This document shows positions 1 through 64,000 of a DNA stretch of 64,000 nt, one piece after another. The translations under genes and the position numbers were made by a program. Origin of the DNA: Chloroflexota bacterium. Lineage in GTDB: Bacteria > Chloroflexota > UBA6077 > SHYK01. Below the pieces are notes generated by a model, which was not told where the DNA came from, made no database searches, and saw only the letters and a list, made by a program, of their open reading frames with translations. The stretch is taken from NCBI GenBank assembly GCA_009377635.1, contig WHTR01000001.1:41257-105256 (forward strand), in the 5' to 3' direction. Each line of letters begins with the position of its first letter. Positions within the stretch are counted from its first letter, which is position 1.

Positions 1-109
1 GCCCGACGATGTCGCCGCTGCGATTTTCTTCCTGGCCTCGGACGATGCCCGCCTCATCACCGGTGTGCTGCTCCCGGTCGACGCGGGCCGCTCGCTCCCG
101 ACGTTCTAA
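1..109 (+). CDS. short-chain dehydrogenase/reductase (SDR), C-terminal fragment; 5' end lies outside the window
   Basis: Frame 2 translates to PDDVAAAIFFLASDDARLITGVLLPVDAGRSLPTF then TAA at 107-109, the classic SDR C-terminal tail. Confidence 0.6.
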   Translation, partial: PDDVAAAIFFLASDDARLITGVLLPVDAGRSLPTF

Positions 110-130
110 CAGTGTGCGATGATAGGCGCC

Positions 131-1093
131 TCAGGACAGGTAGCCGCGCTCCCGCCAGAAGTCCTCCGCGGCCGGGTGAAGTGGGACGGTAAGCGGTGTG
201 TCCGGCGCGTCGACGCACATCCGCTCAAGCGGGAGCGGTCCCTCCCCCTGCCAGGGGATCCGGTCCTTGCATGCCTCCAAGGCGGCGCAGCAGACACGGA
301 CAACGGGGTCCGGGACGCTCGCATGGGTATAAACGGGCCAGCCGCTGAAGTCGAGGGTCGGTACATCCCGCTCCAGCCCCGGATACTCGGCCGCCGCGAT
401 AACGCCGCGTCGGAGGCCTACTGCCTCCAGCGAACGTAGGTGCGGCTCGTCCAAGGGCAGAGGGCGCAACCCGGCGCCTAGGGCACGGGGCAGCCAGTTA
501 TCCACTGCCTCGTCGAAGATGGCGTCCACCTCGCCGCGTGCAGCTGCCTCAACATCGGGCGGGAAGCCATGAACCCGGACCTCGCCGCCCCAGGCCACGA
601 TATCCTCCATGGAGAACCCGAGGGCGCTCAGCACCTGCTTTACGATCAGGTAACCCGAATGATCGGGGCGGTCGCGCATCGAGAGCTTGAGCGGGAAGCG
701 CTGATCCCGAATATCCGCCAGCGACGTGAGTCCCGTGTGCTCCCGCACGGCGAAAGCAAACTGGTCGTAGGAGGGGATGACGGTGATGATCCGGAGCGGC
801 ACGGGCTCGGCAAAGGGCCCGATGCCCCGCTCAGCAAGCGCCAGCGGCTCCGCCGGGTTGACGATGGCCACCTGGACCTCGCCTCGCGCCACGAGATCGA
901 TCGCACTAGGGGCGTCGCTTCCGAACAAGGAGAACTCCCAGGGCTTGTGCCCACCAGGCTGGCGGAGATCGACGCGAGCCTGGTTGGGAAGCCACGTCGG
1001 CTCGGCGGTCAGCTCATACGCCATCTCCAGGACGAGGCGAGAGCGGGTGACCGCCGGGTTCGCGAATCGGCCGCTGGACTCGTGTGATTGCAC
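131..1093 (-). CDS. NMT1/THI5/SsuA-fold (periplasmic-binding-protein type II) protein without a signal peptide
   Basis: 320-aa ORF. GTG start at 1093 is preceded by GGAGGG. No N-terminal hydrophobic segment. Paralogous to 23295..24197 and 26176..27138. Confidence 0.5.
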   Translation of the reverse strand: MQSHESSGRFANPAVTRSRLVLEMAYELTAEPTWLPNQARVDLRQPGGHKPWEFSLFGSDAPSAIDLVARGEVQVAIVNPAEPLALAERGIGPFAEPVPLRIITVIPSYDQFAFAVREHTGLTSLADIRDQRFPLKLSMRDRPDHSGYLIVKQVLSALGFSMEDIVAWGGEVRVHGFPPDVEAAARGEVDAIFDEAVDNWLPRALGAGLRPLPLDEPHLRSLEAVGLRRGVIAAAEYPGLERDVPTLDFSGWPVYTHASVPDPVVRVCCAALEACKDRIPWQGEGPLPLERMCVDAPDTPLTVPLHPAAEDFWRERGYLS

Positions 1094-1102
1094 GTATCCC
1101 TC

Positions 1103-2527
1103 CTACCCGGACGGGAACAGGTCCGTCCATTTCGTGAGGACCTGCCGCCGCAACGCCGGACTCGCCACATTGGTCTTCGGGAACTCGTCCTTCCAATCGT
1201 AGGGCTTGCACGCGTTGATGATGAGCTTTGACGAGGTGAAATCGCCCCGTGCCTTGCGCTCGGGTGGGATGCGCGGGTCGAGCGCGCTGGCGTTGCACCC
1301 GCCGAGGATGCTGACCGTCGTCGCGGGATCGCAGCGCGTCCCGACGGCCCAGAGCACGTCGTTCGGATCATGGGGATTGATGTCCTCGTCCACCACGATG
1401 ATTACATGGGCCATGTAGGTCGAGACGAGTCCGAGGGCCGCCTTCATGGCGTGGCCGGGGTATCGCTGGCGAAGCTGGATGACGATGACCCCGGGGGTCG
1501 AGAGTCGGCAGACGTCGAGCACCTCCTCGACGCCGGCCCGACCGAGCTGCTCCTTGTAGTTCCCGCCGTCGGTGACGATACCGAAATGGCTCGTCGGACC
1601 CAGCGGCTTGACCGGAGGCATGCCCAGGATGATGGGGGCGTTGCGGTGATAGAGCGCGTGGATGCGGATGACCGGCTCCGGACGCGTGCCCGAGGCGTAG
1701 TAGCCGGTCCATTCTCCGAAGGGTCCCTCGTCCTGAGCCACTACATCGGGGGGTGGGACCTCGCCGGCGATGACGATCTCCGCTGTCGCCGGGATCGGGA
1801 GCCCCGTCACTTCCTCCCTGATCACTTCGACCGGTGCCCCTCGCACGTGCCCGACCAGCTCGTACTCGGGGATGTCTTCGTCCCGGAAGTACGATGCGCC
1901 GGCCACGAAGAGGAGAGGGTCCATACCGAAGGCCACGGCAACTGGGCAGCTCTGCCCTCGCTCCCAGTACATCTTCTCGATGATGGCGCCAGAGTGGTGG
2001 GGCGAGATGTAGAGGCCGGCCGTCGTCTTGTCGTGGACCATCACCCGGTAGGTCCCGAGGTTGACGGCGCCAGTGTCCGGGTGCCGCTGGATCACGATGC
2101 AGCCGGTGCCGATGTAGCGGCCACCGTCCTCCTCGTGCCAGAAGGGCGTCGGGAACGCCTCCAGATCGATCTGATCCCTCATGAAGACGTTATCCAGGAC
2201 CGGCCCCGACTCTACTTCGACCGGTGGTACGGGACTGTAGGTGTCCATCTTGTGCTCGTATGCCTCGACCGCCTCGTCCATTCTGAGGGTGGGTGGAAGG
2301 TCGAGGGCAAGCAGGGCCCGGGGGAGGCTCTCCAGGGCGTTCGTCAGAATGCGGTAGCCTCGCGGGTAGCCTTTGATGTGGTCGAAGAGGAGTGCCGGAC
2401 CCCTGCGTTCGTAGTTCAGCTCGCTAATGGTCCCGATCTCCAGGTGCGGATCGGCTCCCTCGACGGTCTCCACTTCCCCTAGCGGCCCCAGCGCCGCGAT
2501 GAACTCGCGTAGATCACGGAATGGCAT
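1103..2527 (-). CDS. UbiD-family (prFMN-dependent) aromatic acid decarboxylase
   Basis: MPFRDLREFIAALG N-terminus and full-length UbiD-like architecture (~474 aa). ATG at 2527 is preceded by GGAGGAGG. The annotated 544-aa ORF over-extends upstream. Confidence 0.85.
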   Translation of the reverse strand: MPFRDLREFIAALGPLGEVETVEGADPHLEIGTISELNYERRGPALLFDHIKGYPRGYRILTNALESLPRALLALDLPPTLRMDEAVEAYEHKMDTYSPVPPVEVESGPVLDNVFMRDQIDLEAFPTPFWHEEDGGRYIGTGCIVIQRHPDTGAVNLGTYRVMVHDKTTAGLYISPHHSGAIIEKMYWERGQSCPVAVAFGMDPLLFVAGASYFRDEDIPEYELVGHVRGAPVEVIREEVTGLPIPATAEIVIAGEVPPPDVVAQDEGPFGEWTGYYASGTRPEPVIRIHALYHRNAPIILGMPPVKPLGPTSHFGIVTDGGNYKEQLGRAGVEEVLDVCRLSTPGVIVIQLRQRYPGHAMKAALGLVSTYMAHVIIVVDEDINPHDPNDVLWAVGTRCDPATTVSILGGCNASALDPRIPPERKARGDFTSSKLIINACKPYDWKDEFPKTNVASPALRRQVLTKWTDLFPSG

Positions 2528-2888
2528 TGGCCTCCTCCCGGCGCCGGTGGTGCATTGTACCGCCCGGCAGTCATGTGTCAACGTGCCCTCATCCCCTGCG
2601 CATACCCAAGCGCCGTCCTTCCCTGTCGGACCTTGCGCCGCAAGGGCTGCTCCGCCTTCGCAGTTGGTCCGAGCATACCCAACATCGACCCAATGTGGCA
2701 TTCCCACCCCGAAACACGACCTGCTCGCAGGCGACACCCTCTACGGGGTCATCGTCGATCGACCTCGACGGATCGGGCCAGGATGCTGTCCACTGCTGGC
2801 TATTCCGCCGCCTCGAGAGGTCGGGCTCCCAAGTGACAACCGAGCCCGTCGCCGCCTTGCCCCCAAGCTCGTCTCCCGGGGAGAGGTA

Positions 2889-4628
2889 CTACTGAACGCC
2901 CCAAAGGTGGGCGTTGCGGGTGTAGGTGCCGTAGGGCTGGCCGGCTTGGGCACCACCACCAAGATCGTCGAAGGCGGCAATGCCTCGGCGCATGCCGATC
3001 AAGTCCGTGTTGTAATAGGTCACCAGAAAGGGCAGCTCGGCCACAACGTAGTCGCTGATTGCGTTCATGGCCTGAAACTGCTCGGGTTCGGACAGGGCCG
3101 TGTAGTAACGGGCGAGCAGCTCCTGCGCCCGCGGCTCCTCGAAGCCACCACGGTTCCCGGTCCACCGGTTCGCCGGCGCCGCCGCCGGCCCTTCGAGCCG
3201 TCCAAGCACTGAGTCACCGGCGCCGGAGGAGCTGGGTTCCCACCCCGGGTAGCTCGCGCGCAGCTCATTGTCCCGCGCCTGCGGGCCGGGGATCTGGTGC
3301 TCCTCGACCTCCAGCCCGATGCGACGCCAAAAGTCAGCGAACACGGGCATCTCCCACGCTCGGGAGCTACCCGTGACCCAGATCTGCGTGCGGAACGGGC
3401 GTCCGTCCGCGGCGTTCCGCAGTACGCCATCCGTGCCCGCCGCCCAGCCCAGGTCGCGCAGAATCGCCTTCGCCCGATCGGGGTCGTATGCGTAGCGGCG
3501 GAAGCCGTCCTTCGTCGCCTCGTACAGTCGATCGCCCGGAGGTAGCAGCGACCAGGCTGCTTGCTCCTTGAAGCCGGTCCCGCTGGTCAGCTCCTCACGA
3601 TCGATCGCATGATAGAGAGCAGCGCGCACGCGCGGGTCCAGGACGGCTGGTTCTTGCTGGACCGACAGTCGCATCTGGGGCGAGAGAAACCTGGTCCCGC
3701 CCGACCGCAAGAATAGGGTGCCCTCGCCGCTGCTGTCCCACTGCTCTTTAAGCTGCACGGCGAGGTCGGTGGACAGCGCCGTATCTGCGAGGATGTCGAC
3801 TGAGCCCGCCAAGAGGTGCGCGAAAAGCGTGTTCTGGTCCGAGTAGGTCCGCACTCTGACGACGTCGACTTTGGGCCGACCGAGGAAGTAGTTCCCGTAG
3901 GCCTCGTAGTCGGTCCCCTCGCCAGGATCGAACGATCTCAGCCGAAATGGGCCCAAATGCACGTAGTCCGACGTCCAGTAAGGATGGTTCACTACGGGAT
4001 CCGAGTCCCCTGTTGCCAAGTATTGTTCGAACGGTTCCCTCAGCACATGCGCCGGCTGGGGCCAGAATCGGCGGAGTCCGAGGGCTCCGCCCAGATAGTA
4101 CGGTTCCCGGAAATAAGTCACGAATGTATGATCGTCGAGCGCCTCCGCTGCTGCCATCTGATTGACCCCTTCGTTCAAGTTCGAAGGGATCCCTGGGTTG
4201 GACATGAACGTGTAGGAGAAGACCAGGTCGTGAGCGGTGAAGGGAGCGCCGTCCTGCCAGGTCACTTCCCTTCGTAACTTGTAGATTACCTTCATGCGAC
4301 CATCCGGCAGGACCGAAATAGAGCCATCCTCCAGCGAGGGCACCCCCTCAGCCAGGCGACCGACCAGCGCCCGGGTGTGCACGTCGCTCGTGATCAGTCC
4401 ATTCGAATGCAGCTCGCTGACGGTGCCCCAGCCGCCGACCGTCGTGCTGGCGCCCAAGATACTCATGGCCTGCACGCCCGTCGTGACGCCGATCGTGAGG
4501 CTCTTGGTTCGAGGAGCCTGCTGGCCGCCGCCCTCCCCGCCGGATCTATTCTCGGTTGGAGCAGACGGAACGCAACCGGCCACGACCACGAGCACCACCG
4601 AGGCAATTGGAAGAAGACGCCAGATCAC
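2889..4628 (-). CDS. ABC transporter substrate-binding lipoprotein, family 5 (DppA/OppA-like); orphan
   Basis: GTG start with GAGGAG RBS; lipobox LVVVAGC; 579 aa. Paralog of four other SBP5 ORFs in the window. No permease or ATPase genes nearby. Confidence 0.8.
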   Translation of the reverse strand: MIWRLLPIASVVLVVVAGCVPSAPTENRSGGEGGGQQAPRTKSLTIGVTTGVQAMSILGASTTVGGWGTVSELHSNGLITSDVHTRALVGRLAEGVPSLEDGSISVLPDGRMKVIYKLRREVTWQDGAPFTAHDLVFSYTFMSNPGIPSNLNEGVNQMAAAEALDDHTFVTYFREPYYLGGALGLRRFWPQPAHVLREPFEQYLATGDSDPVVNHPYWTSDYVHLGPFRLRSFDPGEGTDYEAYGNYFLGRPKVDVVRVRTYSDQNTLFAHLLAGSVDILADTALSTDLAVQLKEQWDSSGEGTLFLRSGGTRFLSPQMRLSVQQEPAVLDPRVRAALYHAIDREELTSGTGFKEQAAWSLLPPGDRLYEATKDGFRRYAYDPDRAKAILRDLGWAAGTDGVLRNAADGRPFRTQIWVTGSSRAWEMPVFADFWRRIGLEVEEHQIPGPQARDNELRASYPGWEPSSSGAGDSVLGRLEGPAAAPANRWTGNRGGFEEPRAQELLARYYTALSEPEQFQAMNAISDYVVAELPFLVTYYNTDLIGMRRGIAAFDDLGGGAQAGQPYGTYTRNAHLWGVQ

Positions 4629-4756
4629 GGTGGGATCTCCTCAAAAAGAACGTGAGCGCAGGGAATATGGCTCACAAGAGCACCCTCTCAGCCACGGGTG
4701 ACATCGAGTCCGGGCATGCGGTGCGTGCCGCATCCCTCTTCCGGGGAAGAAGCACG

Positions 4757-5515
4757 TCAATACAGGCGCGGCGGAACGTAGGGAGTCACTTGGCCCGCCT
4801 CAATCTCTGCCACGCGCTGCGGTGGGAGTGGTTGACTGAATGACGCGTTTCGCATCAGAAAGTGACTTCGTGCTAGCTCGCGAGCGTACTCGAGCGACTC
4901 CGGGTACTCCCCGGGGTTCGCTTCGAGCGCCCTACGGTCGAAGGTGAAGCGGTTCTTGTTGTAGTGTTCAAGCTCTTGCCGATAGATCACCTTGAACGCT
5001 GCGGCGAGCTGCCGCTCCGCCGGACCCCCCTCGATCATAGACCCAGCCGCCCCGAATGCTGTCCCGCCACCGGGCCCGAAGCCGCTGATGGATCGGACAA
5101 GGGGGCTGCCGCGACTGTACCTGCGACGCACAGCCTCGAGCTCCACTTGCTCAGGCGTTGCCTTGAACTCGAGTGCCGGCCGGCGCTTCCCGGTGATCAT
5201 TTCCATCACATCCGCGAGCAGTCGGTAGTGCTGCACCTCGTCGGCCAGCTCGTACGCCTCGGCCTCGTACTCGCCCCGCTCCACCTCATCGTCCAGCTTG
5301 TTATACATGTCGATCAGCTGCTGCGCCTTCACGGGAACGACGTGGATCTCTTTGTACAGTTGGAGATCGAGCCACCTGAGCAGCTGCTCCGGCGGTCGCG
5401 GCTGTCCAAAGAAAGTCTTCACGACCTCGTAGTGCCCGCCCCAATACTGATGGAAGATCGAGTTAATCTGCTCGATGAAGGTCGCCAGGTTTGTCGGGAC
5501 ATCAGTTGCGGTCAT
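4757..5515 (-). CDS. hypothetical protein, possible ferritin-like/diiron-carboxylate fold
   Basis: ATG at 5515 is preceded by GAGGGGG. Contains E..ExxH-like pairs (ELADEVQH, QELEH). No confident family match. Confidence 0.4.
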   Translation of the reverse strand: MTATDVPTNLATFIEQINSIFHQYWGGHYEVVKTFFGQPRPPEQLLRWLDLQLYKEIHVVPVKAQQLIDMYNKLDDEVERGEYEAEAYELADEVQHYRLLADVMEMITGKRRPALEFKATPEQVELEAVRRRYSRGSPLVRSISGFGPGGGTAFGAAGSMIEGGPAERQLAAAFKVIYRQELEHYNKNRFTFDRRALEANPGEYPESLEYARELARSHFLMRNASFSQPLPPQRVAEIEAGQVTPYVPPRLY

Positions 5516-5723
5516 ATCGCGCCCCCTCACGCTCTTCTCTGGAGTCTAGCAACTCGCGACGCGGCTTCGCCGCCGTAGGGAGCACCGCTGCATTCAACCG
5601 TGGTGACGCACGAATGCGAAGCATCCCCCAATCGCGCCTGATCCAAGCGTAGACCACGGTTGTCAGTGGTGGTACCCCGTAGGGCCGCGGCGCACGGAAT
5701 TCCCGTCTCCCCAAAAAAGTCAC

Positions 5724-6773
5724 TCAATAGTCAGCGGTTTCGCCCTGCTGCGTCACTTGATAGCCAAGGTTTTCCATTGCTGGGCGTGTCGTGTGGACGA
5801 GAAATCGGGCCGTCTCTGCACCCGTGCTGAAATGCTGATGCCATGAGAACACGGGAATGCATAGCGCATCGCCGGACTGCCACTCATAGCGACGGTCCTC
5901 CACGATGGAGTAGCCCTCGCCGGCGAGCACATAGTTCACTTCTTCGTACAGATGCCGGTGGGCACCAGAATGATGCCCCGGTGGGACCTCCGCTAGCAGC
6001 GTCGACATGACCTTTGTGTTGAAACCGAGACGCGGATCAACGATGTACGCCACCCGTCCCATTCGGGTATGGCCAAAGTTGACATCGGAGCTCTTCACTA
6101 GCACCCGTCCCACTCGTCTCCGCTGTTCTTCGTCTGCAGCGAAGGCCACCTCGTGCTCATAGAGGTGCGCCTGCAAGGCCTGATCGCCGCGAAAGGCCGC
6201 TTTCGACTGACTCCCCGGGAGTTCCGGAACTTCGGCCCCGCCGGGGATGAGCGTAGTGCGGGCCTCTTCGCTCTTCTGCGCGAATACCCAGTACTCCGGA
6301 TACCGTTCGTCTTCGTGTACCGAGACACCAAGCGCCATTGAGAACGGAGTGGTGGTCCCCGCGATGTACTTGAAAGCCTCTTCCCCCGTGCTTACGTGTC
6401 GATGCCAGGCGTAGGTGGGGACGCACAAGAAGTCCCCTGCCTCCCAGTCGTACCGGGCCCCGTCAATGATGCTGTGACCACGTCCGCGAAGGACATGAAT
6501 CACCGCGTCGATTAGGTGGCGATGTCCCAAGACCTTCCAGCCCAGATTGCCTTCGTCGTTCCCGTAGAAGTTAACCCAGAGACGGATCGAGCGAACACCA
6601 AACCCGAGCTTCGGATCAATTAAGTGCACCATCCCGAGAAGCTCAGGATTGTTCAGGCGACGGCGTACCTCGTCCCCAGGGACGAGCACTGGAGAACTTT
6701 GCCGACGCTCTCGCTCCTTGAGGGCGAACGTCAGGATATCGTTTTCATCACTGCGATCGCCTAACCCTGCCAT
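5724..6773 (-). CDS. bicupin ring-cleavage dioxygenase, gentisate 1,2-dioxygenase family-like
   Basis: Two cupin domains each with HxH...E...H ligands (GHRHLIDAVIHV; HSGAHRHLYEEVNYV). GGAGG RBS. Confidence 0.6.
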   Translation of the reverse strand: MAGLGDRSDENDILTFALKERERRQSSPVLVPGDEVRRRLNNPELLGMVHLIDPKLGFGVRSIRLWVNFYGNDEGNLGWKVLGHRHLIDAVIHVLRGRGHSIIDGARYDWEAGDFLCVPTYAWHRHVSTGEEAFKYIAGTTTPFSMALGVSVHEDERYPEYWVFAQKSEEARTTLIPGGAEVPELPGSQSKAAFRGDQALQAHLYEHEVAFAADEEQRRRVGRVLVKSSDVNFGHTRMGRVAYIVDPRLGFNTKVMSTLLAEVPPGHHSGAHRHLYEEVNYVLAGEGYSIVEDRRYEWQSGDALCIPVFSWHQHFSTGAETARFLVHTTRPAMENLGYQVTQQGETADY

Positions 6774-7155
6774 TGGAGCCTCCAGAGTCGCTAGCTAGCG
6801 CGGGCGTGCCACGGGAAACGCTAAGTTTGAACGACTGGCATTATACTACCGAAGCTCCGCCTCGGTACCGCTGCATGTACCCGTGGTCACGCACAAGACC
6901 CCGCCCGATCCAGAGGTGGACCACGGAGTCTGTAGTCACACCGGCAGCACCGGGCCTGCGCGCCCAAACCCCGAGTAAAAGCGCCTGGGCGCCCCGACGG
7001 ACAGCGGCCGGGCCGCCGGAAACGCTCCCCGGTGGTCCGCGGGGCCGCCAGACGCGCAGCGTGATGGCTCCACAGACACCAAGACTCTCACCTTTCAAGC
7101 CCGGCCCGCTGCGTCTTCACAAGCGGCGAGTTGAAGTTTGTCCAAACTCGTGTCC

Positions 7156-8316
7156 TTAGGGCCGTTGACGCTCGAACAGAAAATCGGGCATGTCGACCGG
7201 GATCCCTTTCTGATCCAGCATGGTCTTGTACAGGCGGCGGACCACCGGATCCTCTTCTGAGTAGTCGATCTGGCGACCACCTTCGCGGACACTCTCGTGG
7301 ATCGCACTGAAGTCGTCTGCGCGCTGCGGGATCACGTCGCCAAATCCAGTCCCCCCATAGAAAGCGAGATGTCGGGCTGGCACGGGACCGGTATTGAAAT
7401 GCGCGTGAAACCAGTTGCCCGGAGGACTATACAGCCCGCCGGCTTTCCAGGGTTCAATCACCACTTCATCTCCGTGACCGGACTCGAATGGCCGCATCCC
7501 CAATTGGTAGGGCCACAACATGACGAATCCCTCTGAATGGAGCGGGTGGAGCAGCGCGCCCGGATGGTGGTAGTGAGCTTGGTGGTAGCGTCCTACTGGC
7601 CACTCGTGAACTCCGCCTGTATTGCCGGACATGATGAACCCCTCTCCCCTGCCGCCGTAGGCCTTCTGGTAGTCCTGCAGATCAGCGCCCCAGGCGTCCC
7701 GGATGAAGTTGGTCTCCCAGCGGTTGGTCGTTCGGCCCGGCCGGCCCTTGGTCGAATGCTTGTCATTCGTTTCGATAAAGAACCTGTCGTCGTCGCTGGA
7801 GTACAGGTCTCGGAACGCGTGGGGGCAGTTAAAGATAAAGTCCGAGCTATCGAAGCCTCTCATGACCTGGGGCGCATTCGTCATAGCCATAAACTTGGCT
7901 GGTTCGCGTCCCAGGTTATGCATTCGGTGCCAGGCGTTGGTGGGGATTGCGAATACGCTTCCCCTGCCCCATTCGAATACGTGCTTGCGAGCGTCTCCTT
8001 CCTGCCAGATCTCGGTCGACCCCACCCCCTGCTCGACGATCAGGATCTTCTGGCAGCACCAGCGCTCGGGTTCGAGGCTTCGGCCCGGCGGGATCTCCAC
8101 GATGGAGAGACCCGCTCCCGATTCCATCTGCGCGTAAAGGGTGATAAAGACTGCGCTTCCGCCGATGCGTAGCCATGGCGCGAGCTCTAGCTCGCGCACA
8201 TCCTCTACCGTGAACCCCTCGTGAATCGCGACTCCCTCTTGTCTGAGCCACTTTGCATACGGGGTCTCTTCAAAAGCTTTCTTGATACCCGTGATGTATG
8301 CGTCCTTGTATGACAT
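7156..8316 (-). CDS. bicupin protein (putative dioxygenase), paralog A
   Basis: 386 aa. C-terminal cupin has canonical motifs: HQAHYHH and G(x5)PxGxxHxxxN in GGLYSPPGNWFHAHFN. Confidence 0.55.
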   Translation of the reverse strand: MSYKDAYITGIKKAFEETPYAKWLRQEGVAIHEGFTVEDVRELELAPWLRIGGSAVFITLYAQMESGAGLSIVEIPPGRSLEPERWCCQKILIVEQGVGSTEIWQEGDARKHVFEWGRGSVFAIPTNAWHRMHNLGREPAKFMAMTNAPQVMRGFDSSDFIFNCPHAFRDLYSSDDDRFFIETNDKHSTKGRPGRTTNRWETNFIRDAWGADLQDYQKAYGGRGEGFIMSGNTGGVHEWPVGRYHQAHYHHPGALLHPLHSEGFVMLWPYQLGMRPFESGHGDEVVIEPWKAGGLYSPPGNWFHAHFNTGPVPARHLAFYGGTGFGDVIPQRADDFSAIHESVREGGRQIDYSEEDPVVRRLYKTMLDQKGIPVDMPDFLFERQRP

Positions 8317-8374
8317 GCTTTTACCCCAATCACCGCGACTCGACTAATGTCTGCGTCGGCGTTACGACGAACGT

Positions 8375-9559
8375 TCAGGCGGGCACTTCAGCGGGCCGTT
8401 CGAAAAGCGAGTCGGGCATATCAAACGGGATGCCCTTATCGTCCAACATCGACTTGTAAAGTCGCCGGACTTCTGGGTCTTCCTGCCAGTATCTGATCGC
8501 GCGCCCGCCATCGCTCACGCTCTCGTGTGTCTCATTGAATTCCTCACCATCGCGACCTTCGCGGCGCGGCGCCACGTTGCCGAAACCGGTTCCACCAAAG
8601 AAAGCAATCTGTCGACAAGGCCCTTCCCCGGTGTTGAAGTGCGCGTGGAACCAATTACCGGGCGGACTATAAAGGCCTCCCGCCTTGAATGGCTCGATCA
8701 CCACTTCGTCGCCAAGGCCAGACTCGAATGGACGCATTCCCGCTTCGTACGGCCAGAGCATCACGAAACCCTCGGAGCGAAGCGTGTGTAGCAGCGCCCC
8801 CGGATGATGGTAGTGTGCCTGGTGGTAGCGGCCGGCCGGCCATTCATGGATCGTCCCGCCGTAGGTTTTGTTGGCCATGCGGAAGCTATTCGACATATTG
8901 CCGTAGGCTTTCATTGACTCCTGTAGCTGGGCACCCCACGCATCACTGATGAAGTTGGTCTCCCACGCATTGCTATGGAATCCCAGGCGACCTCGACGAT
9001 ATTTCGTGTTCGACTCGACGAAGTACTTGTCGTCGTCTCCCGAGTACTGCTCCCTGAATGTAAACGGACAATTAAAGATGAAGTCGGCGCTGTTGAACCC
9101 CCTCATGATTTGCGGTGCACTATTCATGACCATGAACTTAACCGGCTCGCGGCCAAGATTGTGCATGCGGTGCCTGGCATTGGTGGGAATGGCGAAGACG
9201 CTGCCCTTACCCCACTCAAACACATGCTTCCGCGAGTCCCCCTCCTGCCAGGCCTCCGTGGACCCCATCCCCTGCTCAATGATCAGGATCTTCTGGCAAG
9301 CCCACCGCTCTGGTTCGAGACTGGCACTCGGTGGGATCTCTACTAAGTAGAGGCCGATGTTGGCTTCCATATGCGCGTAGAGCGTGATGAAGACCGCGTT
9401 GCCACCCACGCGGGGCCACGGCGCCATTTCGAGATCTCGTACGTCCTCCACGGAGAATCCTTCGTAGACTGCAACTCCTTCGTCTTTCAACCATTTTGCG
9501 TAAGGGGTTTCACCGAAGGCGCGCTTGATGCCCGTGATATACGCTTCTTTTGCTGACAT
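8375..9559 (-). CDS. bicupin protein (putative dioxygenase), paralog B
   Basis: ~75% identical to 7156..8316. Start chosen at MSAKEAYITG (ATG 9559), preceded by GGGGGAGGG. Confidence 0.55.
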   Translation of the reverse strand: MSAKEAYITGIKRAFGETPYAKWLKDEGVAVYEGFSVEDVRDLEMAPWPRVGGNAVFITLYAHMEANIGLYLVEIPPSASLEPERWACQKILIIEQGMGSTEAWQEGDSRKHVFEWGKGSVFAIPTNARHRMHNLGREPVKFMVMNSAPQIMRGFNSADFIFNCPFTFREQYSGDDDKYFVESNTKYRRGRLGFHSNAWETNFISDAWGAQLQESMKAYGNMSNSFRMANKTYGGTIHEWPAGRYHQAHYHHPGALLHTLRSEGFVMLWPYEAGMRPFESGLGDEVVIEPFKAGGLYSPPGNWFHAHFNTGEGPCRQIAFFGGTGFGNVAPRREGRDGEEFNETHESVSDGGRAIRYWQEDPEVRRLYKSMLDDKGIPFDMPDSLFERPAEVPA

Positions 9560-10457
9560 TGGTTCCCTCCCCCCGATGCGACGGGACCGGGCCATTACCT
9601 TTGGTCAAGCGGTGAGCGATGGGATAGGATTCCCGGCCGAGCCACAACGACCCGTTACGAAAAGCCCTAAATCGGAAGGAATCAGAGAGCCGCGGAGCGC
9701 CTGCGCGTCACCCGACGGGCGATCATCGGCCGAAACTGCACCGAGAAGATCCGATTTGGTTGCAACTTTTGGAATCGTGCGAACAGTGGGGGTGCATGGA
9801 TGTTTTCAAGGCCACCGATCGCCGAGCCGCAGCGTGCTTCTTGTAGAAGCCCCTACCGCGAGTTCGTGAGCCACAGCCTCGGTGGCAAGCGTGCAGCAGC
9901 GCTGCTCCTCACGCTTGCCGCGACAGGCTGCGGCCCCTCGATCGGTGTGACGCAGCCTGCGAGCGGGAGTACACGCATCAAGTCGATTAGTGTCGTCGTG
10001 CTCAACATCATCAGCGGCTTCAGCGTCGCGGCTAGAAACACAAATAAGGGCGGAGCAGACGGTGCCAACGAAGTCCATTCCAATGAGCTGTTTGAACCGC
10101 CCCGGATTTTGGAGAGACTCCGGTTTTCGTGCGTTCGCGCGGGGACACCTCAGCGGGGGTATTGTACGGCAATCACGCCGCCGCTGGCGAGGATGCCAGT
10201 GGTGGGAACCGCGGGCTGGATCGATGCTGGCAGGGGTAGGAGCGTGGTCAGCTCCATTCATGAGATGGGGAACAGATCGGTGAGCGCTACCGGCTCGTCG
10301 CAATGGGGGCAGAGGCCTCCGGGACCAAGCCGCCGGCAGGGCCGCTGGCAATCTGGGCACCGCTGCTCTCCCAGGTAGCGCGTCTCGCAGGCGGTGCACT
10401 GGCAGACCGTCGCTACTCGCGGCGATCTGCTGGGTGGTGCCGGTACTGGAGGGGGGT

Positions 10458-11776
10458 GACGCTCCCGCCACGCGGCCTGGCGGCAGGAGTCCGAGCAGAA
10501 CCTCCGTCGTCTGCGCGACAACGGTCAGGCCTACGGCGCCGACCGGCGGCATGGCCCGCCACGAGTAGGCCCGGCGCTGCTCCAGGGTCTGGCGGTGTGC
10601 GGTCGGTGCGGGGGACGCATGACGATCCGCTACTACGTCAGCCACAGCCAGGTCCTGCCGGAGTACTGCTGTCAGCGTGAGGGGATCGAGAACGCGCACG
10701 CTCCCTGCCTGCGCGTGCTCGGCGCCGCTCTCGATCGTGCCATCGGCAACCTGTTGGTGGAGACGGTGAGTCCGCTGGCACTGGAGGTTGCGCTGGCGGT
10801 CCAGGATGAGCTCGAGGCCCGCGCGCAGGAGGTGGACCGCATACGTCGCCAGCAAGTGGAGCGCGCGCGTTACGAGGCGGAGTTGGCCCAGCGGCGGTAC
10901 CTCCGCGTTGATCCGGACAACCGTCTGGTCGCCGATTCCCTGGAGGCCGAGTGGAACACCAAATTGCGCGCACTCGCCGCGGCCCAGGAAGAGTACGAAC
11001 GTCAGCGCGCCGGCGAAGGCGGCGTGCTCAGCCCGGACCAGCGTCGGCAGGTCATGACTCTGGTGACGGACTTTCCGCGCCTCTGGCACGATCCGGCCAC
11101 CCCGCAACGGGAGCGGAAGCGCATGGTCCGCCTGCTCCTGGAAGATGTGACGCTGCTGAAGGCCGATGCGGTGGTCGCTCAGATCCGCTTCCGTGGCGGC
11201 GCCACGCATACGATCCGGCTCCCCTTGCCCGTTCCAGCCCCAGAGCTGCGAAAGACCGCTCCAGCGATGGTGGCCGAAATCGATCGCCTGATCGACGACC
11301 ACATCGATGCCGAGATCGCCGAGATCCTGAACGCCCGAGGTCTGCGTCCCGGTGTGGCGGACCGGTTCACCAACAGCAGCATCTGGCACATCCGCCAGAG
11401 GTACCGTCTCGAGAACCGCTTCAGCCGTCTGCGTCGACAGGGGATGCTCACGCTCCAGGAGATAAGCGTTGCGCTTGGTCAGCATCCCTCCACGGTGAAG
11501 GAGCGGGCAACCAGAGGTCAGCTGGTCTCGTACGTCTACAACGACAAGGGCCAGCGTCTGTACGCACTATCCGGTGAGCCCGCCCTCATTGCGTGCCTTC
11601 GCTGCAGCAAGCCGATGCCCGAGCGCGGAGAGCGCGGTCAGCTTCAGACGTACTGCGGTGTGACGTGCCGCACCGCGGCCTACGCGCATCGCAGAGCAGC
11701 GGCCGGCTGGATCCGCGTCCGGCGGCGTTCACCACTACGCTATCGCACTCCATCTAATCCAAGAGGAGCAGTTTGA
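10458..11776 (+). pseudogene. large serine recombinase, C-terminal ~440 aa only (zinc-ribbon CGRCGGRM plus coiled-coil); catalytic N-terminal domain absent
   Basis: Frame is open from the TGA at ~10455 with no start codon. LQGLAVCGRCGGRMTIRYY zinc-ribbon motif. No resolvase-domain sequence in any frame upstream. Confidence 0.6.
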
Positions 11777-11779
11777 TGC

Positions 11780-11917
11780 GCAAGCCTTGTGTTCGGGCGT
11801 CCGTGGGCGCGTGGGGCTCACCAGGAACCCGTAGTGCTGGGCCAGCCGACGGTACGGCTCGCCCAGCACGGGGTCATAGAGGGAGGCCTCGAGGACCGCG
11901 GCCTTGAGGCTGTCGAA
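11780..11917 (-). pseudogene. istA: IS21 istA fragment (distal part, continues from 15442 across the RIT insertion; truncated at ~11780)
   Basis: Minus-strand translation FDSLKAAVLEASLYDPVLGEPYRRLAQHYGFLVSPTRPRTPEHKA matches the IstA DNLK...HYG...PARPRKPRDK region. Confidence 0.55.
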
Positions 11918-12015
11918 GTTCTGTGCCCGACTGCGTTATGTGCCCGCTAGCCCTCCGCCGGGTGTGCCGGCGAAGGGCCAGGGGCCGATGTTCATCGTCG
12001 GAGGGCACATAACGC

Positions 12016-13024
12016 TCAGAGTGAAGCGAGCCAGTTGAGGAGGGTTTCGTCTGACCGCCAGACGGGCTTGGTGGGGGGTCCCACCAAAGTAGCCGGAGGC
12101 TCAACCGCTCGGAGCGCTGCTTCCTTGGCCTTCGTGTTGATCTCGGCGTAGCGGTTGGTCGTGGTGAGATCGGCGTGGCCCAGCCAGCCTCGGATCACGT
12201 TGATCTCCACGCCGGCCTCGAGAAGGTGGACGGCGGCGGTGTGCCGGAAGATGTGCGGGCTGATCCTGCGATTGGTCCGGTGGTCATCCAGGCTCGCAGC
12301 GTGCCGGCGCTCGATCTTGTAGATGCCGAATCGGGTGAGGGGATGCCCGTGTGCCGAGAATACGGCAGCGTCCGACGTACAGGGCGGGTCGAGGGACTGA
12401 AGCAGTGAACTGAGCAGTGTTGCCGTCTGGTGCCACAGCGGGCTTCTCCGCCACTTGTCACCCTTGCCGTGGAGACGAACGGTGGGATGCTCTCCGAGAT
12501 CCAGGTGCTCGACGCGCAGGTCGGCCACCTCTTGCACCCGTGCTCCCGTGACGAACGAGGAACAGCAGCAGAGCACGGTCCCGTAGAGCGAGCCGGCCAT
12601 CGCGCGGCAAGCGATGCAGGAGTCCCTCGACCTCGTCTCGTTCGAGGAACCGCGTCTCGGCCGGGGCCAGCCTTTTCATCGGAATGGCAGCCACCTGCTC
12701 ACAGACGACGAGCATCTCTGGTGATCGTCCGGCGATGTATTCGAAGAGGTTGTGCAGGGCAGCGAGCCGCCCGTTGCGCGTGCGGACATGGTTGCCTCGG
12801 TCTTGTTCGAGGTGGCGCAGGAACTTGATGACTCGGTCGAAGGTGAGATCCCCGAGGGAAAGCCGGGTGATCCTGCACCTCTTGTCGGCCGCGACGAACA
12901 GGAGGAGGAGCCGGACCGTGTCCCGGTAGCTGCGCACCGAGGCCGGACGGAGGCCCTTCGCCGCGATCAGGTGGTCGACGAAGAACGAGTGCAAGAGGGG
13001 CCCGAGCGGCTGAGCTTCGCTCAT
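12016..13024 (-). pseudogene. ritC: ritC tyrosine recombinase, +1 frameshift near 12560
   Basis: N-terminal SAM-like part is in the 12458..13198 frame (start 13024 overlaps the ritB stop as ATGA). The catalytic part with HIFRHTAAVHLLEAGV...RYAEI is in the 12016..12600 frame. 7 nt lie where 6 are expected between LLLFL and TGARVQEV. Confidence 0.65.
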
Positions 13025-13998
13025 CGCGCCGCCTCCACCCACACCTGTGCGGCGAAGGCTTCGAACCGTCGGCTCGCCTCGTCCAACAACGCCCGGCTGA
13101 TGGTCAGGTACACCGCCGTCGAGGCGGGGCTGACGTGGCCCATGAAGGTGGAGAGCTGATGGAGCCGGGTCGATGGGTCCAGACCCTCGCGGTACCACCG
13201 AAGCAGGCAGCCGACCGCGAACGAGTGACGGAGATCGTGCAGCCGCGTCGGTGAAATCCCTTCGGGGACGCCGAGCCCGAGCGCGACGACCAGTTGATGG
13301 AACGTCTGGCTGGCAGTGCCGGGATGGATACAGCTGCGCTCATCGAAGCTGAACAGTGGTGTCTGGGCATCGGGCGCCGCGCCACGGTTCCGGCACCGCT
13401 CGATCTGCTCGCCGAGCAGCTCGCCGACGCGCGGCCCGTGTGGGACGAGGCGGCTCTTTCCGAACTTGCCGCCACGCACAACGAGGAGGTGCCGATCGAC
13501 ATCGATGTCACCCAGGCGCAGCCCGCAGGCCTCACCGGCGCGCAACCCGAGCCCGTGGCACAGGGCGAAGACGGCGCGATAGGTCGGGCCCCGCCCACGT
13601 GCCCGAGGATTGTCCGGCAGAGCAGCGGCAGCCTGGAGCAGCCGGCGAACCTGGGCTGGGTCGAAGAGGAACGGGATCCGTCCGGCCGTGGTTCGACGCC
13701 GGCGGGCGTGCAGCGGTGAGGTCTCCAACCGTTGCTGGGTGAGCGCCCAGTCGAGCAGGCAACCGATGACACCCAGGAGATGCAGGAGATGATTGAAGCT
13801 GCGCGGACGGGACCTGGGCCGAGAGGCCAGGAAGTCCTCGATCAGGGCCGGTGTCAGCTGGGCGAGCCCGCTCACGCCGTGGGCTTCGGCGAAGCGCACC
13901 AGCAGCCGCAACTCTCGTTCCTCACTCTGGTACTTGCGGCCGATGGCCCTCTTGTGTTCGAGGAAGTCCTGGACGGCGAATCCAAGGCTCTGGGTCAT
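13021..13998 (-). CDS. ritB: ritB tyrosine recombinase (325 aa)
   Basis: Phage-integrase family motifs (LRHSFA...GH....T..Y). 4-nt overlaps with both neighbours. Confidence 0.8.
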   Translation of the reverse strand: MTQSLGFAVQDFLEHKRAIGRKYQSEERELRLLVRFAEAHGVSGLAQLTPALIEDFLASRPRSRPRSFNHLLHLLGVIGCLLDWALTQQRLETSPLHARRRRTTAGRIPFLFDPAQVRRLLQAAAALPDNPRARGRGPTYRAVFALCHGLGLRAGEACGLRLGDIDVDRHLLVVRGGKFGKSRLVPHGPRVGELLGEQIERCRNRGAAPDAQTPLFSFDERSCIHPGTASQTFHQLVVALGLGVPEGISPTRLHDLRHSFAVGCLLRWYREGLDPSTRLHQLSTFMGHVSPASTAVYLTISRALLDEASRRFEAFAAQVWVEAAR

Positions 13999-15263
13999 CC
14001 CAGCACCTCCTCGCCGTCGCCCAGGGCGACTTCGCGGAGGGACTCGACGGCGACTTTGGCATAGATTTCTGTCGAGGCCGCCGAACGGTGTCCGACGAAG
14101 TCCCCAATGGTCTTGAGGGAGAAGTCCGCGTCCACCAGGCGCTGAACGGCGCTATGACGCAGCGTGTGGGAGCCCGGACGGGGCACGTCGATGCCAGCCT
14201 TCAACAGGTAGCGCCTGGCACAACCGGAGATCGCAGCAGTCCCGATCGGTCGCAGCGGAGCCATCGCCCGGAAGAACACGTGCCGCTCGGTGGTCTGTGG
14301 TCGGCCGTGCTGCAGATAGTCGACGAGTGCCACTCCGACTGACGTGGACAGCGGGAAGGCCGTCGAGTGTCCGGCCTTGCGCTCCGGTATCGCCAGCCGC
14401 TCGTGCCTCCAGTCAATATCTTCGAGGGTCAAAACCGCCGCCTCGCGGGCACGAAGGCCGTACGTCACGAGCAAGAGCAAGATCGCGTAGTCCCGCTTCC
14501 CCCATGGGGTGCGGCGATCAACGGTGCCCAGTACGTGGCCCACCGCGGCCCATGAGATGGACCGAGGGATGGTGGAGAGCCGATAGACCTGCGGCCACTC
14601 CACCGCCTTGGCCAGGTCGCTGGTGAAGGGACCCGCGCGACGTGCGTAACGGAGAAACACCCGCAGCACGCCACAGGCCTCCCGCACGGTCGTCTTGGCC
14701 AGCCCGGACCCGGACCGTTCGGCTACGAAGGCGCTGAGGACCGTCGGGGAGAGGTCGTCTATCTCTCCGACACCCAATCGGATGAGATAGGCCTCAAAAC
14801 GGCGCAGGTGATGCCGGTAGGACCTGACCGAGGCCGGCCGGAGGCCACGCTCCGAGACCAGGTACTGGAAGAAGCCGGGCAGCACTTGGGCGAACGGCTC
14901 GTCATGGTGCCGGCGGCCAGTGGCCTCGTAGTCGGGCACCACTACGCCCAGCATATGCTCGATGGAGCCTCGGATCTCTTTGGCCACCTCTTGCCGGGCC
15001 ACTCCGCGATGGCGAGCACCACGATGCTCCACCCAATTGGCCACGAAGGCGTCGATCTGGGTGGGCAGGTCGCCCACGGCCTGGACACCTCGAAGGCGAG
15101 CGAACTCCCCGAAGGCAACCAGCAAGGGGACCCGGCGCAGTACGGTCCGAACGCTGTAACTTTGCTCGGCCAGCCAGACGACGTAGCGCTCGATCTCTGG
15201 CCCGATCCACGAGGCTTGGACCCGATCAACGGTCTGAGGCTTGACGAAGTACGTCTCCAACAT
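13995..15263 (-). CDS. ritA: ritA tyrosine recombinase (~422 aa)
   Basis: Start MLETYF at 15263 is preceded by GGAGAGGAGG. C-terminal HTLRHSAVQRL...GH.S...T.IY catalytic region. Confidence 0.8.
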   Translation of the reverse strand: MLETYFVKPQTVDRVQASWIGPEIERYVVWLAEQSYSVRTVLRRVPLLVAFGEFARLRGVQAVGDLPTQIDAFVANWVEHRGARHRGVARQEVAKEIRGSIEHMLGVVVPDYEATGRRHHDEPFAQVLPGFFQYLVSERGLRPASVRSYRHHLRRFEAYLIRLGVGEIDDLSPTVLSAFVAERSGSGLAKTTVREACGVLRVFLRYARRAGPFTSDLAKAVEWPQVYRLSTIPRSISWAAVGHVLGTVDRRTPWGKRDYAILLLLVTYGLRAREAAVLTLEDIDWRHERLAIPERKAGHSTAFPLSTSVGVALVDYLQHGRPQTTERHVFFRAMAPLRPIGTAAISGCARRYLLKAGIDVPRPGSHTLRHSAVQRLVDADFSLKTIGDFVGHRSAASTEIYAKVAVESLREVALGDGEEVLG

Positions 15264-15441
15264 GCGGTAACCTCCTCTCCACAAACAGTGTTGAGGAAGC
15301 ATCTTCTCTTGGGCTGTGGCGTTATGTGCCCGGTGGAGCCTACGTCCAGCCACTAATCCTCGTGATCACGGCCACCGTCTGCTCCTGGACACATAACGCA
15401 GTCGGGCACAGAACCCCGAATATGTTCCGCGGAACATATTC

Positions 15442-16056
15442 GAAGACGACGACGCGGGGCGAGCCCTGGTAGAACTCCAGAGTGTTCGCGTGGGCGTCCA
15501 GCCAGGAACTGAGGTCCTAACCGGCGGTGGCTTCTCCGTATAGGTAGCCACTGGCGCCCAGCACCGAGACGAACACCTGCGCCTGCCCGATCTCCCCCGT
15601 GTCCGGGTCGGTGATCGGCATCGTATCGCCGCAGAAGTCCACAAACATGCGCTCGCCCGCGGCGTACTCGAAGCGCATGACCACGTCCTGGCGGCCCAGC
15701 CAGCGGTGGTAGTGGGCACAGAACTGGGTATAGCCCCAGCCGTCGGGGTGGACGGCCTTGTATTCGAGATGCAGCAGCTGGAGCGTGACGTGCTTGCCGC
15801 GTTTCCGCTCGTGACGGGCCGCGAGCCAATCAGGCTCGGGCCGACCCGGCCGCGTGTCCCTGTCACTGCGCTTGAACAGCCGCGCCTCGAGGCCGGCCCC
15901 GTCTAGGTCGTCCGGCAGCGGCCAGCGGACACCGGCCCGCAGCGCCCGGTCGAGGTAGCCCTGGACCGTAGACGCACTGATGGCAACGCTCTGGGCGATC
16001 TGGCGGTAGGTGAGGCCCTGCGCGGCCGGGCGCAGCACCTCCGTGATCTGACGCAT
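15442..16056 (-). pseudogene. istA: IS21 istA N-terminal part (HTH plus start of DDE); in-frame TAG at 15517..15519, then interrupted by the RIT element
   Basis: MRQITEVLR...TYRQIAQSVAISASTVQGYL HTH, then LEYKAVHPDGWGYTQFCAHY...MFVDFCGDT. After the TAG the frame still reads DLSSWLDAHANTLEFYQGSPRVVVF. Confidence 0.7.
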
Positions 16057-16195
16057 GGATAATCCCTTCTGCGGCACGGAGCCCTCCCTCGCTGAAAGTG
16101 GCAACTTCCAACGAGGAGGCTACGTGCCGCCTGGACCTCCATGGCGTCACCGACTGGACCGACGGTCCCGGGTGCTGTCGCCGCAGCTACCCACG

Positions 16196-16334
16196 CTGTT
16201 CGGCTTCATCCGAAACGGGTGTTCGGCATGCCCAAAATGACTGTTCGGCTTGGGCCGAAATCGGTGTTCGGCTTCGTCCGAAATAGCCGTTCGGCTTCCT
16301 CCGAAATCACTGTTCGTTTTCGCCCGTGATGCAC
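16196..16334. repeat. six tandem ~23-bp direct repeats (core TGTTCGGCTTCnTCCGAAAT), putative IS21-family terminal transposase-binding array
   Basis: Units start at 16196, 16219, 16242, 16264, 16288 and 16311. Each unit contains a TTCGG/CCGAA mini-palindrome. The array lies ~90 bp upstream of the istA start. Confidence 0.6.
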
Positions 16335-16710
16335 AATGTGCGCCAGATCTGCCGGGTCGAACGCCGGCGGCTCGTGGTGCAGGGCGGGCAAGTACGGAAG
16401 AGGGAGGTGGAGGTCAGCTACGCCATTACCAGCGCGCCGCCGGAGCGGGCGGACGCCACCCAGTTGCTGCATGGGTTGCGCGGCCATTGGGGGATCGAGA
16501 ACAAAGTGCACTGGGTGCGGGATGTCACCATGGATGAAGATCGCTGCTAGGTGCGCTCGGGGGCCGCGCCCCAAGCCTTCGCCGCCTGTCGGAACCTGGC
16601 GCTGACGCTCCTGCGCCGCGCCGGCCATGACAACATCGCTGCCGTACAACGAACTTATGCGGGCCGGCCTCGCGCGGCCGTCCGCCTCCTGCTCTCAGGC
16701 GGGATCACCT
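16326..16710 (+). pseudogene. ISAs1-family (DDE_Tnp_1) transposase, C-terminal remnant with in-frame TAG at 16547..16549
   Basis: …YAITSAPPERADATQLLHGLRGHWGIENKVHWVRDVTMDEDRC then stop, then VRSGAAPQAFAACRNLALTLLRRAGHDNIAA…LSGGIT. N-terminus removed at the IS21 end. Confidence 0.6.
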
Positions 16711-16811
16711 GATGAAAAGGCCCTGCCCCATGCCGCCGAGGAGACTGTGGGTCTTCGCGCCGGATCGTGGTGGCGTGCGCATCCCGGAGTCGGTGCGTCG
16801 GCGAGGGGTAG

Positions 16812-17135
16812 TCAGGTTGCATCCTCATCGTGTTCGATGGTGGCCTCGATCGGCAAGCCATGATCTTCAAGAACATGGACGATTTCGTCACGACTCATAT
16901 GTGCTGCCACCGAGTAGATCCCGGCCAGCCCATAGACGGTGTGTCGTGATCTGCTGTTATTGCCCTTATCCTTTCCTTCATTCATCTTCAGAGCCCAACA
17001 AGCCAGGTCGTGAATGTCATCCTCGAAAAGGACACTGATCCCTTTCAGGGTCGAGACACCAATTCTCTCTCTCGCGGGTAAGCCGATCGCATCCCCTTTG
17101 TCTTTCCCCGACATGCCCACACGTGATCTTCTCAT
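16812..17135 (-). CDS. hypothetical small protein (weak DUF433-like C-terminus)
   Basis: 107-aa ORF with no strong RBS. The C-terminal GLAGIYSVAAHMSRDEIVHVLEDHGLPIEA segment is loosely DUF433-like. Confidence 0.3.
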   Translation of the reverse strand: MRRSRVGMSGKDKGDAIGLPARERIGVSTLKGISVLFEDDIHDLACWALKMNEGKDKGNNSRSRHTVYGLAGIYSVAAHMSRDEIVHVLEDHGLPIEATIEHDEDAT

Positions 17136-17246
17136 CTTCTTCGCTCAATCCGTCTTGTCGATGGTCGTCTTGCACTGTCCAACGGACGGGCGCCGGGCGG
17201 CGCGGGTCACTTCTTCGGCGCCTGGTAGCCGGCCCGCCGCCGTGCC

Positions 17247-17546
17247 TCAAGGAAGACGCTGACGCCATTTGTCGGGGTCTCGGGATGCGTGGAAAACACC
17301 GTAGACGATCACCGTGCCTTCGACATACTCGTAGAAGACCAAATAGGGAAAGCGACGGACCAGCCCCCGACGATAGTTCTCGTGGATGGGAGTATGCAAT
17401 TTGGGTGTGCGGCGGATCGCTTCAATGCAGGCATCGATGCAGCTCAGGAACTCCTCGCCCAGGCCGATCCGGCGATCCTCGTACCAGGCGTACGCCTCCA
17501 CGAGGTCTTGCTCGACCTCCGGCGCAACGATGAGATCAGCGGCCAT
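17247..17546 (-). CDS. type II toxin, ParE/RelE family
   Basis: 99 aa; RRFPYLVFYEYVEGTVIVYGVFHASRD C-terminal signature. Overlaps the upstream antitoxin by 11 nt. Confidence 0.75.
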   Translation of the reverse strand: MAADLIVAPEVEQDLVEAYAWYEDRRIGLGEEFLSCIDACIEAIRRTPKLHTPIHENYRRGLVRRFPYLVFYEYVEGTVIVYGVFHASRDPDKWRQRLP

Positions 17547-17760
17547 AACGACTGCGGACCCTGCGTTTGACCTCCTCCCACACGAGTCCAGCGGCGGGGT
17601 TGTCTATCAGGATGACCTTCCGCCGGGCCAGCGCTTCTTTTTGCCAGTCATGAACCGGTACCACGTCGGGAGTGGCCGCAAGGTCATCCCACAGGTCTTC
17701 GACAAGCTGGAGCTTTTCCGACGGGCTCAGATCAAAGATTGACGTGGCGACCGGGTTCAC
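17536..17760 (-). CDS. antitoxin, putative addiction-module component (TIGR02574-like)
   Basis: GTG start at 17760 is preceded by GAAGGAGG. LSPSEKLQLVEDLWDDL motif; 74 aa. Confidence 0.65.
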   Translation of the reverse strand: MNPVATSIFDLSPSEKLQLVEDLWDDLAATPDVVPVHDWQKEALARRKVILIDNPAAGLVWEEVKRRVRSRYGR

Positions 17761-18205
17761 CTGCGATCCTCCTTCAATACTGTTCAGGGACGACGAATGC
17801 CTCTGCCCTTCGACGCCCACGAATCATCCGCTGCCTGGCCCGCAAGACAAGTACCAGTATATGGCATCGCGCCCAAGGCGATACCGCGCTCCCCGCAACC
17901 GACTCTCAACCTTGGCACCAAGAGCTTGGTGCGAACTTCCCGGCCTGCCGGCCTGGTTCTCATGCTGCTATAACCAGTCAGGCGCTGCCCGCCTGCCACC
18001 TCCGAAGGGCCTGCGCCCAAGTGGCTGGAGCGGTAGGCTACGGCTGCCTGGTGAAACGGAAGTGGGCCCCGGTGGAGACCGATCCACCGCGGATGAGCCG
18101 CGCGCGGTGGACCTGCTTATCGGGTACGGCACAGCGGCGGGAGGATGGCAGGTTGAATCGTACTGGGATTGGTGGAGACTTCATCGCTTGGAGGAAGATG
18201 GAGTC

Positions 18206-18544
18206 ATGAGAGAACACAGCAGCCACCCGTCCCAGCGGCGCTACCCGCCCGAACTCAAAGACCGGGCTGTCCGGCTCGTATTCGAGACCGCGGCCGAGCG
18301 CGGTGACCACCACGGCGCGGTGACGATCGTCGCCCATCAGCTGGGGATCGGCCCGGAGTCGCTCCGCACCTGGGTTCGGCAGAGCGAGATCGACGCCGGT
18401 CGCCGGGCCGGCCTCACGACCGAGGAGCGCGAGCGAATGAAGGTCCTGGAGCGGGAGAACCGGGAGCTCCGCCGGGCCAACGAGATCCTCAAGAGCGCGG
18501 CGGCTTTCTTCGGGGCGGAGCTCGACCGCCGCTCGCCGCGATGA
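18206..18544 (+). CDS. IS3-family transposase OrfA (HTH)
   Basis: ATG at 18206 is preceded by GGAGGA. …LERENRELRRANEILKSAAAFF leucine-zipper region typical of IS3 OrfA. Confidence 0.8.
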   Translation: MREHSSHPSQRRYPPELKDRAVRLVFETAAERGDHHGAVTIVAHQLGIGPESLRTWVRQSEIDAGRRAGLTTEERERMKVLERENRELRRANEILKSAAAFFGAELDRRSPR

Positions 18545-19229
18545 TCTGCTACATCGACGAGCATCGTGGGTCGTACCGGGTCGAGCCGATCTGCCGGATG
18601 CTGGCGATCGCCCCGTCGACGTACTACGCGGGGAATGTCCGTCCACCGTCGGTGCGATCTGTCCGGGACGAGGAGCTCAGCCGCGCCATCGTCGACGTGC
18701 ACCGCGAGCACTTCGGGGTGTACGGCGTGCGCAAGGTCTGGCGGGCGCTCCGCCGTCGAGGGGCGGAGGTCGGCCGCGACCGGGTCCGCCGGATCATGCG
18801 CAAGCTCGGCCTCGCCGGGGTCGTCCGCGGCAAGCAGAAGCGGACGACGATCCCGGCACCGGAGAGCGAGCGGCCGACTGACCTCGTCAACCGGACGTTC
18901 GCCGCGACCGCCCCGAACCGGCTGTGGGTCGCCGATGTCATGTACGTCACGACCTGGTCGGGGTTCGCCTTACCCGCGTTCGTCATCGACGCGTTCAGTC
19001 GGCGGATCGTCGGCTGGCGGGTGAGTGCCAGCCTGCGCGCCGAGCTGGCCCTCGACGCGCTCGAGATGGCGATCTGGCAGCGCCAGAGCGACGACCTCAC
19101 GGGCCTCGTCCACCACTCTGAGACAGTACCTTGCTATCCGCTACACCGAACGGCTCGCTGCTGCCCGCGCGATTGCCTCGGTCGGCTCCCGAGGGGATTC
19201 GTACGACAACGCCCTGGCCGAGACTGTCG
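18541..19229 (+). pseudogene. IS3-family transposase OrfB, internally deleted (~8 nt, frameshift at ~19115) and 3'-truncated
   Basis: DDE core up to LVHHSE, then the frame switches to RQYLAIRYTERL...GDSYDNALAETV. The expected HSDRGSQY is reduced to HHSE/RQY. Confidence 0.75.
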
Positions 19230-19363
19230 GCGCTCAGCTAAATTCCCCACCCGCGTGCGGCATGGTTCAGAAAGCTATTGACAGTTGAGAGGGAGGCGGC
19301 AGGACACGGCTCGCACCGGGGGTATGCTGAACGTGGTTCCCACCCAGCATACCGGAGCTCGCC

Positions 19364-20890
19364 ATGTCCTGCCGCTTGGAGCACATTACATTGACGGATC
19401 GCATCGACCTGGGCTGCGCGGGCGTGCTGTTCGCCGGCCAATACGGGCTGGTCACCGACTTGGCCCGCCGGTGGGACGTCTCGCGCCAGTTCATCTACGA
19501 CCTGCGTGACCGCACCCGCACCGCGCTGGAGCACGCGCTGGCCCCCGGGCAGCCCGGCCGGTCCGCCGTGGACGGGCATCTGGTGGTGGACCAACTCGCC
19601 GTCGAGCGGGCCACGCTGGTGCTCAACCAGGTGGCCCACGCCTCGGTGCGGGCGATTCAGGAATGCCTGGGCGCGATCCTGAAGGTCCCGCGCAGCGTCG
19701 GGGCGATCCACGCCGTGTTGGCCGAGGCGCACCGCCGCGCGCTTGGGCTGCTCCCGCCCGCCCCCCGTGCGCTCGTCGCGGTCGACGCCGACGAGATCTT
19801 CGCCGCCGACCGACCGGTGCTGGAGGTGGTCGAGCGCTCCAGTGGGCGCATCCTGGCCCTGGAGCCGGCGGAGCAGCGCGATGAGACGACCTGGGGCTGC
19901 ACCTTTCTCGACCTGGCCGAACGCGGAGTGACGCTCGCTTCTGTGGCGGCTGACGGAGGGACCGGCCTGCGGGCCGGCGCCCGCGCCGCCGGGCTGGCCG
20001 AGCCGCGGCTGGATCACTGGCACACCCTGCGCGACCTGGGCCGGAGCCACCGCGCCCTGGAGGCCGAGGCCTACCGGCGGCTGGAGGCCGCTGACCGCAG
20101 TGAGCGCGCGGCCGTAGCCGAAACCTACCGCACTGCCCACGGGCATCGCCCCCGGCGGGGCCGACCGCTGCAGGCGGCGACGGACCCCGATGCGCTGCGC
20201 ACGGCCCGCCAGGCGGCGGAGGAGGCCATCCGCCGGGCGGATGGCACCGCCTATCTCCTGGCGGCGGTGCGGGAGGCTCTGCGCCCGGTCGACCCGAGCA
20301 CGGGAGAGGTGTACGAGTCGGGGGGAACGACGGCCACCTTGCACGCCGCCGCGGCGCTGCTGCGGGAGATGGGCGGGCGCGCCATGGCGGCCGCGCGCCT
20401 GCTGGAGGAACGCGCCGTTGGGTTGGTGGCCTATCTGGGTGACCTGGCAGAGGCCGTGGCCCCCGCCTGCGCAGCGCTCGGGAAGGAGATCGTGCACTTC
20501 CTGGCCTGGGCCTGGCGGCATCGCCACGCCTTGGACCTCAGTGAGGCTGCCGACGCCTGGCCAGACGCTCCCGGGTGGGCCCGCCAGGTATGGGTCGCGC
20601 TCGACCAGGCTGCCCGGGGAACCGGCATGGCCGAGAACCTGAACAGCGTCCTTGCGCCGCACCGGGCGGCGCACCGAGGGCTGCCTGCGCCGGTGCTCTC
20701 GGTCTTCCAGGTCTATCGCAACCACCGCGTGTTCCCGCGGGGCAAGCGCGCCGAGCAGCGCCCCAATCACCTCGCCGGGTTGCCCGCCGCCGATTGGCTG
20801 GACGTCTTGGGATACGGCCGCCGGCCGAGGACCCAGACGCCCAAATTTCCGACCAGCACCGCCCAAACTGTCAACACATTTGCTGCCTGA
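19364..20890 (+). CDS. DDE transposase, ISL3/ISAzo13-like
   Basis: VAVDADEIF…LDHWH…GMAENLNSVL…R pattern resembles the ISL3 DDE and C-terminal N-x-E-G-x-N motifs. The 664-aa antisense ORF is low-complexity. Confidence 0.5.
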   Translation: MSCRLEHITLTDRIDLGCAGVLFAGQYGLVTDLARRWDVSRQFIYDLRDRTRTALEHALAPGQPGRSAVDGHLVVDQLAVERATLVLNQVAHASVRAIQECLGAILKVPRSVGAIHAVLAEAHRRALGLLPPAPRALVAVDADEIFAADRPVLEVVERSSGRILALEPAEQRDETTWGCTFLDLAERGVTLASVAADGGTGLRAGARAAGLAEPRLDHWHTLRDLGRSHRALEAEAYRRLEAADRSERAAVAETYRTAHGHRPRRGRPLQAATDPDALRTARQAAEEAIRRADGTAYLLAAVREALRPVDPSTGEVYESGGTTATLHAAAALLREMGGRAMAAARLLEERAVGLVAYLGDLAEAVAPACAALGKEIVHFLAWAWRHRHALDLSEAADAWPDAPGWARQVWVALDQAARGTGMAENLNSVLAPHRAAHRGLPAPVLSVFQVYRNHRVFPRGKRAEQRPNHLAGLPAADWLDVLGYGRRPRTQTPKFPTSTAQTVNTFAA

Positions 20891-20993
20891 AATGAACCAT
20901 GCCGGATCAACTGATGAAAAGGCCCTGCTCCAGTGCTTCGCCCCTTGACGGGGGTGGCGTGAACCGCTACATAGAGAAGGACGATTGCCGGGG

Positions 20994-22730
20994 ATGTTGG
21001 AAGTGCTCGTGAGACGCACGCGCGGGGTCACGCTCACCGTTCTCGCCGGCGTAGCGCTGATGGCGTGCGCGCCGGGCGGTGCCCAGCAGAGCCCCGCGGC
21101 CGAGCGGTCGGGGCCGGAGGCTCGGCAGCCTCGCACGCTGAACTCGGTCATGCGCGTCGAGCCCGCCAGCCTTGCCGCCAAGCCCCTCGAGTCCACCGGT
21201 ATCAGCGTGGCGCATGCCGTCCGGTTGTTCAACGCGCAATTGGACTTGAAAGACAGCCGCGAGGTGACTCGGCCCTACCTGGCAGAAGCCATTCCCGAGC
21301 TCAACTCCGAAAGCTGGAGGGTCTTCCCCGACGGACGGATGGAGACCACGTATCGGCTCCGGCCTAACCTCACGTGGCACGACGGCACGCCGCACTCCGC
21401 AGAAGACTTCGCCTTTGCGTACCGGGTCTACTCGACCCCGGAACTCGGCCGGGCGGCGTCGCCGCCCATCAATCAGATGGAAGAGATGCTAGCCCCCGAC
21501 GAGCGGACCGTGGTGAATCGCTGGAGCCGCCCCTATCCGGACGCTGCTGAGCTCGGGCTGGACTTCCAGGCGCTGCCGCGTCACATCCTGCAGGAGGCGT
21601 ACGAGACCCAGGAACCACAGTCCTTCTTGGAGAATTCATTCTGGACCGTGGACTACGTTGGCCTGGGACCGTTCCGTCTCGAGCGGTGGGAACCTGGAGC
21701 TGCCATCGAGGCGGTGGCCTTCGACGGGCATGCGCTGGGCCGTCCCAAGATCGACCGCGTCGTCGTCCGGTTCATGACCGACGAGAACACGGTCCTTACC
21801 AACCTCCTGGCCGGCGACATCGACTTCGCCTCCGATCGGACCGTGCGATGGGAGCAGGCGCAGGTCCTGAGGAACGAGTGGGGCGCCAGCGGTGGTGGAA
21901 CCGTGATCCTGACACCGATCCAGCCTCGGTTCACCGTCATTCAACTCCGCCCGGAGAATGCGAGCCCAGCGGCCATCCTCGACCTGCGCGTGCGCCGGGC
22001 ATTCGCCCACGCCATCGACCGGCAGGCCTTCAACGACGGGCTCTTCGACGGCGCGGGGGTGGCCGCCGAGACGCACATTACGCAGAAGGCGCCGTACTTC
22101 CTGGAGGTCGATCGAGCCATCGTCAAGTACCCGTACGACCCTCGGCGGAGCGAGCAGCTCATGAACGAGGCCGGGTTCACGCGGGATCGCGACGGTTTCT
22201 ACGCAAGCGCCGTGGGCGAGCGCTTCACGGCCGGGTTCCTGCAGGAGGCCGGCACGCAGACCGAGCGAGAGATGGCGATCCAGGTCGAGCGGTGGCGTGC
22301 GGCCGGGTTCGACGTCCAGGTGTCGGTGCTGCCCTCGACGCAGCTCCGGGATGGCCAGGCGCGCTCCACGTTCCCGACCTTCTATAACACGGCCACGAGC
22401 CCGGCCGTCCGGGGCGGCGAGCGGAACCTCGGCAACTTCACGACGGACTCCAGCGGGACGCCGACCAACCGTTGGCGCGGCAGCAACTACGGGGGCTGGT
22501 CGAACTCCGAGTACGATGACCTCTGGGACCAGTTCAACACGACGCTCGAACGGTCGGAGCGGAACCAGCAGGTCGTGGAGATGGCGCGGCTCATCAGCGA
22601 AGACCTGCCGCTGTACAGCCTGTACTGGAACTTCAACGTCTCGGTCCACCGCGCGGACGTGGGCGGCCCGGACCCGGAGGCGGTCGATACCCTCGTCAAC
22701 GCGAACATCCATGAGTGGGAGTGGCGCTGA
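20994..22730 (+). CDS. ABC transporter substrate-binding lipoprotein, family 5; orphan
   Basis: MLEVLVRR…LAGVALMAC lipoprotein signal. Paralog of 27211..28932 (same motif blocks). Confidence 0.8.
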   Translation: MLEVLVRRTRGVTLTVLAGVALMACAPGGAQQSPAAERSGPEARQPRTLNSVMRVEPASLAAKPLESTGISVAHAVRLFNAQLDLKDSREVTRPYLAEAIPELNSESWRVFPDGRMETTYRLRPNLTWHDGTPHSAEDFAFAYRVYSTPELGRAASPPINQMEEMLAPDERTVVNRWSRPYPDAAELGLDFQALPRHILQEAYETQEPQSFLENSFWTVDYVGLGPFRLERWEPGAAIEAVAFDGHALGRPKIDRVVVRFMTDENTVLTNLLAGDIDFASDRTVRWEQAQVLRNEWGASGGGTVILTPIQPRFTVIQLRPENASPAAILDLRVRRAFAHAIDRQAFNDGLFDGAGVAAETHITQKAPYFLEVDRAIVKYPYDPRRSEQLMNEAGFTRDRDGFYASAVGERFTAGFLQEAGTQTEREMAIQVERWRAAGFDVQVSVLPSTQLRDGQARSTFPTFYNTATSPAVRGGERNLGNFTTDSSGTPTNRWRGSNYGGWSNSEYDDLWDQFNTTLERSERNQQVVEMARLISEDLPLYSLYWNFNVSVHRADVGGPDPEAVDTLVNANIHEWEWR

Positions 22731-22794
22731 ATCGGGTCATCGGGGAGATGCACCGATCCAGAGCAGGGCGGTCGGCGGTCGCGCCTCGACATCG

Positions 22795-23151
22795 TCAGGG
22801 GGGCAGCTCGCCGGAGTGCAGCAGATCGTAGACGGCCTGCCATGCCGGCACGTGGGTCTCCACGTCCTCTGCCGACGTGACCACGGTCTTGCTGGCCTTG
22901 CGGACCGTCTGCTGGTCCAGCTCCTCGGGCGTATTCGAGATCACCGTGCAGCCCGGCCCTCCGGTGTGGCCGTTGATCACCGGGTCGCGGGTGGACGTTG
23001 CCATGACGGCCACGTCCGTTCCCTCCACGGCTTCGTCGTTGGACGCGCAGTTCACGGTCTCCGCACCCAGCCGTTGACCGATGAAGGCGCAGAACTCCGA
23101 CGCGAGCGGCTGCTGGAGCAGACGCGCGATTGGGGGGACCCGTTCCAGCAC
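22795..23151 (-). pseudogene. ornithine cyclodeaminase/mu-crystallin family, C-terminal remnant
   Basis: NCASNDEAVEGTDVAVMATSTRDPVINGHTGGPGCTVIS resembles the OCD ADIVvTAT..PV..G.WL.PG.HI block. No room for the N-terminal Rossmann part before the next gene. Confidence 0.4.
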
Positions 23152-23294
23152 GGGATCACGGCGAACAAGGCGATCATCGATACGTCCTCGCGTACAACAC
23201 CGAGATGGGCATCGTGAGGCAGTCCTACAACTACGAGCAGGCCTTTGTGTCCGGCGCGCTCGATGCGTGACGAGCCGGCCACAGTGTTAATCGC

Positions 23295-24197
23295 TCAGTG
23301 GCGCAGTGCCTCCTCGAGGAAGCTTGCCTCCAGGAACTCGGTCACCGGCACCGGAGGCAGCCCGCGCTGCTCGCAGATCTTCTGTATTGCTTTATCGAGC
23401 ACCGCCGGGTCCACCTCAAGGCGCCAATACGGGGCGACCTCATCGTATGCCCCCTTGGCGATCTCGGGGGTCGTGACACCCCACTCTCGGCAGTACTTCA
23501 GCATGATGTCTATCGTACCGGCGACGTTCTCCATGCAGTACCGCATGCCCCGCACATAGGCATCGACGAACGCACGGACCAGAGCGGGGTCGCGCCGAAT
23601 CGTGTCTGGCGACGCGTACAGGCCGGCTCCAGAGGGGCTCGGGCTGTAGTTGGACTCATGGCCCAGATTTCGGTAACCGGCCCGCGCCGCGATCTGGGAC
23701 CATGGGGCGCCTAAGGTCGCCGCGTCGCCGATCCCCTCCTCGAGCATGTCCCACTGCTCCTTGTGCGACCCCTCCACGCCCTGCGTTTGGATCTCCTCGC
23801 GTTCCAGATCAAGACCGTGGATGGCGAGGATGTTGCGCAGCTCCGTAACGAAACGCTGCGCGTTGGGCCCACTTCCACCGGGGATGAGGATGTGTTCCAG
23901 CTCGTGCGCGGACGCAATCCGGGGCCGAGCCATCAGCACGTGCGACGACTCGCGGCTCGAGATGCTGGCAAGCTGCCGGACCGGCATGCCATCGAGAAAC
24001 TGCCTGTATGCAGCCATGCCGGTGGCAAAGTCGACCTCGCCTTGGACCATCTCATTGAGGCCGGCCTGGTAACGAATCACGCCCTCGAGGCCACGCTCAG
24101 CCAGGAAGCCGCGCTCGACCGCCGCGAAGATTGGCGTGAAGAACGGGGCGGGGCGGGGGGCCGAAATCACTACTCGTGTCGCCATCCTCTCCTCCAT
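23295..24197 (-). CDS. NMT1/THI5/SsuA-fold protein without signal peptide
   Basis: 300 aa; paralog of 131..1093. The start may instead be MATRVVIS at 24185, where GGAGGAGAGG directly precedes it. Confidence 0.5.
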   Translation of the reverse strand: MEERMATRVVISAPRPAPFFTPIFAAVERGFLAERGLEGVIRYQAGLNEMVQGEVDFATGMAAYRQFLDGMPVRQLASISSRESSHVLMARPRIASAHELEHILIPGGSGPNAQRFVTELRNILAIHGLDLEREEIQTQGVEGSHKEQWDMLEEGIGDAATLGAPWSQIAARAGYRNLGHESNYSPSPSGAGLYASPDTIRRDPALVRAFVDAYVRGMRYCMENVAGTIDIMLKYCREWGVTTPEIAKGAYDEVAPYWRLEVDPAVLDKAIQKICEQRGLPPVPVTEFLEASFLEEALRH

Positions 24198-24349
24198 ACT
24201 CGGCGGGTGACCCGCTCGCTACACAGGGACGCACACTGGCTTGGACGATAGGGCGATGCGTGCATGGTGTCCAACGAAACGCCCGTCGTCGAAGGACGGG
24301 CGGTCACGACGTCGGCCGTCGTGCGCCCGCTCTGGTTATCGCGCCCCCG

Positions 24350-26050
24350 TTAGCGCATCGCCCATTCATGGACGTTCCAGCCAGTATTCGTTGCGCTAAT
24401 GCCCTCGATGCGACTGTTCACGACGACGACCGTCGCATTGTAGAGCATGCTCATCGCCACGACCCGCTCGGTAATGTGATGGATCGCCTGGGAGGCGACC
24501 TGCATGCGCTCGCCGAACGGGACGGTAACGAAGTATCTCTCGATGAGCGTGTCCAGCTCCGGGTTCACGTATCGCATGCGGTTGTTGCCCCGATAGTTGT
24601 TCTCGGGAAGCGACGACTCCTTGCCGTGGAATCGCTGGAGCAAGGTCAGGTTGCTTGGCTGATTCACGAGGTCGAAGCCCGGGAAGTTCGCGCGCCACTC
24701 GCGATCGGTGGCCTGCTGGGGAGGTATGACAAAGGCATCTGTCTCGATGCCGGCGCGTTGCCAGGCATCTGCAATGGCGAGGAGCAGGTTCTTGCCCAGC
24801 TCGACGCCAGCGGTCGTGCGCATCTCGACGGAGAGGCGCTGGGTGTTGGGATCGAGATAGAAACCGTCCGCCCCGCGCGCGTAACCCATCTCTTCGAGCA
24901 TCTGAGCCGTCCGCCGAGGGTCATATGCATGCCGAACGACACTGGCCTCGATGTCTTTGAACTCAGGCTGGTTTGGACCGACGAAGACGTGTGCGGGCGG
25001 CACCAACCCCCGCTGGAGGCTCGCTGCCAGCTCCTCGCGATCCACGGCGTGGAGGAGCGCGCGACGGAACTGGAGTTCGGCGATCGCCGGGGGGTTCGGG
25101 TTCAGGTACTGGGGAAAGGCGCAGAGGCAGCCAGCCACGGCGAGCTCGATCCGCACGTCGCGCCGCTGCGTCTGGATGGTCTCGGCCTGCTCGAGGGCGA
25201 GACCTCGGCCCATCGTCACATCGACAGCGCCGGCGAGGATGTTGGCGATCATGGTGTTCGGGTCCAGGATGAACTTTACCTCGATCTCGTCGACGACCGG
25301 TCGACCCAATACATACTGGTCGTTCGCGGCTATGACCATATGACTCCCCGCTACCCATTCCCGCAGGCGGTATGGGCCCATACCCACGAAGTCCTGGCTC
25401 CAGTAGGAGACCTCCACGAAGCCGGCCTTGTTGTCCGTGTATGCCTTTTCGAGGAGGTGTTTCGGCAGCGGCAGCGCCCGCTCGTGGCTGAACATGGTAT
25501 CGGCCTCGATGTACGGCTGCGTCCATCGCACCGTCACGGTGTAGGGGGATACCGGCTCCACGCTCTCGAGGAACTGATAGGCGCGGTCCCCGAAGTGCGG
25601 GAGCTCCGGGTCCTGACCGACCATTGCTGTGAAGACGAGGTCCTCGGCGGTGAACGGCGCGCCGTCGTGCCAGAGGGCGCCCGGCCGGATCCTCCACGTC
25701 ATCTCCATGTGCCCGTCCGGGAATATCTGCCACATCTCGTTCTCCACGGTCGGGACGGATTCGGCCAGCGCGGGTCGGAGCGCCCCCGTATCGTCTTGGA
25801 CCGTGAGACCGGCATGGATCAACCGCTCCACCTCCGTTACCCCTGGCACCCCACCAGCGCCCGCACTGTTGATGCTGTCGCTGAGCGTGGGCGGATCACC
25901 CTTGATGGCGATAGCGAAGCGCGTCGGCGCTGCCTGCCGGTCGGCAGGCTCGGCGCCGCCTGGAACGGTGCCCGGCCCCGGCGCGGCACACGCCGCCAGA
26001 ACGACGGAGGCAACCAGAAACGCGACTTTCGCTCGAATCCCCACCGTCAT
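24350..26050 (-). CDS. ABC transporter substrate-binding lipoprotein, family 5; orphan
   Basis: GGGAGGG RBS; lipobox LAAC; 566 aa. Confidence 0.8.
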   Translation of the reverse strand: MTVGIRAKVAFLVASVVLAACAAPGPGTVPGGAEPADRQAAPTRFAIAIKGDPPTLSDSINSAGAGGVPGVTEVERLIHAGLTVQDDTGALRPALAESVPTVENEMWQIFPDGHMEMTWRIRPGALWHDGAPFTAEDLVFTAMVGQDPELPHFGDRAYQFLESVEPVSPYTVTVRWTQPYIEADTMFSHERALPLPKHLLEKAYTDNKAGFVEVSYWSQDFVGMGPYRLREWVAGSHMVIAANDQYVLGRPVVDEIEVKFILDPNTMIANILAGAVDVTMGRGLALEQAETIQTQRRDVRIELAVAGCLCAFPQYLNPNPPAIAELQFRRALLHAVDREELAASLQRGLVPPAHVFVGPNQPEFKDIEASVVRHAYDPRRTAQMLEEMGYARGADGFYLDPNTQRLSVEMRTTAGVELGKNLLLAIADAWQRAGIETDAFVIPPQQATDREWRANFPGFDLVNQPSNLTLLQRFHGKESSLPENNYRGNNRMRYVNPELDTLIERYFVTVPFGERMQVASQAIHHITERVVAMSMLYNATVVVVNSRIEGISATNTGWNVHEWAMR

Positions 26051-26175
26051 GGTCCCTCCCGTTGATCACCCGGTTGTACGCTCACCTGTCTCAAGCAGGC
26101 TGGAACCGCGAGCCCAGAGTGCCGTGGCAATGCGCTCTTGCGGCGAGGGTGTTCGCCCACTCAACGTGAACACCG

Positions 26176-27138
26176 TTACCTCGCCGTTCCCTCGGACGCC
26201 AGCTCGTCGATAAACCCGGCGTTATCCAGCTCCCGCAGGTCGTGCAGGTCCCACAGCGCCAGCGCACTGACCGCTCGTGCCTCCGGGTACTGCATGCAGC
26301 AAAGCTCATAGGCGTTCGCCACGGCCAGCGGATCCGGGTACGGCTTCAGAGGCAACCGCGCCAAGCCCGCAGCACGCCCGCCCCGGCCACCCTCGGAGAA
26401 CGCCGCACTCGGCTGGCCGAGCAGCGCCTGCGCCTCCTCCTGGTGCGTCCGAGCAAAGTGAATCGTCAGGACCATCGCCTTCACCAACCGCTCCCCCAGC
26501 CGATCCTTGGCATGGAGCGCGGTGAGCGATGTGGTGATCGTCGGACCGGTGATCATCGGGAGCGGGTCGAGCCGCAGGACGGAGAACCCCGCCTGCTCGT
26601 AGTCCTCGACACCACCCGACACGAACGTCGCGTCGCAGGTGCCGCCCGTCATCGCCTCCCACTGCGCCTTACGAAACGCCTCCCCCATGTAGTCAGCGAC
26701 CACGACCCACTCCACCTCGTCGAGCCCCACCCCGGCCTGCTTGACGTACAGCATGTGGTTGCCCCGGATGTGGTGGTAGCCCCCGATCGGATCCTCGATG
26801 GCCGTGTCGGCGATGCGCTTGCCTCGCAGGTCACCGAGCGTGCGGATCGGCTCGCGCGAGATCACCGCGTCGCGCACGCGATTCCCCGGCGAGGCCAGGC
26901 ACACGATTGGCTTGCCCTGCGCCACCTTGGCGTATGGGCTGATGTGGTTACCCGCCACGACGTCGACCCGTCCGTCAAAGAGCGCCGCCTCGGCCTTCGA
27001 CGAGCTCTCGCAGAAGGCCAGGCTCGCCAGCCGCATGTGGAGCTGGCCGAGGACACCGGCCTTGTCCGCCAGCTCCCAGATCGTCGAATGGCCCGCCCTG
27101 AACTCCACGTGCAGCTCGACGGGGCTGTAGTCCGCCAC
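26176..27138 (-). CDS. NMT1/THI5/SsuA-fold protein without signal peptide
   Basis: GTG start at 27138 (VADYSPVELHV) is preceded by GAGGAGG. The track start at 27174 is a TTG. Confidence 0.5.
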   Translation of the reverse strand: MADYSPVELHVEFRAGHSTIWELADKAGVLGQLHMRLASLAFCESSSKAEAALFDGRVDVVAGNHISPYAKVAQGKPIVCLASPGNRVRDAVISREPIRTLGDLRGKRIADTAIEDPIGGYHHIRGNHMLYVKQAGVGLDEVEWVVVADYMGEAFRKAQWEAMTGGTCDATFVSGGVEDYEQAGFSVLRLDPLPMITGPTITTSLTALHAKDRLGERLVKAMVLTIHFARTHQEEAQALLGQPSAAFSEGGRGGRAAGLARLPLKPYPDPLAVANAYELCCMQYPEARAVSALALWDLHDLRELDNAGFIDELASEGTAR

Positions 27139-27210
27139 GGCTCGCCTCCTCGTTTCGCAACAGTCGCCAATCAAGCGCCTCGGGTAGCACGGTGCTGCCC
27201 CACGCTCGTC

Positions 27211-28932
27211 TCATTCGAGCTCCCACTCGTGGATGTTGAAGGTGATGAGCGTGTCGTTCAGCGTCCCGGGATCCGGCCCGCGGAGAACGTTCAGGTAGGC
27301 GGTCGCAGCGAAGTTGAAGAACAGCGGGATCACCGGCAGCTCTTCGCTGATCAGGGCCTCCATCCGGACGACCTGGGTGTTCCGCTCGGCGCGGTCAAGG
27401 GTGACGGTGAAGGTCTCCCATAGCCGATCGTACTCCGGGTGCGACCAGCCACCCCGGTTGCCACCCTGCCACCGGTTCTGCGCCGTGCCGATGTCCGCCG
27501 TGCGGAGGAACTGCATGCGGTCCTCCCAGACCCCCTGCCCAGTCGCATTCTGCACGCCAGGGAACGTGGCGCGCTCCTCTGCGTCGCGGGACCGAGCGAC
27601 CGGAACGATGTAGGCTTCGGCATCGACCCCTGCTCGCCGCCAGGTGTCTACCATGATCGCCGTCTCCCGCTCTGGCTGGGCTCCGGCCTGGTTCATGAGC
27701 TGCAGGCCGAAGCGCTCGCCGGCCGCGTTGACAAGCATCCCGTCGGCACCTTTCACGGAGCCGGCCTCGTTCAGAAGCTGCTCGCTGCGGAGCGGATCGT
27801 AGTTGTACGTGGTGACGGCGCGCTCGATGTCACTGAAGTAAGGGACGCTGTGGCGGATCAGGTTCGCGGTCATGACCCCCGCGCCGTCGAACAGGCCGTC
27901 GTTGAGTGCCTGCTTGTCGATGGCGAGGGCAAGGGCCCGCCGGACGCGGACGTCGAGCAGCGCGCGGGGGCTGGCGTACTCGGGTCTCATCTGGACATGC
28001 GTGTACCGCCCCTGCGTGGGTGTCAGCACGACCGTCCCCGTCCCGCTCGCGGCCCATTCAGCCCTCAGCGGGCTCGCCTGCTCGAAGCGGATCGCGCGGT
28101 CCGCCACGATGTGCACGTTCTCAGAGAGCAGATTCGCATGGGCCGTGTTCTCATCAGCGACGAAGCGGATATGCAGCCGGTCGATCTTCGGCCGGCCCAG
28201 GACGTGGCCGTCGAACGCAACCCCCTCGAGATGGGCGCCCGGCTCCCAGCGATCGAGCCGGAAGGGTCCCAGGCCAACGTACTCGGTGGTCCAGAAGGGA
28301 TGGTTGATGAATGCGTCCGGCTCGCCCTCCTGGAATGGCTGCTCAAGAAGATGCCGGGGCAACGCCTGGAACCCGTCCGCCAGCGACTCGGCAAAGGGGT
28401 ACGGCTGCCGCCATCGGATCACGAGCGTGCGGGCGCTCGGCGCCGCCACTTCCTCCATCAGTCCTTGCGGCGCGCGATCGGCGATCCCGAGCTCGCGCGC
28501 CGCGTAGACACGCCACGCGAAGACGAAGTCCTCGGCATGCAGTGGCACGCCGTCATGCCACGTAACGTCGGGCTTGAGGCGATACGTCGTCTCCATGCGC
28601 CCGTCCGGCAGCAGGCGCCAGCTGTCCGTGTTGAGCTGCGGCAGCACCTCCGCCAGGTACGGACGCGGCTGCTCGCGGGTGTCCTCGATGTCGAGGGTGG
28701 CGTTGAAGGACCGGGTCGCGTTCTGGATGCTGATGCCGCCGGCAACCAGCGCCTTCGCCGCCAGCGTGTTCGGCTCGGCTCGGATCAGCATGTTGAGCGT
28801 CCCGCCCCGGCGGGGCGTCGACACCTGGTCGCCGCTCACGCTCGGCGCTCCCGAGGACGGCCCCACACCGGCGCACGCGGACAACATGACGATCGACACA
28901 CCCAGGAGGATCGGCTTCCATTGTGCCGACAT
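27211..28932 (-). CDS. ABC transporter substrate-binding lipoprotein, family 5; orphan
   Basis: Start MSAQWKPILLGVSIVMLSAC at 28932 is preceded by GGAGAGAGG. 573 aa. Confidence 0.8.
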   Translation of the reverse strand: MSAQWKPILLGVSIVMLSACAGVGPSSGAPSVSGDQVSTPRRGGTLNMLIRAEPNTLAAKALVAGGISIQNATRSFNATLDIEDTREQPRPYLAEVLPQLNTDSWRLLPDGRMETTYRLKPDVTWHDGVPLHAEDFVFAWRVYAARELGIADRAPQGLMEEVAAPSARTLVIRWRQPYPFAESLADGFQALPRHLLEQPFQEGEPDAFINHPFWTTEYVGLGPFRLDRWEPGAHLEGVAFDGHVLGRPKIDRLHIRFVADENTAHANLLSENVHIVADRAIRFEQASPLRAEWAASGTGTVVLTPTQGRYTHVQMRPEYASPRALLDVRVRRALALAIDKQALNDGLFDGAGVMTANLIRHSVPYFSDIERAVTTYNYDPLRSEQLLNEAGSVKGADGMLVNAAGERFGLQLMNQAGAQPERETAIMVDTWRRAGVDAEAYIVPVARSRDAEERATFPGVQNATGQGVWEDRMQFLRTADIGTAQNRWQGGNRGGWSHPEYDRLWETFTVTLDRAERNTQVVRMEALISEELPVIPLFFNFAATAYLNVLRGPDPGTLNDTLITFNIHEWELE

Positions 28933-29032
28933 GGCGTCCTCTCTCCCCTGCTCGTTCGCGGACACATCGAGCGAATCCAAACCGCGTTCGTGCCGCTCAA
29001 GCACCGGTGGTGATCGGCAGGGCTACCGTCTC

Positions 29033-30412
29033 CTACTCGGCCACGCGGCTCGCCAGCTCGCGCGTCTCCTGGATCTCCACGTCGGCCCGCTCCCAGAACC
29101 GGTGCCAGTCAACGGAGGCGGGGAGTACGAGATCATTGCGCACGACGATGCGCTCGAAATGGTTATCGACTGGATTCCGAACCACGTGGGGCGGCTCGCG
29201 GCCCGCCTGCACGTCCCGGATCGCGGCGAGGAGCACCTTCCGCGCGGCGAAGAGGCCCCGGTCGGTGTAGCCGAGATGCTCGGTCGTCCGATCCTGAACG
29301 GGCCCCTCTCCCTCGGTCGCCATGGTGTCGTGCAGGATGAAGTTTCGGCCCAGGCCGGAGAAGCTCTGGGTCTGCATCTCGTCGCGGTCCTGGAGATACC
29401 GATTGGCATTGTTTCGCGTCAGCCAGTAGTCGCTCGTTTTGTCCGCACCTAGTCGCCGCCTCGGATCGACGGGCGTGGACCGATTGAAGCGGATGCCGTA
29501 CCGCCAATGGTGCGTGTCATCGATCGGCATGTGCCAGTTCACGCTGTACCCCTCACGGTCGCCGGCAACGCCGCTGAGGTTGGGAAGAATGAAGTTCGTG
29601 ACCCGAACGTAGGTGCGGTCCGGGCCGGCGGGCCGCACCGCGTAGATCCGGACCCCGAAGTCTGTGATCTCCGGCTCGATCGTGGGGCAGGTGAACCGCG
29701 TGTTGAGCGACTGACGGACTCCGTCCTCGGTGCTGCCGTCGGCGGCGAGCCGGTGCAGGAACGACAGGTGCGCGGGATCGAGATTCCCCTCGTTCCCCTG
29801 CAGGAAGTTGCACTCCTGAAACGTCTTGCTGCTCGACCAGAACCCGTCGGGGGCCGACAGGAACTCGTAGGCCGGCAGCAACGGCGGCTCGCCGGGCCCC
29901 AGGTACGCGAAGATGATGCCCGTGTGCTCAACGCACGGATAGGCGGTGTGGCGAATGCGCTCGCGGAAGCTGCGCGCCGCCCCTGCCGGGGAGCCAGGCT
30001 CGTCGCTGCCTCCAACGTCCTGGGCCGCCATGTTGGAGGACGGGGCCGAGTCCCGTCCTCCCCAATGGGAGCGGCGCCCCGCCGCCTCGCCGGGCTGCTC
30101 GAGGCATCGCCCCTGAACGTCGTAGAGCCATCCGTGGTAGAGGCAGCGGAGCCCGCCATCCTCGATCCGGCCGTAGCTCAGGTCGGCGCCGCGGTGCGAG
30201 CAGTGGAGCCCCAGCAGCCCAGGCCGCCCCTGCTCGTCGCGGAACAGGACGAGATCCTCGCCGAGGAGCCGAACCGGCAACGGCGGCCCGCCTGGGGGCA
30301 GCTCCTCCCCAAGGGCGGCCGGCTGCCAGTAGCGGCGCAGCAGCTCCCCCATGCCGGTTCCCGGGCCGACCCGGGTCAGCAGCTCCTGCTCTTCCCTCGA
30401 TGCCATCGCCAC
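29033..30412 (-). CDS. Rieske non-heme iron oxygenase alpha subunit (phthalate/KshA/VanA-like, alpha-only type)
   Basis: N-terminal EEQELLTRVGPGT…RYWQP. Rieske CSHRG…C.YHGW present. GGAGGTG RBS. Confidence 0.85.
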   Translation of the reverse strand: MAMASREEQELLTRVGPGTGMGELLRRYWQPAALGEELPPGGPPLPVRLLGEDLVLFRDEQGRPGLLGLHCSHRGADLSYGRIEDGGLRCLYHGWLYDVQGRCLEQPGEAAGRRSHWGGRDSAPSSNMAAQDVGGSDEPGSPAGAARSFRERIRHTAYPCVEHTGIIFAYLGPGEPPLLPAYEFLSAPDGFWSSSKTFQECNFLQGNEGNLDPAHLSFLHRLAADGSTEDGVRQSLNTRFTCPTIEPEITDFGVRIYAVRPAGPDRTYVRVTNFILPNLSGVAGDREGYSVNWHMPIDDTHHWRYGIRFNRSTPVDPRRRLGADKTSDYWLTRNNANRYLQDRDEMQTQSFSGLGRNFILHDTMATEGEGPVQDRTTEHLGYTDRGLFAARKVLLAAIRDVQAGREPPHVVRNPVDNHFERIVVRNDLVLPASVDWHRFWERADVEIQETRELASRVAE

Positions 30413-30427
30413 ACCTCCATCGCCGGA

Positions 30428-31891
30428 TCACTGCTCGGGGAAGGGGAGGATACCCCGATACTTCTCCACCACCTGCCGACGCAGCGCGCGCGGCGCCCGA
30501 CTCACCTGCGGGAACTGATCCCTGAGCTGAAACGGCCGCGTCGCGTAGAAAATCGCCATGCTATTCGTGTGGTCGCCTGCGTCGGACCGCGCCCGGTCCG
30601 CCGACACGAGCGGGTCGAGCGGCGTACTCCAGCACCCATCGACGATCTCGATGTCCCGCGCCGGGTCGCAGCGGGTCGTCATCGCCCAGAGCACCTCCTT
30701 CAGGTCGGTGGCGTCGATGTCCTCGTCGACGACCACAATCCACCGGCCGTTCCGCGTCGCCGCGAATGCCGCGTGCGCCGCCTGCTTCGCGTGCCCCGGG
30801 AAGCGCTGCCGAAGCGAGATGGCCCGAATGTACCCCATGTGGCTCGCCGACTGGACAACGTCCTGGACGCCGGCCCGGAGCAGGTCGGCAACACCGGCGC
30901 GGCCTTCGCCGAGCGCGAGTCCGCCGTCGCTGCGGGCGCCGGGCCACATCGGGGCGCCACCCCCGAGGATCGGGGTGTTCCGATGATAGATCGCCTTGAC
31001 CCGAATCACTGGCTGGGGCTCGCCCGTCCCCACGGTGCCCCCGGAGTAGTAGCCCGGCCACTCCCCGAACGGCCCCTCGTCACGCGCCTCCACCCACGGA
31101 GGCGGGACCTCGCCCTCGATGGCGATCTCCGCGTGAGCGGGAATCGGAAGCCCGGTGATCGGCCCGCGCACGATCGCGACGGCCCGTCCACGGATGCCGC
31201 CGGCGTAATCCAGCTCCGACTCCCCCCAGGGCAGCCGGGTGTGGGAGGCCATGAACAGCAGCGGATCCTCACCAAAGACCGCCACCACCGGGCAGCTCTC
31301 CCCCCTCTCCCAGTACCGCTGGCAGATCAAGCGCCCCTGCTGACCCGGACTCATCCACAGGCCGAGGAGGTTCCGCTCGTGCACCTCCATTCGATAGGTG
31401 CCGACGTTGACGTAGCCGGAATCCGGGTCCTTATTGATGAGCGAGTCGTGCGTCCCGATGTAGCGGCCGCCGTCCATGGCGTGGTAGCGCGGCACTGGGA
31501 AGCGCAGGAGGTCGACCTCGTCCCCGGTGAGGACGTTCTCCATCACGGGCCCGGTCGGCACCTCCTCGGGCGGGATCGGGCGCGCCTCCCGGAGCTTGCG
31601 CCGCCCCAGCTCGGACAGCTCCTGGCGGCTCTTCCCCTCGAGCGGGAGGCCGAGCGCCAGAGCCATCCGCTTGGCTCCTCCGATCACATTCGTCGCGATG
31701 CGAAAGCCCGGCGGGTAGCCATTGACCGCATCGAAGATCAGCATGGGCGGGTCGGGGATCAGCTCGGCGGTCGCCTCGAGGAGAGCCCCGATCTCCTCGT
31801 TCCAATCGGCGCCTTCGATGATCCGGTACTCGTCCACCTCCATCGCCGCATCGACGAACTCCTGGAGCCCGTCGAAGACCGTTCCGGACAT
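30428..31891 (-). CDS. UbiD-family decarboxylase
   Basis: 487 aa, colinear with 1103..2527 over its whole length. Confidence 0.85.
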   Translation of the reverse strand: MSGTVFDGLQEFVDAAMEVDEYRIIEGADWNEEIGALLEATAELIPDPPMLIFDAVNGYPPGFRIATNVIGGAKRMALALGLPLEGKSRQELSELGRRKLREARPIPPEEVPTGPVMENVLTGDEVDLLRFPVPRYHAMDGGRYIGTHDSLINKDPDSGYVNVGTYRMEVHERNLLGLWMSPGQQGRLICQRYWERGESCPVVAVFGEDPLLFMASHTRLPWGESELDYAGGIRGRAVAIVRGPITGLPIPAHAEIAIEGEVPPPWVEARDEGPFGEWPGYYSGGTVGTGEPQPVIRVKAIYHRNTPILGGGAPMWPGARSDGGLALGEGRAGVADLLRAGVQDVVQSASHMGYIRAISLRQRFPGHAKQAAHAAFAATRNGRWIVVVDEDIDATDLKEVLWAMTTRCDPARDIEIVDGCWSTPLDPLVSADRARSDAGDHTNSMAIFYATRPFQLRDQFPQVSRAPRALRRQVVEKYRGILPFPEQ

Positions 31892-31985
31892 CTCGATCCT
31901 CCTCCTCTACTGCTCACCGAACCTCGCGGTCGATGCTCCTGAATCGCGCCGATCAACGGGCGGCACCCCGCTGGGTCGGTAGATT

Positions 31986-32765
31986 CTAGCGCGGCTGCGG
32001 TGCGGGCAGGGCTGCGGGTGATACCTGCCAGTACGTGCGCCAGTCGACGGAGGCCGAGATCGTGTCCCCGCGCACCACGAGGGGAAAACGGTTGTGCGCA
32101 GGATCGCGGACCACGCCGGGAGGGTCAACGCCCTCTTCGAGTTCTTTGATGGCCCGAATCAGCATGGTGCGGGCGGCGACGATGGCTCGGTCGCCAAAGC
32201 CGAGGTGTTCCTGTGCGCGGTCCTGAATGGGCCGACTCTCGGTGACACAGAGGTCCTGCGCCTGGAAGTACTGGTTGGGGATTCCGCTGTACACGACATC
32301 CCCCATCAGGGAGCGGTCCTCGAGGTAGCGGTTCGCCTTGTGCGGCACCGGCTGGTAGTCAGGGCCAATGGGTGTGCGGCCACGGCGAGCCGCGTCGCGC
32401 TCGATCCGCTCCTCGGCCCGGTATTGGAAGGTGTACTTCCAGTGGTGCTCGTCGTCGATGGGGACGTGCCAGTTGATGCTGTAGCCGTCGCCGCGACCGC
32501 CCCCGAAGGCGCTGGAGTTGGGCACCAGGAAGTAGCTCAGATCCGCGCCGCGGTGGGAACAGTGGAGGCCAAGCAGGCCGGGTCGCCCCTGTTCATCTCT
32601 GAACAGGACCAGGTCCTCACCAAGCAAGCGGACTGGGAGGGGCGCGCCGCCTGGCGGCAGCTCGGACTGAAGCGCCACCGGCTGCCAGTAGCGCCGCAGC
32701 AGTTCACCCGCCGGGGTGCCGGGCCCCGTCAGGGTCAGCAGATCGTTTTGTTCCTTGGTAAGCAC
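31986..32765 (-). pseudogene. Rieske oxygenase alpha-subunit paralog with ~200-aa in-frame internal deletion (second Rieske Cys/His pair and catalytic core lost)
   Basis: Residues 1-77 are near-identical to 29033..30412 up to HCSHRGADLSY, then join directly to …GDGYSINWHVPIDDEHHW. No C.YHGW box. Confidence 0.6.
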
Positions 32766-32780
32766 GGTCGCCGCTCTCCT

Positions 32781-33962
32781 CTAGTCGTCGGGGCTGGGAA
32801 CCTGATGGGACATGAAGATCTCGCGGCGGTCGCGAGCTGACTGCATGATGCCGAGCACGACCTCGAGGGTGGCCTCGCCCCACCGGCCATCGTGGAACAC
32901 CGGTCGCTTCTCGGCAATGGCGCGGTACAGCTCCTCGAGCTCGGCCTGGCGTCCTCGGGCCTCGAGGGGGACGGGCACCTCGTACTTCCCTTCATCTCCG
33001 TAGACGGACAGCCCGTCGGGTGATTGGCGGATGTCGCCGTGCTCGCAGCTCACGATGGTCAGGCCGAAGAAGGGCTGGTGCTGGCGCTCGCCGCCACGCC
33101 CGTAGCCCTCGCCGCCACCTGCGTAGCGCTGCCGCTCCTTCAATGCAGTCTCGTCGTCGACTTCCACCAGTCGTTTGCGGGTCTTGACGTTGCTTTCCGG
33201 GTCGGAGGGCTGACCGCCCTCCCCGATCCAGTAGGTGAGCTCAGCGGTGTCGAAGTGGGCGTAGCCGTTGTAGACCGAGGTGGCCGGTGTTCCATCTTCG
33301 AACTCCACGTAGGCGCACCACGCTCCCTCGGCCCGGCGGGCCGGATCCCAGGTGCCCGTCATGGCCCGTACGCTCCGAACCATCCCACCGGCGATGAGCC
33401 GCAAGATGTCGATCTGATGTGGACCCTGGTAGTAGACGACACTGCCCCCAACCATGGCGTCCAGCTCGTGCGGCATGCGCGGCCGGTACATGAACTGGTT
33501 GAAGAACCAGCTCTGGATCATGCCCAGCTTCCCCAGCTCGCCGCTCTTCACGATCTCCCGCATTCTCTTGATAGGAGGATCGAAACTGTGGGTGTGTCCG
33601 CACAGGAGGTGGACCCCGTTTCGCTCGGCGGCTTCGTTCATGCGCTCACACTCCTCGAGCGTGAGGACCATCGGCTTCTCGACGATGGCGTGTTTGCCGT
33701 GGTTCGCTGCGGTGATCACGTGCTCGCAGTGCAGATGGTTCGGCGTACAGACGTAGATGGCATCCACGTTCGGGCTCTTTGCCATCTCCTCGACACGCTC
33801 ATACGCCTCGGCCTCGTATGCACGGGAAAAGACCTCCAGGGCGTGCTTGCGGACATCAGCCGCCGCGGTGACCTGGAGATGGGGCCGACCCCCGAACGCC
33901 GCCAGAATCTGATTGCTCGCGACGCCAAGCCCCGCAATGCCGAATCGCAGCACTTGGGCCAT
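32781..33962 (-). CDS. Gfo/Idh/MocA-family NAD(P)-dependent oxidoreductase (putative cis-diol/sugar dehydrogenase)
   Basis: Start MAQVLRFGIAGLGVAS at 33962 is preceded by GGGAGGG. N-terminal Rossmann domain plus C-terminal alpha/beta domain. Confidence 0.8.
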   Translation of the reverse strand: MAQVLRFGIAGLGVASNQILAAFGGRPHLQVTAAADVRKHALEVFSRAYEAEAYERVEEMAKSPNVDAIYVCTPNHLHCEHVITAANHGKHAIVEKPMVLTLEECERMNEAAERNGVHLLCGHTHSFDPPIKRMREIVKSGELGKLGMIQSWFFNQFMYRPRMPHELDAMVGGSVVYYQGPHQIDILRLIAGGMVRSVRAMTGTWDPARRAEGAWCAYVEFEDGTPATSVYNGYAHFDTAELTYWIGEGGQPSDPESNVKTRKRLVEVDDETALKERQRYAGGGEGYGRGGERQHQPFFGLTIVSCEHGDIRQSPDGLSVYGDEGKYEVPVPLEARGRQAELEELYRAIAEKRPVFHDGRWGEATLEVVLGIMQSARDRREIFMSHQVPSPDD

Positions 33963-34215
33963 ACAGGTGTCCCTCCCTATGACTCCGACCCTCCGGTTCG
34001 ACCGGATGGAGACCGTCAAGGTCGAAGCCTGGAAACCAGCCTACAAACCCGCCGTTGGGTCGGCTTCGACGGGTCCACACCGCCGCGAGTATAGCATCGA
34101 GCTGAGAGGGGGGCAATGACCCGGAGGCTGATCCGTACGCCCCAGTTTCCCCCGAGACCATACCCGGTGGCGACGTGGGCACGGTGCAGAAACGCGCTCG
34201 CGGCCGACCGGCAAG

Positions 34216-35118
34216 CTACGCTTCTTCCTTGATGAAGTCAGCGAGCCGCTCCCCGATCATGATGCAGGTCAGATTGGTATTGGCGTGGGTCACCGTCGGC
34301 ATGATGGCCGCGTCAGCGACGCGCAGGTTGTCGAGTCCGTGGATACGGAGCCGGTGGTCAACAACCGCCAGGGGATCCGAGGGTGGGCCCATGAGGCACG
34401 TCCCCGCCCCGTGGTGATAGCTGCTCTTGGTATCGCGGGCGAAGGCTCCCCAGTCATCCTTCGGGCCGGGCTGGATGAGTGGCCCGTAGAAGGCTTTGAG
34501 CGGTGCCTGGTGAACCAGGTCGTCGACGAACTGCATGATCGAGGTGATGGCCTCGATGTCATCGGGGTGCTCGAGCATGGCGTCCTCGATGTGCGGCAGC
34601 TCGCGCGGGTCGGCGCTGGCCAGGCGAACGCGTCCCCTCGCCCGCTGCTCCAGCAGGTGCGCCGTGATCGGCATCATGCGTTTGAGGCCGGCCACCTCGG
34701 TGGGCGGGCGCATGAAGATGTGGGAGTTCCCGCAGGGCAGGCTGGGGTCGCTCTTGATCATGAGTTGGAAGCGAGGGACCACCCACTCCGGCCGGAACTC
34801 GGTCATCCCCTCGAACGTCATTGAGATCGAGGCGTGGTCCTGGTAGTTCTCGCCCACGCCCTCGAGCGGGTGGACCACCGGGATGCCGAGCCGCTTCAGC
34901 TCCATGATCGGTCCAACCCCGGAGAGCATGAGGATCTGCGGGCTGTGATAGACGCCGGCGCTCAAGACCACCTGGTCGCCCACGGCTTCGTACATCTGTC
35001 CCCCGCGTTCGTAGACGACGCGTTCGACCCGGCGGCCGACGACTTGCAGCGAGCTGACGGTGGCCTCGGCGACCACCTGCAGGTTCTCCCGACCCCGAGC
35101 TAGACGAGGCCTGGTCAT
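34216..35118 (-). pseudogene. GMC (choline dehydrogenase-like) oxidoreductase, C-terminal 300 aa only
   Basis: GMC C-terminal substrate-binding domain with the HHGAGTCLMG active-site region. The FAD-binding N-terminus is missing; the gene ends where intron-like sequence begins. Confidence 0.6.
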
Positions 35119-36997
35119 AATTCCTGTTTTGGCGATTTCGGGAAGTCATGGCTCGCATCATCATCGGCAGGGCGACGCCTGACAGCTCGCTCAGAAGACG
35201 CGGGGACGCTTCGTACGGTACCTTCAAACCTTCCCAAAGTGCCAGTTTTGAAAAATTGTGACCGGGCCTCGGTTAACTACGACGGAAGGCCATATCGTTG
35301 GCAGCGCTATCGCGAGCTGCCAACGGACCCCGCGCGGTCGAAGAACCTGGGCATGTACGGAATCTCCATGCGCGAGAACCGGGAGGTCCCACGGTCGCCC
35401 GTCCCGTTGATCACAGGGCGGGCCGCTCAGGGAAGGCCAAGGTCACAAGCCTGAGATGCACGACCGTGGGAAGTCGGACGTGCCCGTAGTACCTGCGAAG
35501 TCGCCGAACAAGGCCACGGCTGCGGAGGCGGCGGAGGAAAGGGGCACGGCCAAGGGAAACACGACCAGCACAACACGTCCCGGACGCAGCGCCGGGCCAG
35601 GCGTGCCACGCGGGCTGGATCGTGTGCGCGAAGTAGCACGAAGGGACAAGGAAGCACGGTTCACGGCGCTGCTGCACCACGTCGACGTGGACCGCCTCCG
35701 AGCGGCCTACCTGGCGATTCGCCCTCAGGCCGCGCCCGGGGGTGGACGGAGTGACGTGGCGAGCCTACGGCGAGGACCTGGAGGCCAACCTCCGGGACCT
35801 GCACGCCCGGGTCCATCGCGGCTCCTACCGGGCAAAGCCATCACGCCGGGCGTACAACCCGAAGGCGGACTGGCGGCAGCGGCCGCTCGGCATCGCCACG
35901 CTGGAGGACAAGATCGTCCAGCGGGCCGTCGTCGAGGTGCTCAACGCCAACTACGAGGTGGACTTCCTCGGCTTCTCCTACGGGTTCCGACCGGGGCGCA
36001 GACCGCACGACGCGCTCGATGCGCTCACGGGTGGGCTTGAACGAAGAAGGTGAACTGGGTGCTCGACGCGGATATCCGCGACTTCTTTTCCAGGCTTGAT
36101 CACACCTGGTTGGGGAAATTCCTCGAGCACCGTATCGCGGACCGACGGATCCTGCGTCTCATCCGTAAGTGGCTGAGCGCAGGGGTCATAGAGGACGGAA
36201 GCTGGTCAGAGAGCGTAGAGGGGGCACCGCAGGGAGCATCGGCATCGCCGTTGCTCGCAAACGCCTACCTTCACTACGTCGTGGACCGCTGGGTCCGGCA
36301 ATGGAGACGCCGGCACGCGCACGGAGACGTGGTCTTCGTGCAGTTCGCGGATGACTTCGTTGCCGGTTTCGAGCATCAGGCCGACGCACAGCAGTTCCTC
36401 GCCGATCTACGCGAACGGTTCGCGAAGTTCGGCCTGGAGCTGCATCCCGACAAGACGAGGCTCATCGAGTTCGGGTGCAACGCCGCCCGCAACCGAGCGG
36501 CCCGAGGCGACGGGAAGCCCGAGACGTTCGACTTCCTCGGCTTCACGCATCTCTGCGGGAAGCCGAAGAGCGGGCGCTTCTGGGTCAAGCGCAAGACCAT
36601 CTCGAAACGGATGCGAGCCAAGCTGGCCGAGGTCAATACCTCGCTGAAGCAGCGCCGGCACCAGCCCATACCGGTGCAAGGGCAATGGCTGGCAAGCGTG
36701 GTGCGAGGGCACCTCGCCTACTACGCCGTGCCCGGCAACACAGACGCCGTGGCGGCCTTCCGCACCCAGGTAACCCGGCACTGGTTCAAGGCGCTGCGGC
36801 GCCGCAGCCAGCGCTCGCGGATCAACTGGACCCGGATGGACCGTCTCGCCACTCGATGGCTACCGGCCGCCCGCGTGAAGCATCCCATCCCGAGTGCGCG
36901 CTTCGACGCTCGTACCCAAGGCAGGAGCCCAGTGCGCTAGCAGTGCACGCTGGGATCTGTGCGGGGGGCAGCCCGTAAGGGGTGTCCCTACCGCGAC
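35119..36997 (+). mobile_element. group II intron (intron 1), degenerate; 5' boundary uncertain
   Basis: RT/maturase ORF in domain IV. Candidate domain V GAGCCCAGTGCGCTAGCAGTGCACGCTGGGATC at 36925..36957 overlaps the RT stop. Ends …CGCGAC at 36997 (AY terminus). Confidence 0.6.
35456..36940 (+). pseudogene. group II intron reverse transcriptase/maturase with two 1-nt frameshifts (near 35735 and 36035)
   Basis: Leader MHDRGKSDVPVVPAKSPNK… then GVDGVTW…LGIATLEDKIVQ…FADD…maturase region, spread over three frames. Frameshift 1 lies in a GGGGG run. Confidence 0.65.
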
Positions 36998-37231
36998 CGA
37001 TCGAGAACAAAATCCACTGGGTGCGCGATGTCACCATGTACGAGGATCGCTGTCAGGTGCGCACCGGGGCAGCGCCCGAGGCCTTTGCGGCGTGTCGGAA
37101 CCTGGCGCTGACGCTCCTGCGACGCGCCGGCCATGACAACATCGCCGCCGCGCTACGCACCTACGCCGGCTGTCCCCGTGACGCCGTCCGCCTGGTGCTC
37201 TCCGGCGGGATCACCTGATGAAAAGCCCCTG
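36998..37231 (+). pseudogene. ISAs1-family transposase 3' remnant (last ~70 codons) including the IS right terminus
   Basis: IENKIHWVRDVTMYEDRCQVRTGAAPEAFAACRNLALTLLRRAGHDNIAA…LSGGIT. Terminal motif GGGATCACCTGATGAAAAGCCCCTG at 37207..37231 matches 16701..16725. Confidence 0.55.
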
Positions 37232-37325
37232 GTGATGTTCGGACGCGCATTGAGGTTTGCGGAGGGCTGGCGTAAAATACCTACAGTCCGACGTCCACTA
37301 CCGGCAGTCGGCGGTCGGGGGAACG

Positions 37326-38498
37326 ATGGAGTACGGTAACGCGGCGGATCTCTATCACACCGGACCCGGTACCCTGGCTGGGGAGTACATGCGCAAGTTC
37401 TGGCAGCCCGTCCATCGGGCAAAGGACCTTCAGCGGGGGCAGGCCCTAGGCATCCGGATCATGAGCGAGGATTTCACCCTGTTCCGGGGCGACAGAGGGA
37501 CTCCCCGGCTCGTCGGTTCGCGCTGTGCGCACCGCGGCACTCAGCTCTCTATCGGCTGGGTGGAAGGCGATAGCATCCGCTGCCGCTACCACGGCTGGAG
37601 ATACAACGGGGAGGGCCAGTGCGTCGAGCAGCCCCTCGAGGAGCGCCCTGCTCCTGAGCGTGTCTGCATCCGCTCGTACCAGGTGGAGGAGTACCTTGGA
37701 CTGATCTTCGCCTACCTGGGAGCGGAGCCCGCCCCACCGCTACGCCGCTTCCCCGACTTCGATCGTCCAGGCTACGTCGAGGCAGGCCCGCCAGAGTACT
37801 GGCCGTGCAATTACATGACCCGGATCGACAACGATCCGCGGCACGTGGTATTTACCCATCGAGAGTCCTGGAAGCGGATGGGCGACCCGGTCCGGCCTGC
37901 CGGCACACGGCTGCTCGCCGAAGAGACCGAGTACGGCGTCCGAACCTACGGGGAGCCCGTGCCTGGGCGTCCCCAACGGTACACGTACTTTCACATGCCC
38001 AACATCAACCAGGTGCGGAGCCCCCGGATCGAGGGCACGCTCGACGACTCGCGGAACCTGGAGGCCGATCGACTCTTCTGGCGGGTTCCCATCGACGATG
38101 AGCGCTGCGTGAATTTCGTCGTCGACTACATCCCGCTGAAGCCGGAGGAGGCCGAGGAGTATGGAAGGCGGCGCGAGGCTGCGGGCGAGGCCAAGCCGGC
38201 GGAGCTGAACGCGCTGGGTGATGCCATCCTGGCTGGAAGGATGCGGCTCGAGGATCTTCCCGCCGACATGAGCATCTACAAGCTGTTCTGGATCGAGGAC
38301 TACATCACACAGGTTGGCCAGGGGGCACCGGCAGGCCGGCCGCCCGAGCACCTCGGCTCGGCGGACATGGGCGTCGTCCTGAAACGCAAGATCTGGGAGC
38401 GCGAGCTACGCGCCCTGGCCAATGGAGAGCCGCTGAAGCAGTGGTACACGCCCGCCGGGCTCGCAGAGGCGCAAGGCGCTCGGGTTCCAATCGGATGA
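37326..38498 (+). CDS. Rieske non-heme iron oxygenase alpha subunit
   Basis: MEYGNAADLYHTGPGT…KFWQP; CAHRG…C.YHGW. ATGA overlap with the next gene. Confidence 0.8.
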   Translation: MEYGNAADLYHTGPGTLAGEYMRKFWQPVHRAKDLQRGQALGIRIMSEDFTLFRGDRGTPRLVGSRCAHRGTQLSIGWVEGDSIRCRYHGWRYNGEGQCVEQPLEERPAPERVCIRSYQVEEYLGLIFAYLGAEPAPPLRRFPDFDRPGYVEAGPPEYWPCNYMTRIDNDPRHVVFTHRESWKRMGDPVRPAGTRLLAEETEYGVRTYGEPVPGRPQRYTYFHMPNINQVRSPRIEGTLDDSRNLEADRLFWRVPIDDERCVNFVVDYIPLKPEEAEEYGRRREAAGEAKPAELNALGDAILAGRMRLEDLPADMSIYKLFWIEDYITQVGQGAPAGRPPEHLGSADMGVVLKRKIWERELRALANGEPLKQWYTPAGLAEAQGARVPIG

Positions 38499-39307
38499 CG
38501 ACGAAGGTCGGGTTCGTCGGCCTCGGGACCATGGGGCGAGCCATCGCCGAGAACGACGTACGCGCAGGCTTCGACGTGATGGTCTACGACCTGCGCGACG
38601 AGCCAGTGCGCGAGATGGAAGCGCTCGGCGCGACGCGGGCCGGCTCGGCGCGCGAGGTCGGCCAGCACGCGGAGATCGTCCAGCTCGCCGTTCCCGACGA
38701 CGCCGCGGTCGAAGCCTCCGTGCTCGGGAAGGATGGCGTCCTGGCGCGAGCCAAGGCAGGCACGGTCATCGTGATCCACAGCACGATTCATCCGCGCACC
38801 GCGCAGCGCGTCGGGGAGCAGGCGAGGCCAAACGACGTGGCTGTGCTCGACGCGCAGATTACGGGCGCCCAGGTGGGCGCACGCACCCAGAGCCTTACGT
38901 TCATGGTCGGCGGCGACGCGGCGGCGTTCGAGCGAGCGCGACCCGTGCTCGCCGCGTCCGGCCGTGAGATCTTCCACATGGGCGAGCTGGGCGCGGGCGC
39001 GATGACGAAGGGCGCGCAGCAGGCCATGACGTGTATCAACGTAATGGCGGCGATGGAGGGCTTTCGCTTCGCCGAGCGGGCGAAGATCGACCGAGCCGCC
39101 TTCTGTCGCGTGCTCTCCGCGAGCACGGCTCAGAGCTATGTGATCGACCACCAGATGGGCCTCGGCGAACGCCATGGTGAGGGCGTCGAGCGGCGCCCCT
39201 TCCATCGGGGGCTGAAGGCGGTGCTCGCCATGGCGTTCGATCTCGACGTTCCAATGCCGGCGGCGGCGCTCGCCCAGCAGACGATTCCGTGGGGGGATGG
39301 GGGGTAG
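38495..39307 (+). CDS. NAD-binding beta-hydroxyacid dehydrogenase (HIBADH/6PGDH-like)
   Basis: VGFVGLGTMGRAIA dinucleotide fold; 270 aa. Confidence 0.75.
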   Translation: MTTKVGFVGLGTMGRAIAENDVRAGFDVMVYDLRDEPVREMEALGATRAGSAREVGQHAEIVQLAVPDDAAVEASVLGKDGVLARAKAGTVIVIHSTIHPRTAQRVGEQARPNDVAVLDAQITGAQVGARTQSLTFMVGGDAAAFERARPVLAASGREIFHMGELGAGAMTKGAQQAMTCINVMAAMEGFRFAERAKIDRAAFCRVLSASTAQSYVIDHQMGLGERHGEGVERRPFHRGLKAVLAMAFDLDVPMPAAALAQQTIPWGDGG

Positions 39308-39423
39308 GGGTTGGGGATTTGCGCGCCATCAAGGCATCTACTGCCCCGAGTGGAAGAATGCCGTGGAGGAACCGTATTGAGCGGATGGGTCTACAACAAA
39401 GCTGTCTGCGACAGAGGAGACGT

Positions 39424-40677
39424 GTGGTGACAACCGACGTCGCGGAACCTGCCCCAACACCTAGCTCCCAACCCCAATCCCCTACCCCACCGCTCACCGG
39501 CGTTCGCGTGTTGGACTTCACGCAGATCCTCGCCGGGCCGTTCTGCACGCGCCTGCTCGCGGACTTCGGCGCCGAGGTCCTCAAAGTCGAGACTGCGACT
39601 AGGACGGATCGAACCAGCGCTACCCGGCCCGATCCCAATGCGAAGGGCCGGCAGGACCGGCCGCCTGCCTTCCTCAATACGAACCGCAACAAGCGGTCGA
39701 TCGCGATCAATCTGAAGACGCCGAGCGGGAAAGGTCTCGCGACCAGGCTGGCGACCGTCGCTGACGTGGTGATCGAGAACTTCAGCGCTGACGTGATGGG
39801 CCGCCTGGGTCTGAGCTACGACCACCTGGCGCCTTTGAACCGCCGAATGATCTACGTCAGCATGGCCGGCTATGGCCATAGCGGGCCGCGTCGCGAGTGG
39901 ACCAGCATGAACATGAACTTGCAGGCGTACACTGGCCTGATGATGGTGAACGGCGCCGAGGGAGACCTCCCAACGTCGATTTCGAACTCGTGGAACGACT
40001 ACATCGGCGGCCTGCATGCCACGTTCGGCATCCTCCAGGCGCTGGCCGAGCGCCGCGTAACGGGCAAAGGTGCCAACCTGGACCTGGCGCAGTTCGAGTG
40101 CAGCGTGTCGACGCTCGCTCCCCTGCTGGTCGCCAGCGCGGCCAGCGGGCGGGCACCGCGCCGGATGGGCAATCGCTTCAGCCACGCGGCGCCCCAGGGC
40201 TGTTATCGGTGTGCGGGCAAGGACGAATGGTGCGTCATCACCATCCCGGACGATGACGCGTGGCACGCTCTGGTCGGCGTCGTGGACGCAAAGCTTTCCG
40301 ATCCACGATTCGACACCCTCGTTGCGCGACTGCGGCACCACGACGAGATCGACACCATTATCGAGGAGTGGACGAGCCAGCGCTCGAAGGAAGAGGTCGA
40401 GAGTCGCCTGGCGTCGGTCGGGGTCGCGGTCTCTCGGATGCGGCGCATCCGAGAGGTGTTCGAAGAGGAGGGCCCGACAGCATTCCGGTCGATGGAGGAT
40501 CCGCCGGGCCACATGACGGCGGCGACCGGCGTTCCCTTTTCGTTCGCCCGCAACGGCATCGCGCCCCTGGCCCCGGCGCCAAATCTCGGCGAGCACACCG
40601 AGCAGGCGCTCGGCGAGTGGCTCGGGCTCAGTCCGGACGAGGCGCGAGCGCTCGGCGAGCAGGGGGCGCTGGTGTGA
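39424..40677 (+). CDS. family III CoA-transferase (CaiB/BaiF-like), subunit 1
   Basis: LTGVRVLDFTQILAGPFCTRLLADFGAEVLKVE signature. GTG start is preceded by AGAGGAGA. Confidence 0.75.
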   Translation: MVTTDVAEPAPTPSSQPQSPTPPLTGVRVLDFTQILAGPFCTRLLADFGAEVLKVETATRTDRTSATRPDPNAKGRQDRPPAFLNTNRNKRSIAINLKTPSGKGLATRLATVADVVIENFSADVMGRLGLSYDHLAPLNRRMIYVSMAGYGHSGPRREWTSMNMNLQAYTGLMMVNGAEGDLPTSISNSWNDYIGGLHATFGILQALAERRVTGKGANLDLAQFECSVSTLAPLLVASAASGRAPRRMGNRFSHAAPQGCYRCAGKDEWCVITIPDDDAWHALVGVVDAKLSDPRFDTLVARLRHHDEIDTIIEEWTSQRSKEEVESRLASVGVAVSRMRRIREVFEEEGPTAFRSMEDPPGHMTAATGVPFSFARNGIAPLAPAPNLGEHTEQALGEWLGLSPDEARALGEQGALV

Positions 40678-41228
40678 CGGCCGAAGCGAGCACGATCATC
40701 ACACCCGAGCTGCAGGCGTGGGTAGGTAGCAGCGTCGGCCCGATTCAGCTGCCCGAGTCGCTCACTCCCGCCGACGTGCGCCGTTACCTCGACGCGACTG
40801 GCGACACGAACCCGCTCTGGACGGACGAATCGGTCGCCAGGGAGGCGGGCTACGCAGCCTGCCCCGTGCCGCCGATGCTAGTCTTCGAGCTGTACCGCCG
40901 GGCGGAGGGCGCAACCGGCGCTGGCGACGCCAACTTGTGGAAGGGTATGCCCCTGCCGACCAACTACACGGACACGCGGAACGCGGGTAACAAGATCGAA
41001 TGGCTGGCTCCGGCCTCGCTGGACGATCGGCTCGAGGTCCGCCATCAGCTCGCCGACATCACCGCGCGCCAGGGGCGGGCTGGCCTTGGCATCTACATCA
41101 CCCGGGAGTCGGAGTTCCGGAAGCAAGATGGCATCGTCGTCGTGCGACTGCGGGCGACGACCGTGAAGCTGCCGGCGAACAAGTCGGCGAAAGACGGAGA
41201 AGGGCGGTCGCGTGGCGCGGATCATTGA
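40674..41228 (+). CDS. MaoC-like hot-dog protein (hydratase N-terminal-type subunit, ChsH1-like)
   Basis: GTG overlaps the preceding stop (GTGA). Hot-dog fold length (~184 aa) with no catalytic hydratase motif, typical of the non-catalytic partner. Confidence 0.55.
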   Translation: MTAEASTIITPELQAWVGSSVGPIQLPESLTPADVRRYLDATGDTNPLWTDESVAREAGYAACPVPPMLVFELYRRAEGATGAGDANLWKGMPLPTNYTDTRNAGNKIEWLAPASLDDRLEVRHQLADITARQGRAGLGIYITRESEFRKQDGIVVVRLRATTVKLPANKSAKDGEGRSRGADH

Positions 41229-42342
41229 CCTCGCCGCGCATCCGGCTGTATACGCGACGCGGCTTTTCGCCGAGGTCGGTCACGACGTCATCCGTGTGGA
41301 GTCGGCGGCTGGCGACCAGGTGCGGCGGCTCGGCCCGTACCTAGGCGACCGCGAGGACCTGAACCACGGCGTCTTTCATCAGTATCTGAACGCGGGGAAG
41401 AAGAGCCTCGCGCTGAACGTCCAGTCGAGCGTCGGCAAGCAGATCCTCGTCGAACTCTGCCGCACGGCGGATGCCCTCGTCGTGATGGCGCCACCGCCGG
41501 TCGGTGAGCAGGATCTCGCCGCCGCGAATCCCCGCCTCGTTGTCACCATCGTGGAAGACGAGGAGCCGGAGATCTGCGCCTACGCCCGATCGGGACTGCT
41601 GTCGATTACCGGCCACCCCGGGCAACGCCCGGTCCTCATGGGCGGGCATGTCGCCTACGCGGCCACCGGCGCACTTGTCGCCGTCGCCACCGCCACGGCG
41701 CTTCTGGCCGCGGAGCAGAATGGCCAGGGTGACACCGTCCACGTCTCGCTGGCGGAGTGTCTGCAATCCCTGTTCGAGCAGGCGATGGTTACCTACGCAT
41801 CGACGGGAAGGAGCACCGAGCGGCGCGGCTATCGTGGCGCGGTGACGGCGGTATCGGGGGCCTTTCCGACCCAGGACGGCTACTCGATGTTTAGCATCCC
41901 CTCCCATCCCGAGGGGTGGCGCGGCTTCATGAGCTGGGTGCAGGACTCCGTGCTGCTCGAAGACGAGAGCCTGGTCGAGGAGACCGAGCGGCAGGAGAAG
42001 AAGGACTTCATCCTGGACCGGCTCGAAAGCTGGTCGCGCGGGTTCTTGAAGGAAGACATCGTGAGCGAGGCGCAGCGGCGTCACATTCCGGCGTCGCCCG
42101 TGGCGACGCCTCTCGATCTCGCCCGCGACCCACAGCTTATCCATCGCGGATTCCTGCGCGAGGTGGACCACGCCGGCCTCGGGAAAATGTTGTTCCCGAT
42201 CGGCGCCCTGGCGACCGTGCGGGGCACGCCGACCGGCTTCGCGCCCAGGTTGGGACAGCACACGACCGAGATCCTGAGCGAGCTTGGCTACTCAACGGAG
42301 GAGCGACAGGCCCTCATCGAGAGCCGAGTGCTATGGGCGTGA
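41212..42342 (+). CDS. family III CoA-transferase, subunit 2
   Basis: GTG start (VARIIDLAAH…) with GGAGAAGGG RBS; 376 aa. Family III fold without the full GxxxLD N-terminus. Confidence 0.7.
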   Translation: MARIIDLAAHPAVYATRLFAEVGHDVIRVESAAGDQVRRLGPYLGDREDLNHGVFHQYLNAGKKSLALNVQSSVGKQILVELCRTADALVVMAPPPVGEQDLAAANPRLVVTIVEDEEPEICAYARSGLLSITGHPGQRPVLMGGHVAYAATGALVAVATATALLAAEQNGQGDTVHVSLAECLQSLFEQAMVTYASTGRSTERRGYRGAVTAVSGAFPTQDGYSMFSIPSHPEGWRGFMSWVQDSVLLEDESLVEETERQEKKDFILDRLESWSRGFLKEDIVSEAQRRHIPASPVATPLDLARDPQLIHRGFLREVDHAGLGKMLFPIGALATVRGTPTGFAPRLGQHTTEILSELGYSTEERQALIESRVLWA

Positions 42343-42806
42343 TTTCCGCCGCCACCTCGGCACAGCCGTGGTTCGTGGACGTGCAGGTCGGTGACCAGAT
42401 CCCGACTCGAGAGTTTGGTCCGCTCACGATCCTGGAAACCGTTCGCTGGGCCGGTTTCCAGGAGAACTGGGCGCGGCTGCACTTCGACCGCGACTACGTG
42501 CGCGAGCACAGCGGGCTGCGCACGTTCATCGCAAGCGGCGCGTACCGCCAGGCCTTGCTGCTGCGCGTTGTAACCGACTGGATCGGCACCCGGGGCTGGC
42601 TGAGGAAGGTCAATGTCCGCCAGACCAGCCCGACATACGAGGGCGATCTGATGCGCTTCTCCGGTCGAATTGTCGAGAAGTCCGAATCGCCCGCTGACCC
42701 GTGGCTCGTCTGCGAGCTTCAGGGCGAGAACCAGGACGGGCAGCAGATCATGACGGGCCGCTGCACGGTGACGTTGCCTACCAGGGCCGCGGAGCCGAAA
42801 GGATGA
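42333..42806 (+). CDS. MaoC-like (R)-specific enoyl-CoA hydratase domain protein (ChsH2-like catalytic partner)
   Basis: ATG 42333 overlaps the upstream gene by 10 nt. MaoC dehydratase hot-dog; 157 aa. Confidence 0.6.
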   Translation: MGVISAATSAQPWFVDVQVGDQIPTREFGPLTILETVRWAGFQENWARLHFDRDYVREHSGLRTFIASGAYRQALLLRVVTDWIGTRGWLRKVNVRQTSPTYEGDLMRFSGRIVEKSESPADPWLVCELQGENQDGQQIMTGRCTVTLPTRAAEPKG

Positions 42807-43957
42807 GGGCTGGAACGCAGTGCGCTATAGTCGGATCGGCCGAGACCGAGGTCGGCAAGCTGCCGGGACGGTCAGCCCTGCAGCTGCGGCTGGAAGCCGC
42901 GGTGAAGGCGATCGAAGACGCCGGCCTCGACAAACACCGGATCGACGGGTTGGTCGCCCGCCAGCCGATGCGCAATCCCCAGTCGAACTACTCAGGGCTG
43001 ATGTCGGAGCGGCTGGGCATCGAGCCGTCCTACACTACGGACATCAGCCTGAGTGGCGCCGGGTCGGCATCCATGGTGCTGAGCGCTGTCTCCGCCATCC
43101 AGGCAGGCATCTGCACGACCGTGCTGTGCGTGGGCGGGGACGCAGCGACCGCCTATCGCGGCCAGCCATCGCGGGGCCGGCTCGCAAGCGAGGGCGAGGA
43201 TTTTCGCTCGCCGTTCGGCGCGGATGGCGCGCCGGTCATGTACGCGCTCGCCGCGCAACGACACATGTACGAGTACGGCACGAAATCGGAGCAGTTCGGC
43301 GCGGTGGCGGTGGCGTGCCGCCGGCATGCAAGTCTCAACCCCAACGCGCAGATGCGCACGCCGATCACCATCCAGGACCATCAGAGCTCCAAATTCATCG
43401 TCGAGCCGTTCCGCCTTCTAGATTGCTCGCTGGTGTCCGATGGCGCGGGCGCCATCATCGTTACCACCGCGGAGAGGGCGCAGGATCTCCCCCAACCCCC
43501 CGTGCAGGCGCTCGGGATGGGGAACGCGTGTCGCTTCAGCGAGATGACGTACAACGTCCCGATCACGACCACGGCGGCGCCCGACGCCGCTCGCCGCGCC
43601 TTCCGGATGGCAGGCGTCGATGCCGCCGACGTCGATTTCGCGGAGCTATACGACTGCTTTACGCCGGTCGTCGTGATGACGCTGGAGGACTACGGCTTTT
43701 GTGGGAAGGGCGAGGGCGGCGCCTTCGTCGAGAGCGGCCGCATTGAGCTGGGCGGCGAGCTACCGGTTAACACCCACGGCGGCCTGCTGTCCCAGGCGCA
43801 CATCGGCGGCATGCTCCACATCACCGAGGCTGTAACCCAGTTGCGCCACCAGGCGGGCGAGCGTCAGGTCGACGGGGCCAGGGTCGGCGTCGTCAGTGGC
43901 CAATGTGGCGAGCTCGGCATCCACGTCACGCTGGTTCTTGGAGCCGATGGCCGATGA
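42803..43957 (+). CDS. thiolase-like SCP-x/Ltp2-type protein (putative retro-aldolase/thiolase)
   Basis: ATGA overlap. Thiolase fold with the non-lipid-transfer-protein pattern (…CVGGDAATA…, no classical Cys-His-Cys thiolase triad evident). Confidence 0.7.
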   Translation: MRAGTQCAIVGSAETEVGKLPGRSALQLRLEAAVKAIEDAGLDKHRIDGLVARQPMRNPQSNYSGLMSERLGIEPSYTTDISLSGAGSASMVLSAVSAIQAGICTTVLCVGGDAATAYRGQPSRGRLASEGEDFRSPFGADGAPVMYALAAQRHMYEYGTKSEQFGAVAVACRRHASLNPNAQMRTPITIQDHQSSKFIVEPFRLLDCSLVSDGAGAIIVTTAERAQDLPQPPVQALGMGNACRFSEMTYNVPITTTAAPDAARRAFRMAGVDAADVDFAELYDCFTPVVVMTLEDYGFCGKGEGGAFVESGRIELGGELPVNTHGGLLSQAHIGGMLHITEAVTQLRHQAGERQVDGARVGVVSGQCGELGIHVTLVLGADGR

Positions 43958-44367
43958 AAGCTGCGCCGCGCAGGCCGCTGCCGCAAGTCTCCGACATCGA
44001 GACGAAGCCCTTCTGGGAGGGGTGCGCGCGCGGCGAGATCCTGCTCCAGCGCTGCCTCGACTGCAGCGCCGTCCGTCATCCGCCGAGTCCGATCTGCTCC
44101 GGCTGCCTTTCCTCTCGCCTTGAGTGGGTGCCAGCCAGCGGAAACGCCACCGTCTACAGCTTCGTGGTCGTCCACCGCGCGTTTCACGCGGCCTTCGAGG
44201 AAGACGTGCCCTACGTGGTGGCGATCGTCGAGCTCGAGGAAGGGCCGCACATGCTGAGCAACGTAGTCGAAGTACCGCCAGAGAGCGTGGAGATCGGCAT
44301 GCCGCTGCGGGTCTGCTTCGACTGCGTCTCTGACGAGGTCACACTGCCGAAGTTCAAGCCCGCATAG
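43954..44367 (+). CDS. DUF35 OB-fold/zinc-ribbon protein (Ltp2/BbsA/IpfE-type partner)
   Basis: ATGA overlap. CLDCSAVRHPPSPICSGCLS zinc ribbon followed by an OB fold (EGPHMLSNVVEV). Confidence 0.7.
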   Translation: MKAAPRRPLPQVSDIETKPFWEGCARGEILLQRCLDCSAVRHPPSPICSGCLSSRLEWVPASGNATVYSFVVVHRAFHAAFEEDVPYVVAIVELEEGPHMLSNVVEVPPESVEIGMPLRVCFDCVSDEVTLPKFKPA

Positions 44368-44424
44368 GGCTACGCGGACGAGAGGTATGCTCTCACAGTC
44401 GAAATGACCGAGCGGGGGCAGAGG

Positions 44425-45720
44425 ATGCTCAAGAAAGAGGAAAACGAGCTCCTGACGCGAGTGGGGCCCGGCACGCCCGGCGGCGAGATGCTGCGGCGCT
44501 ACTGGCAGCCCGCCGCCCTCTCCGTCGAGCTTCCGCCTGGCGGCCCGCCGGTCCCCCTACGCCTGCTGGGGGAGGGCCTCGTCATGTTCCGCGACCAGGA
44601 GGGGCGACTTGGCCTCCTCGGACTGCACTGCAGCCATCGTGGGGCTGACCTCAGCTATGGGCGGCTGGAGGATGGTGGAATCCGCTGCCTTTATCACGGC
44701 TGGCTCTACGACGTCGAGGGCCGATGCCTCGAACAGCCGGGCGAGCCGGCTGGCAGCACGTTTCACGACCGTATTCGTCACCCCGCCTACCGGTGCCACG
44801 AGGTCGCAGGCGTGATCTTTACCTATATGGGCCCAGGCGAGCCACCGCTCTTCCCGAACTACGAGCTGTTCCGCGTGCCGGACGACAACCGCTGGGTTCA
44901 CAAGCAGTACCACGAGTGCAGCTATCTCCAGGGCAACGAGGGGAACATCGACTCGATTCACGTGCGGTTTCTGCACCGTTATCTGCCCGGCAGTCGGTTC
45001 CGCCGCTCCAGGGAGCTGGACGGCGAGGGCCGCCCGGCTCGACCCTTCGATGAAAGCTTGCCCTCCTCAGCGTCGAGGTGCGAGGAGACCCACTTCGGCG
45101 TTCGCATCTACTCGCTCCACGACACGCACGCCGCCACCTACATGCGGACGACAAACTTCGTTATCCCGCTGACGTGTGCCGTGCCGGGCGGGCCCGCGCC
45201 GCCGGGTGACGGCTACCTGATGAACTGGCACGTGCCGATTGACGACACGCACCACTGGCGGTTCTCCATGGCCTTCAAGCGCTCCGGCCCGCTCGACCCG
45301 AACTACGCGCAGGCGCGGGCCTCTGTTACCGACGAGACCTTCCGCTCGCCCCGCAATAAGGCGAACCGCTACCTACAGGATCGCGAGGAGCAGAAGCACG
45401 ACACGTACGCCGGCATGGGCCCGATCTTCGTCGTGCAGGACGCCTTTGCGACCGAGACCGCGGGCGAGATCCAGGACCGCTCGAGAGAGCACCTGGCGGC
45501 GAGCGATGCCGGTCTCGCAGCCGCTCGCCGGATGATGCTGCGGGCAATCAAGGACGTGCAGGAGGACCGCGACCCGCCGCACGTCATCCGTCGACCTGAA
45601 GACCAGGACCGCCTGCTGGAGATCAGCGTGACCAGCGAGCAGGTGCCAGTCGGCACGACGTGGGAGCAATACCGCGTGCAGCGCGGGGTCACGTTCGGCG
45701 CCATCGGCATCGAGGACTAG
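44425..45720 (+). CDS. Rieske non-heme iron oxygenase alpha subunit
   Basis: MLKKEENELLTRVGPGTPGGEMLRRYWQP; CSHRG…C.YHGW; ends in TAG. Confidence 0.8.
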   Translation: MLKKEENELLTRVGPGTPGGEMLRRYWQPAALSVELPPGGPPVPLRLLGEGLVMFRDQEGRLGLLGLHCSHRGADLSYGRLEDGGIRCLYHGWLYDVEGRCLEQPGEPAGSTFHDRIRHPAYRCHEVAGVIFTYMGPGEPPLFPNYELFRVPDDNRWVHKQYHECSYLQGNEGNIDSIHVRFLHRYLPGSRFRRSRELDGEGRPARPFDESLPSSASRCEETHFGVRIYSLHDTHAATYMRTTNFVIPLTCAVPGGPAPPGDGYLMNWHVPIDDTHHWRFSMAFKRSGPLDPNYAQARASVTDETFRSPRNKANRYLQDREEQKHDTYAGMGPIFVVQDAFATETAGEIQDRSREHLAASDAGLAAARRMMLRAIKDVQEDRDPPHVIRRPEDQDRLLEISVTSEQVPVGTTWEQYRVQRGVTFGAIGIED

Positions 45721-45725
45721 GATCG

Positions 45726-47444
45726 ATGGATCTCCACCTTCCGGTCCGGGCGCTGTCGACGCTTGTGCTCATGCTTGCCGCGTGTACGCCGACCAGCGGC
45801 CCGCGAGAGCAAGCCGCGGAACCCGTGCAGCAGCAGAGTGCTTCTCGTGCCCTAGTCATGGCGGTCAACACCGAGGTGAAGACGCTCGCGGCGAAGATGC
45901 TCGGCCCGACTAACCCTGAGCGGACGACGCGGATCTTCAATGCCGGCCTCTCGCTCGTCGACGCCCAGGGCGTCGTGCGCCCGTACATGGCCGAGGCTCT
46001 GCCCCAGCTCAACAGTGATAGTTGGAGGGTCTTTCCGGACGGGCGCATGGAGACGACGTGGAAGCTCCGCCCGGGCCTCACATGGCACGATGGGACCCCG
46101 CTGAGCGCGGAGGATTTCGCCTTCGGCTACCGCGTCTATACCTCGCCGCTCGCCGTCTTCTCGGCGAAGCCGCAACATCTGATGTCCGAAGTCTCCGCCC
46201 CGGACCCCACGACGCTCATCATCACCTGGAGCAGGTCGTATCCCGATGCGACACAGCTCTCGTCCACCGAGTTCGGCCCGCTCCCCCGCCATCTGCTGGA
46301 ACCGCAGTTCTCCAGCTACCTGCAGGACGCCGCCAACCCAGAGCCCTTCCTCGCCCTCCGCTACTGGAGCACGGAGTTCGTCGGTAACGGCCCATTCCGC
46401 CTAGCGAGCTGGGATGCCGGTATCCAGATGGAGGGCGCGGCTTTCGACGGCCATCCGCTCGGACGTCCGAAGATTGACCGGGTCGTCATCCGCTTCTTCA
46501 CCGACAACAACGTCACCTTGACGAACATCCTGGCGGGCAACGTCGACCTCACGATGATCCAGACGCTCCCGTTCTAGCAAGGCTTGCTGCTCGAACGGGA
46601 CTGGGCGACCAGCAAGCGTGGCTCGGTGATCTACCAGTCGACGTCCACGCAGACTATCGCCGTCCAGCAGCGTCCGGAGTTTGTTGGCTCCCGTGCCCTC
46701 CTGGACGTCCGCGTCCGAAGGGCTCTTGCCCACGGAATCGATCGCGATGCGCTGAACGAGGCGCTCTTCTCAGGCAAGGGTTCGATCGTCCACTCGTGGG
46801 TGGATCCCAGGCAGTCGATCTTTCCCGAGGTGGACCGGGCCATCACGAAGTATCCCTACGATCCACTTCGCCTTGACCAGCTCTTGACCGAAGCCGGCTT
46901 CCATCGCGACCGGGAAGGCTTTTTCGCGAGCGAGGCGGGCGAGCGATTTCAGCCGAGTCTGTGGGTCACGTTCAGTACCCAGCTCGAGCGGCAGCTCGCG
47001 ATCATGACGGATACGTGGCGGCAGGCGGGCGTCGACTTCCAACCGTATATCATCCCGGGCGCGCAGGCGCGCGATAACCAGTTCCGGTCAACGTTCCCCG
47101 GCCTGCTCGGCTACGGAGTCAGTCCCGCCACGATCTCCGCGCTTGAGACGTTCACCACGGACCAGATTGGCAGCGCGTCGACGCGCTGGGGCGGCCAGAA
47201 CCGCGGCGGGTGGGCAAGCCTCGAGTACGACCGCCTGCTCGTCGCATTCCACAGCACGCTCGATACGACGGCCCGCACCCGACACGCGGTGGACATGCTC
47301 AAGCTGCTGAGCGAGGAGGCGCCGACCTATCCAGCCTTCCGCGACCAGGGCATCATCTGCTACGTCGCGGGCCTCAGGGGACCGGAACAGCAACTGCCCG
47401 AAGCCCTCGCCCACTGGAACATCCACCTCTGGGAGCTCAGTTAA
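45726..47444 (+). pseudogene. SBP family 5 lipoprotein paralog interrupted by an in-frame TAG (46576..46578) at a conserved Glu position
   Basis: Signal MDLHLPVRALSTLVLMLAAC. ...TMIQTLPF*QGLLLERDW aligns to ...VRWEQAQVLRNEW of 20994..22730. Downstream frame is intact to 47444. Confidence 0.7.
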
Positions 47445-47454
47445 GGACTTGAGG

Positions 47455-47758
47455 ATCGCGGTAGGGACAGCCCTTGCGGGCTGCCCCCCGCACAGATCCC
47501 AGCGCGCGGCATTACCGCACTGGGCTCCTGCCTCGGGTACGGGCGTCGAAGCGCTCACGAGGGGAGGATGCCTTGTCCCTTCGTGCTCCTTCACGCACAC
47601 GATCCAGCTCGTTTGGCACGCCTGGCCCGGCACTGCGTCCGGGACGTGTTGTGCTGGTCGTGTTCCCCTTGGCCGGGCGCCTTTCCTCCACCACCTCCGC
47701 GGCCGAAGCCTTGTTCGGCGGCTTCGCAGGTGTCGGGTCGGGGGAGGCGGCGGAGCAC
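47455..47758 (-). mobile_element. 3' segment of an intron-1-like group II intron (host intron 1'): RT leader remainder, ORF deletion, domain V/VI
   Basis: Reverse complement aligns to 35494..35660 and 36900..36997 of intron 1. Candidate domain V at 47495..47527. Ends …CGCGAT|CCTCAAG 11 nt after the SBP stop. Confidence 0.55.
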
Positions 47759-49852
47759 GCTCCGCTACCTCCGCCCGCCCTTCCGAACCGCCCGTGCGGT
47801 TTTCCCGCAAGCGGCTCTCACCGGGAGTAGCCCTTCTGGCGGTAGTAGCTCGCCATGCTGGGGATCAGCTGCAGGAGGTTGACCAGGCCGCATTCCCCAT
47901 AGAGCTTCGCTCGGGGTAGTCGCTTCCACCCCGCGTTGCGCCACCGTTTGTGGCGCCAGCTCCAGATACGCCGCACAATCCAGCCATTGAGCCGGTGGAA
48001 CAACCGCCGCACATGTGCACGGCGGTAGTAGTTGCCCCACCCTCGGATGACGGGGTTGAGCTCGTCCAACACCCCTTCGAGGGCCTTCGGGTTCCGCCGA
48101 TTGGTAATCTGGCGTACCCTGTTCTTGAAGCGCTCGACCGAGCGGTCCCGAGGATACGCGTACAGGTCCGGGACTCCGGCCTTGTACTTCATCCCCGTCC
48201 CCCGCTTGATCTTGTACCCCAAGAACTCGAAGCCCTGAGCGACATGGACGATGCGCGTCTTGTCCGGGTGAACCCGAAGCCCGAGTTCTCCCTCCAGCAC
48301 TGCTCGGGCGCTCGCCAGCGCCCGCTCCGCCTCCCGCCGGGACGCGCAGACGATCACCCAATCATCGCCGTACCTGGTGAGGGCAGAGCCAGCCTCTGCC
48401 ATCTTCTCATCGAAGACGTGCAGATAGACGTTGCTGAGCAACGGGCTGACCACCCCACCTTGAGGAACCCCAGCGATCGTGGGCTCCACCTGTCCATCCC
48501 GGAGCACGCCGGCCTGGAGAAACTGCCATAGCAGCCTCAACACCTTGCTGTCCGCCACCCTCTCCGCCACGAAGTCGACCAGGGTGGAGTGCGAGAGCGT
48601 CCCGAAGTAGTCGGCGATGTCCGCGTCCACCACCCAGCAGTTCCCTGCCTTCAGCTGCCGCCAGATGCGCCGCATGGCCATATGCGTCGACCGCCCCGGG
48701 CGAAAGCCGAAGCTCTCGTCTCGAAACGTCGGCTCAAAGATCGGCTCCAGGACCTGCACCAGGGCCTGCTGACATACCCGATCCATCACCGTCGGGATTC
48801 CCAACGGGCGCTTGGTGTTCGAGCCTGGCTTGTCGATCTCCACCCGCCGCACGGGCCGCGGCCGATAGCTGCCATCTTTCAGCTTCTGATGCAGGAGAGC
48901 GAGGTAGTGGTCCCGGTCCTCCTCAAACCGAGCGACGGTCATTCCGTCAACGCCGCCAGCGCCCCTCTTCGCCTTGACGCGCTCCCACGCCCCGGCCAGG
49001 TTCCGTGGGTCATAGACCTGGTAGATCAGCGAGTGCGCCTTGCGTGCCTGCACGGACTGCACCTACCTGGCTCCCCATCGCCGGCTCTCGGGTCTCCTCA
49101 GCGCCAGCGCCTCGGTCATTGCCGCAGCAACCATCAGTCCGCTGGCATCCCTACTCGCCCGATCCCCGGCTCGGCTCGCCATCTCCCGACGTGACCCCTT
49201 CCCCCTGGTCGGCGCCTTTTGGGTCACCGCCCGCCGCCTCACGATGGAGACGGTCCCGGGGCTTGTGTTCTTCCCCGGTTCATGAGTACCACGGGTCACT
49301 CCGACTTCTCGCACGGCATCCCCGACGACTTCACCTGCCGGCTTATACGCCCAGGTACCCACCCCCGTCGAGGCGGGACCGTACGAGACCTCCCGGGGTA
49401 ACGTATGCTCCTTTCCCACCGTGCCGCCCGCACACACCTTGATGCGCCCAGGCACTCCAAGTATTTCCTTCGCCGCCATAGTGCCGGCTCGGTCTCGCCT
49501 GGACTTTGGCCGACCGGTTCGCCTTGTTCGGCTCCGGCCCGGTGGTTCGCCGCAAACCCTTCAGACCCCACCTCACGGTGGGCGCCCTGTCCTGCGTGCC
49601 TGACGCCGAAGACCGCGAGACGAGTGGCGGCCGACATGACGGTCGGTAGGTGACGCGCGCACATCCCGGTCGTTTCCTGAACCGGCGCCCATGTCCCGTC
49701 ACCGTGGGCCATCCCCTGCCACACCCCCTCTCGTCTCCTCCAACACCAGCCACACCCGGCGAGGCATTACCCCCGCCTTTGGCTACGGACCCCGCTTGGA
49801 GAACGGTCCGGCTGGACTTTCACCAGCTAGGAACATGCGCCGCCCGGCGCAC
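47759..49852 (-). mobile_element. group II intron (intron 2), apparently intact, nested inside intron 1'
   Basis: 5' GTGCGCC at 49852, 3' …CGAC at 47759. Domain V GAGCCGCTTGCGGGAAAACCGCACGGGCGGTTC at 47784..47816 (minus), right after the RT stop. ~2.1 kb. Confidence 0.65.
47818..49062 (-). CDS. group II intron reverse transcriptase/maturase (no endonuclease domain evident)
   Basis: 414 aa. GAGGVDGMT…LGIPTVMDRVCQQAL…YGDDWVIV…maturase X region. Possible frameshifted leader upstream (49063..49479). Confidence 0.8.
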   Translation of the reverse strand: MQSVQARKAHSLIYQVYDPRNLAGAWERVKAKRGAGGVDGMTVARFEEDRDHYLALLHQKLKDGSYRPRPVRRVEIDKPGSNTKRPLGIPTVMDRVCQQALVQVLEPIFEPTFRDESFGFRPGRSTHMAMRRIWRQLKAGNCWVVDADIADYFGTLSHSTLVDFVAERVADSKVLRLLWQFLQAGVLRDGQVEPTIAGVPQGGVVSPLLSNVYLHVFDEKMAEAGSALTRYGDDWVIVCASRREAERALASARAVLEGELGLRVHPDKTRIVHVAQGFEFLGYKIKRGTGMKYKAGVPDLYAYPRDRSVERFKNRVRQITNRRNPKALEGVLDELNPVIRGWGNYYRRAHVRRLFHRLNGWIVRRIWSWRHKRWRNAGWKRLPRAKLYGECGLVNLLQLIPSMASYYRQKGYSR

Positions 49853-50230
49853 ACTATGAACCAGTCCGACTTCCCCTGCCCGTCCATCATCGGCGTACGT
49901 CTCTCGACTTCCCGATGCGACCCGCCGAGCCATCCCCGACGGGTGGACAGGGGACCTCCCAGCTTCTGCGCAAGGTGCTTCCGTGCATGCTCGGGGTCTT
50001 CGACTCCGCAGGGCCCCAGCCCATCTCGCGATACCGATGGGCCAGATGTTGCCTTCCGCCTAACCCGACGGCGTCGGCGCCCCACTCGAGGGACTTTTCG
50101 GAGCTCAATACCCAGCCTGCACGTACCCCTGTCAACGTTTCACCCGCGTCGTTACCGCCGCCGGCGCATGACTCGGAGAACAAGGTGGTTCGCTACTCCT
50201 TCCTTGTGCGAGACTTTCACTCGCTACACC
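49853..50230 (-). mobile_element. 5' segment of host intron 1' including RT start remnant MMDGQGKSDWFIV; 5' boundary uncertain
   Basis: Minus strand ATGATGGACGGGCAGGGGAAGTCGGACTGGTTCATAGT immediately precedes the GTGCGCC 5' end of intron 2. Parallels MHDRGKSDVPVV of intron 1. Confidence 0.4.
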
Positions 50231-50527
50231 CCGCCAGCTTTGCTGGCGCTTTCGAGGACGAGCCCCAGCGCTGTCGCCACGCCCCTGGCGAGCGTCGTCT
50301 TACCCGTTGCCGGGGCGCCCGACACAATGACCAGCATCGGTCGGGATGTCACACCGCCATGGCATTCAGGCATCCGTGACGCCCTACCGGACCCTGGCGT
50401 AGATGGCCGCATCACGTGGTTCCGGGAACCCGCTGAACCGGGCATATCGACGGAAGACGCCCTCGCGGTGCATCCCGGCCTTGACCATCACTCGCCCCGA
50501 CGCAACGTTCTCCAGATCACAGTAGCC

Positions 50528-50737
50528 TCAGACCCGATGCAGTTCCGGCGTGGCCAGTGCCGCGTCGAGCACCGCGCGCAACGCCTCGGTGGCGTAGCCC
50601 TTGCCCCACGCCGCTCGGGCTACGACGAAGCCGATTTCACCTCCGCGGTCTCCCAGCGCGAGCCCCATCATGCCGAGCACGGACGGCGTACCGCTTCCAA
50701 CACGACACAGGTACTCGTTCTCTTCGTTCGTCAGCAC
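50528..50737 (-). pseudogene. chimeric remnant: Rieske oxygenase N-terminus (18 aa) fused to a GNAT acetyltransferase C-terminal fragment
   Basis: MLTNEENEYLCRVGSGTP (cf. ENELLTRVGPGTP) then …GEIGFVVARAAWGKGYATEALRAVLD (GNAT motif A). Confidence 0.35.
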
Positions 50738-50750
50738 GGTTGTCGCTCCG

Positions 50751-52078
50751 CTAACGCTTCACCGGCACCTGGTGGCTGAGCCGTATCTCCGCAGCTTGGG
50801 CTGCGGAATGCATGATCGCGAGGACCACCTCCATTGTCGCCATGCCCCACCAACCGTCATGAAGCGACGGCTTGCGGTCCATGGCGGCGCGGAGCTCGGG
50901 GACCTCGTTGCTGCGGTTGTCGCCCAGGCCAGCAATCAGCTCATCATGGCGACCGTCGTCATCGTAGACGTACAGGCCGCTGGCCGACTGCCGGATCCTG
51001 CCCCGCTCGCAAGCGGCTACCACTATTCCAGCGTCCATTGGCGTCCAGTTCCCATCCCGGTCCGGGAAGCGGCTCTCTCCCCGATCAGAGCCAAACCTGA
51101 GCCGTTCTTTGCCTCCGTACTCGTCCGCGGTTCCAGCCCGCAACGCCTTCCGATACTGCATCGGGCCCTCCGCGGCAGACAGCCGAGCCGGGGTTTCCCC
51201 CCACGGCACCAGCTCCCACCCGGCCATGTAGCCGTATCCGTCATACATGAGCGTGGCTGGAGTGCCGTCCTCGAACTGCAGACATGCGTTGATGTAGCCC
51301 GGACAGGGGCGGCCCGCGAGCGGGAACTCTACTGTGGCGCCCCGCACACTGCGCACCAGCCCACCGCCGAGCAGCCGCAGGACGTCGACTGGGTGAGGCG
51401 CCTGGTTGAACACCGTGCCTCCGCCTTGTGAGACATCCACCTCATGGGGCTCGCGGGGACGCAGGATCCAACCCGTGTATGCCCACGCGGCCAATCCCCC
51501 GAGTCGCCCCAGGCGACCGGAGTCTATGACGCTCCGCATCGCCACGAAGGCAGGGTCGAAGCTGCGGGCGCCTCCGGCGGTGAGCACCACGTTGTTCTTC
51601 GCACAGGCCTCGATCATTCGCTGGCACTCATCGAGCGAAGTCGCCATCGGCTTTTCGACCACGGCGTGCCTACTGGCGCCTGCGATCTGGGCCACGTGCT
51701 CGCAGTGCAGATGGCTGGGGGTGGACACCCATACGGCTTCGACTTCCGGATCCGACAGCAGACCACCCAGGCTGGTGTACGTACGGCCCTCGAACTGGTC
51801 GCGAAACGCCGCTAGAGGTGCGGCCGAAAACGCCTTCTGTCATCCTGAGCGAAGCGAAGGATCTCCCCTTAAGCGTAAATTGGCGGTCACGAGAGATCCT
51901 TCGTCGCTGCGCTCCTCAGGATGACGGGGCTTTGCGGCCGGGGTTCTAGGGCCTGTTCGCGAGGATCGGCGGCCGCCACCAGGTCCACGCCCGGGATGCG
52001 GGCCAGAGAACGAACGATCCCCCCGCCAGCCATGCCCAGGCCTACGATGCCGGCTCTGATACTCGAGCTTTCAGCCAT
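50751..52078 (-). pseudogene. Gfo/Idh/MocA oxidoreductase split by a ~135-bp MITE insertion
   Basis: N-terminal Rossmann part (51887..52078: IRAGIVGLGMAGG…AADPREQAL) and the rest (50751..~51811: AAFRDQFEG…TPSHLHCEHV…) are colinear with 32781..33962 once 51812..51949 is removed. Confidence 0.65.
51812..51949. mobile_element. miniature inverted-repeat element (IS630/Tc1-like MITE) flanked by CTAG
   Basis: CTAG at 51812..51815 and 51946..51949. ~50-bp imperfect terminal inverted repeats (GTCATCCTGAG…GAAGGATCTC). No coding capacity. Confidence 0.55.
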
Positions 52079-52084
52079 CAGCGC

Positions 52085-52366
52085 TCAGCCCTCGCGAGCA
52101 TAGTACTCGATGGTCCTGGAGACTCCCTCCTGGGTTGGAGGCGGGCCTCCCCGGGCCCGATTGCGCTCATCGAGAACTTCCTGGCTCTCCCACAGCTCGA
52201 TCAGTGCCCACCGCTCCGTCTGGCGCACGCTCCGGAACACTTCAAATTGGAGACACCCGGGCTCGTTCTGGACCGACTGCGACCGCTCGGCCAATCGGGA
52301 CACGGACTCGTCGGCCCTGGCGACGCTGTCGGCGGTGAACTGGACCACGACTCGGACCTCTGCCAT
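52085..52366 (-). CDS. antibiotic-biosynthesis-monooxygenase (ABM) domain protein
   Basis: 93 aa; ATG preceded by AAGGAGGG. EPGCLQFEVFRS…ELWESQEVLDEH-like ABM signature. The longer ORF upstream of this ATG is rejected. Confidence 0.7.
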   Translation of the reverse strand: MAEVRVVVQFTADSVARADESVSRLAERSQSVQNEPGCLQFEVFRSVRQTERWALIELWESQEVLDERNRARGGPPPTQEGVSRTIEYYAREG

Positions 52367-52844
52367 GACCACCCTCCTTGCTAGCTGACGGCTGCTCGCT
52401 CCTGGGCATGCACTCCTTGAGGGGACGCCCGGAAGCCAGAGCTGCCAGCTCTCGCCCCCAGATTTTTCTCGAATCAGCACCGTTTTACCAGGGACCGGCC
52501 TCGGCCCGCTCGGAGGTCCACTCCTGGCCATTGCGGATTGATCTGCCTCGGGCCCGCAGGTCAGGCGAGCCACCACAAGGGGCTCGCCCACGCGCACATG
52601 AACACGCCCCTCTACCTAGACTACGATCGGCGAGGGTTCGAGTACCGGGTGATCCCCTTCCAGGTGAATTGCTACGCGTCATCGCATCCCGTAGTTGATC
52701 GCTTAGCAACGCCGCTACTGGTGAAATGCTCCCACCGGTCGCTCACGTGCTGGTAGTCGCAGATCGTGCGTCACGGTCCGTTCCCCATCGTGGCCCAATG
52801 GCACTCTAATGCAGTAACGACCGCGCGGGCGGAAAGTGAGGTCG

Positions 52845-52872
52845 TTTGCGCAGTAGCGTAGCGCACTATAAT
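52845..52872 (+). promoter_or_regulatory. candidate sigma70-like promoter (TTTGCG-16-TATAAT) for the lipoprotein gene
   Basis: -35 TTTGCG at 52845..52850, perfect TATAAT at 52867..52872, 41 nt upstream of ATG 52914. A near-duplicate GCACTCTAATGC box lies at 52801..52812. Confidence 0.25.
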
Positions 52873-52913
52873 GCGACGAGGGCTCTGTGCATCCGGTCCG
52901 AAAGAGCGTGAGC

Positions 52914-53774
52914 ATGGTGAAGCGGGCGGCGGGCGGAATCATCCTCCTTCTCCTCGCGCTCGGCGCCGCTGCCTGCGGGGGGGAGCCCCCAGTCCCAGCG
53001 TTGCCGACCAGCGCTCCCACGCAGATCCCGGCCGGCACGAGCGTGCTCACTCCCACGCCCGGAACGGCGGGGACGCCGGCTGCTGCGCCCGACGCAACTT
53101 CGACCCTCCCGCCCGCGCCGGCGCCCACTGCATCGGTCGGCCCCTCGGAGCCGGAGACCCGGCCCTTCCGCTACCAGGCCCTATGGCCATTTCGAACTGT
53201 GGACCAGGCAGCCGAGTGGCAGCGCAGCTACCGCTCCGGCGGGCACCAGCCATGGCACCTGGACGCCGAGCAGACCGCACTGTCCTTCACGGTCGGGTTC
53301 CTCGGGTTCACGGACATCGACCGCGTGATCTCCAGCTCGATCGTCGGCGACGAGGCGCGCGTGGCCGTCGGCTACCCGACCGAGGGCGGGCAAACAGGCG
53401 TCGCGGCGATGATTCACCTCGTACGCTTCGGATCGGAGGAGGACGCGCCCTGGGAGATCGTGGGCACCGACGACACCTATCTTGAACTAGAGGAGCCGCC
53501 CTACGGCGGGACTGTCTCGTCTCCCGCTACGGTGGGTGGCCACATCACCGGCGTCGACGAGAGCATCCGCATCGAGGTGCGCCAGCCGTCGTCGGAGACC
53601 CCGCTCGGTGAGTCGTGCTGCGTGCCCGGCGGTGGCCAGCGGGAGCCGTGGTCAACGACGGTCTCTTTTCTCGGGGCGACCGATCCTGTGCTGACCATCG
53701 CCGCGTCAACTGGCGGCCACCTCCTGGGAGTGGAGCGCTTCGCCGTCACCGGCGTCCGCCCGGCGACGCGCTGA
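52914..53774 (+). CDS. secreted lipoprotein with Pro/Thr/Ala-rich linker, function unknown
   Basis: MVKRAAGGIILLLLALGAAAC lipobox, then a low-complexity PTPGTAGTPAAAP linker and a ~180-aa C-terminal domain. Confidence 0.55.
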   Translation: MVKRAAGGIILLLLALGAAACGGEPPVPALPTSAPTQIPAGTSVLTPTPGTAGTPAAAPDATSTLPPAPAPTASVGPSEPETRPFRYQALWPFRTVDQAAEWQRSYRSGGHQPWHLDAEQTALSFTVGFLGFTDIDRVISSSIVGDEARVAVGYPTEGGQTGVAAMIHLVRFGSEEDAPWEIVGTDDTYLELEEPPYGGTVSSPATVGGHITGVDESIRIEVRQPSSETPLGESCCVPGGGQREPWSTTVSFLGATDPVLTIAASTGGHLLGVERFAVTGVRPATR

Positions 53775-53835
53775 GGCGGTGGGAGGCTGCCCGGGCGACC
53801 GGTGGCTGGCCGTCTGTTTCAATATGCCGAGTGGA

Positions 53836-53856
53836 CAGGGGGAGTTTCACCCCCGG
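53836..53856. terminator. GC hairpin between convergent genes (possible bidirectional terminator)
   Basis: GGGGG-AGTTTCA-CCCCC at 53838..53854. No U-tract. Confidence 0.2.
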
Positions 53857-53992
53857 CCACTCTGCTTAGTACGCCTTCGCTCTGGCTTTGGCATTCTGAG
53901 CGGCTGCGTCGGCTCCGATCGACGAGGAGGTCCAAGTAGACGGTCATCTCCGCCCCGCCACTCTCCTCCATCGGTTCCTCCGGTGCGGGCAG

Positions 53993-55447
53993 TTATTGAG
54001 GAAGGCGCGAACCCGGCGCACCGGAGCTGGCGGTGAGCAGTCCCAGCTCGGCTCCACCCGGGTTAGTGCCCGGCACTGCCCCGCATAGCGCGCGGGTGGC
54101 CTCGGCCCAGGGCACCTCGTTTGGAGACACGACCTGGACTCCCCGGACCCGGTAAGCGGCCGGCTCGTCGACGCCTGGGGGAATGGCGCCCTGGTCGCGC
54201 AACGCTCTCGCCGCATCGAGGAGCCGCTGCCGCATCCGGACCACAAACAGGTCCGCAGTGCCGAGGTGCTCCCGACTGCGGTCGTAGATCGAGCCCATCG
54301 ACTCCTGCATGGCCGCGTCCTGTGCCCAGAACTCCGGAATGCCGGAGTACGGGCCGCTGCGCTGGAGGTCGCGATCGATCAAGTAGTCGTTCCCCCGCCG
54401 AGCCTGAGGTAACCAGCGACCGCTGGCTGCCGTGGTGGCTGGAAGCAGATGGTCCTCCCCCACCCAGTTGGCTCCAGCCCCGGCCTTGAGGCGTTCCCGC
54501 GCTCGGTCGTCAAAAGGACGGCTGGGATGATAGGAGATCCCGAACACCATCACGGCGTCGTCGTCCATCGGCACCCAGGCGCGGATCGAGCGGGAGGGAT
54601 CAGGCTCGGCGCCCGGGGGCGTGATGGTGTGAAAGGGCATCAGGAAGTGGCTGACCCGATAGTAGTTACGTTCGCTTCCATCGCTGCGCGTGGCGCAACC
54701 CCTGACCCCGTATGGGGTATCGACGAGGGCGTACCGGGGCCTGCGGTCGATGCGCTTGAAGTAGGCCTCCAGTGAACGGTAGGCAGCTGCCTCCCCAACG
54801 GCAGGCGGGGCGTGGTCCGGCACGCGGCTGTGCAGGAACCCAACGTGGCTCTGGTCGATATCGCCTTCCAGGGCCTGGACCCAATTGCAGAACTGGACTC
54901 GTTTCTGGATCAGAATCTGGTCCTCGGGGACCAGTGTGAACTCGAGCTCAGGGAGTGGCGGCAGAGAATTGCCGGGCGAGTCGTCGCCGAGATCGGCATC
55001 AGTCTGGGTTTTCCCCGGGGCCGCCCCGACTTGTCGGCGCCCCATGTAGGTCCAGATAATCCCGCCTCGCTCGCGGCATGGGTAGGCCGTGTGCCGAATC
55101 TTGTCCCTGAAGCTGCTCTCGGGGGGCTCGTTCGGCATGTCGACGCAGCGGCCGTGTACGTCGTATTTCCAGCCGTGGTACACGCAGCGGAGCCCCTCCT
55201 CCTCGTTGCGCCCGAAGAACAGAGAGGCGCCGCGATGCGAGCAATGGTCGCCCAGCATGCCGACGCGTCCGCCGGTGTCACGGAACGCGATCAGATCCTC
55301 GCCGAGCAGTCGCACGCGGACGGGCGCCCCATCGGGTTCGACCTCGGACGAGATCAAGGCCGGGATCCAGTACTGGCGGAGTAGGTCGCCCATCGCGGTT
55401 CCCGGCCCCACGCGGGTGAGCAGCTCGTTGTTTTCCCTCGAAAGCAT
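53993..55447 (-). CDS. Rieske non-heme iron oxygenase alpha subunit
   Basis: MLSRENNELLTRVGPGT…; CSHRG…CVYHGWKY; 484 aa. Confidence 0.85.
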   Translation of the reverse strand: MLSRENNELLTRVGPGTAMGDLLRQYWIPALISSEVEPDGAPVRVRLLGEDLIAFRDTGGRVGMLGDHCSHRGASLFFGRNEEEGLRCVYHGWKYDVHGRCVDMPNEPPESSFRDKIRHTAYPCRERGGIIWTYMGRRQVGAAPGKTQTDADLGDDSPGNSLPPLPELEFTLVPEDQILIQKRVQFCNWVQALEGDIDQSHVGFLHSRVPDHAPPAVGEAAAYRSLEAYFKRIDRRPRYALVDTPYGVRGCATRSDGSERNYYRVSHFLMPFHTITPPGAEPDPSRSIRAWVPMDDDAVMVFGISYHPSRPFDDRARERLKAGAGANWVGEDHLLPATTAASGRWLPQARRGNDYLIDRDLQRSGPYSGIPEFWAQDAAMQESMGSIYDRSREHLGTADLFVVRMRQRLLDAARALRDQGAIPPGVDEPAAYRVRGVQVVSPNEVPWAEATRALCGAVPGTNPGGAELGLLTASSGAPGSRLPQ

Positions 55448-55462
55448 CTGGTGGTTCTCCCT

Positions 55463-56074
55463 TTAATCTATAGCTGCCTCTGGCACCGGGGTCTGGTGCG
55501 AAAGGGAGACCTCGCGGTGCTCATGGGAAGACTGCAGGATCGCCAGGCACACCTCGAGGGTGGCCTTTCCCCAGCGGCCATCCCGGATGACCGGCCGGTC
55601 CTGGTCGATCGCCCCCAGTAGCTCGTCGATGACCTTTCCCTCCCGGTTCTGCAGCGGCACCGGCGCATTGAAGCCGGAAGAGCCGCGGTCAGTCAGCAGG
55701 CGAACGCCGGCCCGATCCGCCGCCTGGATCATGGCGTCACAGACTTCAAGAGTGAGTGCCATCGGCTTCTCGACGATGATGTGCTTGCCACACTCGGCCG
55801 CCATGATCGCGTGCTGGGCGTGCATCTGGTGGGGCGTGGCGATGAAGACCGCATCGACGTTCGGGCTCCCGCACACTCCCTCGGCATCGGGATAGACCTC
55901 GGCCTCGAACTCGACCGCGAACTTTTCGAGGGCCTCGCGCCGCAAGTCGGCGCCCGCGGTGATCCTGACTCGGGGGTGGCCGGCGATCCCCGGCAGCATC
56001 GAGCCCCCGGCTCGCCCGAGCCCGATGACGCCGATCCTGAGGGGTTGCCCCTGGCTCCTTGCGGAAGCTGTCAT
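55463..56074 (-). pseudogene. Gfo/Idh/MocA oxidoreductase paralog with ~200-aa in-frame internal deletion
   Basis: Rossmann N-terminus (IGVIGLGRAGG…HIIVEKPMALT…) joined directly to the C-terminal tail (…RPVIRDGRWGKATLEVCLAILQSS…). Compare the full-length 32781..33962. Confidence 0.55.
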
Positions 56075-56292
56075 GGCCGGGACACGCTATGCTCGATCCC
56101 ACTCGATGATGTTGTAGGTGGCGGCGTTGCGCGCCACCTTGGGGCCAGTGATGCCCTTGAGCATCAGGATGGGCGGCACTTCCCAGTACAGGGGCATGAG
56201 CGCTCTGCCTCTTCTTCCTCGCCGGAACCTATGGAGTCGTGGTCCTTGACCGTGCACCTGAGGGGTTGCCTCGGAGGCATCTGGGTGGCAGC

Positions 56293-56640
56293 CTACTTCC
56301 AGTAGGCGAAGGCCATCCCGCAGCCGGTCCCGCCCAGGGAACGATACGTGGGCACGTAATCGACCAGGGTCATCTGCACGGTCTCCATGGCGCCCGCCTC
56401 GACGATCCAGTTGCGAATCTCCGACGTGCCGTTGACCACCTTGTCCACTGGCAGCGCCCACAGGGGCTCCGGGTCCTTCTCGGTCATCGCATCGATCGTG
56501 ATCCTGTCGATCTCCTCGTCGATCAGCGTGTGGCTCAGTCCGCCGGAGGCCAGGACTGCCACTCGCAGGTCTGAGTCCCAGGCGTCCACGACGCGCCGAA
56601 TCGCCTGCCCGAGCTGGTAGCAGCGCTTCGGTGTCGGGGC
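56293..56640 (-). pseudogene. LigB-type (class III) extradiol dioxygenase, C-terminal fragment
   Basis: …CYQLGQAIRRVVDAWDSDLRVAVLASGGLSHTLIDEE… matches the LigB-family C-terminal half. The N-terminal half cannot fit before the upstream Rieske gene. Confidence 0.45.
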
Positions 56641-56719
56641 GTTGGGCTGTGGGAGGTCCCGATTCCCAGCACGATCCTGGCCACAGGCTTCCTCCTCATC
56701 GGCAGTCGGTCCAATGGTA

Positions 56720-58075
56720 CTACGCGAGATCGGCGGTGACGGCCCGAATGGGGACAATCTCGAAGTCCGGAGAGTCGATCGGCCCGATGCCCCGACTGGC
56801 CGCCTCCTGGCGCAGCCGACGGAGGAGCTCGCGACTCTCGGACGGCATCAGCCGGCCGCCGGCCCGGGCGGCGTCGCGGCCATTCGAGCCGTCGTCGCTA
56901 TCATGGCGTCCATACGCCCGCTCGAGTTGACGTCGGTTGCCGTGGTGCACGCGCTCTCGGGGCAGCTCGATGACTGCGTTCTTGGCAGGATCTCGGAGCA
57001 CGTTCATGGGATCGTCGCCCCGCTCGACCCTTTCGATCTGCTCCTGCAGCACCTGGCGGAACAGGATGATCCCCACGTCCGACTGGCCAAGCCGTTCCAG
57101 ATCCCGCCTAGCGATCTCGCCCTGGGTGACCCAAGCCATGATGTCCTGTCCGTCCACGAAGTTGGTGATAACCTCGCCGTTTTCGTGGCGCCAAGGCATC
57201 TCAATGAACGGCACCGGGTCCTGGGGAGGCACAGGCACGCCCGGACGAGTCGCTGTGTACCAGATATGCCAGGTGTGGGTGTCGTCAATCGGGACCCGGA
57301 TTTGCAACGTGGGATTGCCGAGCATGTAGGGGAAGACGACCGTGTGCCCGACCCGCCAGTCATCGTCGGCCTCACTCCCGCCCTCCTCAATGCGTCGCTT
57401 GAGAATACCGCGCTCCCAGACGTCGAAGCCGATCCTGACGTGGTGACGCCGCCCAGAAGCCGAGGAGGTGCCGTCGAACTCCCGCCCATTCTCGACCGCC
57501 TGGACGTATCCTCCGTAGTAACCGTGCAGCCATTCCACGTGAGTGGCATCGAGCGAGTTCTCCATGGCCTGGAGCCAGTTGATGGGGAGGACGGCGGCGG
57601 CAATCGAGCGAACCGCGTCCTCCCAGACGAACTCGTCATAGCGAGGCAGGAGTGGGGCTGGTGCCGGCCCCAGGTACGCCCAGATGAGACCGCCCATCTC
57701 CTGGACGGGATAGGCCAGGATCTTGACCTTGTCCTTGAAGTTGCTGGCTGGCGGTTCCGCGGGCTGCTCGACGCACTGTCCGGTGGCGTCGTACATCCAT
57801 CCGTGATAGGGACAGCGGAGCCCAGCCTGCTCGGGAATGCCGTAGAAGAGGGAGACCCGTCGGTGGGCGCACGGCTCCTCTAGCAGGCCGAGGCGCCCGG
57901 ACCGGTCCTCGTAGAGCACCAGGTCCTCACCTAGGATGCGCACTCTTTTTGTGGACTGCTGGGTCAGCTCGGCATTCGCGGCGATGGGGTGCCAGTAGCG
58001 GCGCATCAAATCCCCGCAGGAAGTGCCAGGCCCCACCCGGCTCAGCTTCTCGTTCAGCTCCGCGCTCAGCGTCAC
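56720..58075 (-). CDS. Rieske non-heme iron oxygenase alpha subunit (GTG start)
   Basis: VTLSAELNEKLSRVGPGT…; GGGAGGAG RBS; CAHRR…CPYHGWMY; 451 aa. Confidence 0.8.
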   Translation of the reverse strand: MTLSAELNEKLSRVGPGTSCGDLMRRYWHPIAANAELTQQSTKRVRILGEDLVLYEDRSGRLGLLEEPCAHRRVSLFYGIPEQAGLRCPYHGWMYDATGQCVEQPAEPPASNFKDKVKILAYPVQEMGGLIWAYLGPAPAPLLPRYDEFVWEDAVRSIAAAVLPINWLQAMENSLDATHVEWLHGYYGGYVQAVENGREFDGTSSASGRRHHVRIGFDVWERGILKRRIEEGGSEADDDWRVGHTVVFPYMLGNPTLQIRVPIDDTHTWHIWYTATRPGVPVPPQDPVPFIEMPWRHENGEVITNFVDGQDIMAWVTQGEIARRDLERLGQSDVGIILFRQVLQEQIERVERGDDPMNVLRDPAKNAVIELPRERVHHGNRRQLERAYGRHDSDDGSNGRDAARAGGRLMPSESRELLRRLRQEAASRGIGPIDSPDFEIVPIRAVTADLA

Positions 58076-59039
58076 CCTTGCTCCTCCCGACCCCCGCGCG
58101 CTCAGTGTCTGAGCGCTGCATCAGCGCAGACATCGCTGTCGACCTGAAATGGTATTGTAACCGTTCACGCCCTCTATGAAGGCGCCGAATTGAATCGGCG
58201 GGCTGCGACGGGCTGGCGCGCCGGGGCCGGCTGGTATGCGACTTCCTCAAATGATCTCATTACCATCGTCCGTTCATTCCTGCTTCCCACCCAGCAGAGC
58301 GCCAAACACCGCGACGATCGGCAGGATGAATCTCTCCTGTCAATGCGCGCCCGCAATGAGGGCGAGCTGAGCGCCCGATATCTGTCCTAGAGCTCGCCGA
58401 GGTCGATTGTCGCCTGATGGCCACGGAGCATCGTCGGCTGGTAGTAGAGCCGGTAGGTCTTCCCGGCCGGCAGGTCATAGCTGAGTGCGCCGGTGAGCTT
58501 CTCGCCGGCTGGCACGGTGCGGTGTAACGACCGCTACTCGTCGAGTGGAGCGGGTGATGAGACTCGGCGCCACGACAACCTGCTTGGAAGCAAGGTTGTC
58601 ACGGGCGAGTCCCAAGCCAGCAAATCGCCGACTACAATCTTCGGCAGATCAACGTGGCCGCGCTCGGCGATGCCGACAGAGAAGAGCGTGAGGCCGGTTC
58701 GCCGAAGTAGGATGGACGTGTGGCTGGCCCCGCTGGCTTCGGCCAGATCGAGAACGATCTCGGGAAGGCTTTCGGGGAGATCAGCGGTCTCTGAGTGGCT
58801 GCGGACAGTGGGAATCGGAACATCGGGTCGGCCCTGCTGCACGCTGCGGCTCCGGGATCTTGGAGGGCTGGCTTCCAGCGAGGGTCCTGTGGACGACCGG
58901 CGCGTACGGGGACGCTCGCGGTTTCCGCCATCGTCGGCATTAGCGGCCAGAGAGGTGCGACAATGAGCCGCTGGCTGGCCCTTAATTCGTCCGGGTCGCG
59001 AGAGAGTTCCGGGTGACTTCCGAGGTGGCGTGACCGCTG

Positions 59040-59897
59040 ATGCACCATCGGCAGGCCGAGATCGTCCAGCGCTGTGTCGATGGACTCTCCGGCACCCGTG
59101 GGATCGCGGCGATTGCGCTCGGCGGCTCCTTCGCCAGGGGGACCGCGGGATCTGACTCCGACATCGACCTGGGACTTTACTATTGGGATACCGCTCCCCC
59201 GGACCTGCCGGCGATCCGAAGTCTGGCGGCCGATCTCCATGACCTGCCGGACCCAGTCGTCACCGAGCTCTACGAGTGGGGCGCCTGGGTGAACGGCGGG
59301 GCGTGGCTCACCATCGAGGGGCAGCGCGTCGATCTCATCTATCGAAGCCTGGATCAGGTGAACCGGGTGATTGCCGACTCCCGGGCGGGACGAACCGTCA
59401 ATGACTTCTGGCAGCAACCGCCATACGGCTTCTTCAGCTACATCTATCTCGGTGAGCTGCACACGTGTCAGCCGCTCCATGACCCGAACGATATCCTGAG
59501 CGATCTCAAGGCCAGCGTGCGGGTGTACCCGGAGGCGCTGAAGCGGACGATCGTGCAGGGCCACCTGTGGGCGGCCGTCTTCACGGCCGAATACGCCCCC
59601 AAGGTGGCGGCCCGCGGCGACATCTACACGACCGTCGGGTTCCTCACCCGCACGGCGGCATCGTTGACCCAGGTCCTCTTCGCCCTCAACGAGACATACT
59701 TCGTCAGCGACAAGGGTGCGGTGACGGCACTCGACCAGATGCGGTTCCGTCCCGACCGCTATGGTGAGCGAGTGCCGCAGATCCTGGCCCGAGCTGGCGA
59801 CAGTGCAGACGAGCTCGTCGCGACGACGAAGCGCATGCTGGAGCTGTGCCAGGAAGTCATCGAGCTGGCCGGACCTCTGTACCGCCGGTTGTTTTAG
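59040..59897 (+). CDS. nucleotidyltransferase-fold protein (ANT/Lnu-like; putative antibiotic nucleotidyltransferase)
   Basis: GGSFARGTAGSDSDIDLGLYY minimal-NTase motif near the N-terminus; 285 aa with a helical C-terminal domain. Confidence 0.55.
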   Translation: MHHRQAEIVQRCVDGLSGTRGIAAIALGGSFARGTAGSDSDIDLGLYYWDTAPPDLPAIRSLAADLHDLPDPVVTELYEWGAWVNGGAWLTIEGQRVDLIYRSLDQVNRVIADSRAGRTVNDFWQQPPYGFFSYIYLGELHTCQPLHDPNDILSDLKASVRVYPEALKRTIVQGHLWAAVFTAEYAPKVAARGDIYTTVGFLTRTAASLTQVLFALNETYFVSDKGAVTALDQMRFRPDRYGERVPQILARAGDSADELVATTKRMLELCQEVIELAGPLYRRLF

Positions 59898-60270
59898 GGA
59901 GCAATTGGATGGGCACTCATGTCATGCACTCGCCGCCGCACGGGAGCTCATCGGGGCCGCTCACGACCGGTAGCGGAGTTCCTTTATCGAATTTCGCCGC
60001 CAGGGTGCGCAGCGAGATCTCGGTCTTGTGCCTGAATGCTTGATCGGTGCCCTTGGGACCGTATGCTGCCGCTCTCCCAAAAACGCCTCCAAGCTTGGGA
60101 CCGATGGACAATTGTTCTATCCGAGTGCATGCAAAGCCGCAACTTCTGGGCAACGCCGCGTCATTCACGTTCACAGCACTTCCTCAGCAGGGCGCCGGGC
60201 CGCGATCGTCTGCCGCAGTTGCGACTCATTGCTCTGATTTGCGACACTTTGTCTTGGGAAGCGGTGGAGC

Positions 60271-60477
60271 ATGGTGGCGGGCAAGCGGGACGCCGACGAA
60301 TTCCTCAGCCTCGATCAGATCGAAGCTGAGTTTCGTGTTCATCGGGCCACCATCTATCGGCACGCCGCTCGGCATGGTGTTCGACCGTACCAACGGCCTG
60401 GGGACAGGCGGTCGTACTTCCGGCGTGCGGAGATCGAGGATCTTCTCAAGCCACGGCGAAAGGGCGAAGGCCGATGA
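60271..60477 (+). CDS. excisionase/AlpA-family helix-turn-helix DNA-binding protein
   Basis: LSLDQIEAEFRVHRATIYRHAARHGV…RRSYFRRAEIEDLL (HTH_17-like). ATGA overlap with the next ORF. Confidence 0.7.
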   Translation: MVAGKRDADEFLSLDQIEAEFRVHRATIYRHAARHGVRPYQRPGDRRSYFRRAEIEDLLKPRRKGEGR

Positions 60478-60764
60478 TCATTCGACGAGGCAGCCGGCAG
60501 TCGCTACAGAGCACCCAATTGCCCGTTCTCGCTGCGTCCGAAATCGGCACGTTCGCGTTCTGCCCCCAAGCCTGGTACCTCCAACGGATGAGGGCGCCAG
60601 CGACGCGTGCCGCGGAAGAACGTCGCCGCATTGGATCGGATCTGCATCGGAAAATTGGCTCGCAGACGGATCTCGTTCGAGTTGCGGCGGTCGTCCAGAC
60701 AATCCTGCTCGTCGTCATTGCGCTGGGACTCATAGCCCTGGTGGCTCTTGCGGTGAACGCATGA
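60474..60764 (+). CDS. Cas4/RecB-like nuclease N-terminal segment with C-terminal transmembrane helix
   Basis: VLAASEIGTFAFCPQAWYLQR (Cas4 N-terminal Cys motif), then hydrophobic TILLVVIALGLIALVALAV. ATGA overlap with the next ORF. Confidence 0.5.
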   Translation: MIIRRGSRQSLQSTQLPVLAASEIGTFAFCPQAWYLQRMRAPATRAAEERRRIGSDLHRKIGSQTDLVRVAAVVQTILLVVIALGLIALVALAVNA

Positions 60765-61306
60765 GCATAAACGCCGCCATCGTTTTCGCGATCCTGCTTG
60801 CCTCGATTGGCGGGTACTTGTTGCTCGCTCGCTGGAGTCGCAGGCTCAGAGCGCGTCTCGGTGTCACAGGAGGCTCGATTGTCTCAGCTGACGACTCTCG
60901 TCTCCCGGCTCCCAATCTCTATTCCGAGCGGCTCGGACTCGTCGGTCGCTGCGACCAGCTGATGCGCGAGGGCCGGGCCTATCTGCCAGTCGAGCAGAAG
61001 CCGACTGCACAGCGACTCCACGACTCGCACGTCCTCCAGGTCGGAGCGCTCTGCATGCTGAGCCAGGACGTGTACGGCAGGCGTCCGCCCTTTGGCATCG
61101 TCGTCCTGGCTGGAGGCAAGCAAGAGCGGGTCCCATTTTCCACCGACCTCGAGCGGCGCGTGCTGTCAGCCATGGGACAGATGCGAGGGATTCTTGCGGC
61201 GGGTGAGGAGCCAGGGCCCGATTGGGTCGCTCACAAGTGCTGCGCGTGTGGCTATCACCCGGTGTGCTGGGAGCCGAGCGGCGGCCGGCACCCGCGAGCG
61301 GCATGA
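60761..61306 (+). CDS. membrane-anchored Cas4-like PD-(D/E)XK nuclease domain protein
   Basis: N-terminal TM (AIVFAILLASIGGYLLLA). Then GLVGRCDQL…YLPVEQK…QVGALCML and C-terminal HKCCACGYHPVCW, the Cas4 motif II/III/QxxxY plus Cys cluster. Confidence 0.55.
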   Translation: MSINAAIVFAILLASIGGYLLLARWSRRLRARLGVTGGSIVSADDSRLPAPNLYSERLGLVGRCDQLMREGRAYLPVEQKPTAQRLHDSHVLQVGALCMLSQDVYGRRPPFGIVVLAGGKQERVPFSTDLERRVLSAMGQMRGILAAGEEPGPDWVAHKCCACGYHPVCWEPSGGRHPRAA

Positions 61307-61357
61307 TCATGTCGGTTAGCTAACGGCCTGACCCACATCGCCGATCGCAGGACATAG

Positions 61358-61410
61358 AAAAAGACGGGCTCATACGAAGAATTGATGTTTCCTCGCTGAG
61401 CCCGTCTTTC
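61358..61410 (+). terminator. stem-loop downstream of the Cas4-like operon (weak terminator candidate)
   Basis: AAAAAGACGGGCTCA…TGAGCCCGTCTTT: 13-bp stem, 24-nt loop, no U-tract. Confidence 0.25.
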
Positions 61411-61660
61411 GGCTTGTGGCTTGCGTTAAAGGCTACGCTGCGAAGAGCGCGAGCTGGCCCTCGGGCACGGGCCGCCGTCGTGACCTTGGCCGATGCACCA
61501 GCTGTGCTTGCGCCGCCGCGTCGTGGGTTCCGTGGGTCTTACGGACCGCGAACAGGACCATCTGACGAAACGCCGCGAACTCGGGGTCGGGAAAGCCAGG
61601 GTTCCGCAGCTGGAACCTACGCGTGTACCTATGGGCCGGATCGGCGGAGCGTGAAGGGGA

Positions 61661-63355
61661 TCAGGCGGTGGCGGCAGCCTCGGCGGGCACCAGGCCGAAG
61701 AAGCGGGGTGGTTCGGCGACGCCGAGGGCCTTGAAGATGGCGGCCTGACGGCTGGTCGTCTCGGTGCGCTGCGAGACTTCACCGGCCGGCCCGAAGAAGC
61801 GCCCGAGGTGGAGCTTTTCGAGTTCCCAGCGCAGCGTCCGCCAGGTCTCGCCGGTCGCGTTCTCGGCGATCCGGATGAGGAGCAGGGCGAGCCAGCACAG
61901 GAGGACGTGCGCCCGGATGCGCGCCTCCTTGCGATGATAGACCGGGCGCAGATCGAGCGTCGTCTTCATGTCGCGCCAGGCGCGCTCGACCTCGAGGAGC
62001 TGCTTGTAGCCGAGCGCCACGTCCTCGGCGGAGAGCGTCGGGTCGGACGTTCGCAGGAGGAACTTGCCGTCGAGGCGGGCCTCGGCGACGACCGCGCCCC
62101 GGTCGATGCGCAGGAGTCCCGCTCGGGTGACCCGCAGGAAGCGCCGGTAGACGGGCTTCTCACGGAGGCGGCAGGCGAGCTCCGCGCGCGCCTCCGGCGA
62201 GCGCTCGTCGGAGCCACAGGTCGCGACCTCGAGTTGTTCGAGGAGCCGGTCCCGAACGGCGGCGTCGCGACTGGCCTCAACGGGGTTGCGGCAGACCACG
62301 AACCGGTCGCGCATCGTGCCCTCGTCGAGGACGACCTCCTTGACCTCGAGGTTGCCGGCCACGGTGTGGTAGCGGCCCGGGAGTGCGAGGGCCGCCTGGG
62401 CTTCGGCCTGCTCGGAGCGCAGCTTCTCGCCAATGATGTAGTGGCCACCGGCCCGCTGGAGGGAGCGCCGGTTCTCTGCCGAGCTGAAGCCCCGGTCGGC
62501 GACCCACACGACCCGCCCGAGCTTCCAGGCTCGCAGATCATCCTTGACATGGCGGATGAGCTCCTGATCGGAGGCGTTGCCGGGGAAGGTCCACACCCGG
62601 ATCGGGATCCCCTCGCGCGTCACGGCGAGGCCGATCACGACCTGGGGCAGGTCCGGCCGATGGTCCTTGGAATGACCGTACGTCCGGAAGCCCTTCGGCG
62701 CACCGGGGCTCGATGGTGGGCGCCCACCATCTGGCGGATCTGGCTCCTCGGTCTCGAAGTACGTGCTCGTGGTGTCGAAGAAGAGCAGGTCGATCTCCAG
62801 GTTGAGCAGGTTCGCCACCGACCAGTACACCTGCTCGGCGAGCTCGGGCTCGACCGCGAGCAGCCAGTCCATGGCCCGGTAGCAGCGGTCGTCATCGAGC
62901 GTGTCGAGGCCCGGGATCGCGACGTGCTCGCTGACCCAGGCCGCACAGGAGAGCTTGGAGAGCGGTTCGAGGGCCCGGTTGGCCACCAGCGCGAAGAGGA
63001 CCCGCTCGGCGGCCGCCTCCAGCCGTCGGCCGCGCAGGAGGCGCTCCAGGATCTCGCGCACCCCGAGCCGGCGCCACAGCTGATCGAGGAGGTAGGAACC
63101 GCCGTAGGGGCGGGACTCGCAGAACCGCAGCCCGGGGGCCTGGAGAGCTAGCGCCTCGCCGGGTTCGAGCGCCCGGGAGAGCGAGCCGATCAGGCGGCGG
63201 ATCGCGGCCCGATCGAGCGCGTCCTCGCGCCCGAAGTTGTACAGGATCTTGACCGTCGAACGGCCGGCCTTGGGGTCCCACACGTTATGGGCGAGCGAGA
63301 GATAGCGGGCTTCGGAGCCGTCGCGGTTGCGTCGCCGGGTGGTCCGCAGGTACAT
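61661..63355 (-). CDS. IS1634-family (IS4-like) DDE transposase
   Basis: Start MYLRTTRRRNRDGSEARYL…; FDTTSTYFE…GHSKDHRPDLPQVVIGLAV…ADRGFSSAEN DDE blocks; ~565 aa. Confidence 0.8.
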   Translation of the reverse strand: MYLRTTRRRNRDGSEARYLSLAHNVWDPKAGRSTVKILYNFGREDALDRAAIRRLIGSLSRALEPGEALALQAPGLRFCESRPYGGSYLLDQLWRRLGVREILERLLRGRRLEAAAERVLFALVANRALEPLSKLSCAAWVSEHVAIPGLDTLDDDRCYRAMDWLLAVEPELAEQVYWSVANLLNLEIDLLFFDTTSTYFETEEPDPPDGGRPPSSPGAPKGFRTYGHSKDHRPDLPQVVIGLAVTREGIPIRVWTFPGNASDQELIRHVKDDLRAWKLGRVVWVADRGFSSAENRRSLQRAGGHYIIGEKLRSEQAEAQAALALPGRYHTVAGNLEVKEVVLDEGTMRDRFVVCRNPVEASRDAAVRDRLLEQLEVATCGSDERSPEARAELACRLREKPVYRRFLRVTRAGLLRIDRGAVVAEARLDGKFLLRTSDPTLSAEDVALGYKQLLEVERAWRDMKTTLDLRPVYHRKEARIRAHVLLCWLALLLIRIAENATGETWRTLRWELEKLHLGRFFGPAGEVSQRTETTSRQAAIFKALGVAEPPRFFGLVPAEAAATA

Positions 63356-63634
63356 GCCCGCATTGTACCTGAAGCTATCTAGCATATCAATACCACACGC
63401 GCTTGTACGGCTATCTATGCCAGCAGCGCTCGGAGACCATCTGACGGGCCCTCTCCGTGCTCAGATCGCCCCCCTTGCGTGCTTCGACGGCTCCGCAGCT
63501 GCGGAATCCCAGGCAAGAGCAAGGCGCCTGCGCCAAGACGCCGCAAGGGGCGAGACGCCGGTGCGCCGCCATAGGAAAACGGGATGAATGTCCTGCGACT
63601 TGTCGGGACCACTCGGTCCGGTGCAGGGGGTGGC

Positions 63635-64000
63635 TCAGGGGTGTTCCGTAACCCAGGTTTGCTTGTGGGGGTCCCAGATCCGCTCATCGGAGACGGCGTG
63701 GGCCAGCACAGGATCGAGGAACGTACACGCGTCCGCGTACCCGGCGGAAACCTCTGGCTCCAAGCCGACCTCAGCGACGAGGGCTCGATAGGCCGTCTCC
63801 CAGAGCGCAGGAGGCGGCGGAAGTGCCGTCGGCAGCGAGTGGGTATCGTACCCGGCGAAGATAGTTTCCAGCGCATGGCGCAGGTCTCCCGCCCTTACGG
63901 CCAGATGCTTGGAGATCAGGGCGAGATCCACCAGGTCCTTCACACGTGAGCTTGGCCGACCGTTATGTTGCCTCGTATACGCGTGCACCTTATCCGCGAT
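63635..64000 (-). CDS. AbiEii/AbiGii-type nucleotidyltransferase toxin (DUF1814), C-terminal part; gene continues beyond the window end
   Basis: …RPSSRVKDLVDLALIS…ETIF resembles the AbiEii C-terminal R.KDLYDL motif. ORF is open to the window edge. Confidence 0.4.
   Translation of the reverse strand: MADKVHAYTRQHNGRPSSRVKDLVDLALISKHLAVRAGDLRHALETIFAGYDTHSLPTALPPPPALWETAYRALVAEVGLEPEVSAGYADACTFLDPVLAHAVSDERIWDPHKQTWVTEHP

What the first reader, a model, noticed from the sequence alone, without database searches (positions are those of the whole stretch)
11780..16334. RIT (three tyrosine recombinases) element inserted cleanly into an IS21 istA gene, with an unusual 24-bp perfect palindrome at one junction
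Three consecutive integrase genes (13995..15263, 13021..13998, 12016..13024) overlap by ATGA and are bounded by a perfect 25-bp inverted repeat (11918..11942 / 15390..15414), plus an inner copy of GCGTTATGTGCCC at each end. This is the hallmark layout of RIT elements. Reading istA across the element reconstitutes an uninterrupted IstA sequence: …GSPRVVVF | DSLKAAVLEASLYDPV…. So the insertion point is defined to within about 5 bp. TCGAA occurs at both junctions (11913..11917 and 15440..15444) and could be a 5-bp target duplication. Alternatively the right end includes a perfect palindrome GAATATGTTCCGCGGAACATATTC (15418..15441), which would make the element asymmetric. RIT transposition and target choice are poorly understood, so a precisely resolvable insertion in a known gene is informative. 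ritC carries a +1 frameshift. istA additionally has a TAG nonsense codon and is 3'-truncated where a serine recombinase remnant ends.
Basis: partly seen in the sequence, partly recalled or inferred. Interest (0 to 1): 0.7.

Follow-up and report, generated by a model that had tools for sequence, protein, structure and literature searches.

The report
RIT element splitting IS21 transposase gene
A three-recombinase (RIT) mobile element sits exactly at the codon for a catalytic aspartate of an IS21 transposase gene; more than 100 related insertions show that its odd junction palindrome is a conserved part of the element's recombination site, which gives a testable model for how these poorly understood elements move and choose targets.

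Summary
ritA, ritB and ritC (ATGA overlaps, minus strand) lie between perfect 25-bp inverted repeats. They interrupt a decayed IS21 istA at the codon of the second catalytic Asp, which aligns with D187 of IS5376 IstA. ritC has one extra base.

The palindrome is neither IS21 sequence nor unusual. Its exact 20-bp core occurs in at least 148 other genome and metagenome stretches, and 141 of 169 occurrences have a RIT end on exactly one side.

The layout is always: target 5' part, a 6-bp unit T6 (NNNNGA), ATATGTTCCS|SGGAACATAT, an inverted 6-bp unit T6', IR, ritABC in either orientation, IR, T6, target 3' part.

Nearly all targets are the "G-h-P-x5 | D-N/H" strand of DDE transposases: IS21, IS630 and other rve-type enzymes. 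The palindrome arms are copies of the IR binding motif, so palindrome arm + T6' + IR tip looks like an Xer-type core site.

The three 6-bp units often differ, as coupling sequences do, so the repeat is not a classical target duplication.

Inferred mechanism: a circular form carries two mirror-image core sites and crosses over within T6. No circle junction was seen.

It is a known family, but the junction and target rule were not found in the literature I could read.

The parts
11780..11912 (-). 3' fragment of IS21 istA (the target's right flank). It reads (D)SLKAAVLEASLYDPVLGEPYRRLAQHYGFLVSPTRPRTPEHKA and is truncated near 11780.
11913..11918 (-). T6R, the right copy of the 6-bp unit. It is CTTCGA on the istA/element strand (TCGAAG on +) and covers the Phe codon plus the first two bases of the catalytic Asp codon.
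11919..12015 (.). ritC-side end of RIT. It holds the outer motif TTCTGTGCCC (11919-11928), the inner direct motif TTATGTGCCC (11936-11945) and an inverted third motif (12003-12015).
12016..13024 (-). ritC, a tyrosine recombinase (R, HxxR, H and Y motifs all present). It is inactivated by one extra base within 12550-12556.
13021..13998 (-). ritB, a 325-aa tyrosine recombinase. It overlaps both neighbours by ATGA.
13995..15263 (-). ritA, a 422-aa tyrosine recombinase. It has an extra N-terminal region of about 130 aa before the SAM-like and catalytic domains.
15319..15413 (.). ritA-side end of RIT. It holds the inverted third motif (15319-15331), the inner motif (15387-15399, 1 mismatch) and the outer motif GGGCACAGAA (15404-15413).
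15414..15419 (.). T6', the inverted third copy of the 6-bp unit. It is TCGGGG on the element strand (CCCCGA on +). It differs from the flanking CTTCGA and is read as the overlap sequence of an earlier insertion site (a typical IS21 V-P-D codon context).
15420..15439 (.). X|X', the 20-bp palindrome core ATATGTTCCG|CGGAACATAT. It consists of two inverted degenerate copies of the RIT end motif. With its flanking bases the perfect palindrome is 15417-15442.
15440..15445 (-). T6L, the left copy of the 6-bp unit (CTTCGA on the istA strand).
15446..16056 (-). 5' part of IS21 istA (HTH region plus the first catalytic Asp). It starts at ATG 16054-16056, has an in-frame TAG at 15517-15519, and ends ...EFYQGSPRVVV(F).
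16057..16334 (-). Left end of the IS21 remnant. It has five repeats of TGTTCGGCTTCNTCCGAAA, spaced about 23 bp apart (16198-16310), and its tip is at 16334. It abuts a DDE_Tnp_1 transposase remnant.

Best explanation
What it is (shown). The region is a 3.5-kb RIT element in a Chloroflexi MAG. It is now a fossil, because ritC is frameshifted. It sits inside a decayed IS21 copy and splits istA at the codon of the second catalytic Asp.

The insertion has the layout typical of a large RIT clade: target 5' part, T6 (NNNNGA), X|X' palindrome, T6' (inverted 6-bp unit), IR, ritABC, IR, T6, target 3' part. In this clade the target is almost always the DNA that encodes the strand G-h-P-x5 followed by D-N/H in DDE transposases of several IS families.

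How it most likely works (inferred):
1. The palindrome arms X and X' are copies of the recombinase-binding motif found at the IR tips.
2. X' + T6' + IR tip therefore forms an Xer-like core site: inverted arms of 9-11 bp around a 6-bp overlap.
3. In an excised circular form, the joined ends would read IR - T6 - X|X' - T6' - IR. That is a palindrome of about 90 bp holding two mirror-image core sites.
4. One of the two sites recombines with the target inside the 6-bp overlap. GA is fixed and four bases are free, so heterology is tolerated.
5. This leaves the other core site, and hence the whole palindrome, intact on the 5' side of the target, whichever way ritABC points.
6. T6' is not touched by such a hop, so it can keep the overlap of an earlier site. 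Here that is CCCCGA, against CTTCGA at the present site.
7. Landing in multicopy IS elements is harmless to the host. It also lets the RIT ride on IS copies that intact relatives can mobilise in trans.
For: Identity and clean insertion. The window Asp aligns with D187 of IS5376 IstA, whose DDE triad is D124/D187/E233 (PMC10122671).

The palindrome travels with RIT, not with the target:
- The exact 20-mer is in 28 GTDB genome stretches (my estimate of about 2 by chance) and in at least 120 metagenome stretches.
- 141 of 169 occurrences have the IR motif on exactly one side.
- Targets differ: IS21 and IS630 score above NCBIfam cutoffs, and other rve-type enzymes are also hit.
- No solo palindrome inside an otherwise intact gene was seen.

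Lineages picked by RitB protein rather than by palindrome show the same layout. These are P0011, P0106, P0097 and P0108, plus one visible junction each for P0021 and R. leguminosarum Vaf-108, and the complete Burkholderia sp. YI23 plasmid.

Both orientations occur: ritA next to the palindrome in 53 junctions, ritC in 32.

The unit is 6 bp: the base formerly counted as the first IR base co-varies with the flank in L018, L025, L026, L027 and L036.

X is a binding-motif copy: the variant palindromes TTATGTGGCG|CGCCACATAA (L044), TTTTGTTCCC|GGCAACAAAA (L166) and TTACGTTCCC|GGGCACGTAA (L167) all fit the IR motif TT-N-Y-GT-K-S-CC.

Overlap behaviour:
- rc(T6') equals T6L in only 52 of 116 junctions.
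- Among 31 loci with both junctions, 11 have all three units equal, 7 have T6' = T6R but not T6L, 3 have T6L = T6' but not T6R, 4 have T6L = T6R but not T6' (the window is one), and 6 have all three different.
- These are the classes expected from heteroduplex overlaps plus an untouched second site.

Mobility: RIT copies are 99.9% identical while their host IS21 copies are 98.6% identical. At least 22 of the 120 best IstA homologue clusters read through this same codon into palindrome-plus-IR peptide.
Against: - No circle junction was found. None of the 169 palindromes has an IR on both sides, and there were no matches in viral contigs.
- Nielsen et al. 2017 (PMC5737581) found exonuclease-protected RIT DNA but no circular junction reads.
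- No binding, cleavage or transposition data exist for any RIT (PMC10214605).
- The target rule could partly reflect survivorship: insertions in IS genes are harmless. It could also reflect the need for a matching overlap rather than active recognition of the motif.
- Some structures need extra events. Palindromes lie on both sides of one RIT in L004 and L030. Two transposase 5' parts sit head to head with only the palindrome between them in L021, L041, L109 and L150. L020 has a 27-bp IR-IR mini remnant. L170 has tandem copies without a palindrome between them.
- Many loci are metagenome contigs, where chimeric joins at repeats are possible.
- The window copy itself is probably immobile: ritC is frameshifted.
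Confidence: 0.6

Rival explanations
1. The mobile unit is an asymmetric transposon: palindrome + IR...IR. It inserts in one fixed orientation and makes a true 5-6-bp target duplication. The ritABC body between the two IRs later flips in place by recombinase-mediated inversion, which would explain why both orientations are seen.
For: - In the window and in several other loci the two flanking units are identical (11 loci with all three equal, 4 with T6L = T6R).
- Inverted sites 3.5 kb apart are good substrates for inversion by tyrosine recombinases.
- Both orientations occur in near-identical IS21 contexts.
Against: - T6L differs from T6R in 16 of 31 loci with both junctions, which a staggered-cut duplication does not predict.
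- Tyrosine recombinases do not make duplications (established enzymology).
- L002 and L003 are different IS21 copies (98.6% identical, unrelated DNA beyond the IS), so they point to separate insertions rather than one flipped copy.
- The rival does not explain why T6' is an inverted copy of a target-like unit.
Confidence: 0.17
2. The palindrome marks a hairpin or fold-back step. RIT would move as a linear, hairpin-ended molecule (a telomere-resolvase-like reaction), and X|X' plus the inverted T6' would be the filled-in or resolved hairpin made at each insertion.
For: - Nielsen et al. 2017 saw exonuclease-resistant RIT DNA without circle junction reads and proposed hairpin intermediates (PMC5737581).
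- T6-X|X'-T6' is a perfect 32-bp palindrome in 45% of junctions.
- Some tyrosine-recombinase relatives (protelomerases) make hairpins (established knowledge).
Against: - T6' differs from T6L in 64 of 116 junctions. A hairpin copy would be exact.
- The X sequence is constant across unrelated targets and changes with RIT lineage, so it is carried by the element and not made from the target.
- The central two bases need not be symmetric: CCGGGG occurs in L019, L024 and L032.
Confidence: 0.08
3. The palindrome is not part of RIT recombination at all. It would be target (IS21) sequence, a separate tiny insertion, or a transcription-blocking hairpin that shields RIT from read-through from the interrupted gene.
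For: - It always lies on the side from which the target gene is transcribed.
- A 10-11-bp stem could fold in RNA.
Against: - It is absent from uninterrupted IstA genes.
- It is present next to RIT in IS21, IS630 and other transposase genes.
- Its arms match the IR motif.
- It has no U-tract.
- It was never found alone in an otherwise intact gene.
Confidence: 0.03
4. The junction structure is an assembly artefact of a repeated element in a metagenome bin.
For: The window comes from a MAG, and many related loci are short-read contigs that break at RIT ends.
Against: The same architecture is found in three kinds of better assembly:
- a complete plasmid of cultured Burkholderia sp. YI23;
- megabase-scale MAG contigs (L025 2.6 Mb, L026 2.2 Mb);
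- a separate Logan assembly.
Confidence: 0.01

Closest known systems
RIT (recombinase in trio) elements: ritABC of Cupriavidus metallidurans CH34, pHG1, Burkholderia, rhizobia and sphingomonads (Van Houdt 2009/2012, Ricker 2013)
   Same: - Three same-strand tyrosine recombinase genes in the order long RitA, RitB, RitC, with ATGA overlaps.
- About 3.5 kb, with terminal IRs of about 25-34 bp.
- Near-identical IR tips in Burkholderia.
- Earlier reports noted RITs inside transposase genes (IS66 tnpA, a Tn6049-like transposase). They also noted 'an overlapping palindromic sequence' and 'variation at the ends' (PMC3414803, PMC2864759).
   Different: - The host is Chloroflexi.
- The literature I could read gives no target rule and no mechanism. 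Target specificity is listed as 'not tested' in PMC10214605.
- The layout T6 - palindrome - T6' - IR, its independence from ritABC orientation, and targeting of the second-Asp codon are not described there.
- Ricker 2013 could not be read.
Tn916 / CTnDOT-type conjugative transposons (coupling sequences)
   Same: - A tyrosine recombinase acts, with no true target duplication.
- Overlap bases from the previous site are carried to the new site, so the two junctions can differ.
- In CTnDOT a conserved dinucleotide lies next to a heterologous overlap (from memory). This resembles the fixed GA plus four free bases seen here.
   Different: - Those elements are large and conjugative, use one integrase plus Xis, and have arm-type sites.
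- They have no junction palindrome and no third, inverted copy of the overlap.
Tn554, SE (strand-biased circularizing integrative elements) and GInt: transposons with several tyrosine recombinases
   Same: - Several recombinase-family proteins are needed.
- Insertion is site-specific.
- Six base pairs from the donor flank are carried into the new site (PMC10214605).
   Different: - The proteins differ (TnpA/B/C; IntA/Tfp/IntB/Srap), as do the targets.
- They lack terminal IRs of the RIT type and have no palindrome module.
XerC/XerD-dif and Xer-exploiting elements (IMEX)
   Same: - Rit proteins are Xer-like 'simple' tyrosine recombinases (PMC8138268; best NCBIfam hits are XerC/XerD).
- The inferred core site has inverted arms of about 10 bp around a 6-bp centre, like dif.
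   Different: - The element encodes its own three recombinases.
- Its target is a protein-coding motif in other mobile elements, not the chromosome's dif site.
Homing elements that target conserved catalytic motifs (inteins, group I introns) and nested IS insertions
   Same: The insertion point is the DNA encoding an invariant active-site motif. Such a site is conserved across diverged hosts and cannot easily mutate away.
   Different: There is no endonuclease or splicing, so the interrupted transposase is simply destroyed. The likeness is one of strategy, not of mechanism.

Membership tests
RIT element | Three adjacent tyrosine recombinase genes on the same strand | tested here: met
   Pfam Phage_integrase hits in all three ORFs.
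RIT element | Fixed order: long RitA (extra N-terminal domain), RitB of about 320 aa, RitC of about 335 aa with a C-terminal extension | tested here: met
   Lengths are 422 / 325 / 335 aa after frameshift repair. RitA has about 130 aa ahead of its SAM-like domain. RitC has about 35 aa after the catalytic Tyr. Homologous trios have the same lengths. The structural features (two CB domains, an extra helix) were not modelled.
RIT element | Short overlaps (ATGA) between the genes | tested here: met
   ATGA at 13995-13998 and at 13021-13024.
RIT element | Catalytic R / HxxR / H(W) / Y in all three proteins | tested here: met
   Read directly from the translations. RitA: LRARE, HTLRH, GH...EIY. RitB: LRAGE, HDLRH, GH...AVY. 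RitC: GARVQE, HIFRH, GH...NRY. ritC is nevertheless frameshifted in this copy.
RIT element | An element of about 3.5 kb bounded by terminal inverted repeats of about 25-34 bp | tested here: met
   Perfect 25-bp IR; 3497 bp from IR to IR.
RIT element | Homology to recognised proteobacterial ritABC trios | tested here: met
   RitB matches 201 plasmid records, including Burkholderia, Rhizobium, Sphingobium and Cupriavidus. It is 48% identical to the Burkholderia YI23 trio, whose IR is near-identical. No direct alignment to Rmet_1271-1273 was made.
RIT element | Mobility as a unit | not testable with these tools
   Indirect support only. RIT copies are 99.9% identical while sitting in IS21 copies that are 98.6% identical, and many distinct insertion sites exist.
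IS21 family insertion sequence (the target) | An IstA transposase with a DDE triad | tested here: met
   NF033546 at 181.5 bits against a cutoff of 160. The alignment to IS5376 IstA places D124 and D187 (PMC10122671). The E233 region lies beyond the truncation.
IS21 family insertion sequence (the target) | An istB helper gene and two terminal repeats (a complete element) | tested here: not met
   istA stops near 11780, and no istB or right end follows. Only the left end, with its repeats, is present. The target is a remnant.
Xer-type core recombination site | Two inverted binding arms of about 9-11 bp around a 6-8-bp overlap | tested here: met
   The window has GGAACATAT-TCGGGG-TTCTGTGCC. L044 has GCCACATAA-TCCGGC-TTCTGTGGC, with arms matching at 8 of 9 positions. 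Binding and cleavage are not testable here.
Coupling-sequence (heterologous overlap) transposition, as in Tn916 / CTnDOT | Junction overlap bases can come from the previous site, so left and right units may differ | tested here: inconclusive
   The units differ in 20 of 31 loci, in the classes the model predicts. However, the histories are unknown and some contigs may be chimeric.
Classical (DDE-type) target-site duplication | The two flanking copies are always identical and derive from the target | tested here: not met
   T6L differs from T6R in 16 of 31 loci.

The most novel reading that the evidence does not exclude
RIT elements of this clade may be homing-type hyperparasites of insertion sequences.

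- They would recognise the DNA that encodes the beta-strand plus second catalytic Asp (G-h-P-x5-D-N/H) of DDE transposases in at least three families.
- They would integrate by an Xer-like crossover in a 6-bp overlap with four free bases.
- They would carry a two-fold symmetric double core site, seen in the genome as the junction palindrome.
- They would store the overlap of a previous insertion site in T6'.
- They would spread by riding on the IS copies they disable.

A second lineage (L025, L033) instead lands on the start codon of an istA-like gene, whose family was judged from its N-terminal peptide alone. This suggests that targeting IS elements may be general among RITs.
Probability: 0.5. 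Interest if true: 0.8.

Novelty: new member of a known kind. Interest (0 to 1): 0.7.

Why it matters
RIT elements are widespread: more than 4000 RitB clusters scored E <= 1e-20 among the 8000 candidates tested. [quoted passage not shown]

This locus and its relatives supply what an experiment needs:
- exact element boundaries;
- a candidate core site with a 6-bp overlap;
- a predicted junction for the intermediate;
- a defined, portable target of about 35 bp of any IS21 or IS630 transposase gene around the second Asp codon.

If the target rule holds, RITs are mobile elements that specialise in disabling other mobile elements at their catalytic centre. That bears on how IS loads are controlled, and it explains why so many IS21 copies in databases are truncated at one and the same codon. 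It is also useful for annotation: the peptides [DE]YV..[HN]I and LLWPTGLCGR at the end of 'short transposases' are read-through into a RIT end.

Tried and rejected
- **Palindrome as IS21 sequence: rejected.** Uninterrupted homologues and a DNA empty site lack it.
- **Circle or tandem junction: not found.** None of 169 palindromes has an IR on both sides. The viral-contig scan found nothing. The tandem copies in L170 are separated by 19 bp of target-like sequence without a palindrome, and the contig ends inside the second copy, so this could not be resolved.
- **In-place inversion: could not be shown.** The two orientations seen in IS21 (L002 and L003) sit in different IS copies.
- **Donor site for T6' (CCCCGA-YAAY): not in the window**.
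- **Dedicated Rit models:** NCBIfam returned no Rit-specific family; the best hits are XerC/XerD, below their cutoffs.
- **Serine recombinase remnant (ORF 10595..11776):** Pfam, NCBIfam and PDB searches did not confirm it. The only hit is Zn_ribbon_recom at E 0.03.
- **Ricker et al. 2013 (Plasmid 70:226):** not held in the library. I therefore cannot exclude that part of the junction or target description is already published there.
- **Literature searches:** searches for RIT, ritABC and trio terms returned only the papers cited here.

Full report
**1. The observation**

- Three ORFs on the minus strand (13995..15263, 13021..13998, 12016..13024) each carry a Phage_integrase domain. They overlap by ATGA.
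- They lie between a perfect 25-bp inverted repeat, 11918..11942 / 15390..15414.
- The motif GCGTTATGTGCCC and its tip variant GTTCTGTGCCC occur three times at each end: two direct copies 17 bp apart at the tip, and one inverted copy about 57-70 bp inside. With up to 2 mismatches the window has 8 matches against 1.5 expected.
- The palindrome is perfect over 26 bp (15417..15442) and unique in the window.
- The direct repeat at the junctions is 6 bp, TCGAAG at 11913..11918 and 15440..15445.
- ritC has one extra base within 12550..12556. Intact homologues read FLYNTGAR; the window reads FLVR, one extra base, then TGAR.
- A Logan assembly of run SRR10173838 is identical over 12136..15549, including that base.
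- The source is a 113.6-kb contig of a Chloroflexi MAG.

**2. The target**

On the minus strand, istA starts at 16056 and has an in-frame TAG at 15517..15519. It reads ...EFYQGSPRVVVF up to the element and DSLKAAVLEASLYDPV... after it.

- The rejoined protein scores 181.5 bits against NCBIfam IS21 transposase (cutoff 160) in one unbroken stretch.
- It aligns without a gap to uninterrupted homologues that read PR.VVPDNLK.GV.
- A DNA empty site from a relative reads GTGGTGCCCGACAACCTG (L045).
- In the alignment to IS5376 IstA, the window Asp is D187, the second residue of the DDE triad D124/D187/E233 (PMC10122671).

The IS21 copy is a remnant:
- Its left end has five repeats spaced about 23 bp apart and ends at 16334, where it abuts a DDE_Tnp_1 fragment.
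- Its 3' part is lost beyond about 11780.
- The neighbouring ORF 10595..11776 gave only a sub-threshold Zn_ribbon_recom hit. 'Serine recombinase remnant' is therefore plausible but weakly supported.

**3. Relatives selected by protein**

RitB has more than 4000 database relatives at E <= 1e-20. Many sit on contigs of about 3.4-3.6 kb, as expected for a collapsed multicopy element. I looked up lineages chosen by RitB similarity alone.

- P0011 (74% identical) is inserted in another IS21 istA at the same codon (...PAILVP|DNLRSGV...), with the palindrome GAATATGTTCCCGGGAACATATTC.
- P0106 (70%) is in an IS630-family gene at ...GAPIYVIL|DNLSAHK..., with the window's palindrome.
- P0097, P0021 and P0108 are in IS630-like genes at ...LVW|DNLNTH....
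- On the complete plasmid byi_1p of cultured Burkholderia sp. YI23 (48%), the trio splits an IS21 istA at ...YVVP|DNLR... It has a near-identical IR tip and a variant palindrome, TTTTGTTCCC|GGCAACAAAA.
- A Rhizobium leguminosarum plasmid shows yet another variant next to an IstA 5' part.

In every lineage the palindrome lies between the 5' part of the target gene and the RIT. Sometimes that is the ritA side and sometimes the ritC side.

**4. Relatives selected by palindrome**

The exact core ATATGTTCCSSGGAACATAT occurs in 28 stretches of GTDB representative genomes from several phyla, where I estimate about 2 by chance.

- Of 169 occurrences, 141 have the RIT end motif on exactly one side, none has it on both, and 26 have it on neither.
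- The 118 distinct junctions share one layout: flank, T6, X|X', T6', IR, ritABC (3.44-3.58 kb from IR to IR), IR, T6, flank.
- The base that looks like the first IR base co-varies with the flank in L018, L025, L026, L027 and L036, so the unit is 6 bp.
- T6 is NNNNGA, with GA in 115 of 116 junctions.
- Upstream, GG at -26/-25, CC at -20/-19 and T at -10 are conserved. Downstream the sequence is YAAC.
- Translated, this is G-h-P-x5 | D-N/H, the strand before the second catalytic Asp.
- Rebuilt target proteins are IS21 family (four above cutoff), IS630 family (above cutoff), and rve-type transposases with sub-threshold IS481 similarity that read ...CGIPDVLYx|DHGSDF and ...YV|DNGSPY.
- ritA is next to the palindrome in 53 distinct junctions and the ritC end in 32.
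- At least 22 of the 120 best IstA homologue clusters end by reading through this codon into palindrome-plus-IR peptide, [DE]YV..[HN]I..LLWPTGLCGR.

**5. What the palindrome is**

In L044, the RIT in the closest interrupted IS21 relative I examined at the DNA level, the palindrome is TTATGTGGCG|CGCCACATAA. That is two inverted copies of the element's own end motif TTATGTGGCC. The Burkholderia and Rhizobium variants also fit the motif, and the window's ATATGTTCC is a degenerate copy.

Hence X', T6' and the IR tip form two inverted arms of about 9-11 bp around 6 bp. This is the geometry of a Xer/dif-type core site. It fits with Rit proteins being Xer-like simple recombinases (PMC8138268).

The centre of the palindrome varies and need not be symmetric (CCGCGG, CCCGGG, CCGGGG), as expected for a spacer between two arms.

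**6. Behaviour of the 6-bp units**

- rc(T6') equals T6L in 52 of 116 junctions and differs at 1-4 positions in the rest.
- Among the 31 loci with both simple junctions:

| Pattern | Loci |
|---|---|
| All three units equal | 11 |
| T6' matches T6R but not T6L | 7 |
| T6L matches T6' but not T6R | 3 |
| T6L = T6R but T6' differs (the window: CTTCGA / CCCCGA) | 4 |
| All three differ | 6 |

- A staggered-cut duplication predicts identical flanking copies, which fails in 16 of 31 loci.
- A hairpin copy predicts an exact inverted T6', which fails in 64 of 116 junctions.
- Strand exchange by a tyrosine recombinase across a partly heterologous overlap gives heteroduplex junctions. These segregate as donor or target sequence on either side. 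A second, unused core site keeps its old overlap.
- That accounts for all the observed classes. It resembles the coupling sequences of Tn916 and CTnDOT (from memory) and the 6-bp carry-over of Tn554 and SE elements (PMC10214605).

**7. Model (inferred)**

Joined ends, most simply in a circle, would read IR-T6-X|X'-T6'-IR. That is two mirror-image core sites back to back.

- Either site can recombine with flank-T6-flank of a target.
- The orientation of the asymmetric overlap (NNNNGA) fixes which target side receives X.
- The intact second site, and with it the whole palindrome, therefore always ends up on the 5' side, while ritABC can point either way.
- For the window, the element would have arrived at CTTCGA (Val-Phe-Asp) carrying CCCCGA in its second site. 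CCCCGA is the commonest overlap among IS21 Val-Pro-Asp sites.

Evidence that copies move: RITs are 99.9% identical while their host IS21 copies are 98.6% identical.

**8. Weak points**

- No circle junction was seen.
- A mobilome study found protected RIT DNA without circle reads (PMC5737581).
- No biochemistry exists for any RIT.
- The target rule may partly reflect harmlessness of IS insertions and the need for overlap matching.
- Rearranged forms need extra events, such as recombination of the intact core site with a second target or between copies. These are palindromes on both sides of a RIT (L004, L030), two transposase 5' parts head to head around a lone palindrome (L021, L041, L109, L150), a 27-bp IR-IR remnant (L020), and tandem copies (L170).
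- Some metagenome contigs may be chimeric.

**9. Comparison with what is known**

The element meets every testable defining feature of the RIT family; see the membership table.

Earlier papers noted:
- RITs inside an IS66 tnpA, a Tn6049-like transposase gene and radC;
- ATGA overlaps;
- a 28-9-bp IR 'and overlapping palindromic sequence', with 'variation at the ends' (PMC2864759, PMC3414803).

A 2023 overview still lists RIT target specificity and movement as not tested (PMC10214605). I found no description of the T6 - palindrome - T6' layout, of its independence from orientation, or of targeting of the second-Asp codon. Ricker et al. 2013 could not be read.

**10. Verdict**

- The element is a new, decayed member of a known family.
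- The palindrome is a regular, functional-looking part of that family's recombination site.
- The value of the locus is that, together with its relatives, it turns the open question of how RITs move and choose targets into specific, testable predictions.
- My confidence: about 0.97 for identity, 0.9 for the layout and target rule, and 0.55-0.6 for the mechanism.

Noticed in passing
window 16326..16712 (+): A C-terminal fragment of a DDE_Tnp_1 (IS4/ISAs1-like) transposase with an in-frame TAG at 16548-16550. The IS21 left end (16334) abuts or interrupts it, so the nesting is at least three deep: DDE_Tnp_1 remnant, then IS21, then RIT.
   Followed up: partly
window 17247..17820 (-): A ParE toxin gene (17247-17546) and an 'addiction module' antitoxin gene (17536-17820) that overlap, lying between the IS remnants.
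   Followed up: partly
window 18200..19281 (+): An IS3-family copy (HTH_Tnp_1 orfA, then HTH_21 + rve orfB). Its orfB loses its frame just after the HHS(D/E) second-Asp motif. The sequence there does not resemble a RIT end or the palindrome.
   Followed up: partly
window 10595..11776 (+): A 393-aa ORF that ends 4 bp from the truncated istA. It has CxxC pairs and a coiled-coil-like stretch, but its only hit is a sub-threshold Zn_ribbon_recom match (E 0.03). The opposite strand has a long spurious-looking ORF (9806..11485).
   Followed up: partly
L025 (Gammaproteobacteria MAG, 2.6-Mb contig) and L033 (Aminicenantes MAG): A divergent RIT lineage (IR tip GACATGTGCCC / TAATGTGTCC) with the same palindrome sits at the ATG start codon of an istA-like gene (MQKIKDVLRL / MRKIKEVLRL). 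The 6-bp units are CATTGC / CATGGA. This is a different target site in what looks like the same IS family; the family was judged from the N-terminal peptide only, with no family search.
   Followed up: partly
L021 (Cryobacterium lactosi Sr59), L041, L109, L150: Two transposase 5' parts lie head to head with only T6-X|X'-T6' between them and no RIT. This is what recombination of an integrated RIT's intact core site with a second target would leave behind.
   Followed up: no
L020:6570-6660: An IS21 istA is interrupted by the palindrome plus a 27-bp mini remnant (IR tip TTCTGTGCCC, CTCGA, IR tip GGGCACAGAA) with no rit genes. It may be a deletion derivative or a miniature element.
   Followed up: no
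L004, L030, L065, L069, L143, L154, L159: Palindromes lie on both sides of a single RIT, with both outer flanks being transposase 5' parts. This fits inversion between two oppositely oriented copies, or an assembly chimera.
   Followed up: no
L170:5465-5750: Two RIT copies lie in tandem, separated by 19 bp (CAACCTGAACACC + CCCCTG) of IS630-like target sequence with no palindrome between them. The contig ends inside the second copy.
   Followed up: partly
P0131-P0240: Many database 'transposases' of 210-250 aa are IstA 5' fragments that read through into RIT ends. Their tails [DE]YV(A/P)(R/G)(H/N)I(I/F) and LLWPTGLCGR are translated palindrome and IR. This is a recurrent annotation artefact.
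   Followed up: yes
L167:2480-2690: In R. leguminosarum Vaf-108 the ritA-side end of the RIT appears to be replaced by the repeat-rich end of a second, intact IS21. If so, an IS21 has inserted into a RIT that itself sits in an IS21. This was read from the sequence and not checked further.
   Followed up: no

Follow-up and report, generated by a model that had tools for sequence, protein, structure and literature searches.

What five SBP5 lipoproteins and three signal-less proteins of the NMT1 fold are doing in one stretch of a Chloroflexota contig, with no transporter gene beside them, is the question that this locus raises. We examined the whole stretch of 64,000 nucleotides (64 kb, the window), in which the density of SBP5 genes (five per ~55 genes) far exceeds their usual genomic frequency. 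The reading that we favour, and to which we would give an even chance as a whole, is that the SBP5 lipoproteins feed a shared importer, and that the cytoplasmic NMT proteins, derived from binding proteins, act on what is imported.

We find that the window is best read as belonging to an aromatic-acid catabolic island, rich in mobile elements, of an uncultured Chloroflexota bacterium from soil; the three NMT proteins are exact matches to those of a Chloroflexi MAG, on a contig of 113,602 bp (Table 1). Pfam searches across the window detect LigXa-type Rieske oxygenases (n = 6), UbiD decarboxylases (n = 2) and cupins (n = 3), along with GFO/IDH/MocA and LigB pieces, CoA-transferases and a thiolase, which bears out the aromatic-catabolism context proposed in the initial annotation. 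Mobile elements comprise IS3, an IS4-type transposase, three tyrosine recombinases, an RT fragment and a complete group II intron, the last of which comes after SBP5_E, and truncated Rieske, GMC, OCD, GFO and LigB genes are present. The island appears to have been assembled from repeated modules of a UbiD decarboxylase, an alpha-only LigXa-type Rieske oxygenase, an SBP5 lipoprotein and sometimes a cytoplasmic protein of the binding-protein fold. The Rieske proteins preceding SBP5_D and SBP5_E share 49% identity, indicating that the Rieske-SBP5 module occurs twice in the window. The real start of the first UbiD gene is probably internal, because the gene call on a Logan contig is 474 aa long.

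Table 1. SBP5, NMT and partner genes of the window, with the matches that define them
Feature	Coordinates	Strand	Matches	Remarks
NMT_1 (GEU73_00165)	131..1093	-	PF16868 NMT1_3, 40.3 bits (cut-off 27)	320 aa, TAXI-derived, signal-less
UbiD-family decarboxylase	1103..2737	-	UbiD_N, UbiD, UbiD_C domains; TIGR00148, 264 bits	
SBP5_A	2889..4628	-	PF00496, 169 bits	lipobox VAGC
SBP5_B	20985/20994..22730	+	PF00496, 183 bits	lipobox LMAC
NMT_2 (GEU73_00265)	23295..24197	-	PF09084, 35.5 bits (cut-off 20.5)	signal-less NMT1-fold
SBP5_C	24350..26050	-	PF00496, 169 bits	lipobox LAAC; directly downstream of NMT_3
NMT_3 (GEU73_00275)	26176..27138	-	PF09084, 28.7 bits	320 aa, signal-less NMT1-fold
SBP5_D	27211..28932/29004	-	PF00496, 171 bits	lipobox LSAC; directly downstream of Rieske gene
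LigXa-type Rieske oxygenase	29033..30412	-	Rieske and LigXa_C domains	partner upstream of SBP5_D
Second UbiD-family decarboxylase	30428..31891	-	Pfam and NCBIfam matches	first in UbiD-Rieske-SBP5 order
LigXa-type Rieske oxygenase	44404..45720	+	Rieske and LigXa_C domains	partner upstream of SBP5_E
SBP5_E	45660/45726..47444	+	PF00496, two halves, 98 and 51 bits	lipobox LAAC; interrupted

All five SBP5 proteins reported at first are present, with PF00496 (SBP_bac_5) matches against a cut-off of 32.4 bits and a hydrophobic N-terminus closing in a lipobox in every case; only four are intact, since SBP5_E has an in-frame TAG at 46575-46577 and is either a pseudogene or the product of a sequencing error. 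By BLASTP, SBP5_A shares 28-32% identity with the other four, whereas SBP5_B, which stands alone with a transposase-like ORF on one side and a fragment of an OCD gene on the other, reaches 54% to SBP5_D and 46% to SBP5_E. The closest relatives of SBP5_C lie in two related loci, L014 (64%) and L048 (48%), both also directly downstream of an NMT_3-family gene, and SBP5_D is 56% identical to one SBP5 of L048.

The reported lack of permease and ATPase genes near the SBP5 genes is confirmed by three scans: Walker A and LSGGQ motifs of an ABC ATPase are absent from all six frames of the 64-kb window, no coding-type ORF in it has two or more hydrophobic helices, and Pfam scans of ~50 window ORFs detect no transporter component. 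A permease just outside the window had been considered at the outset; across 9.5 kb beyond the left edge, covered by a Logan contig of the same sample, there is no permease, no ABC ATPase motif and no multi-helix membrane gene, the genes present on this flank being a sixth SBP5, a Rieske gene, a cupin, a third UbiD and a Mo-hydroxylase.

Next, we examined the three NMT proteins, which the initial annotation had described as cytoplasmic members of the NMT1/SsuA fold. Both parts of that description stand. The first possible start of each gene is preceded, 3 (NMT_1), 7 or 12 codons upstream, by an in-frame stop, which makes longer starts, and hence signal peptides, impossible, so that re-annotation of starts can add none. 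The peak 10-residue hydropathy within the first 70 residues is 1.0-1.7, compared to 2.3-3.3 in the SBP5 proteins, and homologues share the start residue within families whose N-termini are conserved. The fold is supported by the Pfam matches in Table 1 and by AlphaFold models of NMT_2 and NMT_3 (pLDDT 91 and 90, respectively), both of which adopt an SsuA/ThiY/THI5/DszB/MqnA-like fold. Foldseek matches the NMT_2 model to 3un6, ThiY, THI5 and SsuA (TM about 0.7, 13-19% identity), and the NMT_3 model to 3qsl, SsuA, ThiY, THI5 and DszB.

The treatment of these proteins as one trio does not hold, as they form three separate families: BLASTP finds no similarity among them, and profile comparison yields superfamily-level links only (A1-A2, 94% probability at 19% identity; A2-A3, 48%). 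All three are common, and conserved to an unusual degree, among uncultured Chloroflexota, Binatia and other lineages of soil or groundwater, and no relative of any of them is characterised or structurally solved. Over 2,091 clusters at 55-72% identity represent the NMT_1 family, in which both the N-terminus (TRSxLVLEVASEL) and the C-terminus (PLHPAAERFWRERGYL) are conserved, and NMT_1 scores only 41.5 bits against the TAXI model TIGR02122 (cut-off 84). The NMT_2 family comprises 43 clusters, every member being 293-307 aa long, and family consensus places the NMT_2 start at 24185 (MATRVV); in a library of 1.84 billion proteins only 8 representatives match it at E <= 1e-30, just two of them full-length, with scores dropping sharply thereafter, from 300 bits to about 100. 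The NMT_3 family spans several phyla, with over 763 clusters at 49-81% identity. Mean column identity across phyla is 63-69% for the NMT families. Relative to L014, identity decreases from the NMT_3-family protein (77%) to UbiD (71%, the second UbiD of the window) and SBP5 (64%), and relative to L001 it is 67% for the NMT_2-family protein, 50% for SBP5 and 41% for Rieske; by these identities the NMT genes are the slowest-evolving members of the clusters.

We then investigated whether the recurrent SBP5-NMT pairing extends beyond the window. We counted 96 NMT_3-family genes across 77 reference-genome loci, and 56 of these lie no more than 450 nt from a binding-protein gene, with which they almost invariably share the strand, compared to ~26% expected from the local density of binding-protein genes (one-sided binomial test, p = 1.6e-11). 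Of the three families, only that of NMT_3 is statistically coupled to binding-protein genes, and the pairing is statistically unsupported for the families of NMT_1 and NMT_2. A terminator-like hairpin lies between NMT_2 and the neighbouring SBP5, such hairpins being no commoner here than in shuffled sequence. NMT_1 begins 10 nt after the UbiD stop, and its reported separation from SBP5_A by a single UbiD gene holds in the window; the family, however, almost never adjoins UbiD, its usual position being between cupin and Rieske genes, and the order cupin-NMT_1 family-Rieske-SBP1-LigB recurs in at least seven loci, embedding it among enzyme genes.

Confined to the cytoplasm, the proteins of the three families are probably enzymes or internal receptors. 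They would descend from binding proteins of the NitT/TauT and TAXI types that lost export, and would work in the cytoplasm on, or together with, the imported compounds. By analogy with Pht5/OphC of phthalate clusters, binding-protein-derived enzymes would be the most likely identity and internal ligand receptors a less likely one. The uptake, sensing or enzymatic role hinted at in the initial annotation agrees with what is seen here, although it was framed very broadly. THI5 (HMP-P synthase), DszB (desulfinase) and MqnA/MqnD are cytoplasmic enzymes of similar size with the type II SsuA/ThiY-cluster fold, and are among the Foldseek matches of the NMT_2 and NMT_3 models (TM 0.5-0.7); they differ in their low identity (12-19%) and genomic context. 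The THI5 and DszB catalytic residues that had been suggested as markers are not conserved, with Lys62 and His66 of THI5 replaced at the aligned positions by Gly/Tyr or Gly/Ser and no conserved Cys at the position of the DszB nucleophile, and no catalytic residue set of any known binding-protein-fold enzyme is conserved in the NMT families. The NMT_3 family has an invariant set rich in His, Asn, Asp and Arg (including H17, N64, H65, D111, H123, R125, N127, H128, D169 and H299), with the polar residues on loops after the beta-strands of both lobes of the AlphaFold model. The family retains 49-58% identity while the adjoining binding-protein gene changes family (SBP5 or SBP_bac_1). Such strong conservation, together with a polar cleft, is also compatible with a non-catalytic receptor.

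A rather unlikely alternative is that the signal-less proteins, NMT_3 above all, are stand-alone cytoplasmic sensing or acceptor subunits of ABC importers, either binding imported substrate and throttling transport, in the role of the NrtA/CmpA-like C-terminal domain of NrtC/CmpC, or handing substrate on to the first enzyme. The pairing statistics of the NMT_3 family favour it, as do about ten loci of the order NMT_3 family-SBP5-permease-permease-ATPase, the alternation of secreted SBP1 and cytoplasmic NMT_3-family genes in Binatia, and weak sequence and fold matches to NrtC (8wm7, 8w9m) and the CmpC regulatory domain (9uak, 9u9z), itself a cytoplasmic NMT1-type module on an ABC importer. That domain, however, is ATPase-fused and nitrate- or bicarbonate-specific, whereas the NMT proteins stand alone beside binding-protein or enzyme genes, often without a transporter: in 21 of 47 long loci, plus the window, there is no transporter gene within 10 kb of the NMT_3-family gene, and enzyme-only settings, such as GFO-Rieske-NMT_3 family or paired cupins beside it, are common. 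Furthermore, the gene adjoins that of the binding protein and not that of the ATPase, none of the best 120 NMT_3 homologues (all about 280-340 aa) carries an ATPase fusion, and the cleft residues are invariant despite varying transporter families and operon types.

Turning to the importer, the description of the SBP5 genes as orphans is accurate for the window, but the layout is a habit of the lineage and not a feature of this window: about 150 kb of Chloroflexota-type loci contain about 21 SBP5 genes and zero ABC membrane or ATPase genes, indicating that it is conserved and not accidental, whereas in other phyla permease and ATPase genes directly follow the NMT_3 family-SBP5 pair, and the loci with this complete order tie the gene pair to ABC importers. 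It is quite improbable that the SBP5 and NMT genes are functionless remnants of ABC operons that lost their permease and ATPase genes through deletion by mobile elements. The abundance of such elements in the island, the truncated genes and the in-frame stop of SBP5_E are as decay would have it, but four SBP5 genes and the entire NMT set are full-length, with a strong coding signal (third-position GC 0.78-0.87), and these orders, likewise permease-less, reappear at 48-77% protein identity in independent contigs of the Chloroflexota type (L001, L004, L014 and L048), examples being UbiD-Rieske-SBP5 in L001 and Rieske-SBP5-NMT_3 family-SBP5 in L048. That the SBP5 proteins feed no transporter and are instead extracellular ligand sensors, using membrane kinases or chemoreceptors to switch on the adjacent catabolic genes, is very unlikely: the transporter-free Chloroflexota-type loci (about 150 kb), the response-regulator and cNMP-binding genes among the SBP5 and NMT genes of L001, and the binding-protein-dependent sensor kinases described for other bacteria in PMC11113362 would suit it, but Pfam finds no histidine kinase or chemoreceptor gene in the window, which is also free of genes encoding two or more membrane helices, and permease and ATPase genes follow the SBP5 genes that occupy these neighbourhoods in other phyla.

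We therefore return to the shared importer, in which each SBP5 lipoprotein would capture a different compound outside the membrane, probably an anionic aromatic one, and dock onto one or a few ABC translocators of the Opp/Dpp type, whose genes would lie in another part of the genome, leaving the SBP5 genes orphans in position only. We infer the translocator and the substrate class, and any catalysis by the NMT proteins would be part of the same inference. An aromatic ligand is suggested by the genomic context; the classical SBP5 ligands (peptide, nickel, opine or oligosaccharide) count against it, and the SBP5 proteins of complete operons in other phyla, which are not the closest relatives of those in the window, count against the shared importer. 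In Binatia loci L009, L019, L024 and L027, one operon combines three to five SBP_bac_1 paralogues (five in L009) with a single fused permease, a direct example of numerous binding proteins for one translocator in an island of this kind.

Similar arrangements are known elsewhere. Several OppA paralogues share one OppBCDF, Bug/TctC receptors are over-represented in Bordetella, and orphan TTT and TRAP receptors are reportedly the subject of a review. As in those systems, paralogous extracytoplasmic binding proteins far outnumber translocators, often beside catabolic genes; here, however, they are SBP_bac_5 lipoproteins of a monoderm-type lineage, associated with aromatic catabolism and not with peptides. 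For the NMT proteins, the closest parallel is Pht5/OphC, the 4,5-dihydroxyphthalate decarboxylase of phthalate operons, which is ~330 aa long, signal-less and weakly similar to Phosphonate-bd/NMT1, is often labelled "ABC transporter substrate-binding protein" by annotation pipelines, and has Rieske oxygenase, Gfo/Idh/MocA dehydrogenase, cupin and DHDPS genes as neighbours. A Massilia plasmid protein annotated as this enzyme (329 aa, signal-less, with sub-threshold Phosphonate-bd/NMT1 matches only) is flanked by these kinds of genes and has homologues at 29-38% identity in eight related loci and none in the window. Pht5 is only remotely related to NMT_3 (hhalign, 71% probability, E 3.7e-5), their invariant residues do not coincide, and hhalign detects no relation to NMT_1 or NMT_2. 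Finally, CouP and TarP of Rhodopseudomonas palustris, described as binding proteins for lignin-derived aromatics (PMC3610893), and the aromatic-acid binding protein TphC (PMC8556258) likewise serve binding-protein-dependent aromatic-acid uptake encoded with catabolic genes; they belong to the branched-chain type ABC, TRAP and TTT families, whereas the lipoproteins of this island belong to SBP_bac_5.

We found that the window (G+C = 66%) is an aromatic-catabolism island full of mobile elements and, as its truncated genes show, in part decayed (see the table). Coding open reading frames (ORFs) were chosen via third-position GC, and about 50 of them were scanned against Pfam. The three signal-less binding-protein-fold proteins NMT_1, NMT_2 and NMT_3 are identical to GEU73_00165, 00265 and 00275 of a metagenome-assembled genome (MAG) named 'Chloroflexi bacterium'. 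The left flank, which a Logan contig of the same sequencing run covers for 9.5 kb beyond the window edge, holds genes for a short-chain dehydrogenase, a Rieske protein, a sixth SBP_bac_5 (SBP5) protein, a cupin, a third UbiD and a molybdenum hydroxylase. The lower GC of the cupin block (0.61) suggests its separate acquisition, and a 257-aa ORF with no Pfam match (4757-5530) lies beside this block and the lipoprotein gene SBP5_A. Among the mobile elements, the tyrosine recombinase triplet resembles a 'recombinase in trio' element with an apparently truncated third gene, no Pfam family matched the transposase-like ORF of the IS3-type element, and the complete group II intron lies about 290 nt downstream of SBP5_E. 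The weak Cas4-like ORF adjoins genes for a nucleotidyltransferase/DUF4037 protein (59040-59897) and for an IS4-type transposase (61661-63385). In the related locus L004, an intact OCD gene adjoins the SBP5 genes.

Features of the island, in window coordinates
Feature	Position	Strand	Details
NMT_1	131-1093	-	signal-less
SBP5_A	2889-4628	-	SBP_bac_5 lipoprotein
Three consecutive cupin-domain genes	5724-9595	-	349, 386, 406 aa; near SBP5_A
Three adjacent tyrosine recombinases	12016-15353	-	452, 325, 194 aa
IS3-type element	17672-20890	+	ALIL frameshift pseudoknot 18502-18615, then 508-aa transposase-like ORF 19364-20890
SBP5_B	20994-22730	+	SBP_bac_5 lipoprotein
OCD	22795-23151		truncated
NMT_2	23295-24197	-	signal-less
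SBP5_C	24350-26050	-	SBP_bac_5 lipoprotein
NMT_3	26176-27138	-	signal-less
SBP5_D	27211-28932	-	SBP_bac_5 lipoprotein
Rieske	31986-32765		truncated
GMC	34216-35118		truncated
Second reverse transcriptase gene	35742-36940	+	group II intron reverse transcriptase, fragmented
Rieske	37257-38498		Rieske domain match only
SBP5_E	45726-47444	+	SBP_bac_5 lipoprotein
Group II intron, complete	47732-50217	-	Rfam RF02005 (185 bits), RF02001, RF00029; intact RT/maturase ORF 47818-49062
GFO	50751-51728		truncated
GFO	55463-56074		truncated
LigB	56293-56757		truncated
419-aa ORF	60047-61306	+	weak Cas4/PD-(D/E)XK nuclease match
Rieske oxygenases			n = 6: 4 full-length with LigXa-type C-terminal domain, 1 truncated, 1 Rieske domain match only
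UbiD decarboxylases			n = 2 in window; Pfam
GFO/IDH/MocA, GMC, LigB, OCD			genes or fragments; Pfam
Family III CoA-transferases			n = 2; Pfam
Thiolase-like/ChsH2 pair			Pfam

The five SBP5 lipoprotein genes of the initial annotation are present, but it had missed that SBP5_E is interrupted. PF00496 matched the four intact genes at 169-183 bits (cut-off 32.4), whereas SBP5_E, otherwise full-length, carries a single in-frame TAG at 46575-46577, with 98 and 51 bits for its halves, and is either a pseudogene or the product of a sequencing or assembly error. All five N-termini are hydrophobic and end in a lipobox (VAGC, LMAC, LAAC, LSAC and LAAC), as expected of exported proteins. Every NCBIfam equivalog for named members such as OppA, DppA, NikA and GsiB stayed far under its cut-off (for example, Opp4A at 90-121 versus 650 bits), the nearest PDB relatives (E 1e-22 to 1e-27 only) are peptide-binding proteins of a generic kind, and the sequence does not reveal the ligand class. 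The proteins share 28-54% pairwise identity, with SBP5_B, SBP5_D and SBP5_E forming a subgroup at 45-54%, and are old paralogues. The Rieske genes upstream of SBP5_D and SBP5_E are 49% identical, and a Rieske-SBP5 module therefore occurs twice in the window; the order UbiD-Rieske-SBP5 is found again on the groundwater contig L001. A recent tandem duplication behind the order SBP5-NMT-SBP5-NMT was rejected, with SBP5_C and SBP5_D 31% identical and NMT_2 and NMT_3 lacking BLASTP similarity.

These lipoproteins had been described as orphans with no transporter membrane or ATPase gene nearby, and this holds for the 64 kb and the left flank. Neither a Walker A nor an LSGGQ motif occurs in any frame of the 64-kb window, nor does a coding-type ORF with at least two hydrophobic helices, and transporter membrane or ATPase genes of any class are therefore absent from it. 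Permease genes just outside the window, which would have spoken against orphan status, are likewise absent from the 9.5 kb left of its edge, a stretch that also lacks both motifs and any multi-helix ORF, so that the locus shows no cognate permease or ATPase for its SBP_bac_5 proteins. Seven Chloroflexota-type loci (the window, L001, L004, L012, L014, L048 and L072) together span about 150 kb and contain about 21 distinct SBP5 genes but no ABC ATPase or permease, whereas in other phyla with the same gene vocabulary permeases and ATPases come after the SBP5 genes. The orphan layout is therefore a conserved lineage habit and not debris, although the island also holds debris. Furthermore, four Binatia loci (L009, L019, L024 and L027) carry 3-5 SBP_bac_1 paralogues (5 in L009) and two copies of the NMT_3 family around one fused permease (~574 aa), with no ATPase gene within the 20 kb read, and show directly an arrangement of many binding proteins to one permease. 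We consider it fairly probable that the SBP5 proteins serve as extra binding proteins for a shared importer, an ordinary phenomenon, but in an unusual family, lineage and context; orphan SBP5 counts in such genomes would then reflect substrate range, not transporter number.

Next to these lipoproteins stand three large, uncharacterised and mis-annotated families, one of which shows significant synteny with binding-protein genes in different phyla. A signal peptide is ruled out for NMT_1, NMT_2 and NMT_3, even on re-annotated starts, by in-frame stops located 3, 7 and 12 codons ahead of the earliest start that could be used; hydropathy in their N-terminal regions peaks at 1.0-1.7, versus 2.3-3.3 in the SBP5 proteins, and the annotated starts coincide with the conserved N-termini of their families. 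Annotation pipelines name all three 'ABC transporter substrate-binding protein', though export is impossible. The trio had been treated as sharing the NMT1/THI5 fold, which stands for NMT_2 and NMT_3, but it is not one family: BLASTP found no similarity among the three, and profile comparison linked NMT_2 to NMT_3 at 94% probability (19% identity) and NMT_3 to NMT_1 at 48%. They are three separate families, with the first link at superfamily level only and the second barely so. Alignment columns within each family are on average 63-69% identical. Counted as clusters at 90% identity, the NMT_1 family exceeds 2,091 (55-72% identity) and the NMT_3 family 763; the latter occurs at 49-58% identity in Binatia, Syntrophobacteraceae, Verrucomicrobiia/Udaeobacter, Acidiferrales and Thermoleophilaceae, exclusively in MAGs and often in multiple copies. 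The NMT_2 family is a small, isolated clade of 43 clusters; its members measure 293-307 aa and come without exception from Chloroflexota or from metagenomes of soil and groundwater. Of 1.84 billion library representatives, only two proved to be full-length NMT_2 members before scores drop from 300 to about 100 bits; at ~100 bits, most relatives have N-termini extended by 28-70 residues, which marks them as true exported binding proteins. The nearest NMT_2 relatives in a 15-billion-protein collection bore no informative name, just the generic 'NitT/TauT substrate-binding protein'.

PF09084 matched NMT_2 and NMT_3 above cut-off, and their AlphaFold models (pLDDT 91 and 90, respectively) matched SsuA, TauA and ThiY in Foldseek at probability 1.0 and TM 0.55-0.72, which points to a type II binding-protein fold like that of SsuA, ThiY, THI5, DszB and MqnA, at 12-19% identity. 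The export signal of NitT/TauT binding proteins is missing from both (upstream stops, no hydrophobic segment), and the SsuA-family model TIGR01728 reached only 19-23 bits against a cut-off of 163.5. NMT_1 matched PF16868 at 40.3 bits (cut-off 27) but scored 41.5 against the 84.35 bits of TIGR02122, has no signal peptide and has no TRAP membrane gene in the window; it is therefore a TAXI-derived protein and not a TAXI-TRAP receptor. Neither the single proteins nor the NMT_2 and NMT_3 profiles retrieved an informative close relative from the PDB by sequence, and matches to diphtheria toxin repressor (E ~0.1) were dismissed as noise. Against plasmids, tblastn gave no match for NMT_3 and just partial matches to generic binding-protein genes for NMT_2; for NMT_1 the hit was a 'hypothetical protein' of 43% identity, encoded on a Hymenobacter plasmid in a gene context that gave no clue. 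A literature search on cytoplasmic binding-protein-like proteins in Chloroflexota aromatic clusters found nothing relevant.

The recurrent pairing with SBP5 genes was borne out for NMT_3, and no conserved pair of NMT_1 with UbiD was seen. Of the 96 NMT_3-family genes in 77 loci of GTDB representative genomes, 56 have a binding-protein gene, either SBP_bac_1-like or SBP5, no more than 450 nt away, almost always on the same strand, whereas about 26% would be expected from the local binding-protein density of ~14% of genes (binomial p-value = 1.6e-11); the pairing is thus real. About 10 loci have the order NMT_3-SBP5-permease-permease-ABC ATPase, and Binatia the order SBP1-NMT_3-SBP1-NMT_3-cupin-SBP1-permease-SBP1-SBP1, with signal peptides on the SBP_bac_1-like proteins (SBP1) and none on the NMT_3 members. 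Two Chloroflexota loci, L014 (NMT_3-SBP5-UbiD) and L048 (Rieske-SBP5-NMT_3-SBP5), keep the window order without a permease, and the closest relatives of SBP5_C are the SBP5 genes downstream of NMT_3 members there. In the three independent contexts available for NMT_2, an SBP5 gene lies one or two genes away. A GC-rich hairpin, a T-tract and then a promoter-like site between SBP5_C and NMT_2 (24245-24302, minus strand) would place NMT_2 in its own transcription unit; such promoter- and terminator-like sites are no more frequent in the window than in shuffled sequence. The NMT_1 family, in 80 metagenome loci, lies inside enzyme operons, with cupin-NMT_1-Rieske-SBP1-LigB in at least 7; a conserved UbiD-NMT_1 pair was rejected, UbiD being directly upstream of just 1/86 members. 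Identity to the window is 77% for NMT_3, 71% for UbiD and 64% for SBP5 in L014; 67% for NMT_2, 50% for SBP5 and 41% for Rieske in L001; and 57% for NMT_3, 48-56% for SBP5 and 37-40% for Rieske in L048. The genes of the cytoplasmic proteins are thus the slowest to evolve in these clusters.

The cleft residues of the NMT_3 family are kept while the neighbouring binding-protein family, transporter type and operon type vary, which fits a conserved chemical step, or a ligand moiety in common, more readily than an adaptor specific to one substrate and therefore favours binding-protein-derived enzymes. We lean tentatively, with slightly less than even confidence, towards enzymes over receptors for the cytoplasmic proteins, and a combination of shared importer and cytoplasmic enzymes seems to us an evenly balanced proposition. 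A serious rival is a stand-alone cytoplasmic receptor of the importer, by analogy with the regulatory domain of the ABC ATPases NrtC/CmpC; this domain is among the weak matches, but nearly half of the long loci, and the window, have no transporter gene near the NMT_3 member. It is unlikely that NMT_3 is a new stand-alone component of an ABC importer, an inside binding protein that would receive or sense the compound from the outside one and control transport or channel substrate to the first catabolic enzyme, though this would explain why its family travels with two unrelated binding-protein families in at least 5 phyla.

Overall, the initial observation is confirmed with one interrupted gene, and its interpretation is partly supported. 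Soil and groundwater are rich in uncultured Chloroflexota, Binatia and neighbouring lineages, and little is known of how these take up and degrade lignin- and humus-derived aromatics. No other genes of these catabolic islands are as well conserved as the signal-less families. As enzymes, these families would extend the short list of binding-protein-derived enzymes by new chemistry and correct a systematic mis-annotation that inflates metagenome transporter counts; as cytoplasmic importer partners, they would be a new ABC transport component.

Finally, we compared these families with known enzymes of the same fold. The invariant polar residues of the NMT_3 family (H17, N64-H65, D111, H123, R125, N127-H128, D169 and H299) map in the model to loops after beta-strands of both lobes and would suit an anionic ligand or a metal. 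THI5 Lys and His had been proposed as residues to look for; in THI5 the catalytic pair is Lys62 (PLP imine) and His66. HMMER aligned the family motif GEVDF with THI5 GKVDM (residues 55-59), and ungapped extension places Gly/Tyr in NMT_2 and Gly/Ser in NMT_3 at positions 62/66; neither family has a conserved Lys at the catalytic position, and both differ in this from the HMP-P synthase THI5/NMT1. The DszB nucleophile is a Cys of the loop behind strand 1, accompanied by His and Arg. The corresponding loops, PRPAPFF in NMT_2 and R-x-(G/S)-H in NMT_3, placed by sequence, contain no conserved Cys, and the only invariant Cys residues (C221 and C280) are both in C-terminal helices.

A further comparison is with 4,5-dihydroxyphthalate decarboxylase (Pht5/OphC), an enzyme that lacks a signal peptide and resembles binding proteins; its fold is not described in a phthalate review. 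A partial Pht5 sequence matched 200 plasmid records, in which the gene goes by the name of '4,5-dihydroxyphthalate decarboxylase' or of 'ABC transporter substrate-binding protein'. The Pht5-annotated gene of a Massilia plasmid (329 aa; sub-threshold Phosphonate-bd and NMT1 matches only) is flanked by Rieske genes and a TauE gene; PDR/VanB reductase and Gfo/Idh/MocA oxidoreductase genes follow at a greater distance downstream, and upstream lie cupin and DHDPS-family genes. A tblastn search with this protein (1e-2) found no homologue in the window, and homologues at 29-38% identity in eight related loci (L004/L005, L071, L075, L077, L083, L108 and L147), of which L004/L005 are Chloroflexota-type. 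These Pht5 homologues (in L004/L005 at 16651-17601 and 18860-19678), to which Pfam assigns no domain, form a fourth signal-less binding-protein-like family. With hhalign, a nine-sequence Pht5 profile matched NMT_3 only remotely (71% probability, E 3.7e-5) and failed to match NMT_2 (23%) and NMT_1 (9.5%), and its invariant residues differ from those of the window proteins, which are therefore not Pht5 members. Pht5 does show that such clusters employ the folds of exported proteins for cytoplasmic enzymes, which pipelines mislabel.

What the first reader, a model, noticed from the sequence alone, without database searches (positions are those of the whole stretch)
29033..34019. Gfo/Idh/MocA - Rieske (- UbiD - Rieske) module present in three differently decayed copies
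The gene pair Gfo/Idh/MocA oxidoreductase followed by a Rieske alpha subunit occurs three times on the minus strand: 33962..31986, 52078..50737 and 56074..53993. Each copy is inactivated differently: a Rieske in-frame deletion, a MITE in the oxidoreductase plus Rieske truncation, and an oxidoreductase in-frame deletion. The first copy also carries a UbiD decarboxylase and an intact Rieske gene. An oxygenase plus a cis-diol-type dehydrogenase (Gfo/Idh/MocA is the OphB type) plus a decarboxylase is the phthalate-isomer catabolic logic, with a UbiD enzyme in place of the usual decarboxylase. No UbiX (prFMN synthase) is present in the window. Repeated duplication followed by piecemeal loss points to a rapidly turning-over catabolic island.
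Basis: partly seen in the sequence, partly recalled or inferred. Interest (0 to 1): 0.55.

Follow-up and report, generated by a model that had tools for sequence, protein, structure and literature searches.

The report
Three damaged aromatic-acid oxygenase/dehydrogenase gene pairs
A soil-type Chloroflexi genome fragment carries three old, diverged copies of a two-gene unit for attacking aromatic acids. Each copy is broken in a different way, but the first operon still holds a complete dehydrogenase, decarboxylase and oxygenase set that also occurs together in other bacterial phyla.

Summary
A Gfo/Idh/MocA dehydrogenase gene is followed 13-15 nt later by a phthalate-family (LigXa_C-type, alpha-only) Rieske oxygenase gene three times on the minus strand.

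- **Copy 1:** the Rieske gene has an in-frame deletion of about 149 codons.
- **Copy 2:** the dehydrogenase carries a 130-bp palindromic MITE with a CTAG duplication. The Rieske gene is cut to 19 codons and fused to a GNAT fragment.
- **Copy 3:** the dehydrogenase has an in-frame deletion of about 0.62 kb.

Two of the junctions recur in independently assembled contigs from the same SRA run.

The copies are ancient paralogs (39-53% amino-acid identity, dS 1.1-1.7). Two of the three dehydrogenases and both testable oxygenases have much closer relatives in other organisms, so there is no evidence of recent or repeated local duplication. Only the decay looks recent.

Copy 1 is not a dead module. 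Gfo1, UbiD1 and RieskeA are the counterparts of a UbiD-Rieske-Gfo trio found in Binatia, "Deltaproteobacteria", Hyphomicrobiaceae and other Chloroflexota, sometimes next to a bicupin ring-cleavage gene. The deleted RieskeB is an extra paralog.

The phthalate-like logic is supported by homology (7WZD, 7FJL/7FHR, PhdA). Phthalate itself as substrate is not established. No ubiX lies in the window, nor within the fetched flanks (up to 8 kb a side) of any of 79 related UbiD loci.

The parts
32781..33962 (-). Gfo1: intact Gfo/Idh/MocA dehydrogenase (393 aa from the ATG at 33962), cis-dihydrodiol dehydrogenase type.
   Evidence: Pfam N- and C-terminal domains. PDB matches 3MOI at 4e-96 and 7WZD at 8e-92. 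The exact protein is present in Logan contig L082.
31986..32765 (-). RieskeB remnant (259 aa) with an in-frame deletion of about 149 codons; junction near 32531/32532. It loses the second Cys-His pair of the [2Fe-2S] site and the His-x4-His iron site.
   Evidence: alignment A1 against P0002, P0003 and P0005. The junction is covered by L082 at 100% identity.
30428..31891 (-). UbiD1: intact UbiD-family (prFMN-type) decarboxylase, 487 aa, with the EGPFGEW motif.
   Evidence: Three UbiD Pfam domains. End-to-end alignment with PhdA 7PDA at 5.8e-107. Homologs of 55-71% identity in 77 GTDB loci.
29033..30412 (-). RieskeA: apparently intact alpha-only Rieske oxygenase (459 aa). It carries a 34-aa in-frame insertion (about 29977-30079) in the inter-domain linker.
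   Evidence: It is the closest window paralog (50-57%) of the Rieske genes that flank UbiD1 homologs elsewhere. The insert DNA folds with z = -3.5.
26176..29004 (-). Two solute-binding protein genes in the same direction: SBP_bac_5 at 27211-29004 and NMT1-like at 26176-27174.
   Evidence: Pfam. Gaps between the genes are 28 and 36 nt.
34216..35118 (-). GMC oxidoreductase remnant upstream of Gfo1; the N-terminal half is missing.
   Evidence: Pfam GMC_oxred_N positions 139-217 only, plus GMC_oxred_C. The same truncated gene is in L082.
50751..52078 (-). Gfo2: dehydrogenase gene interrupted by a MITE. It would be 397 aa once the insert is removed.
51812..51949 (-). 130-nt palindromic MITE (51816-51945) flanked by CTAG at 51946-51949 and 51812-51815.
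   Evidence: Excising 134 nt restores the ORF. Hairpin z = -5.2. A 26-27-nt core is also found in Chloroflexota loci L056 (twice) and L018. Only one copy occurs in the window.
50681..50737 (-). Rieske stub: the first 19 codons only, 13 nt after the Gfo2 stop.
   Evidence: Translation. It matches the family N-terminus in alignment A1.
50387..50680 (-). GNAT acetyltransferase C-terminal fragment with an internal stop, fused to the Rieske stub.
   Evidence: PF13302 at 7e-19, profile positions 66-138; translation.
47732..50217 (-). Group II intron with an RT/maturase ORF (47818-49062), directly downstream of the copy 2 wreck.
   Evidence: Rfam RF02005, RF02001 and RF00029. Pfam RVT_1 and GIIM.
52085..52366 (-). 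ABM-family small monooxygenase-like gene, 6 nt upstream of Gfo2.
   Evidence: Pfam PF03992.
55463..56074 (-). Gfo3 remnant (203 aa): the Rossmann domain plus the C-terminal tail. The in-frame deletion of about 0.62 kb has its junction near 55657-55665.
   Evidence: The same locus is reproduced in Logan contig L001.
53993..55447 (-). RieskeC: intact alpha-only Rieske oxygenase (484 aa).
   Evidence: Pfam. PDB 7FHR at 2.7e-109. A 72% homolog follows an intact Gfo in L087.
56380..56640 (-). LigB-type extradiol dioxygenase remnant between a further Rieske gene and Gfo3.
   Evidence: PF02900, profile positions 146-246 of 269 only.
56720..58075 (-). A further, divergent Rieske oxygenase paralog heading the copy 3 gene string.
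   Evidence: Pfam; alignment A1.
1112..2521 (-). UbiD2: a second UbiD paralog (45-46% identical to UbiD1), next to SBP genes and near three bicupin genes.

Best explanation
The window comes from a Chloroflexota metagenome-assembled genome; contigs assembled from a dinosaur-bone (Centrosaurus fossil) metagenome run match it. It holds a large family of anciently diverged paralogs for oxidising aromatic carboxylates. These comprise six phthalate-family alpha-only Rieske oxygenase genes, three Gfo/Idh/MocA cis-dihydrodiol dehydrogenase genes and two UbiD decarboxylase genes, plus bicupin and LigB ring-cleavage genes and many solute-binding proteins.

The three Gfo-to-Rieske dicistrons are old family members, not recent local duplicates. 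Each has suffered its own comparatively recent lesion: two in-frame deletions, one MITE insertion, and one deletion that fuses a Rieske stub to a GNAT fragment.

Inferred mechanism (not shown here): the Rieske oxygenase, fed by a reductase encoded elsewhere, cis-dihydroxylates an aromatic acid. The Gfo enzyme re-aromatises the diol with NAD(P)+. The UbiD enzyme, which needs prFMN from a UbiX encoded elsewhere, removes a carboxyl group. A ring-cleavage dioxygenase then follows.

In the first operon the set Gfo1 + UbiD1 + RieskeA is intact and corresponds to a UbiD-Rieske-Gfo trio conserved in other phyla. That operon is probably still functional, and the deleted RieskeB is a dispensable extra. 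Copy 3 keeps only its oxygenase. Copy 2 is dead.
For: Gene identities and lesions.

Independent assemblies across two junctions.

Source sample: a self-hit named 'MAG... Chloroflexi bacterium'. SRR10173838 is the Centrosaurus bone metagenome.

Ancient divergence:
- Paralog identity is 39-53% with dS 1.1-1.7.
- 37 identical residues of RieskeA and RieskeB are encoded with 25 of 111 nucleotide differences, so there is no gene conversion or assembly collapse.
- Closer relatives exist elsewhere: Gfo1 61-64%, Gfo3 79%, RieskeC 72%, RieskeB 73%.

Recent lesions:
- Excising the MITE restores a perfect ORF.
- The Gfo3 remnant and a homologous remnant in L002 give dN/dS = 0.11 over the retained domain.
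- All 80 metagenome homologs of Gfo are full length.

Conserved trio:
- UbiD-Rieske-Gfo in L040, L050 and L072, and more loosely in L069 and L076.
- Rieske within 400 nt of the UbiD1 homolog in 14 of 77 loci.
- A bicupin gene upstream in L050 and L072.

Biochemical analogy: 7WZD, 7FJL/7FHR and 7PDA.
Against: - No function was tested, and the substrate is unknown.
- RieskeA carries an unusual 34-aa insert that could impair it.
- No reductase, ferredoxin or ubiX was found in the window, so activity depends on genes that were not seen.
- Most UbiD1 homologs (63 of 77 loci) have no adjacent Rieske gene, so the linkage is recurrent rather than universal.
- The Logan contigs come from the same sequencing run as the MAG is likely to, so they are independent assemblies but not independent data.
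Confidence: 0.72

Rival explanations
1. One reading: one Gfo-Rieske(-UbiD-Rieske) module was duplicated repeatedly and recently within this island, and the copies are now being lost piecemeal. This would indicate rapid turnover.
For: All three pairs share the same gene order, strand and 13-15-nt spacer. The window holds many mobile elements and remnants.
Against: dS is 1.1-1.7 and amino-acid identity is 39-53% between copies. DNA similarity is limited to short conserved cores. Gfo1, Gfo3, RieskeB and RieskeC have closer homologs in other organisms than in the window. UbiD occurs only in copy 1, and its conserved partners elsewhere are RieskeA and Gfo1, not RieskeB.
Confidence: 0.1
2. The in-frame deleted ORFs are not junk. 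In this reading Gfo3 is a 203-aa Rossmann-only protein and RieskeB a 259-aa protein. Either they are kept as functional short proteins, or only non-polar (in-frame) lesions survive because the downstream genes (UbiD1-RieskeA, RieskeC) must still be expressed.
For: Both operon-internal lesions that lie upstream of intact genes are in frame, whereas the frame-breaking MITE sits upstream of a dead gene. A related contig, L002, carries an independent in-frame deletion in a homologous Gfo that also keeps the Rossmann domain and the C-terminal tail. dN/dS over the retained domain is 0.11.
Against: - RieskeB lacks two of the four cluster ligands and the iron-binding histidines.
- Gfo3 lacks the whole substrate-binding domain.
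- The low dN/dS can reflect the time before the deletions.
- Three in-frame events have a chance probability of about 1/27, which is only suggestive.
- In L002 no gene in the same direction follows the remnant.
- Other short Gfo hits in the databases are frameshift fragments, not a conserved short family.
Confidence: 0.15
3. The deletions and the truncation are artefacts of metagenome assembly or binning, caused by chimeric joins between paralogs.
For: The source is a MAG with many paralogs. L082 ends 85 nt past the RieskeB junction, possibly at an assembly branch point.
Against: A different assembler (Logan) gives identical junctions for RieskeB and Gfo3. The paralogs differ by about 25% at the DNA level even where the proteins are identical, so collapse is unlikely. 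The copy 2 junctions were not covered by a second assembly.
Confidence: 0.04

Closest known systems
Aerobic phthalate 4,5-dioxygenase pathway (PDO/PhtA or OphA2, cis-4,5-dihydrodiol dehydrogenase OphB/Pht4, 4,5-dihydroxyphthalate decarboxylase) of Comamonas and Burkholderia
   Same: The oxygenase is an alpha-only Rieske enzyme of the same structural family (7FJL 1e-73 to RieskeC; LigXa_C-type catalytic domain). The dehydrogenase is a Gfo/Idh/MocA enzyme (7WZD 8e-92 to Gfo1). A decarboxylase is encoded alongside.
   Different: - The decarboxylase is a UbiD-family enzyme. A 2026 review mentions UbiD enzymes only in the anaerobic CoA-dependent routes. From my own knowledge, the classical dihydroxyphthalate decarboxylase is a smaller, unrelated protein.
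- No PDR-type reductase is adjacent.
- Arg207 of PDO_KF1 has no counterpart in RieskeA.
- The best structural match, RO_CH34 (7FHR), does not turn over phthalate.
PhdA, phenazine-1-carboxylic acid decarboxylase of Mycolicibacterium fortuitum (PDB 7PDA)
   Same: It is the closest solved relative of UbiD1, aligned over residues 5-483 at E = 5.8e-107, with the EGPFGEW catalytic motif conserved.
   Different: It is a moderate-identity homolog only, so no substrate can be inferred. No adjacent ubiX (PhdB-like) gene is present.
Phthaloyl-CoA decarboxylase (Pcd) with succinyl-CoA:phthalate CoA-transferase (anaerobic phthalate pathway)
   Same: It is a UbiD-family enzyme. Two family III CoA-transferase genes lie about 6-8 kb away in the window.
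   Different: Pcd is a very distant match (4e-11). The CoA-transferase genes are on the other strand, in a separate cluster with a hydratase and a thiolase.
UbiD-Rieske-Gfo gene trios in uncultured Binatia, 'Deltaproteobacteria', Hyphomicrobiaceae and Chloroflexota MAGs (loci L040, L050, L069, L072, L076)
   Same: They hold homologs of UbiD1 (56-59%), RieskeA (47-62%) and Gfo1. The Gfo is 61-66% identical in L040, L050, L072 and L076 and 43% in L069. The genes are in the same direction and tightly spaced.
   Different: The order there is UbiD-Rieske-Gfo, or Rieske-Gfo-...-UbiD. The window has Gfo1-[dead RieskeB]-UbiD1-RieskeA. These loci are unannotated and uncharacterised.

Membership tests
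Phthalate-family (class IA type, alpha-only) Rieske oxygenases | N-terminal Rieske domain with CxH...CxxH ligands | tested here: met
   RieskeA and RieskeC have both motifs. RieskeB keeps only CSH, and the copy 2 stub has none (alignment A1; Pfam).
Phthalate-family (class IA type, alpha-only) Rieske oxygenases | Catalytic domain with a His-x4-His plus Asp mononuclear iron site, of LigXa_C/PDO type | tested here: met
   PF19301 matches. The motifs NEGNLDPAHLSFLH and PIDD are present in RieskeA and RieskeC. The site is deleted in RieskeB.
Phthalate-family (class IA type, alpha-only) Rieske oxygenases | No beta subunit; a single FMN/[2Fe-2S] reductase partner | tested here: inconclusive
   No beta-subunit or reductase domain was found among about 55 window ORFs scanned with Pfam. 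The rest of the genome is not available.
Phthalate 4,5-dioxygenase sensu stricto (PDO_KF1/PDO_DB01) | Substrate-positioning residues Arg207 and Arg244 | tested here: not met
   In the phmmer alignment to 7FJL, RieskeA has an Arg at the Arg244 position (YVRVTNF), but Arg207 falls opposite a gap. The best hit, RO_CH34, is inactive on phthalate.
Gfo/Idh/MocA cis-dihydrodiol dehydrogenases (OphB/Pht4 type) | N-terminal Rossmann fold with a GxGxxG-type motif and the EKP motif, plus the C-terminal alpha/beta domain | tested here: met
   Gfo1 has both domains and reconstructed Gfo2 aligns with it over its full length. Gfo3 has only the N-terminal domain and the last ~60 residues.
Gfo/Idh/MocA cis-dihydrodiol dehydrogenases (OphB/Pht4 type) | [quoted passage not shown] | tested here: met
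   7WZD at 7.9e-92 over residues 23-401 of the 412-aa ORF. JGI annotations of homologs use the same name. NCBIfam has no equivalog above its cutoff.
Gfo/Idh/MocA cis-dihydrodiol dehydrogenases (OphB/Pht4 type) | NAD(P)+-dependent oxidation of an aromatic cis-dihydrodiol | not testable with these tools
   This needs an enzyme assay.
UbiD-family prFMN-dependent decarboxylases | UbiD_N, UbiD and UbiD_C domains, with the E-x4-E/R catalytic motif | tested here: met
   All three Pfam domains are present. DEGPFGEW aligns with HEGPFGEW of PhdA.
UbiD-family prFMN-dependent decarboxylases | An associated UbiX flavin prenyltransferase | tested here: not met
   tblastn with an E. coli UbiX sequence gave no hit in the window. 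The query was recalled from memory and validated as PF02441 at 8e-43. It also gave no hit in the fetched flanks (up to 8 kb a side) of 79 related loci. The gene is expected elsewhere in the genome.
MITE (non-autonomous DNA transposon) | Small size, terminal inverted repeats, target-site duplication, no coding capacity | tested here: met
   The element is 130 nt and forms one long hairpin (z = -5.2). It is flanked by a CTAG duplication, and precise excision restores the ORF.
MITE (non-autonomous DNA transposon) | Multiple copies in the genome | tested here: inconclusive
   There is a single copy in the window. A 26-27-nt core recurs in two other Chloroflexota MAGs.

The most novel reading that the evidence does not exclude
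The intact part of copy 1 (Gfo1 + UbiD1 + RieskeA) may represent an uncharacterised aerobic route for aromatic carboxylates that is spread across phyla. In this route a prFMN-dependent UbiD decarboxylase would replace the classical dihydroxy-acid decarboxylase of phthalate-type pathways, or would act first, as PhdA does. Its product would feed a bicupin ring-cleavage enzyme. A secondary point concerns the in-frame nature of the two operon-internal deletions, together with a parallel one in a related contig. It may reflect selection against polar lesions upstream of genes that are still needed.
Probability: 0.4. Interest if true: 0.55.

Novelty: new variant of a known kind. Interest (0 to 1): 0.35.

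Why it matters
If the UbiD-Rieske-Gfo trio is a working pathway, prFMN-dependent decarboxylation would be part of an aerobic, oxygenase-initiated catabolism of aromatic acids. A 2026 review of phthalate degradation mentions UbiD enzymes only in the anaerobic CoA-dependent routes.

The trio occurs in abundant uncultured soil, subsurface and marine-associated lineages (Chloroflexota/SAR202, Binatia). Their large sets of Rieske paralogs are thought to attack recalcitrant organic matter.

The decay pattern itself is ordinary pseudogenisation in a region rich in mobile elements. Its main practical value is as a caution: several ORFs here that would be annotated as 'Rieske 2Fe-2S protein' or 'Gfo/Idh/MocA oxidoreductase' are non-functional remnants.

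Tried and rejected
1. Exact-protein look-ups for UbiD1 and the 259-aa RieskeB found nothing. The NCBI contig itself could not be fetched, so the remaining ~50 kb of the 113.6-kb contig and the rest of the MAG could not be searched for ubiX or a reductase.

2. I considered that Gfo3 might belong to a conserved family of short Rossmann-only proteins, because many 120-185-aa hits sit on long contigs. Alignment showed that these are frameshift fragments, so I rejected the idea.

3. I considered that Gfo3 and the L002 remnant share one ancestral deletion, which would imply long-term selection on the short form. The intact homolog L087 shows that the two deletions have different endpoints on both sides. 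It also shows that the unusual 'TDRGSSGF' motif is a subfamily trait and not decay. Rejected.

4. I considered gene conversion or assembly collapse as the source of the 37 identical residues shared by RieskeA and RieskeB, which end exactly at the deletion junction. There are 25 of 111 nucleotide differences in that stretch. Rejected.

5. DNA for P0002, the closest intact RieskeB relative, was unavailable. The deletion endpoints of RieskeB are therefore defined at the protein level only.

6. A literature search for the genomic context of PhdA gave nothing useful.

7. The metagenome scan did not recover further close relatives carrying the Gfo3 deletion.

Full report
**Source and setting**

- The window has 58-70% G+C across 2-kb windows.
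- The 259-aa RieskeB protein has an identical database entry named 'MAG: Rieske 2Fe-2S domain-containing protein [Chloroflexi bacterium]', on a 113.6-kb NCBI contig.
- Two contigs assembled independently from run SRR10173838 match the window. L082 equals window 32447-35329 at 100%. L001 equals window 53385-58005 at 99.87%.
- That run is the Centrosaurus fossil-bone metagenome of Liang et al. 2020 (PMC8067395).

**Checking the observation**

Pfam confirms the gene identities on the minus strand:

| Gene | Coordinates | Notes |
|---|---|---|
| RieskeA | 29033-30412 | 459 aa, Rieske + LigXa_C |
| UbiD1 | 30428-31891 | 487 aa, three UbiD domains |
| RieskeB | 31986-32765 | 259 aa; Rieske profile 2-51 of 88 and LigXa_C profile 133-284 of 304 only |
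| Gfo1 | 32781-33962 | both Gfo domains |
| Gfo2 | 50751-51728 ORF | N-terminus missing from the ORF |
| RieskeC | 53993-55447 | 484 aa |
| Gfo3 | 55463-56074 | 203 aa, N-terminal domain only |

- **Copy 1.** Aligned with its closest full-length relatives (P0002, 408 aa, 73%; P0003; P0005), RieskeB lacks one block of about 149 residues between '...HRGADLSY' and 'FLVPN...'. The deletion removes the second Cys-His pair of the cluster and the His-x4-His iron site. No other short form occurs among the 120 best-scoring hits listed, out of 5,957 with E <= 1e-10.
- **Copy 2, dehydrogenase.** The dehydrogenase starts at 52078 and is interrupted after codon 44. The insert is a 130-nt hairpin element at 51816-51945, flanked by CTAG on both sides. 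Deleting 134 nt restores a clean 397-aa ORF. The element folds with z = -5.2, and its core recurs in other Chloroflexota MAGs.
- **Copy 2, oxygenase.** Thirteen nt after the Gfo2 stop, the Rieske gene survives as 19 codons. They are fused in frame to the C-terminal half of a GNAT gene that carries a stop. A complete group II intron follows at 47732-50217.
- **Copy 3.** L087, an intact homolog from a JGI metagenome, has a full-length Gfo (79% identical to Gfo3 over residues 56-139) followed by a Rieske gene 72% identical to RieskeC. The window lacks L087 nt 251-870, about 0.62 kb and in frame.
- **Spacing.** The three Gfo-stop to Rieske-start spacers are 15, 13 and 15 nt.

**Age of the copies**

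- DNA similarity between the copies is limited to 49-374-nt patches of 67-76% identity.
- Codon-aligned comparisons give 39-53% amino-acid identity, dN 0.40-0.66 and dS 1.1-1.7 for every Gfo, Rieske and UbiD paralog pair. Synonymous sites are saturated, so the duplications cannot be dated.
- Most copies have clearly closer relatives outside the window: Gfo1 61-64% (L040, L050, L059, L076), Gfo3 79% (L087), RieskeC 72% (L087) and RieskeB 73% (P0002). Gfo2 has none closer among the fetched loci (best 44%).
- RieskeA and RieskeB share 37 identical residues that end at the deletion junction. These are encoded with 25 of 111 nucleotide differences, 22 of them at third codon positions. That indicates long purifying selection on both genes, not conversion or assembly collapse.

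The duplications are ancient, and the lesions are comparatively young.

**What the genes are**

- **Rieske proteins.** They match RO_CH34 (7FHR; 2.7e-109 for RieskeC) and phthalate dioxygenase PDO_KF1 (7FJL; 1e-73). The structure paper reports that RO_CH34 does not turn over phthalate, and that Arg207 and Arg244 position the substrate in PDO_KF1 (PMC8649396). RieskeA has an Arg at the Arg244 position, but Arg207 falls opposite a gap. An aromatic carboxylate is plausible as substrate. Phthalate specifically is not established.
- **UbiD1.** It aligns over its whole length with PhdA, the phenazine-1-carboxylate decarboxylase (7PDA; 5.8e-107), and the EGPFGEW motif is conserved. Phthaloyl-CoA decarboxylase is only a remote match (4e-11).

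**Conserved neighbourhoods**

- A scan of GTDB representative genomes returned 79 loci, 77 of which carry a UbiD1 homolog of at least 50% identity. The best are 68-71% identical, from Dehalococcoidia/SAR202, other Chloroflexota, Binatia and MAGs labelled Deltaproteobacteria and Acidobacteria.
- A phthalate-family Rieske gene lies within 400 nt of the UbiD gene in 14 loci. A Gfo1-type gene lies within 3 kb in 5.
- The ordered trio UbiD-Rieske-Gfo occurs in L040, L050 and L072. Looser versions occur in L069 and L076.
- The Rieske gene next to UbiD is always closest to RieskeA (50-57%), not to RieskeB.
- In L050 and L072 a bicupin gene, of the gentisate-dioxygenase-like type, sits directly upstream.
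- Separately, 80 metagenome loci fetched with Gfo3 all carry full-length Gfo genes. Many of these lie next to a Rieske gene, in either order.
- In the window, therefore, Gfo1, UbiD1 and RieskeA together make up the conserved trio, and the deleted RieskeB is an additional paralog wedged between them. Copy 1 is probably still a working unit.

**UbiX and redox partners**

- tblastn with an E. coli UbiX sequence found nothing in the window. I recalled the sequence from memory and validated it as PF02441 at 8e-43.
- The same query found nothing in the fetched flanks (up to 8 kb a side) of any of the 79 related loci.
- An absent adjacent ubiX is therefore the norm for this UbiD clade, not a peculiarity of this window.
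- No reductase, ferredoxin or beta subunit was seen among about 55 ORFs scanned with Pfam.

**Decay and mobile elements in the window**

Further remnants:
- a GMC oxidoreductase lacking its N-terminal half (34216-35118);
- a LigB fragment (about 56380-56640);
- an SBP_bac_5 gene split by an in-frame stop (45660-47444);
- a partial reverse transcriptase (36050-36940);
- an ornithine cyclodeaminase fragment (22795-23286).

Mobile elements:
- a group II intron;
- an IS3 element with its ALIL frameshift pseudoknot;
- three tandem tyrosine recombinase genes;
- a DDE transposase.

**In-frame deletions**

- Both lesions that lie upstream of intact genes in the same direction are in frame: RieskeB before UbiD1-RieskeA, and Gfo3 before RieskeC. 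The frame-breaking MITE lies upstream of a dead gene.
- A related contig (L002; 76% DNA identity) carries a homologous Gfo remnant with its own in-frame deletion.
- Comparison with L087 shows the two deletions are independent. L002 keeps 'ILAMR', which Gfo3 lost, and lacks 44 residues that Gfo3 kept.
- dN/dS over the retained domain is 0.11, but this may reflect the period before the deletions.
- The pattern is compatible with selection against polar lesions, or with chance (about 1/27). I rate it as a minority hypothesis.

**Comparison with what is known**

- The logic matches the aerobic phthalate 4,5-dioxygenase pathway: a dioxygenase, a Gfo-type diol dehydrogenase and a decarboxylase.
- The decarboxylase here is a UbiD enzyme. 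A 2026 review mentions UbiD enzymes only in the anaerobic CoA-dependent phthalate routes (PMC13040137).
- I file the locus as a new variant of a known kind. It is supported only by gene content and recurrent synteny.

**Verdict**

- The three pairs are ancient paralogs, each with an independent and fairly recent lesion, in a region rich in mobile elements and pseudogenes.
- The first operon retains an intact, conserved Gfo/UbiD/Rieske set of unknown substrate.
- Interest is moderate to low.

Noticed in passing
window 29977-30079 (-): RieskeA carries a 34-aa in-frame insertion in the linker between the Rieske and catalytic domains. It is absent from all aligned homologs. Its DNA contains a perfect 10-bp stem (GGAGGACGGG/CCCGTCCTCC) and folds with z = -3.5. 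It may be a small palindromic element inserted in frame.
   Followed up: partly
window 5724-9595 (-): Three consecutive cupin/bicupin genes (gentisate-dioxygenase-like) lie in a lower-GC block (58-61%) close to the second UbiD gene. Bicupin genes also sit directly upstream of the UbiD-Rieske-Gfo trios in L050 and L072.
   Followed up: partly
window 37257-45720 (+): A separate cluster runs in one direction: Rieske oxygenase, 3-hydroxyisobutyrate-dehydrogenase-like, CoA-transferase III, MaoC-like hydratase, a second CoA-transferase III, thiolase-like protein, ChsH2-type OB-fold/zinc-ribbon protein, and another Rieske oxygenase. It resembles a side-chain beta-oxidation module.
   Followed up: no
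window 131-4640, 20949-22730 and 23295-29004: Solute-binding protein genes are repeated: SBP_bac_5 five times, plus a sixth that is split, and NMT1-like three times, often in pairs. No permease or ATPase genes were seen in the window.
   Followed up: no
window 45660-47444 (+): An SBP_bac_5 gene is split into two same-frame ORFs by a stop codon at 46575-46577, an apparent nonsense mutation.
   Followed up: partly
window 12016-15365 (-): Three tandem tyrosine recombinase (phage integrase family) genes lie here, next to a fragment with a serine-recombinase zinc ribbon (10460-11776) and a LuxR-type HTH gene.
   Followed up: no
window 17672-19281 (+), with the ALIL pseudoknot at 18502-18615: An IS3-family insertion sequence with its programmed-frameshift pseudoknot (Rfam RF01497, 76.6 bits). 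The rve domain appears truncated (profile positions 2-76 of 102).
   Followed up: no
window 35456-36940 (+): A partial reverse transcriptase (RVT_1 profile positions 68-204 only) lies next to the truncated GMC oxidoreductase. A degraded retroelement may mark the breakpoint that removed the N-terminus of the GMC gene.
   Followed up: no
L002 671-1159 (JGI 3300066659): A related organism has a homologous Gfo gene with an independent in-frame internal deletion. There the RieskeC-like gene is divergently oriented instead of downstream.
   Followed up: yes
L003-L008, L010, L074 (Dehalococcoidia/SAR202 MAGs): The closest UbiD1 homologs (70-71%) sit in a conserved arrangement: a Rieske gene followed by UbiD, then 3-5 kb further on a second, divergently transcribed UbiD-like/Rieske pair. 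In L006 an amidohydrolase_2 gene and ABC-transporter genes lie alongside.
   Followed up: partly
L076 1636-2915: The Rieske gene upstream of Gfo in this Chloroflexota MAG matches in two different reading frames. This is a probable frameshift, either another decaying copy or a sequencing error.
   Followed up: no
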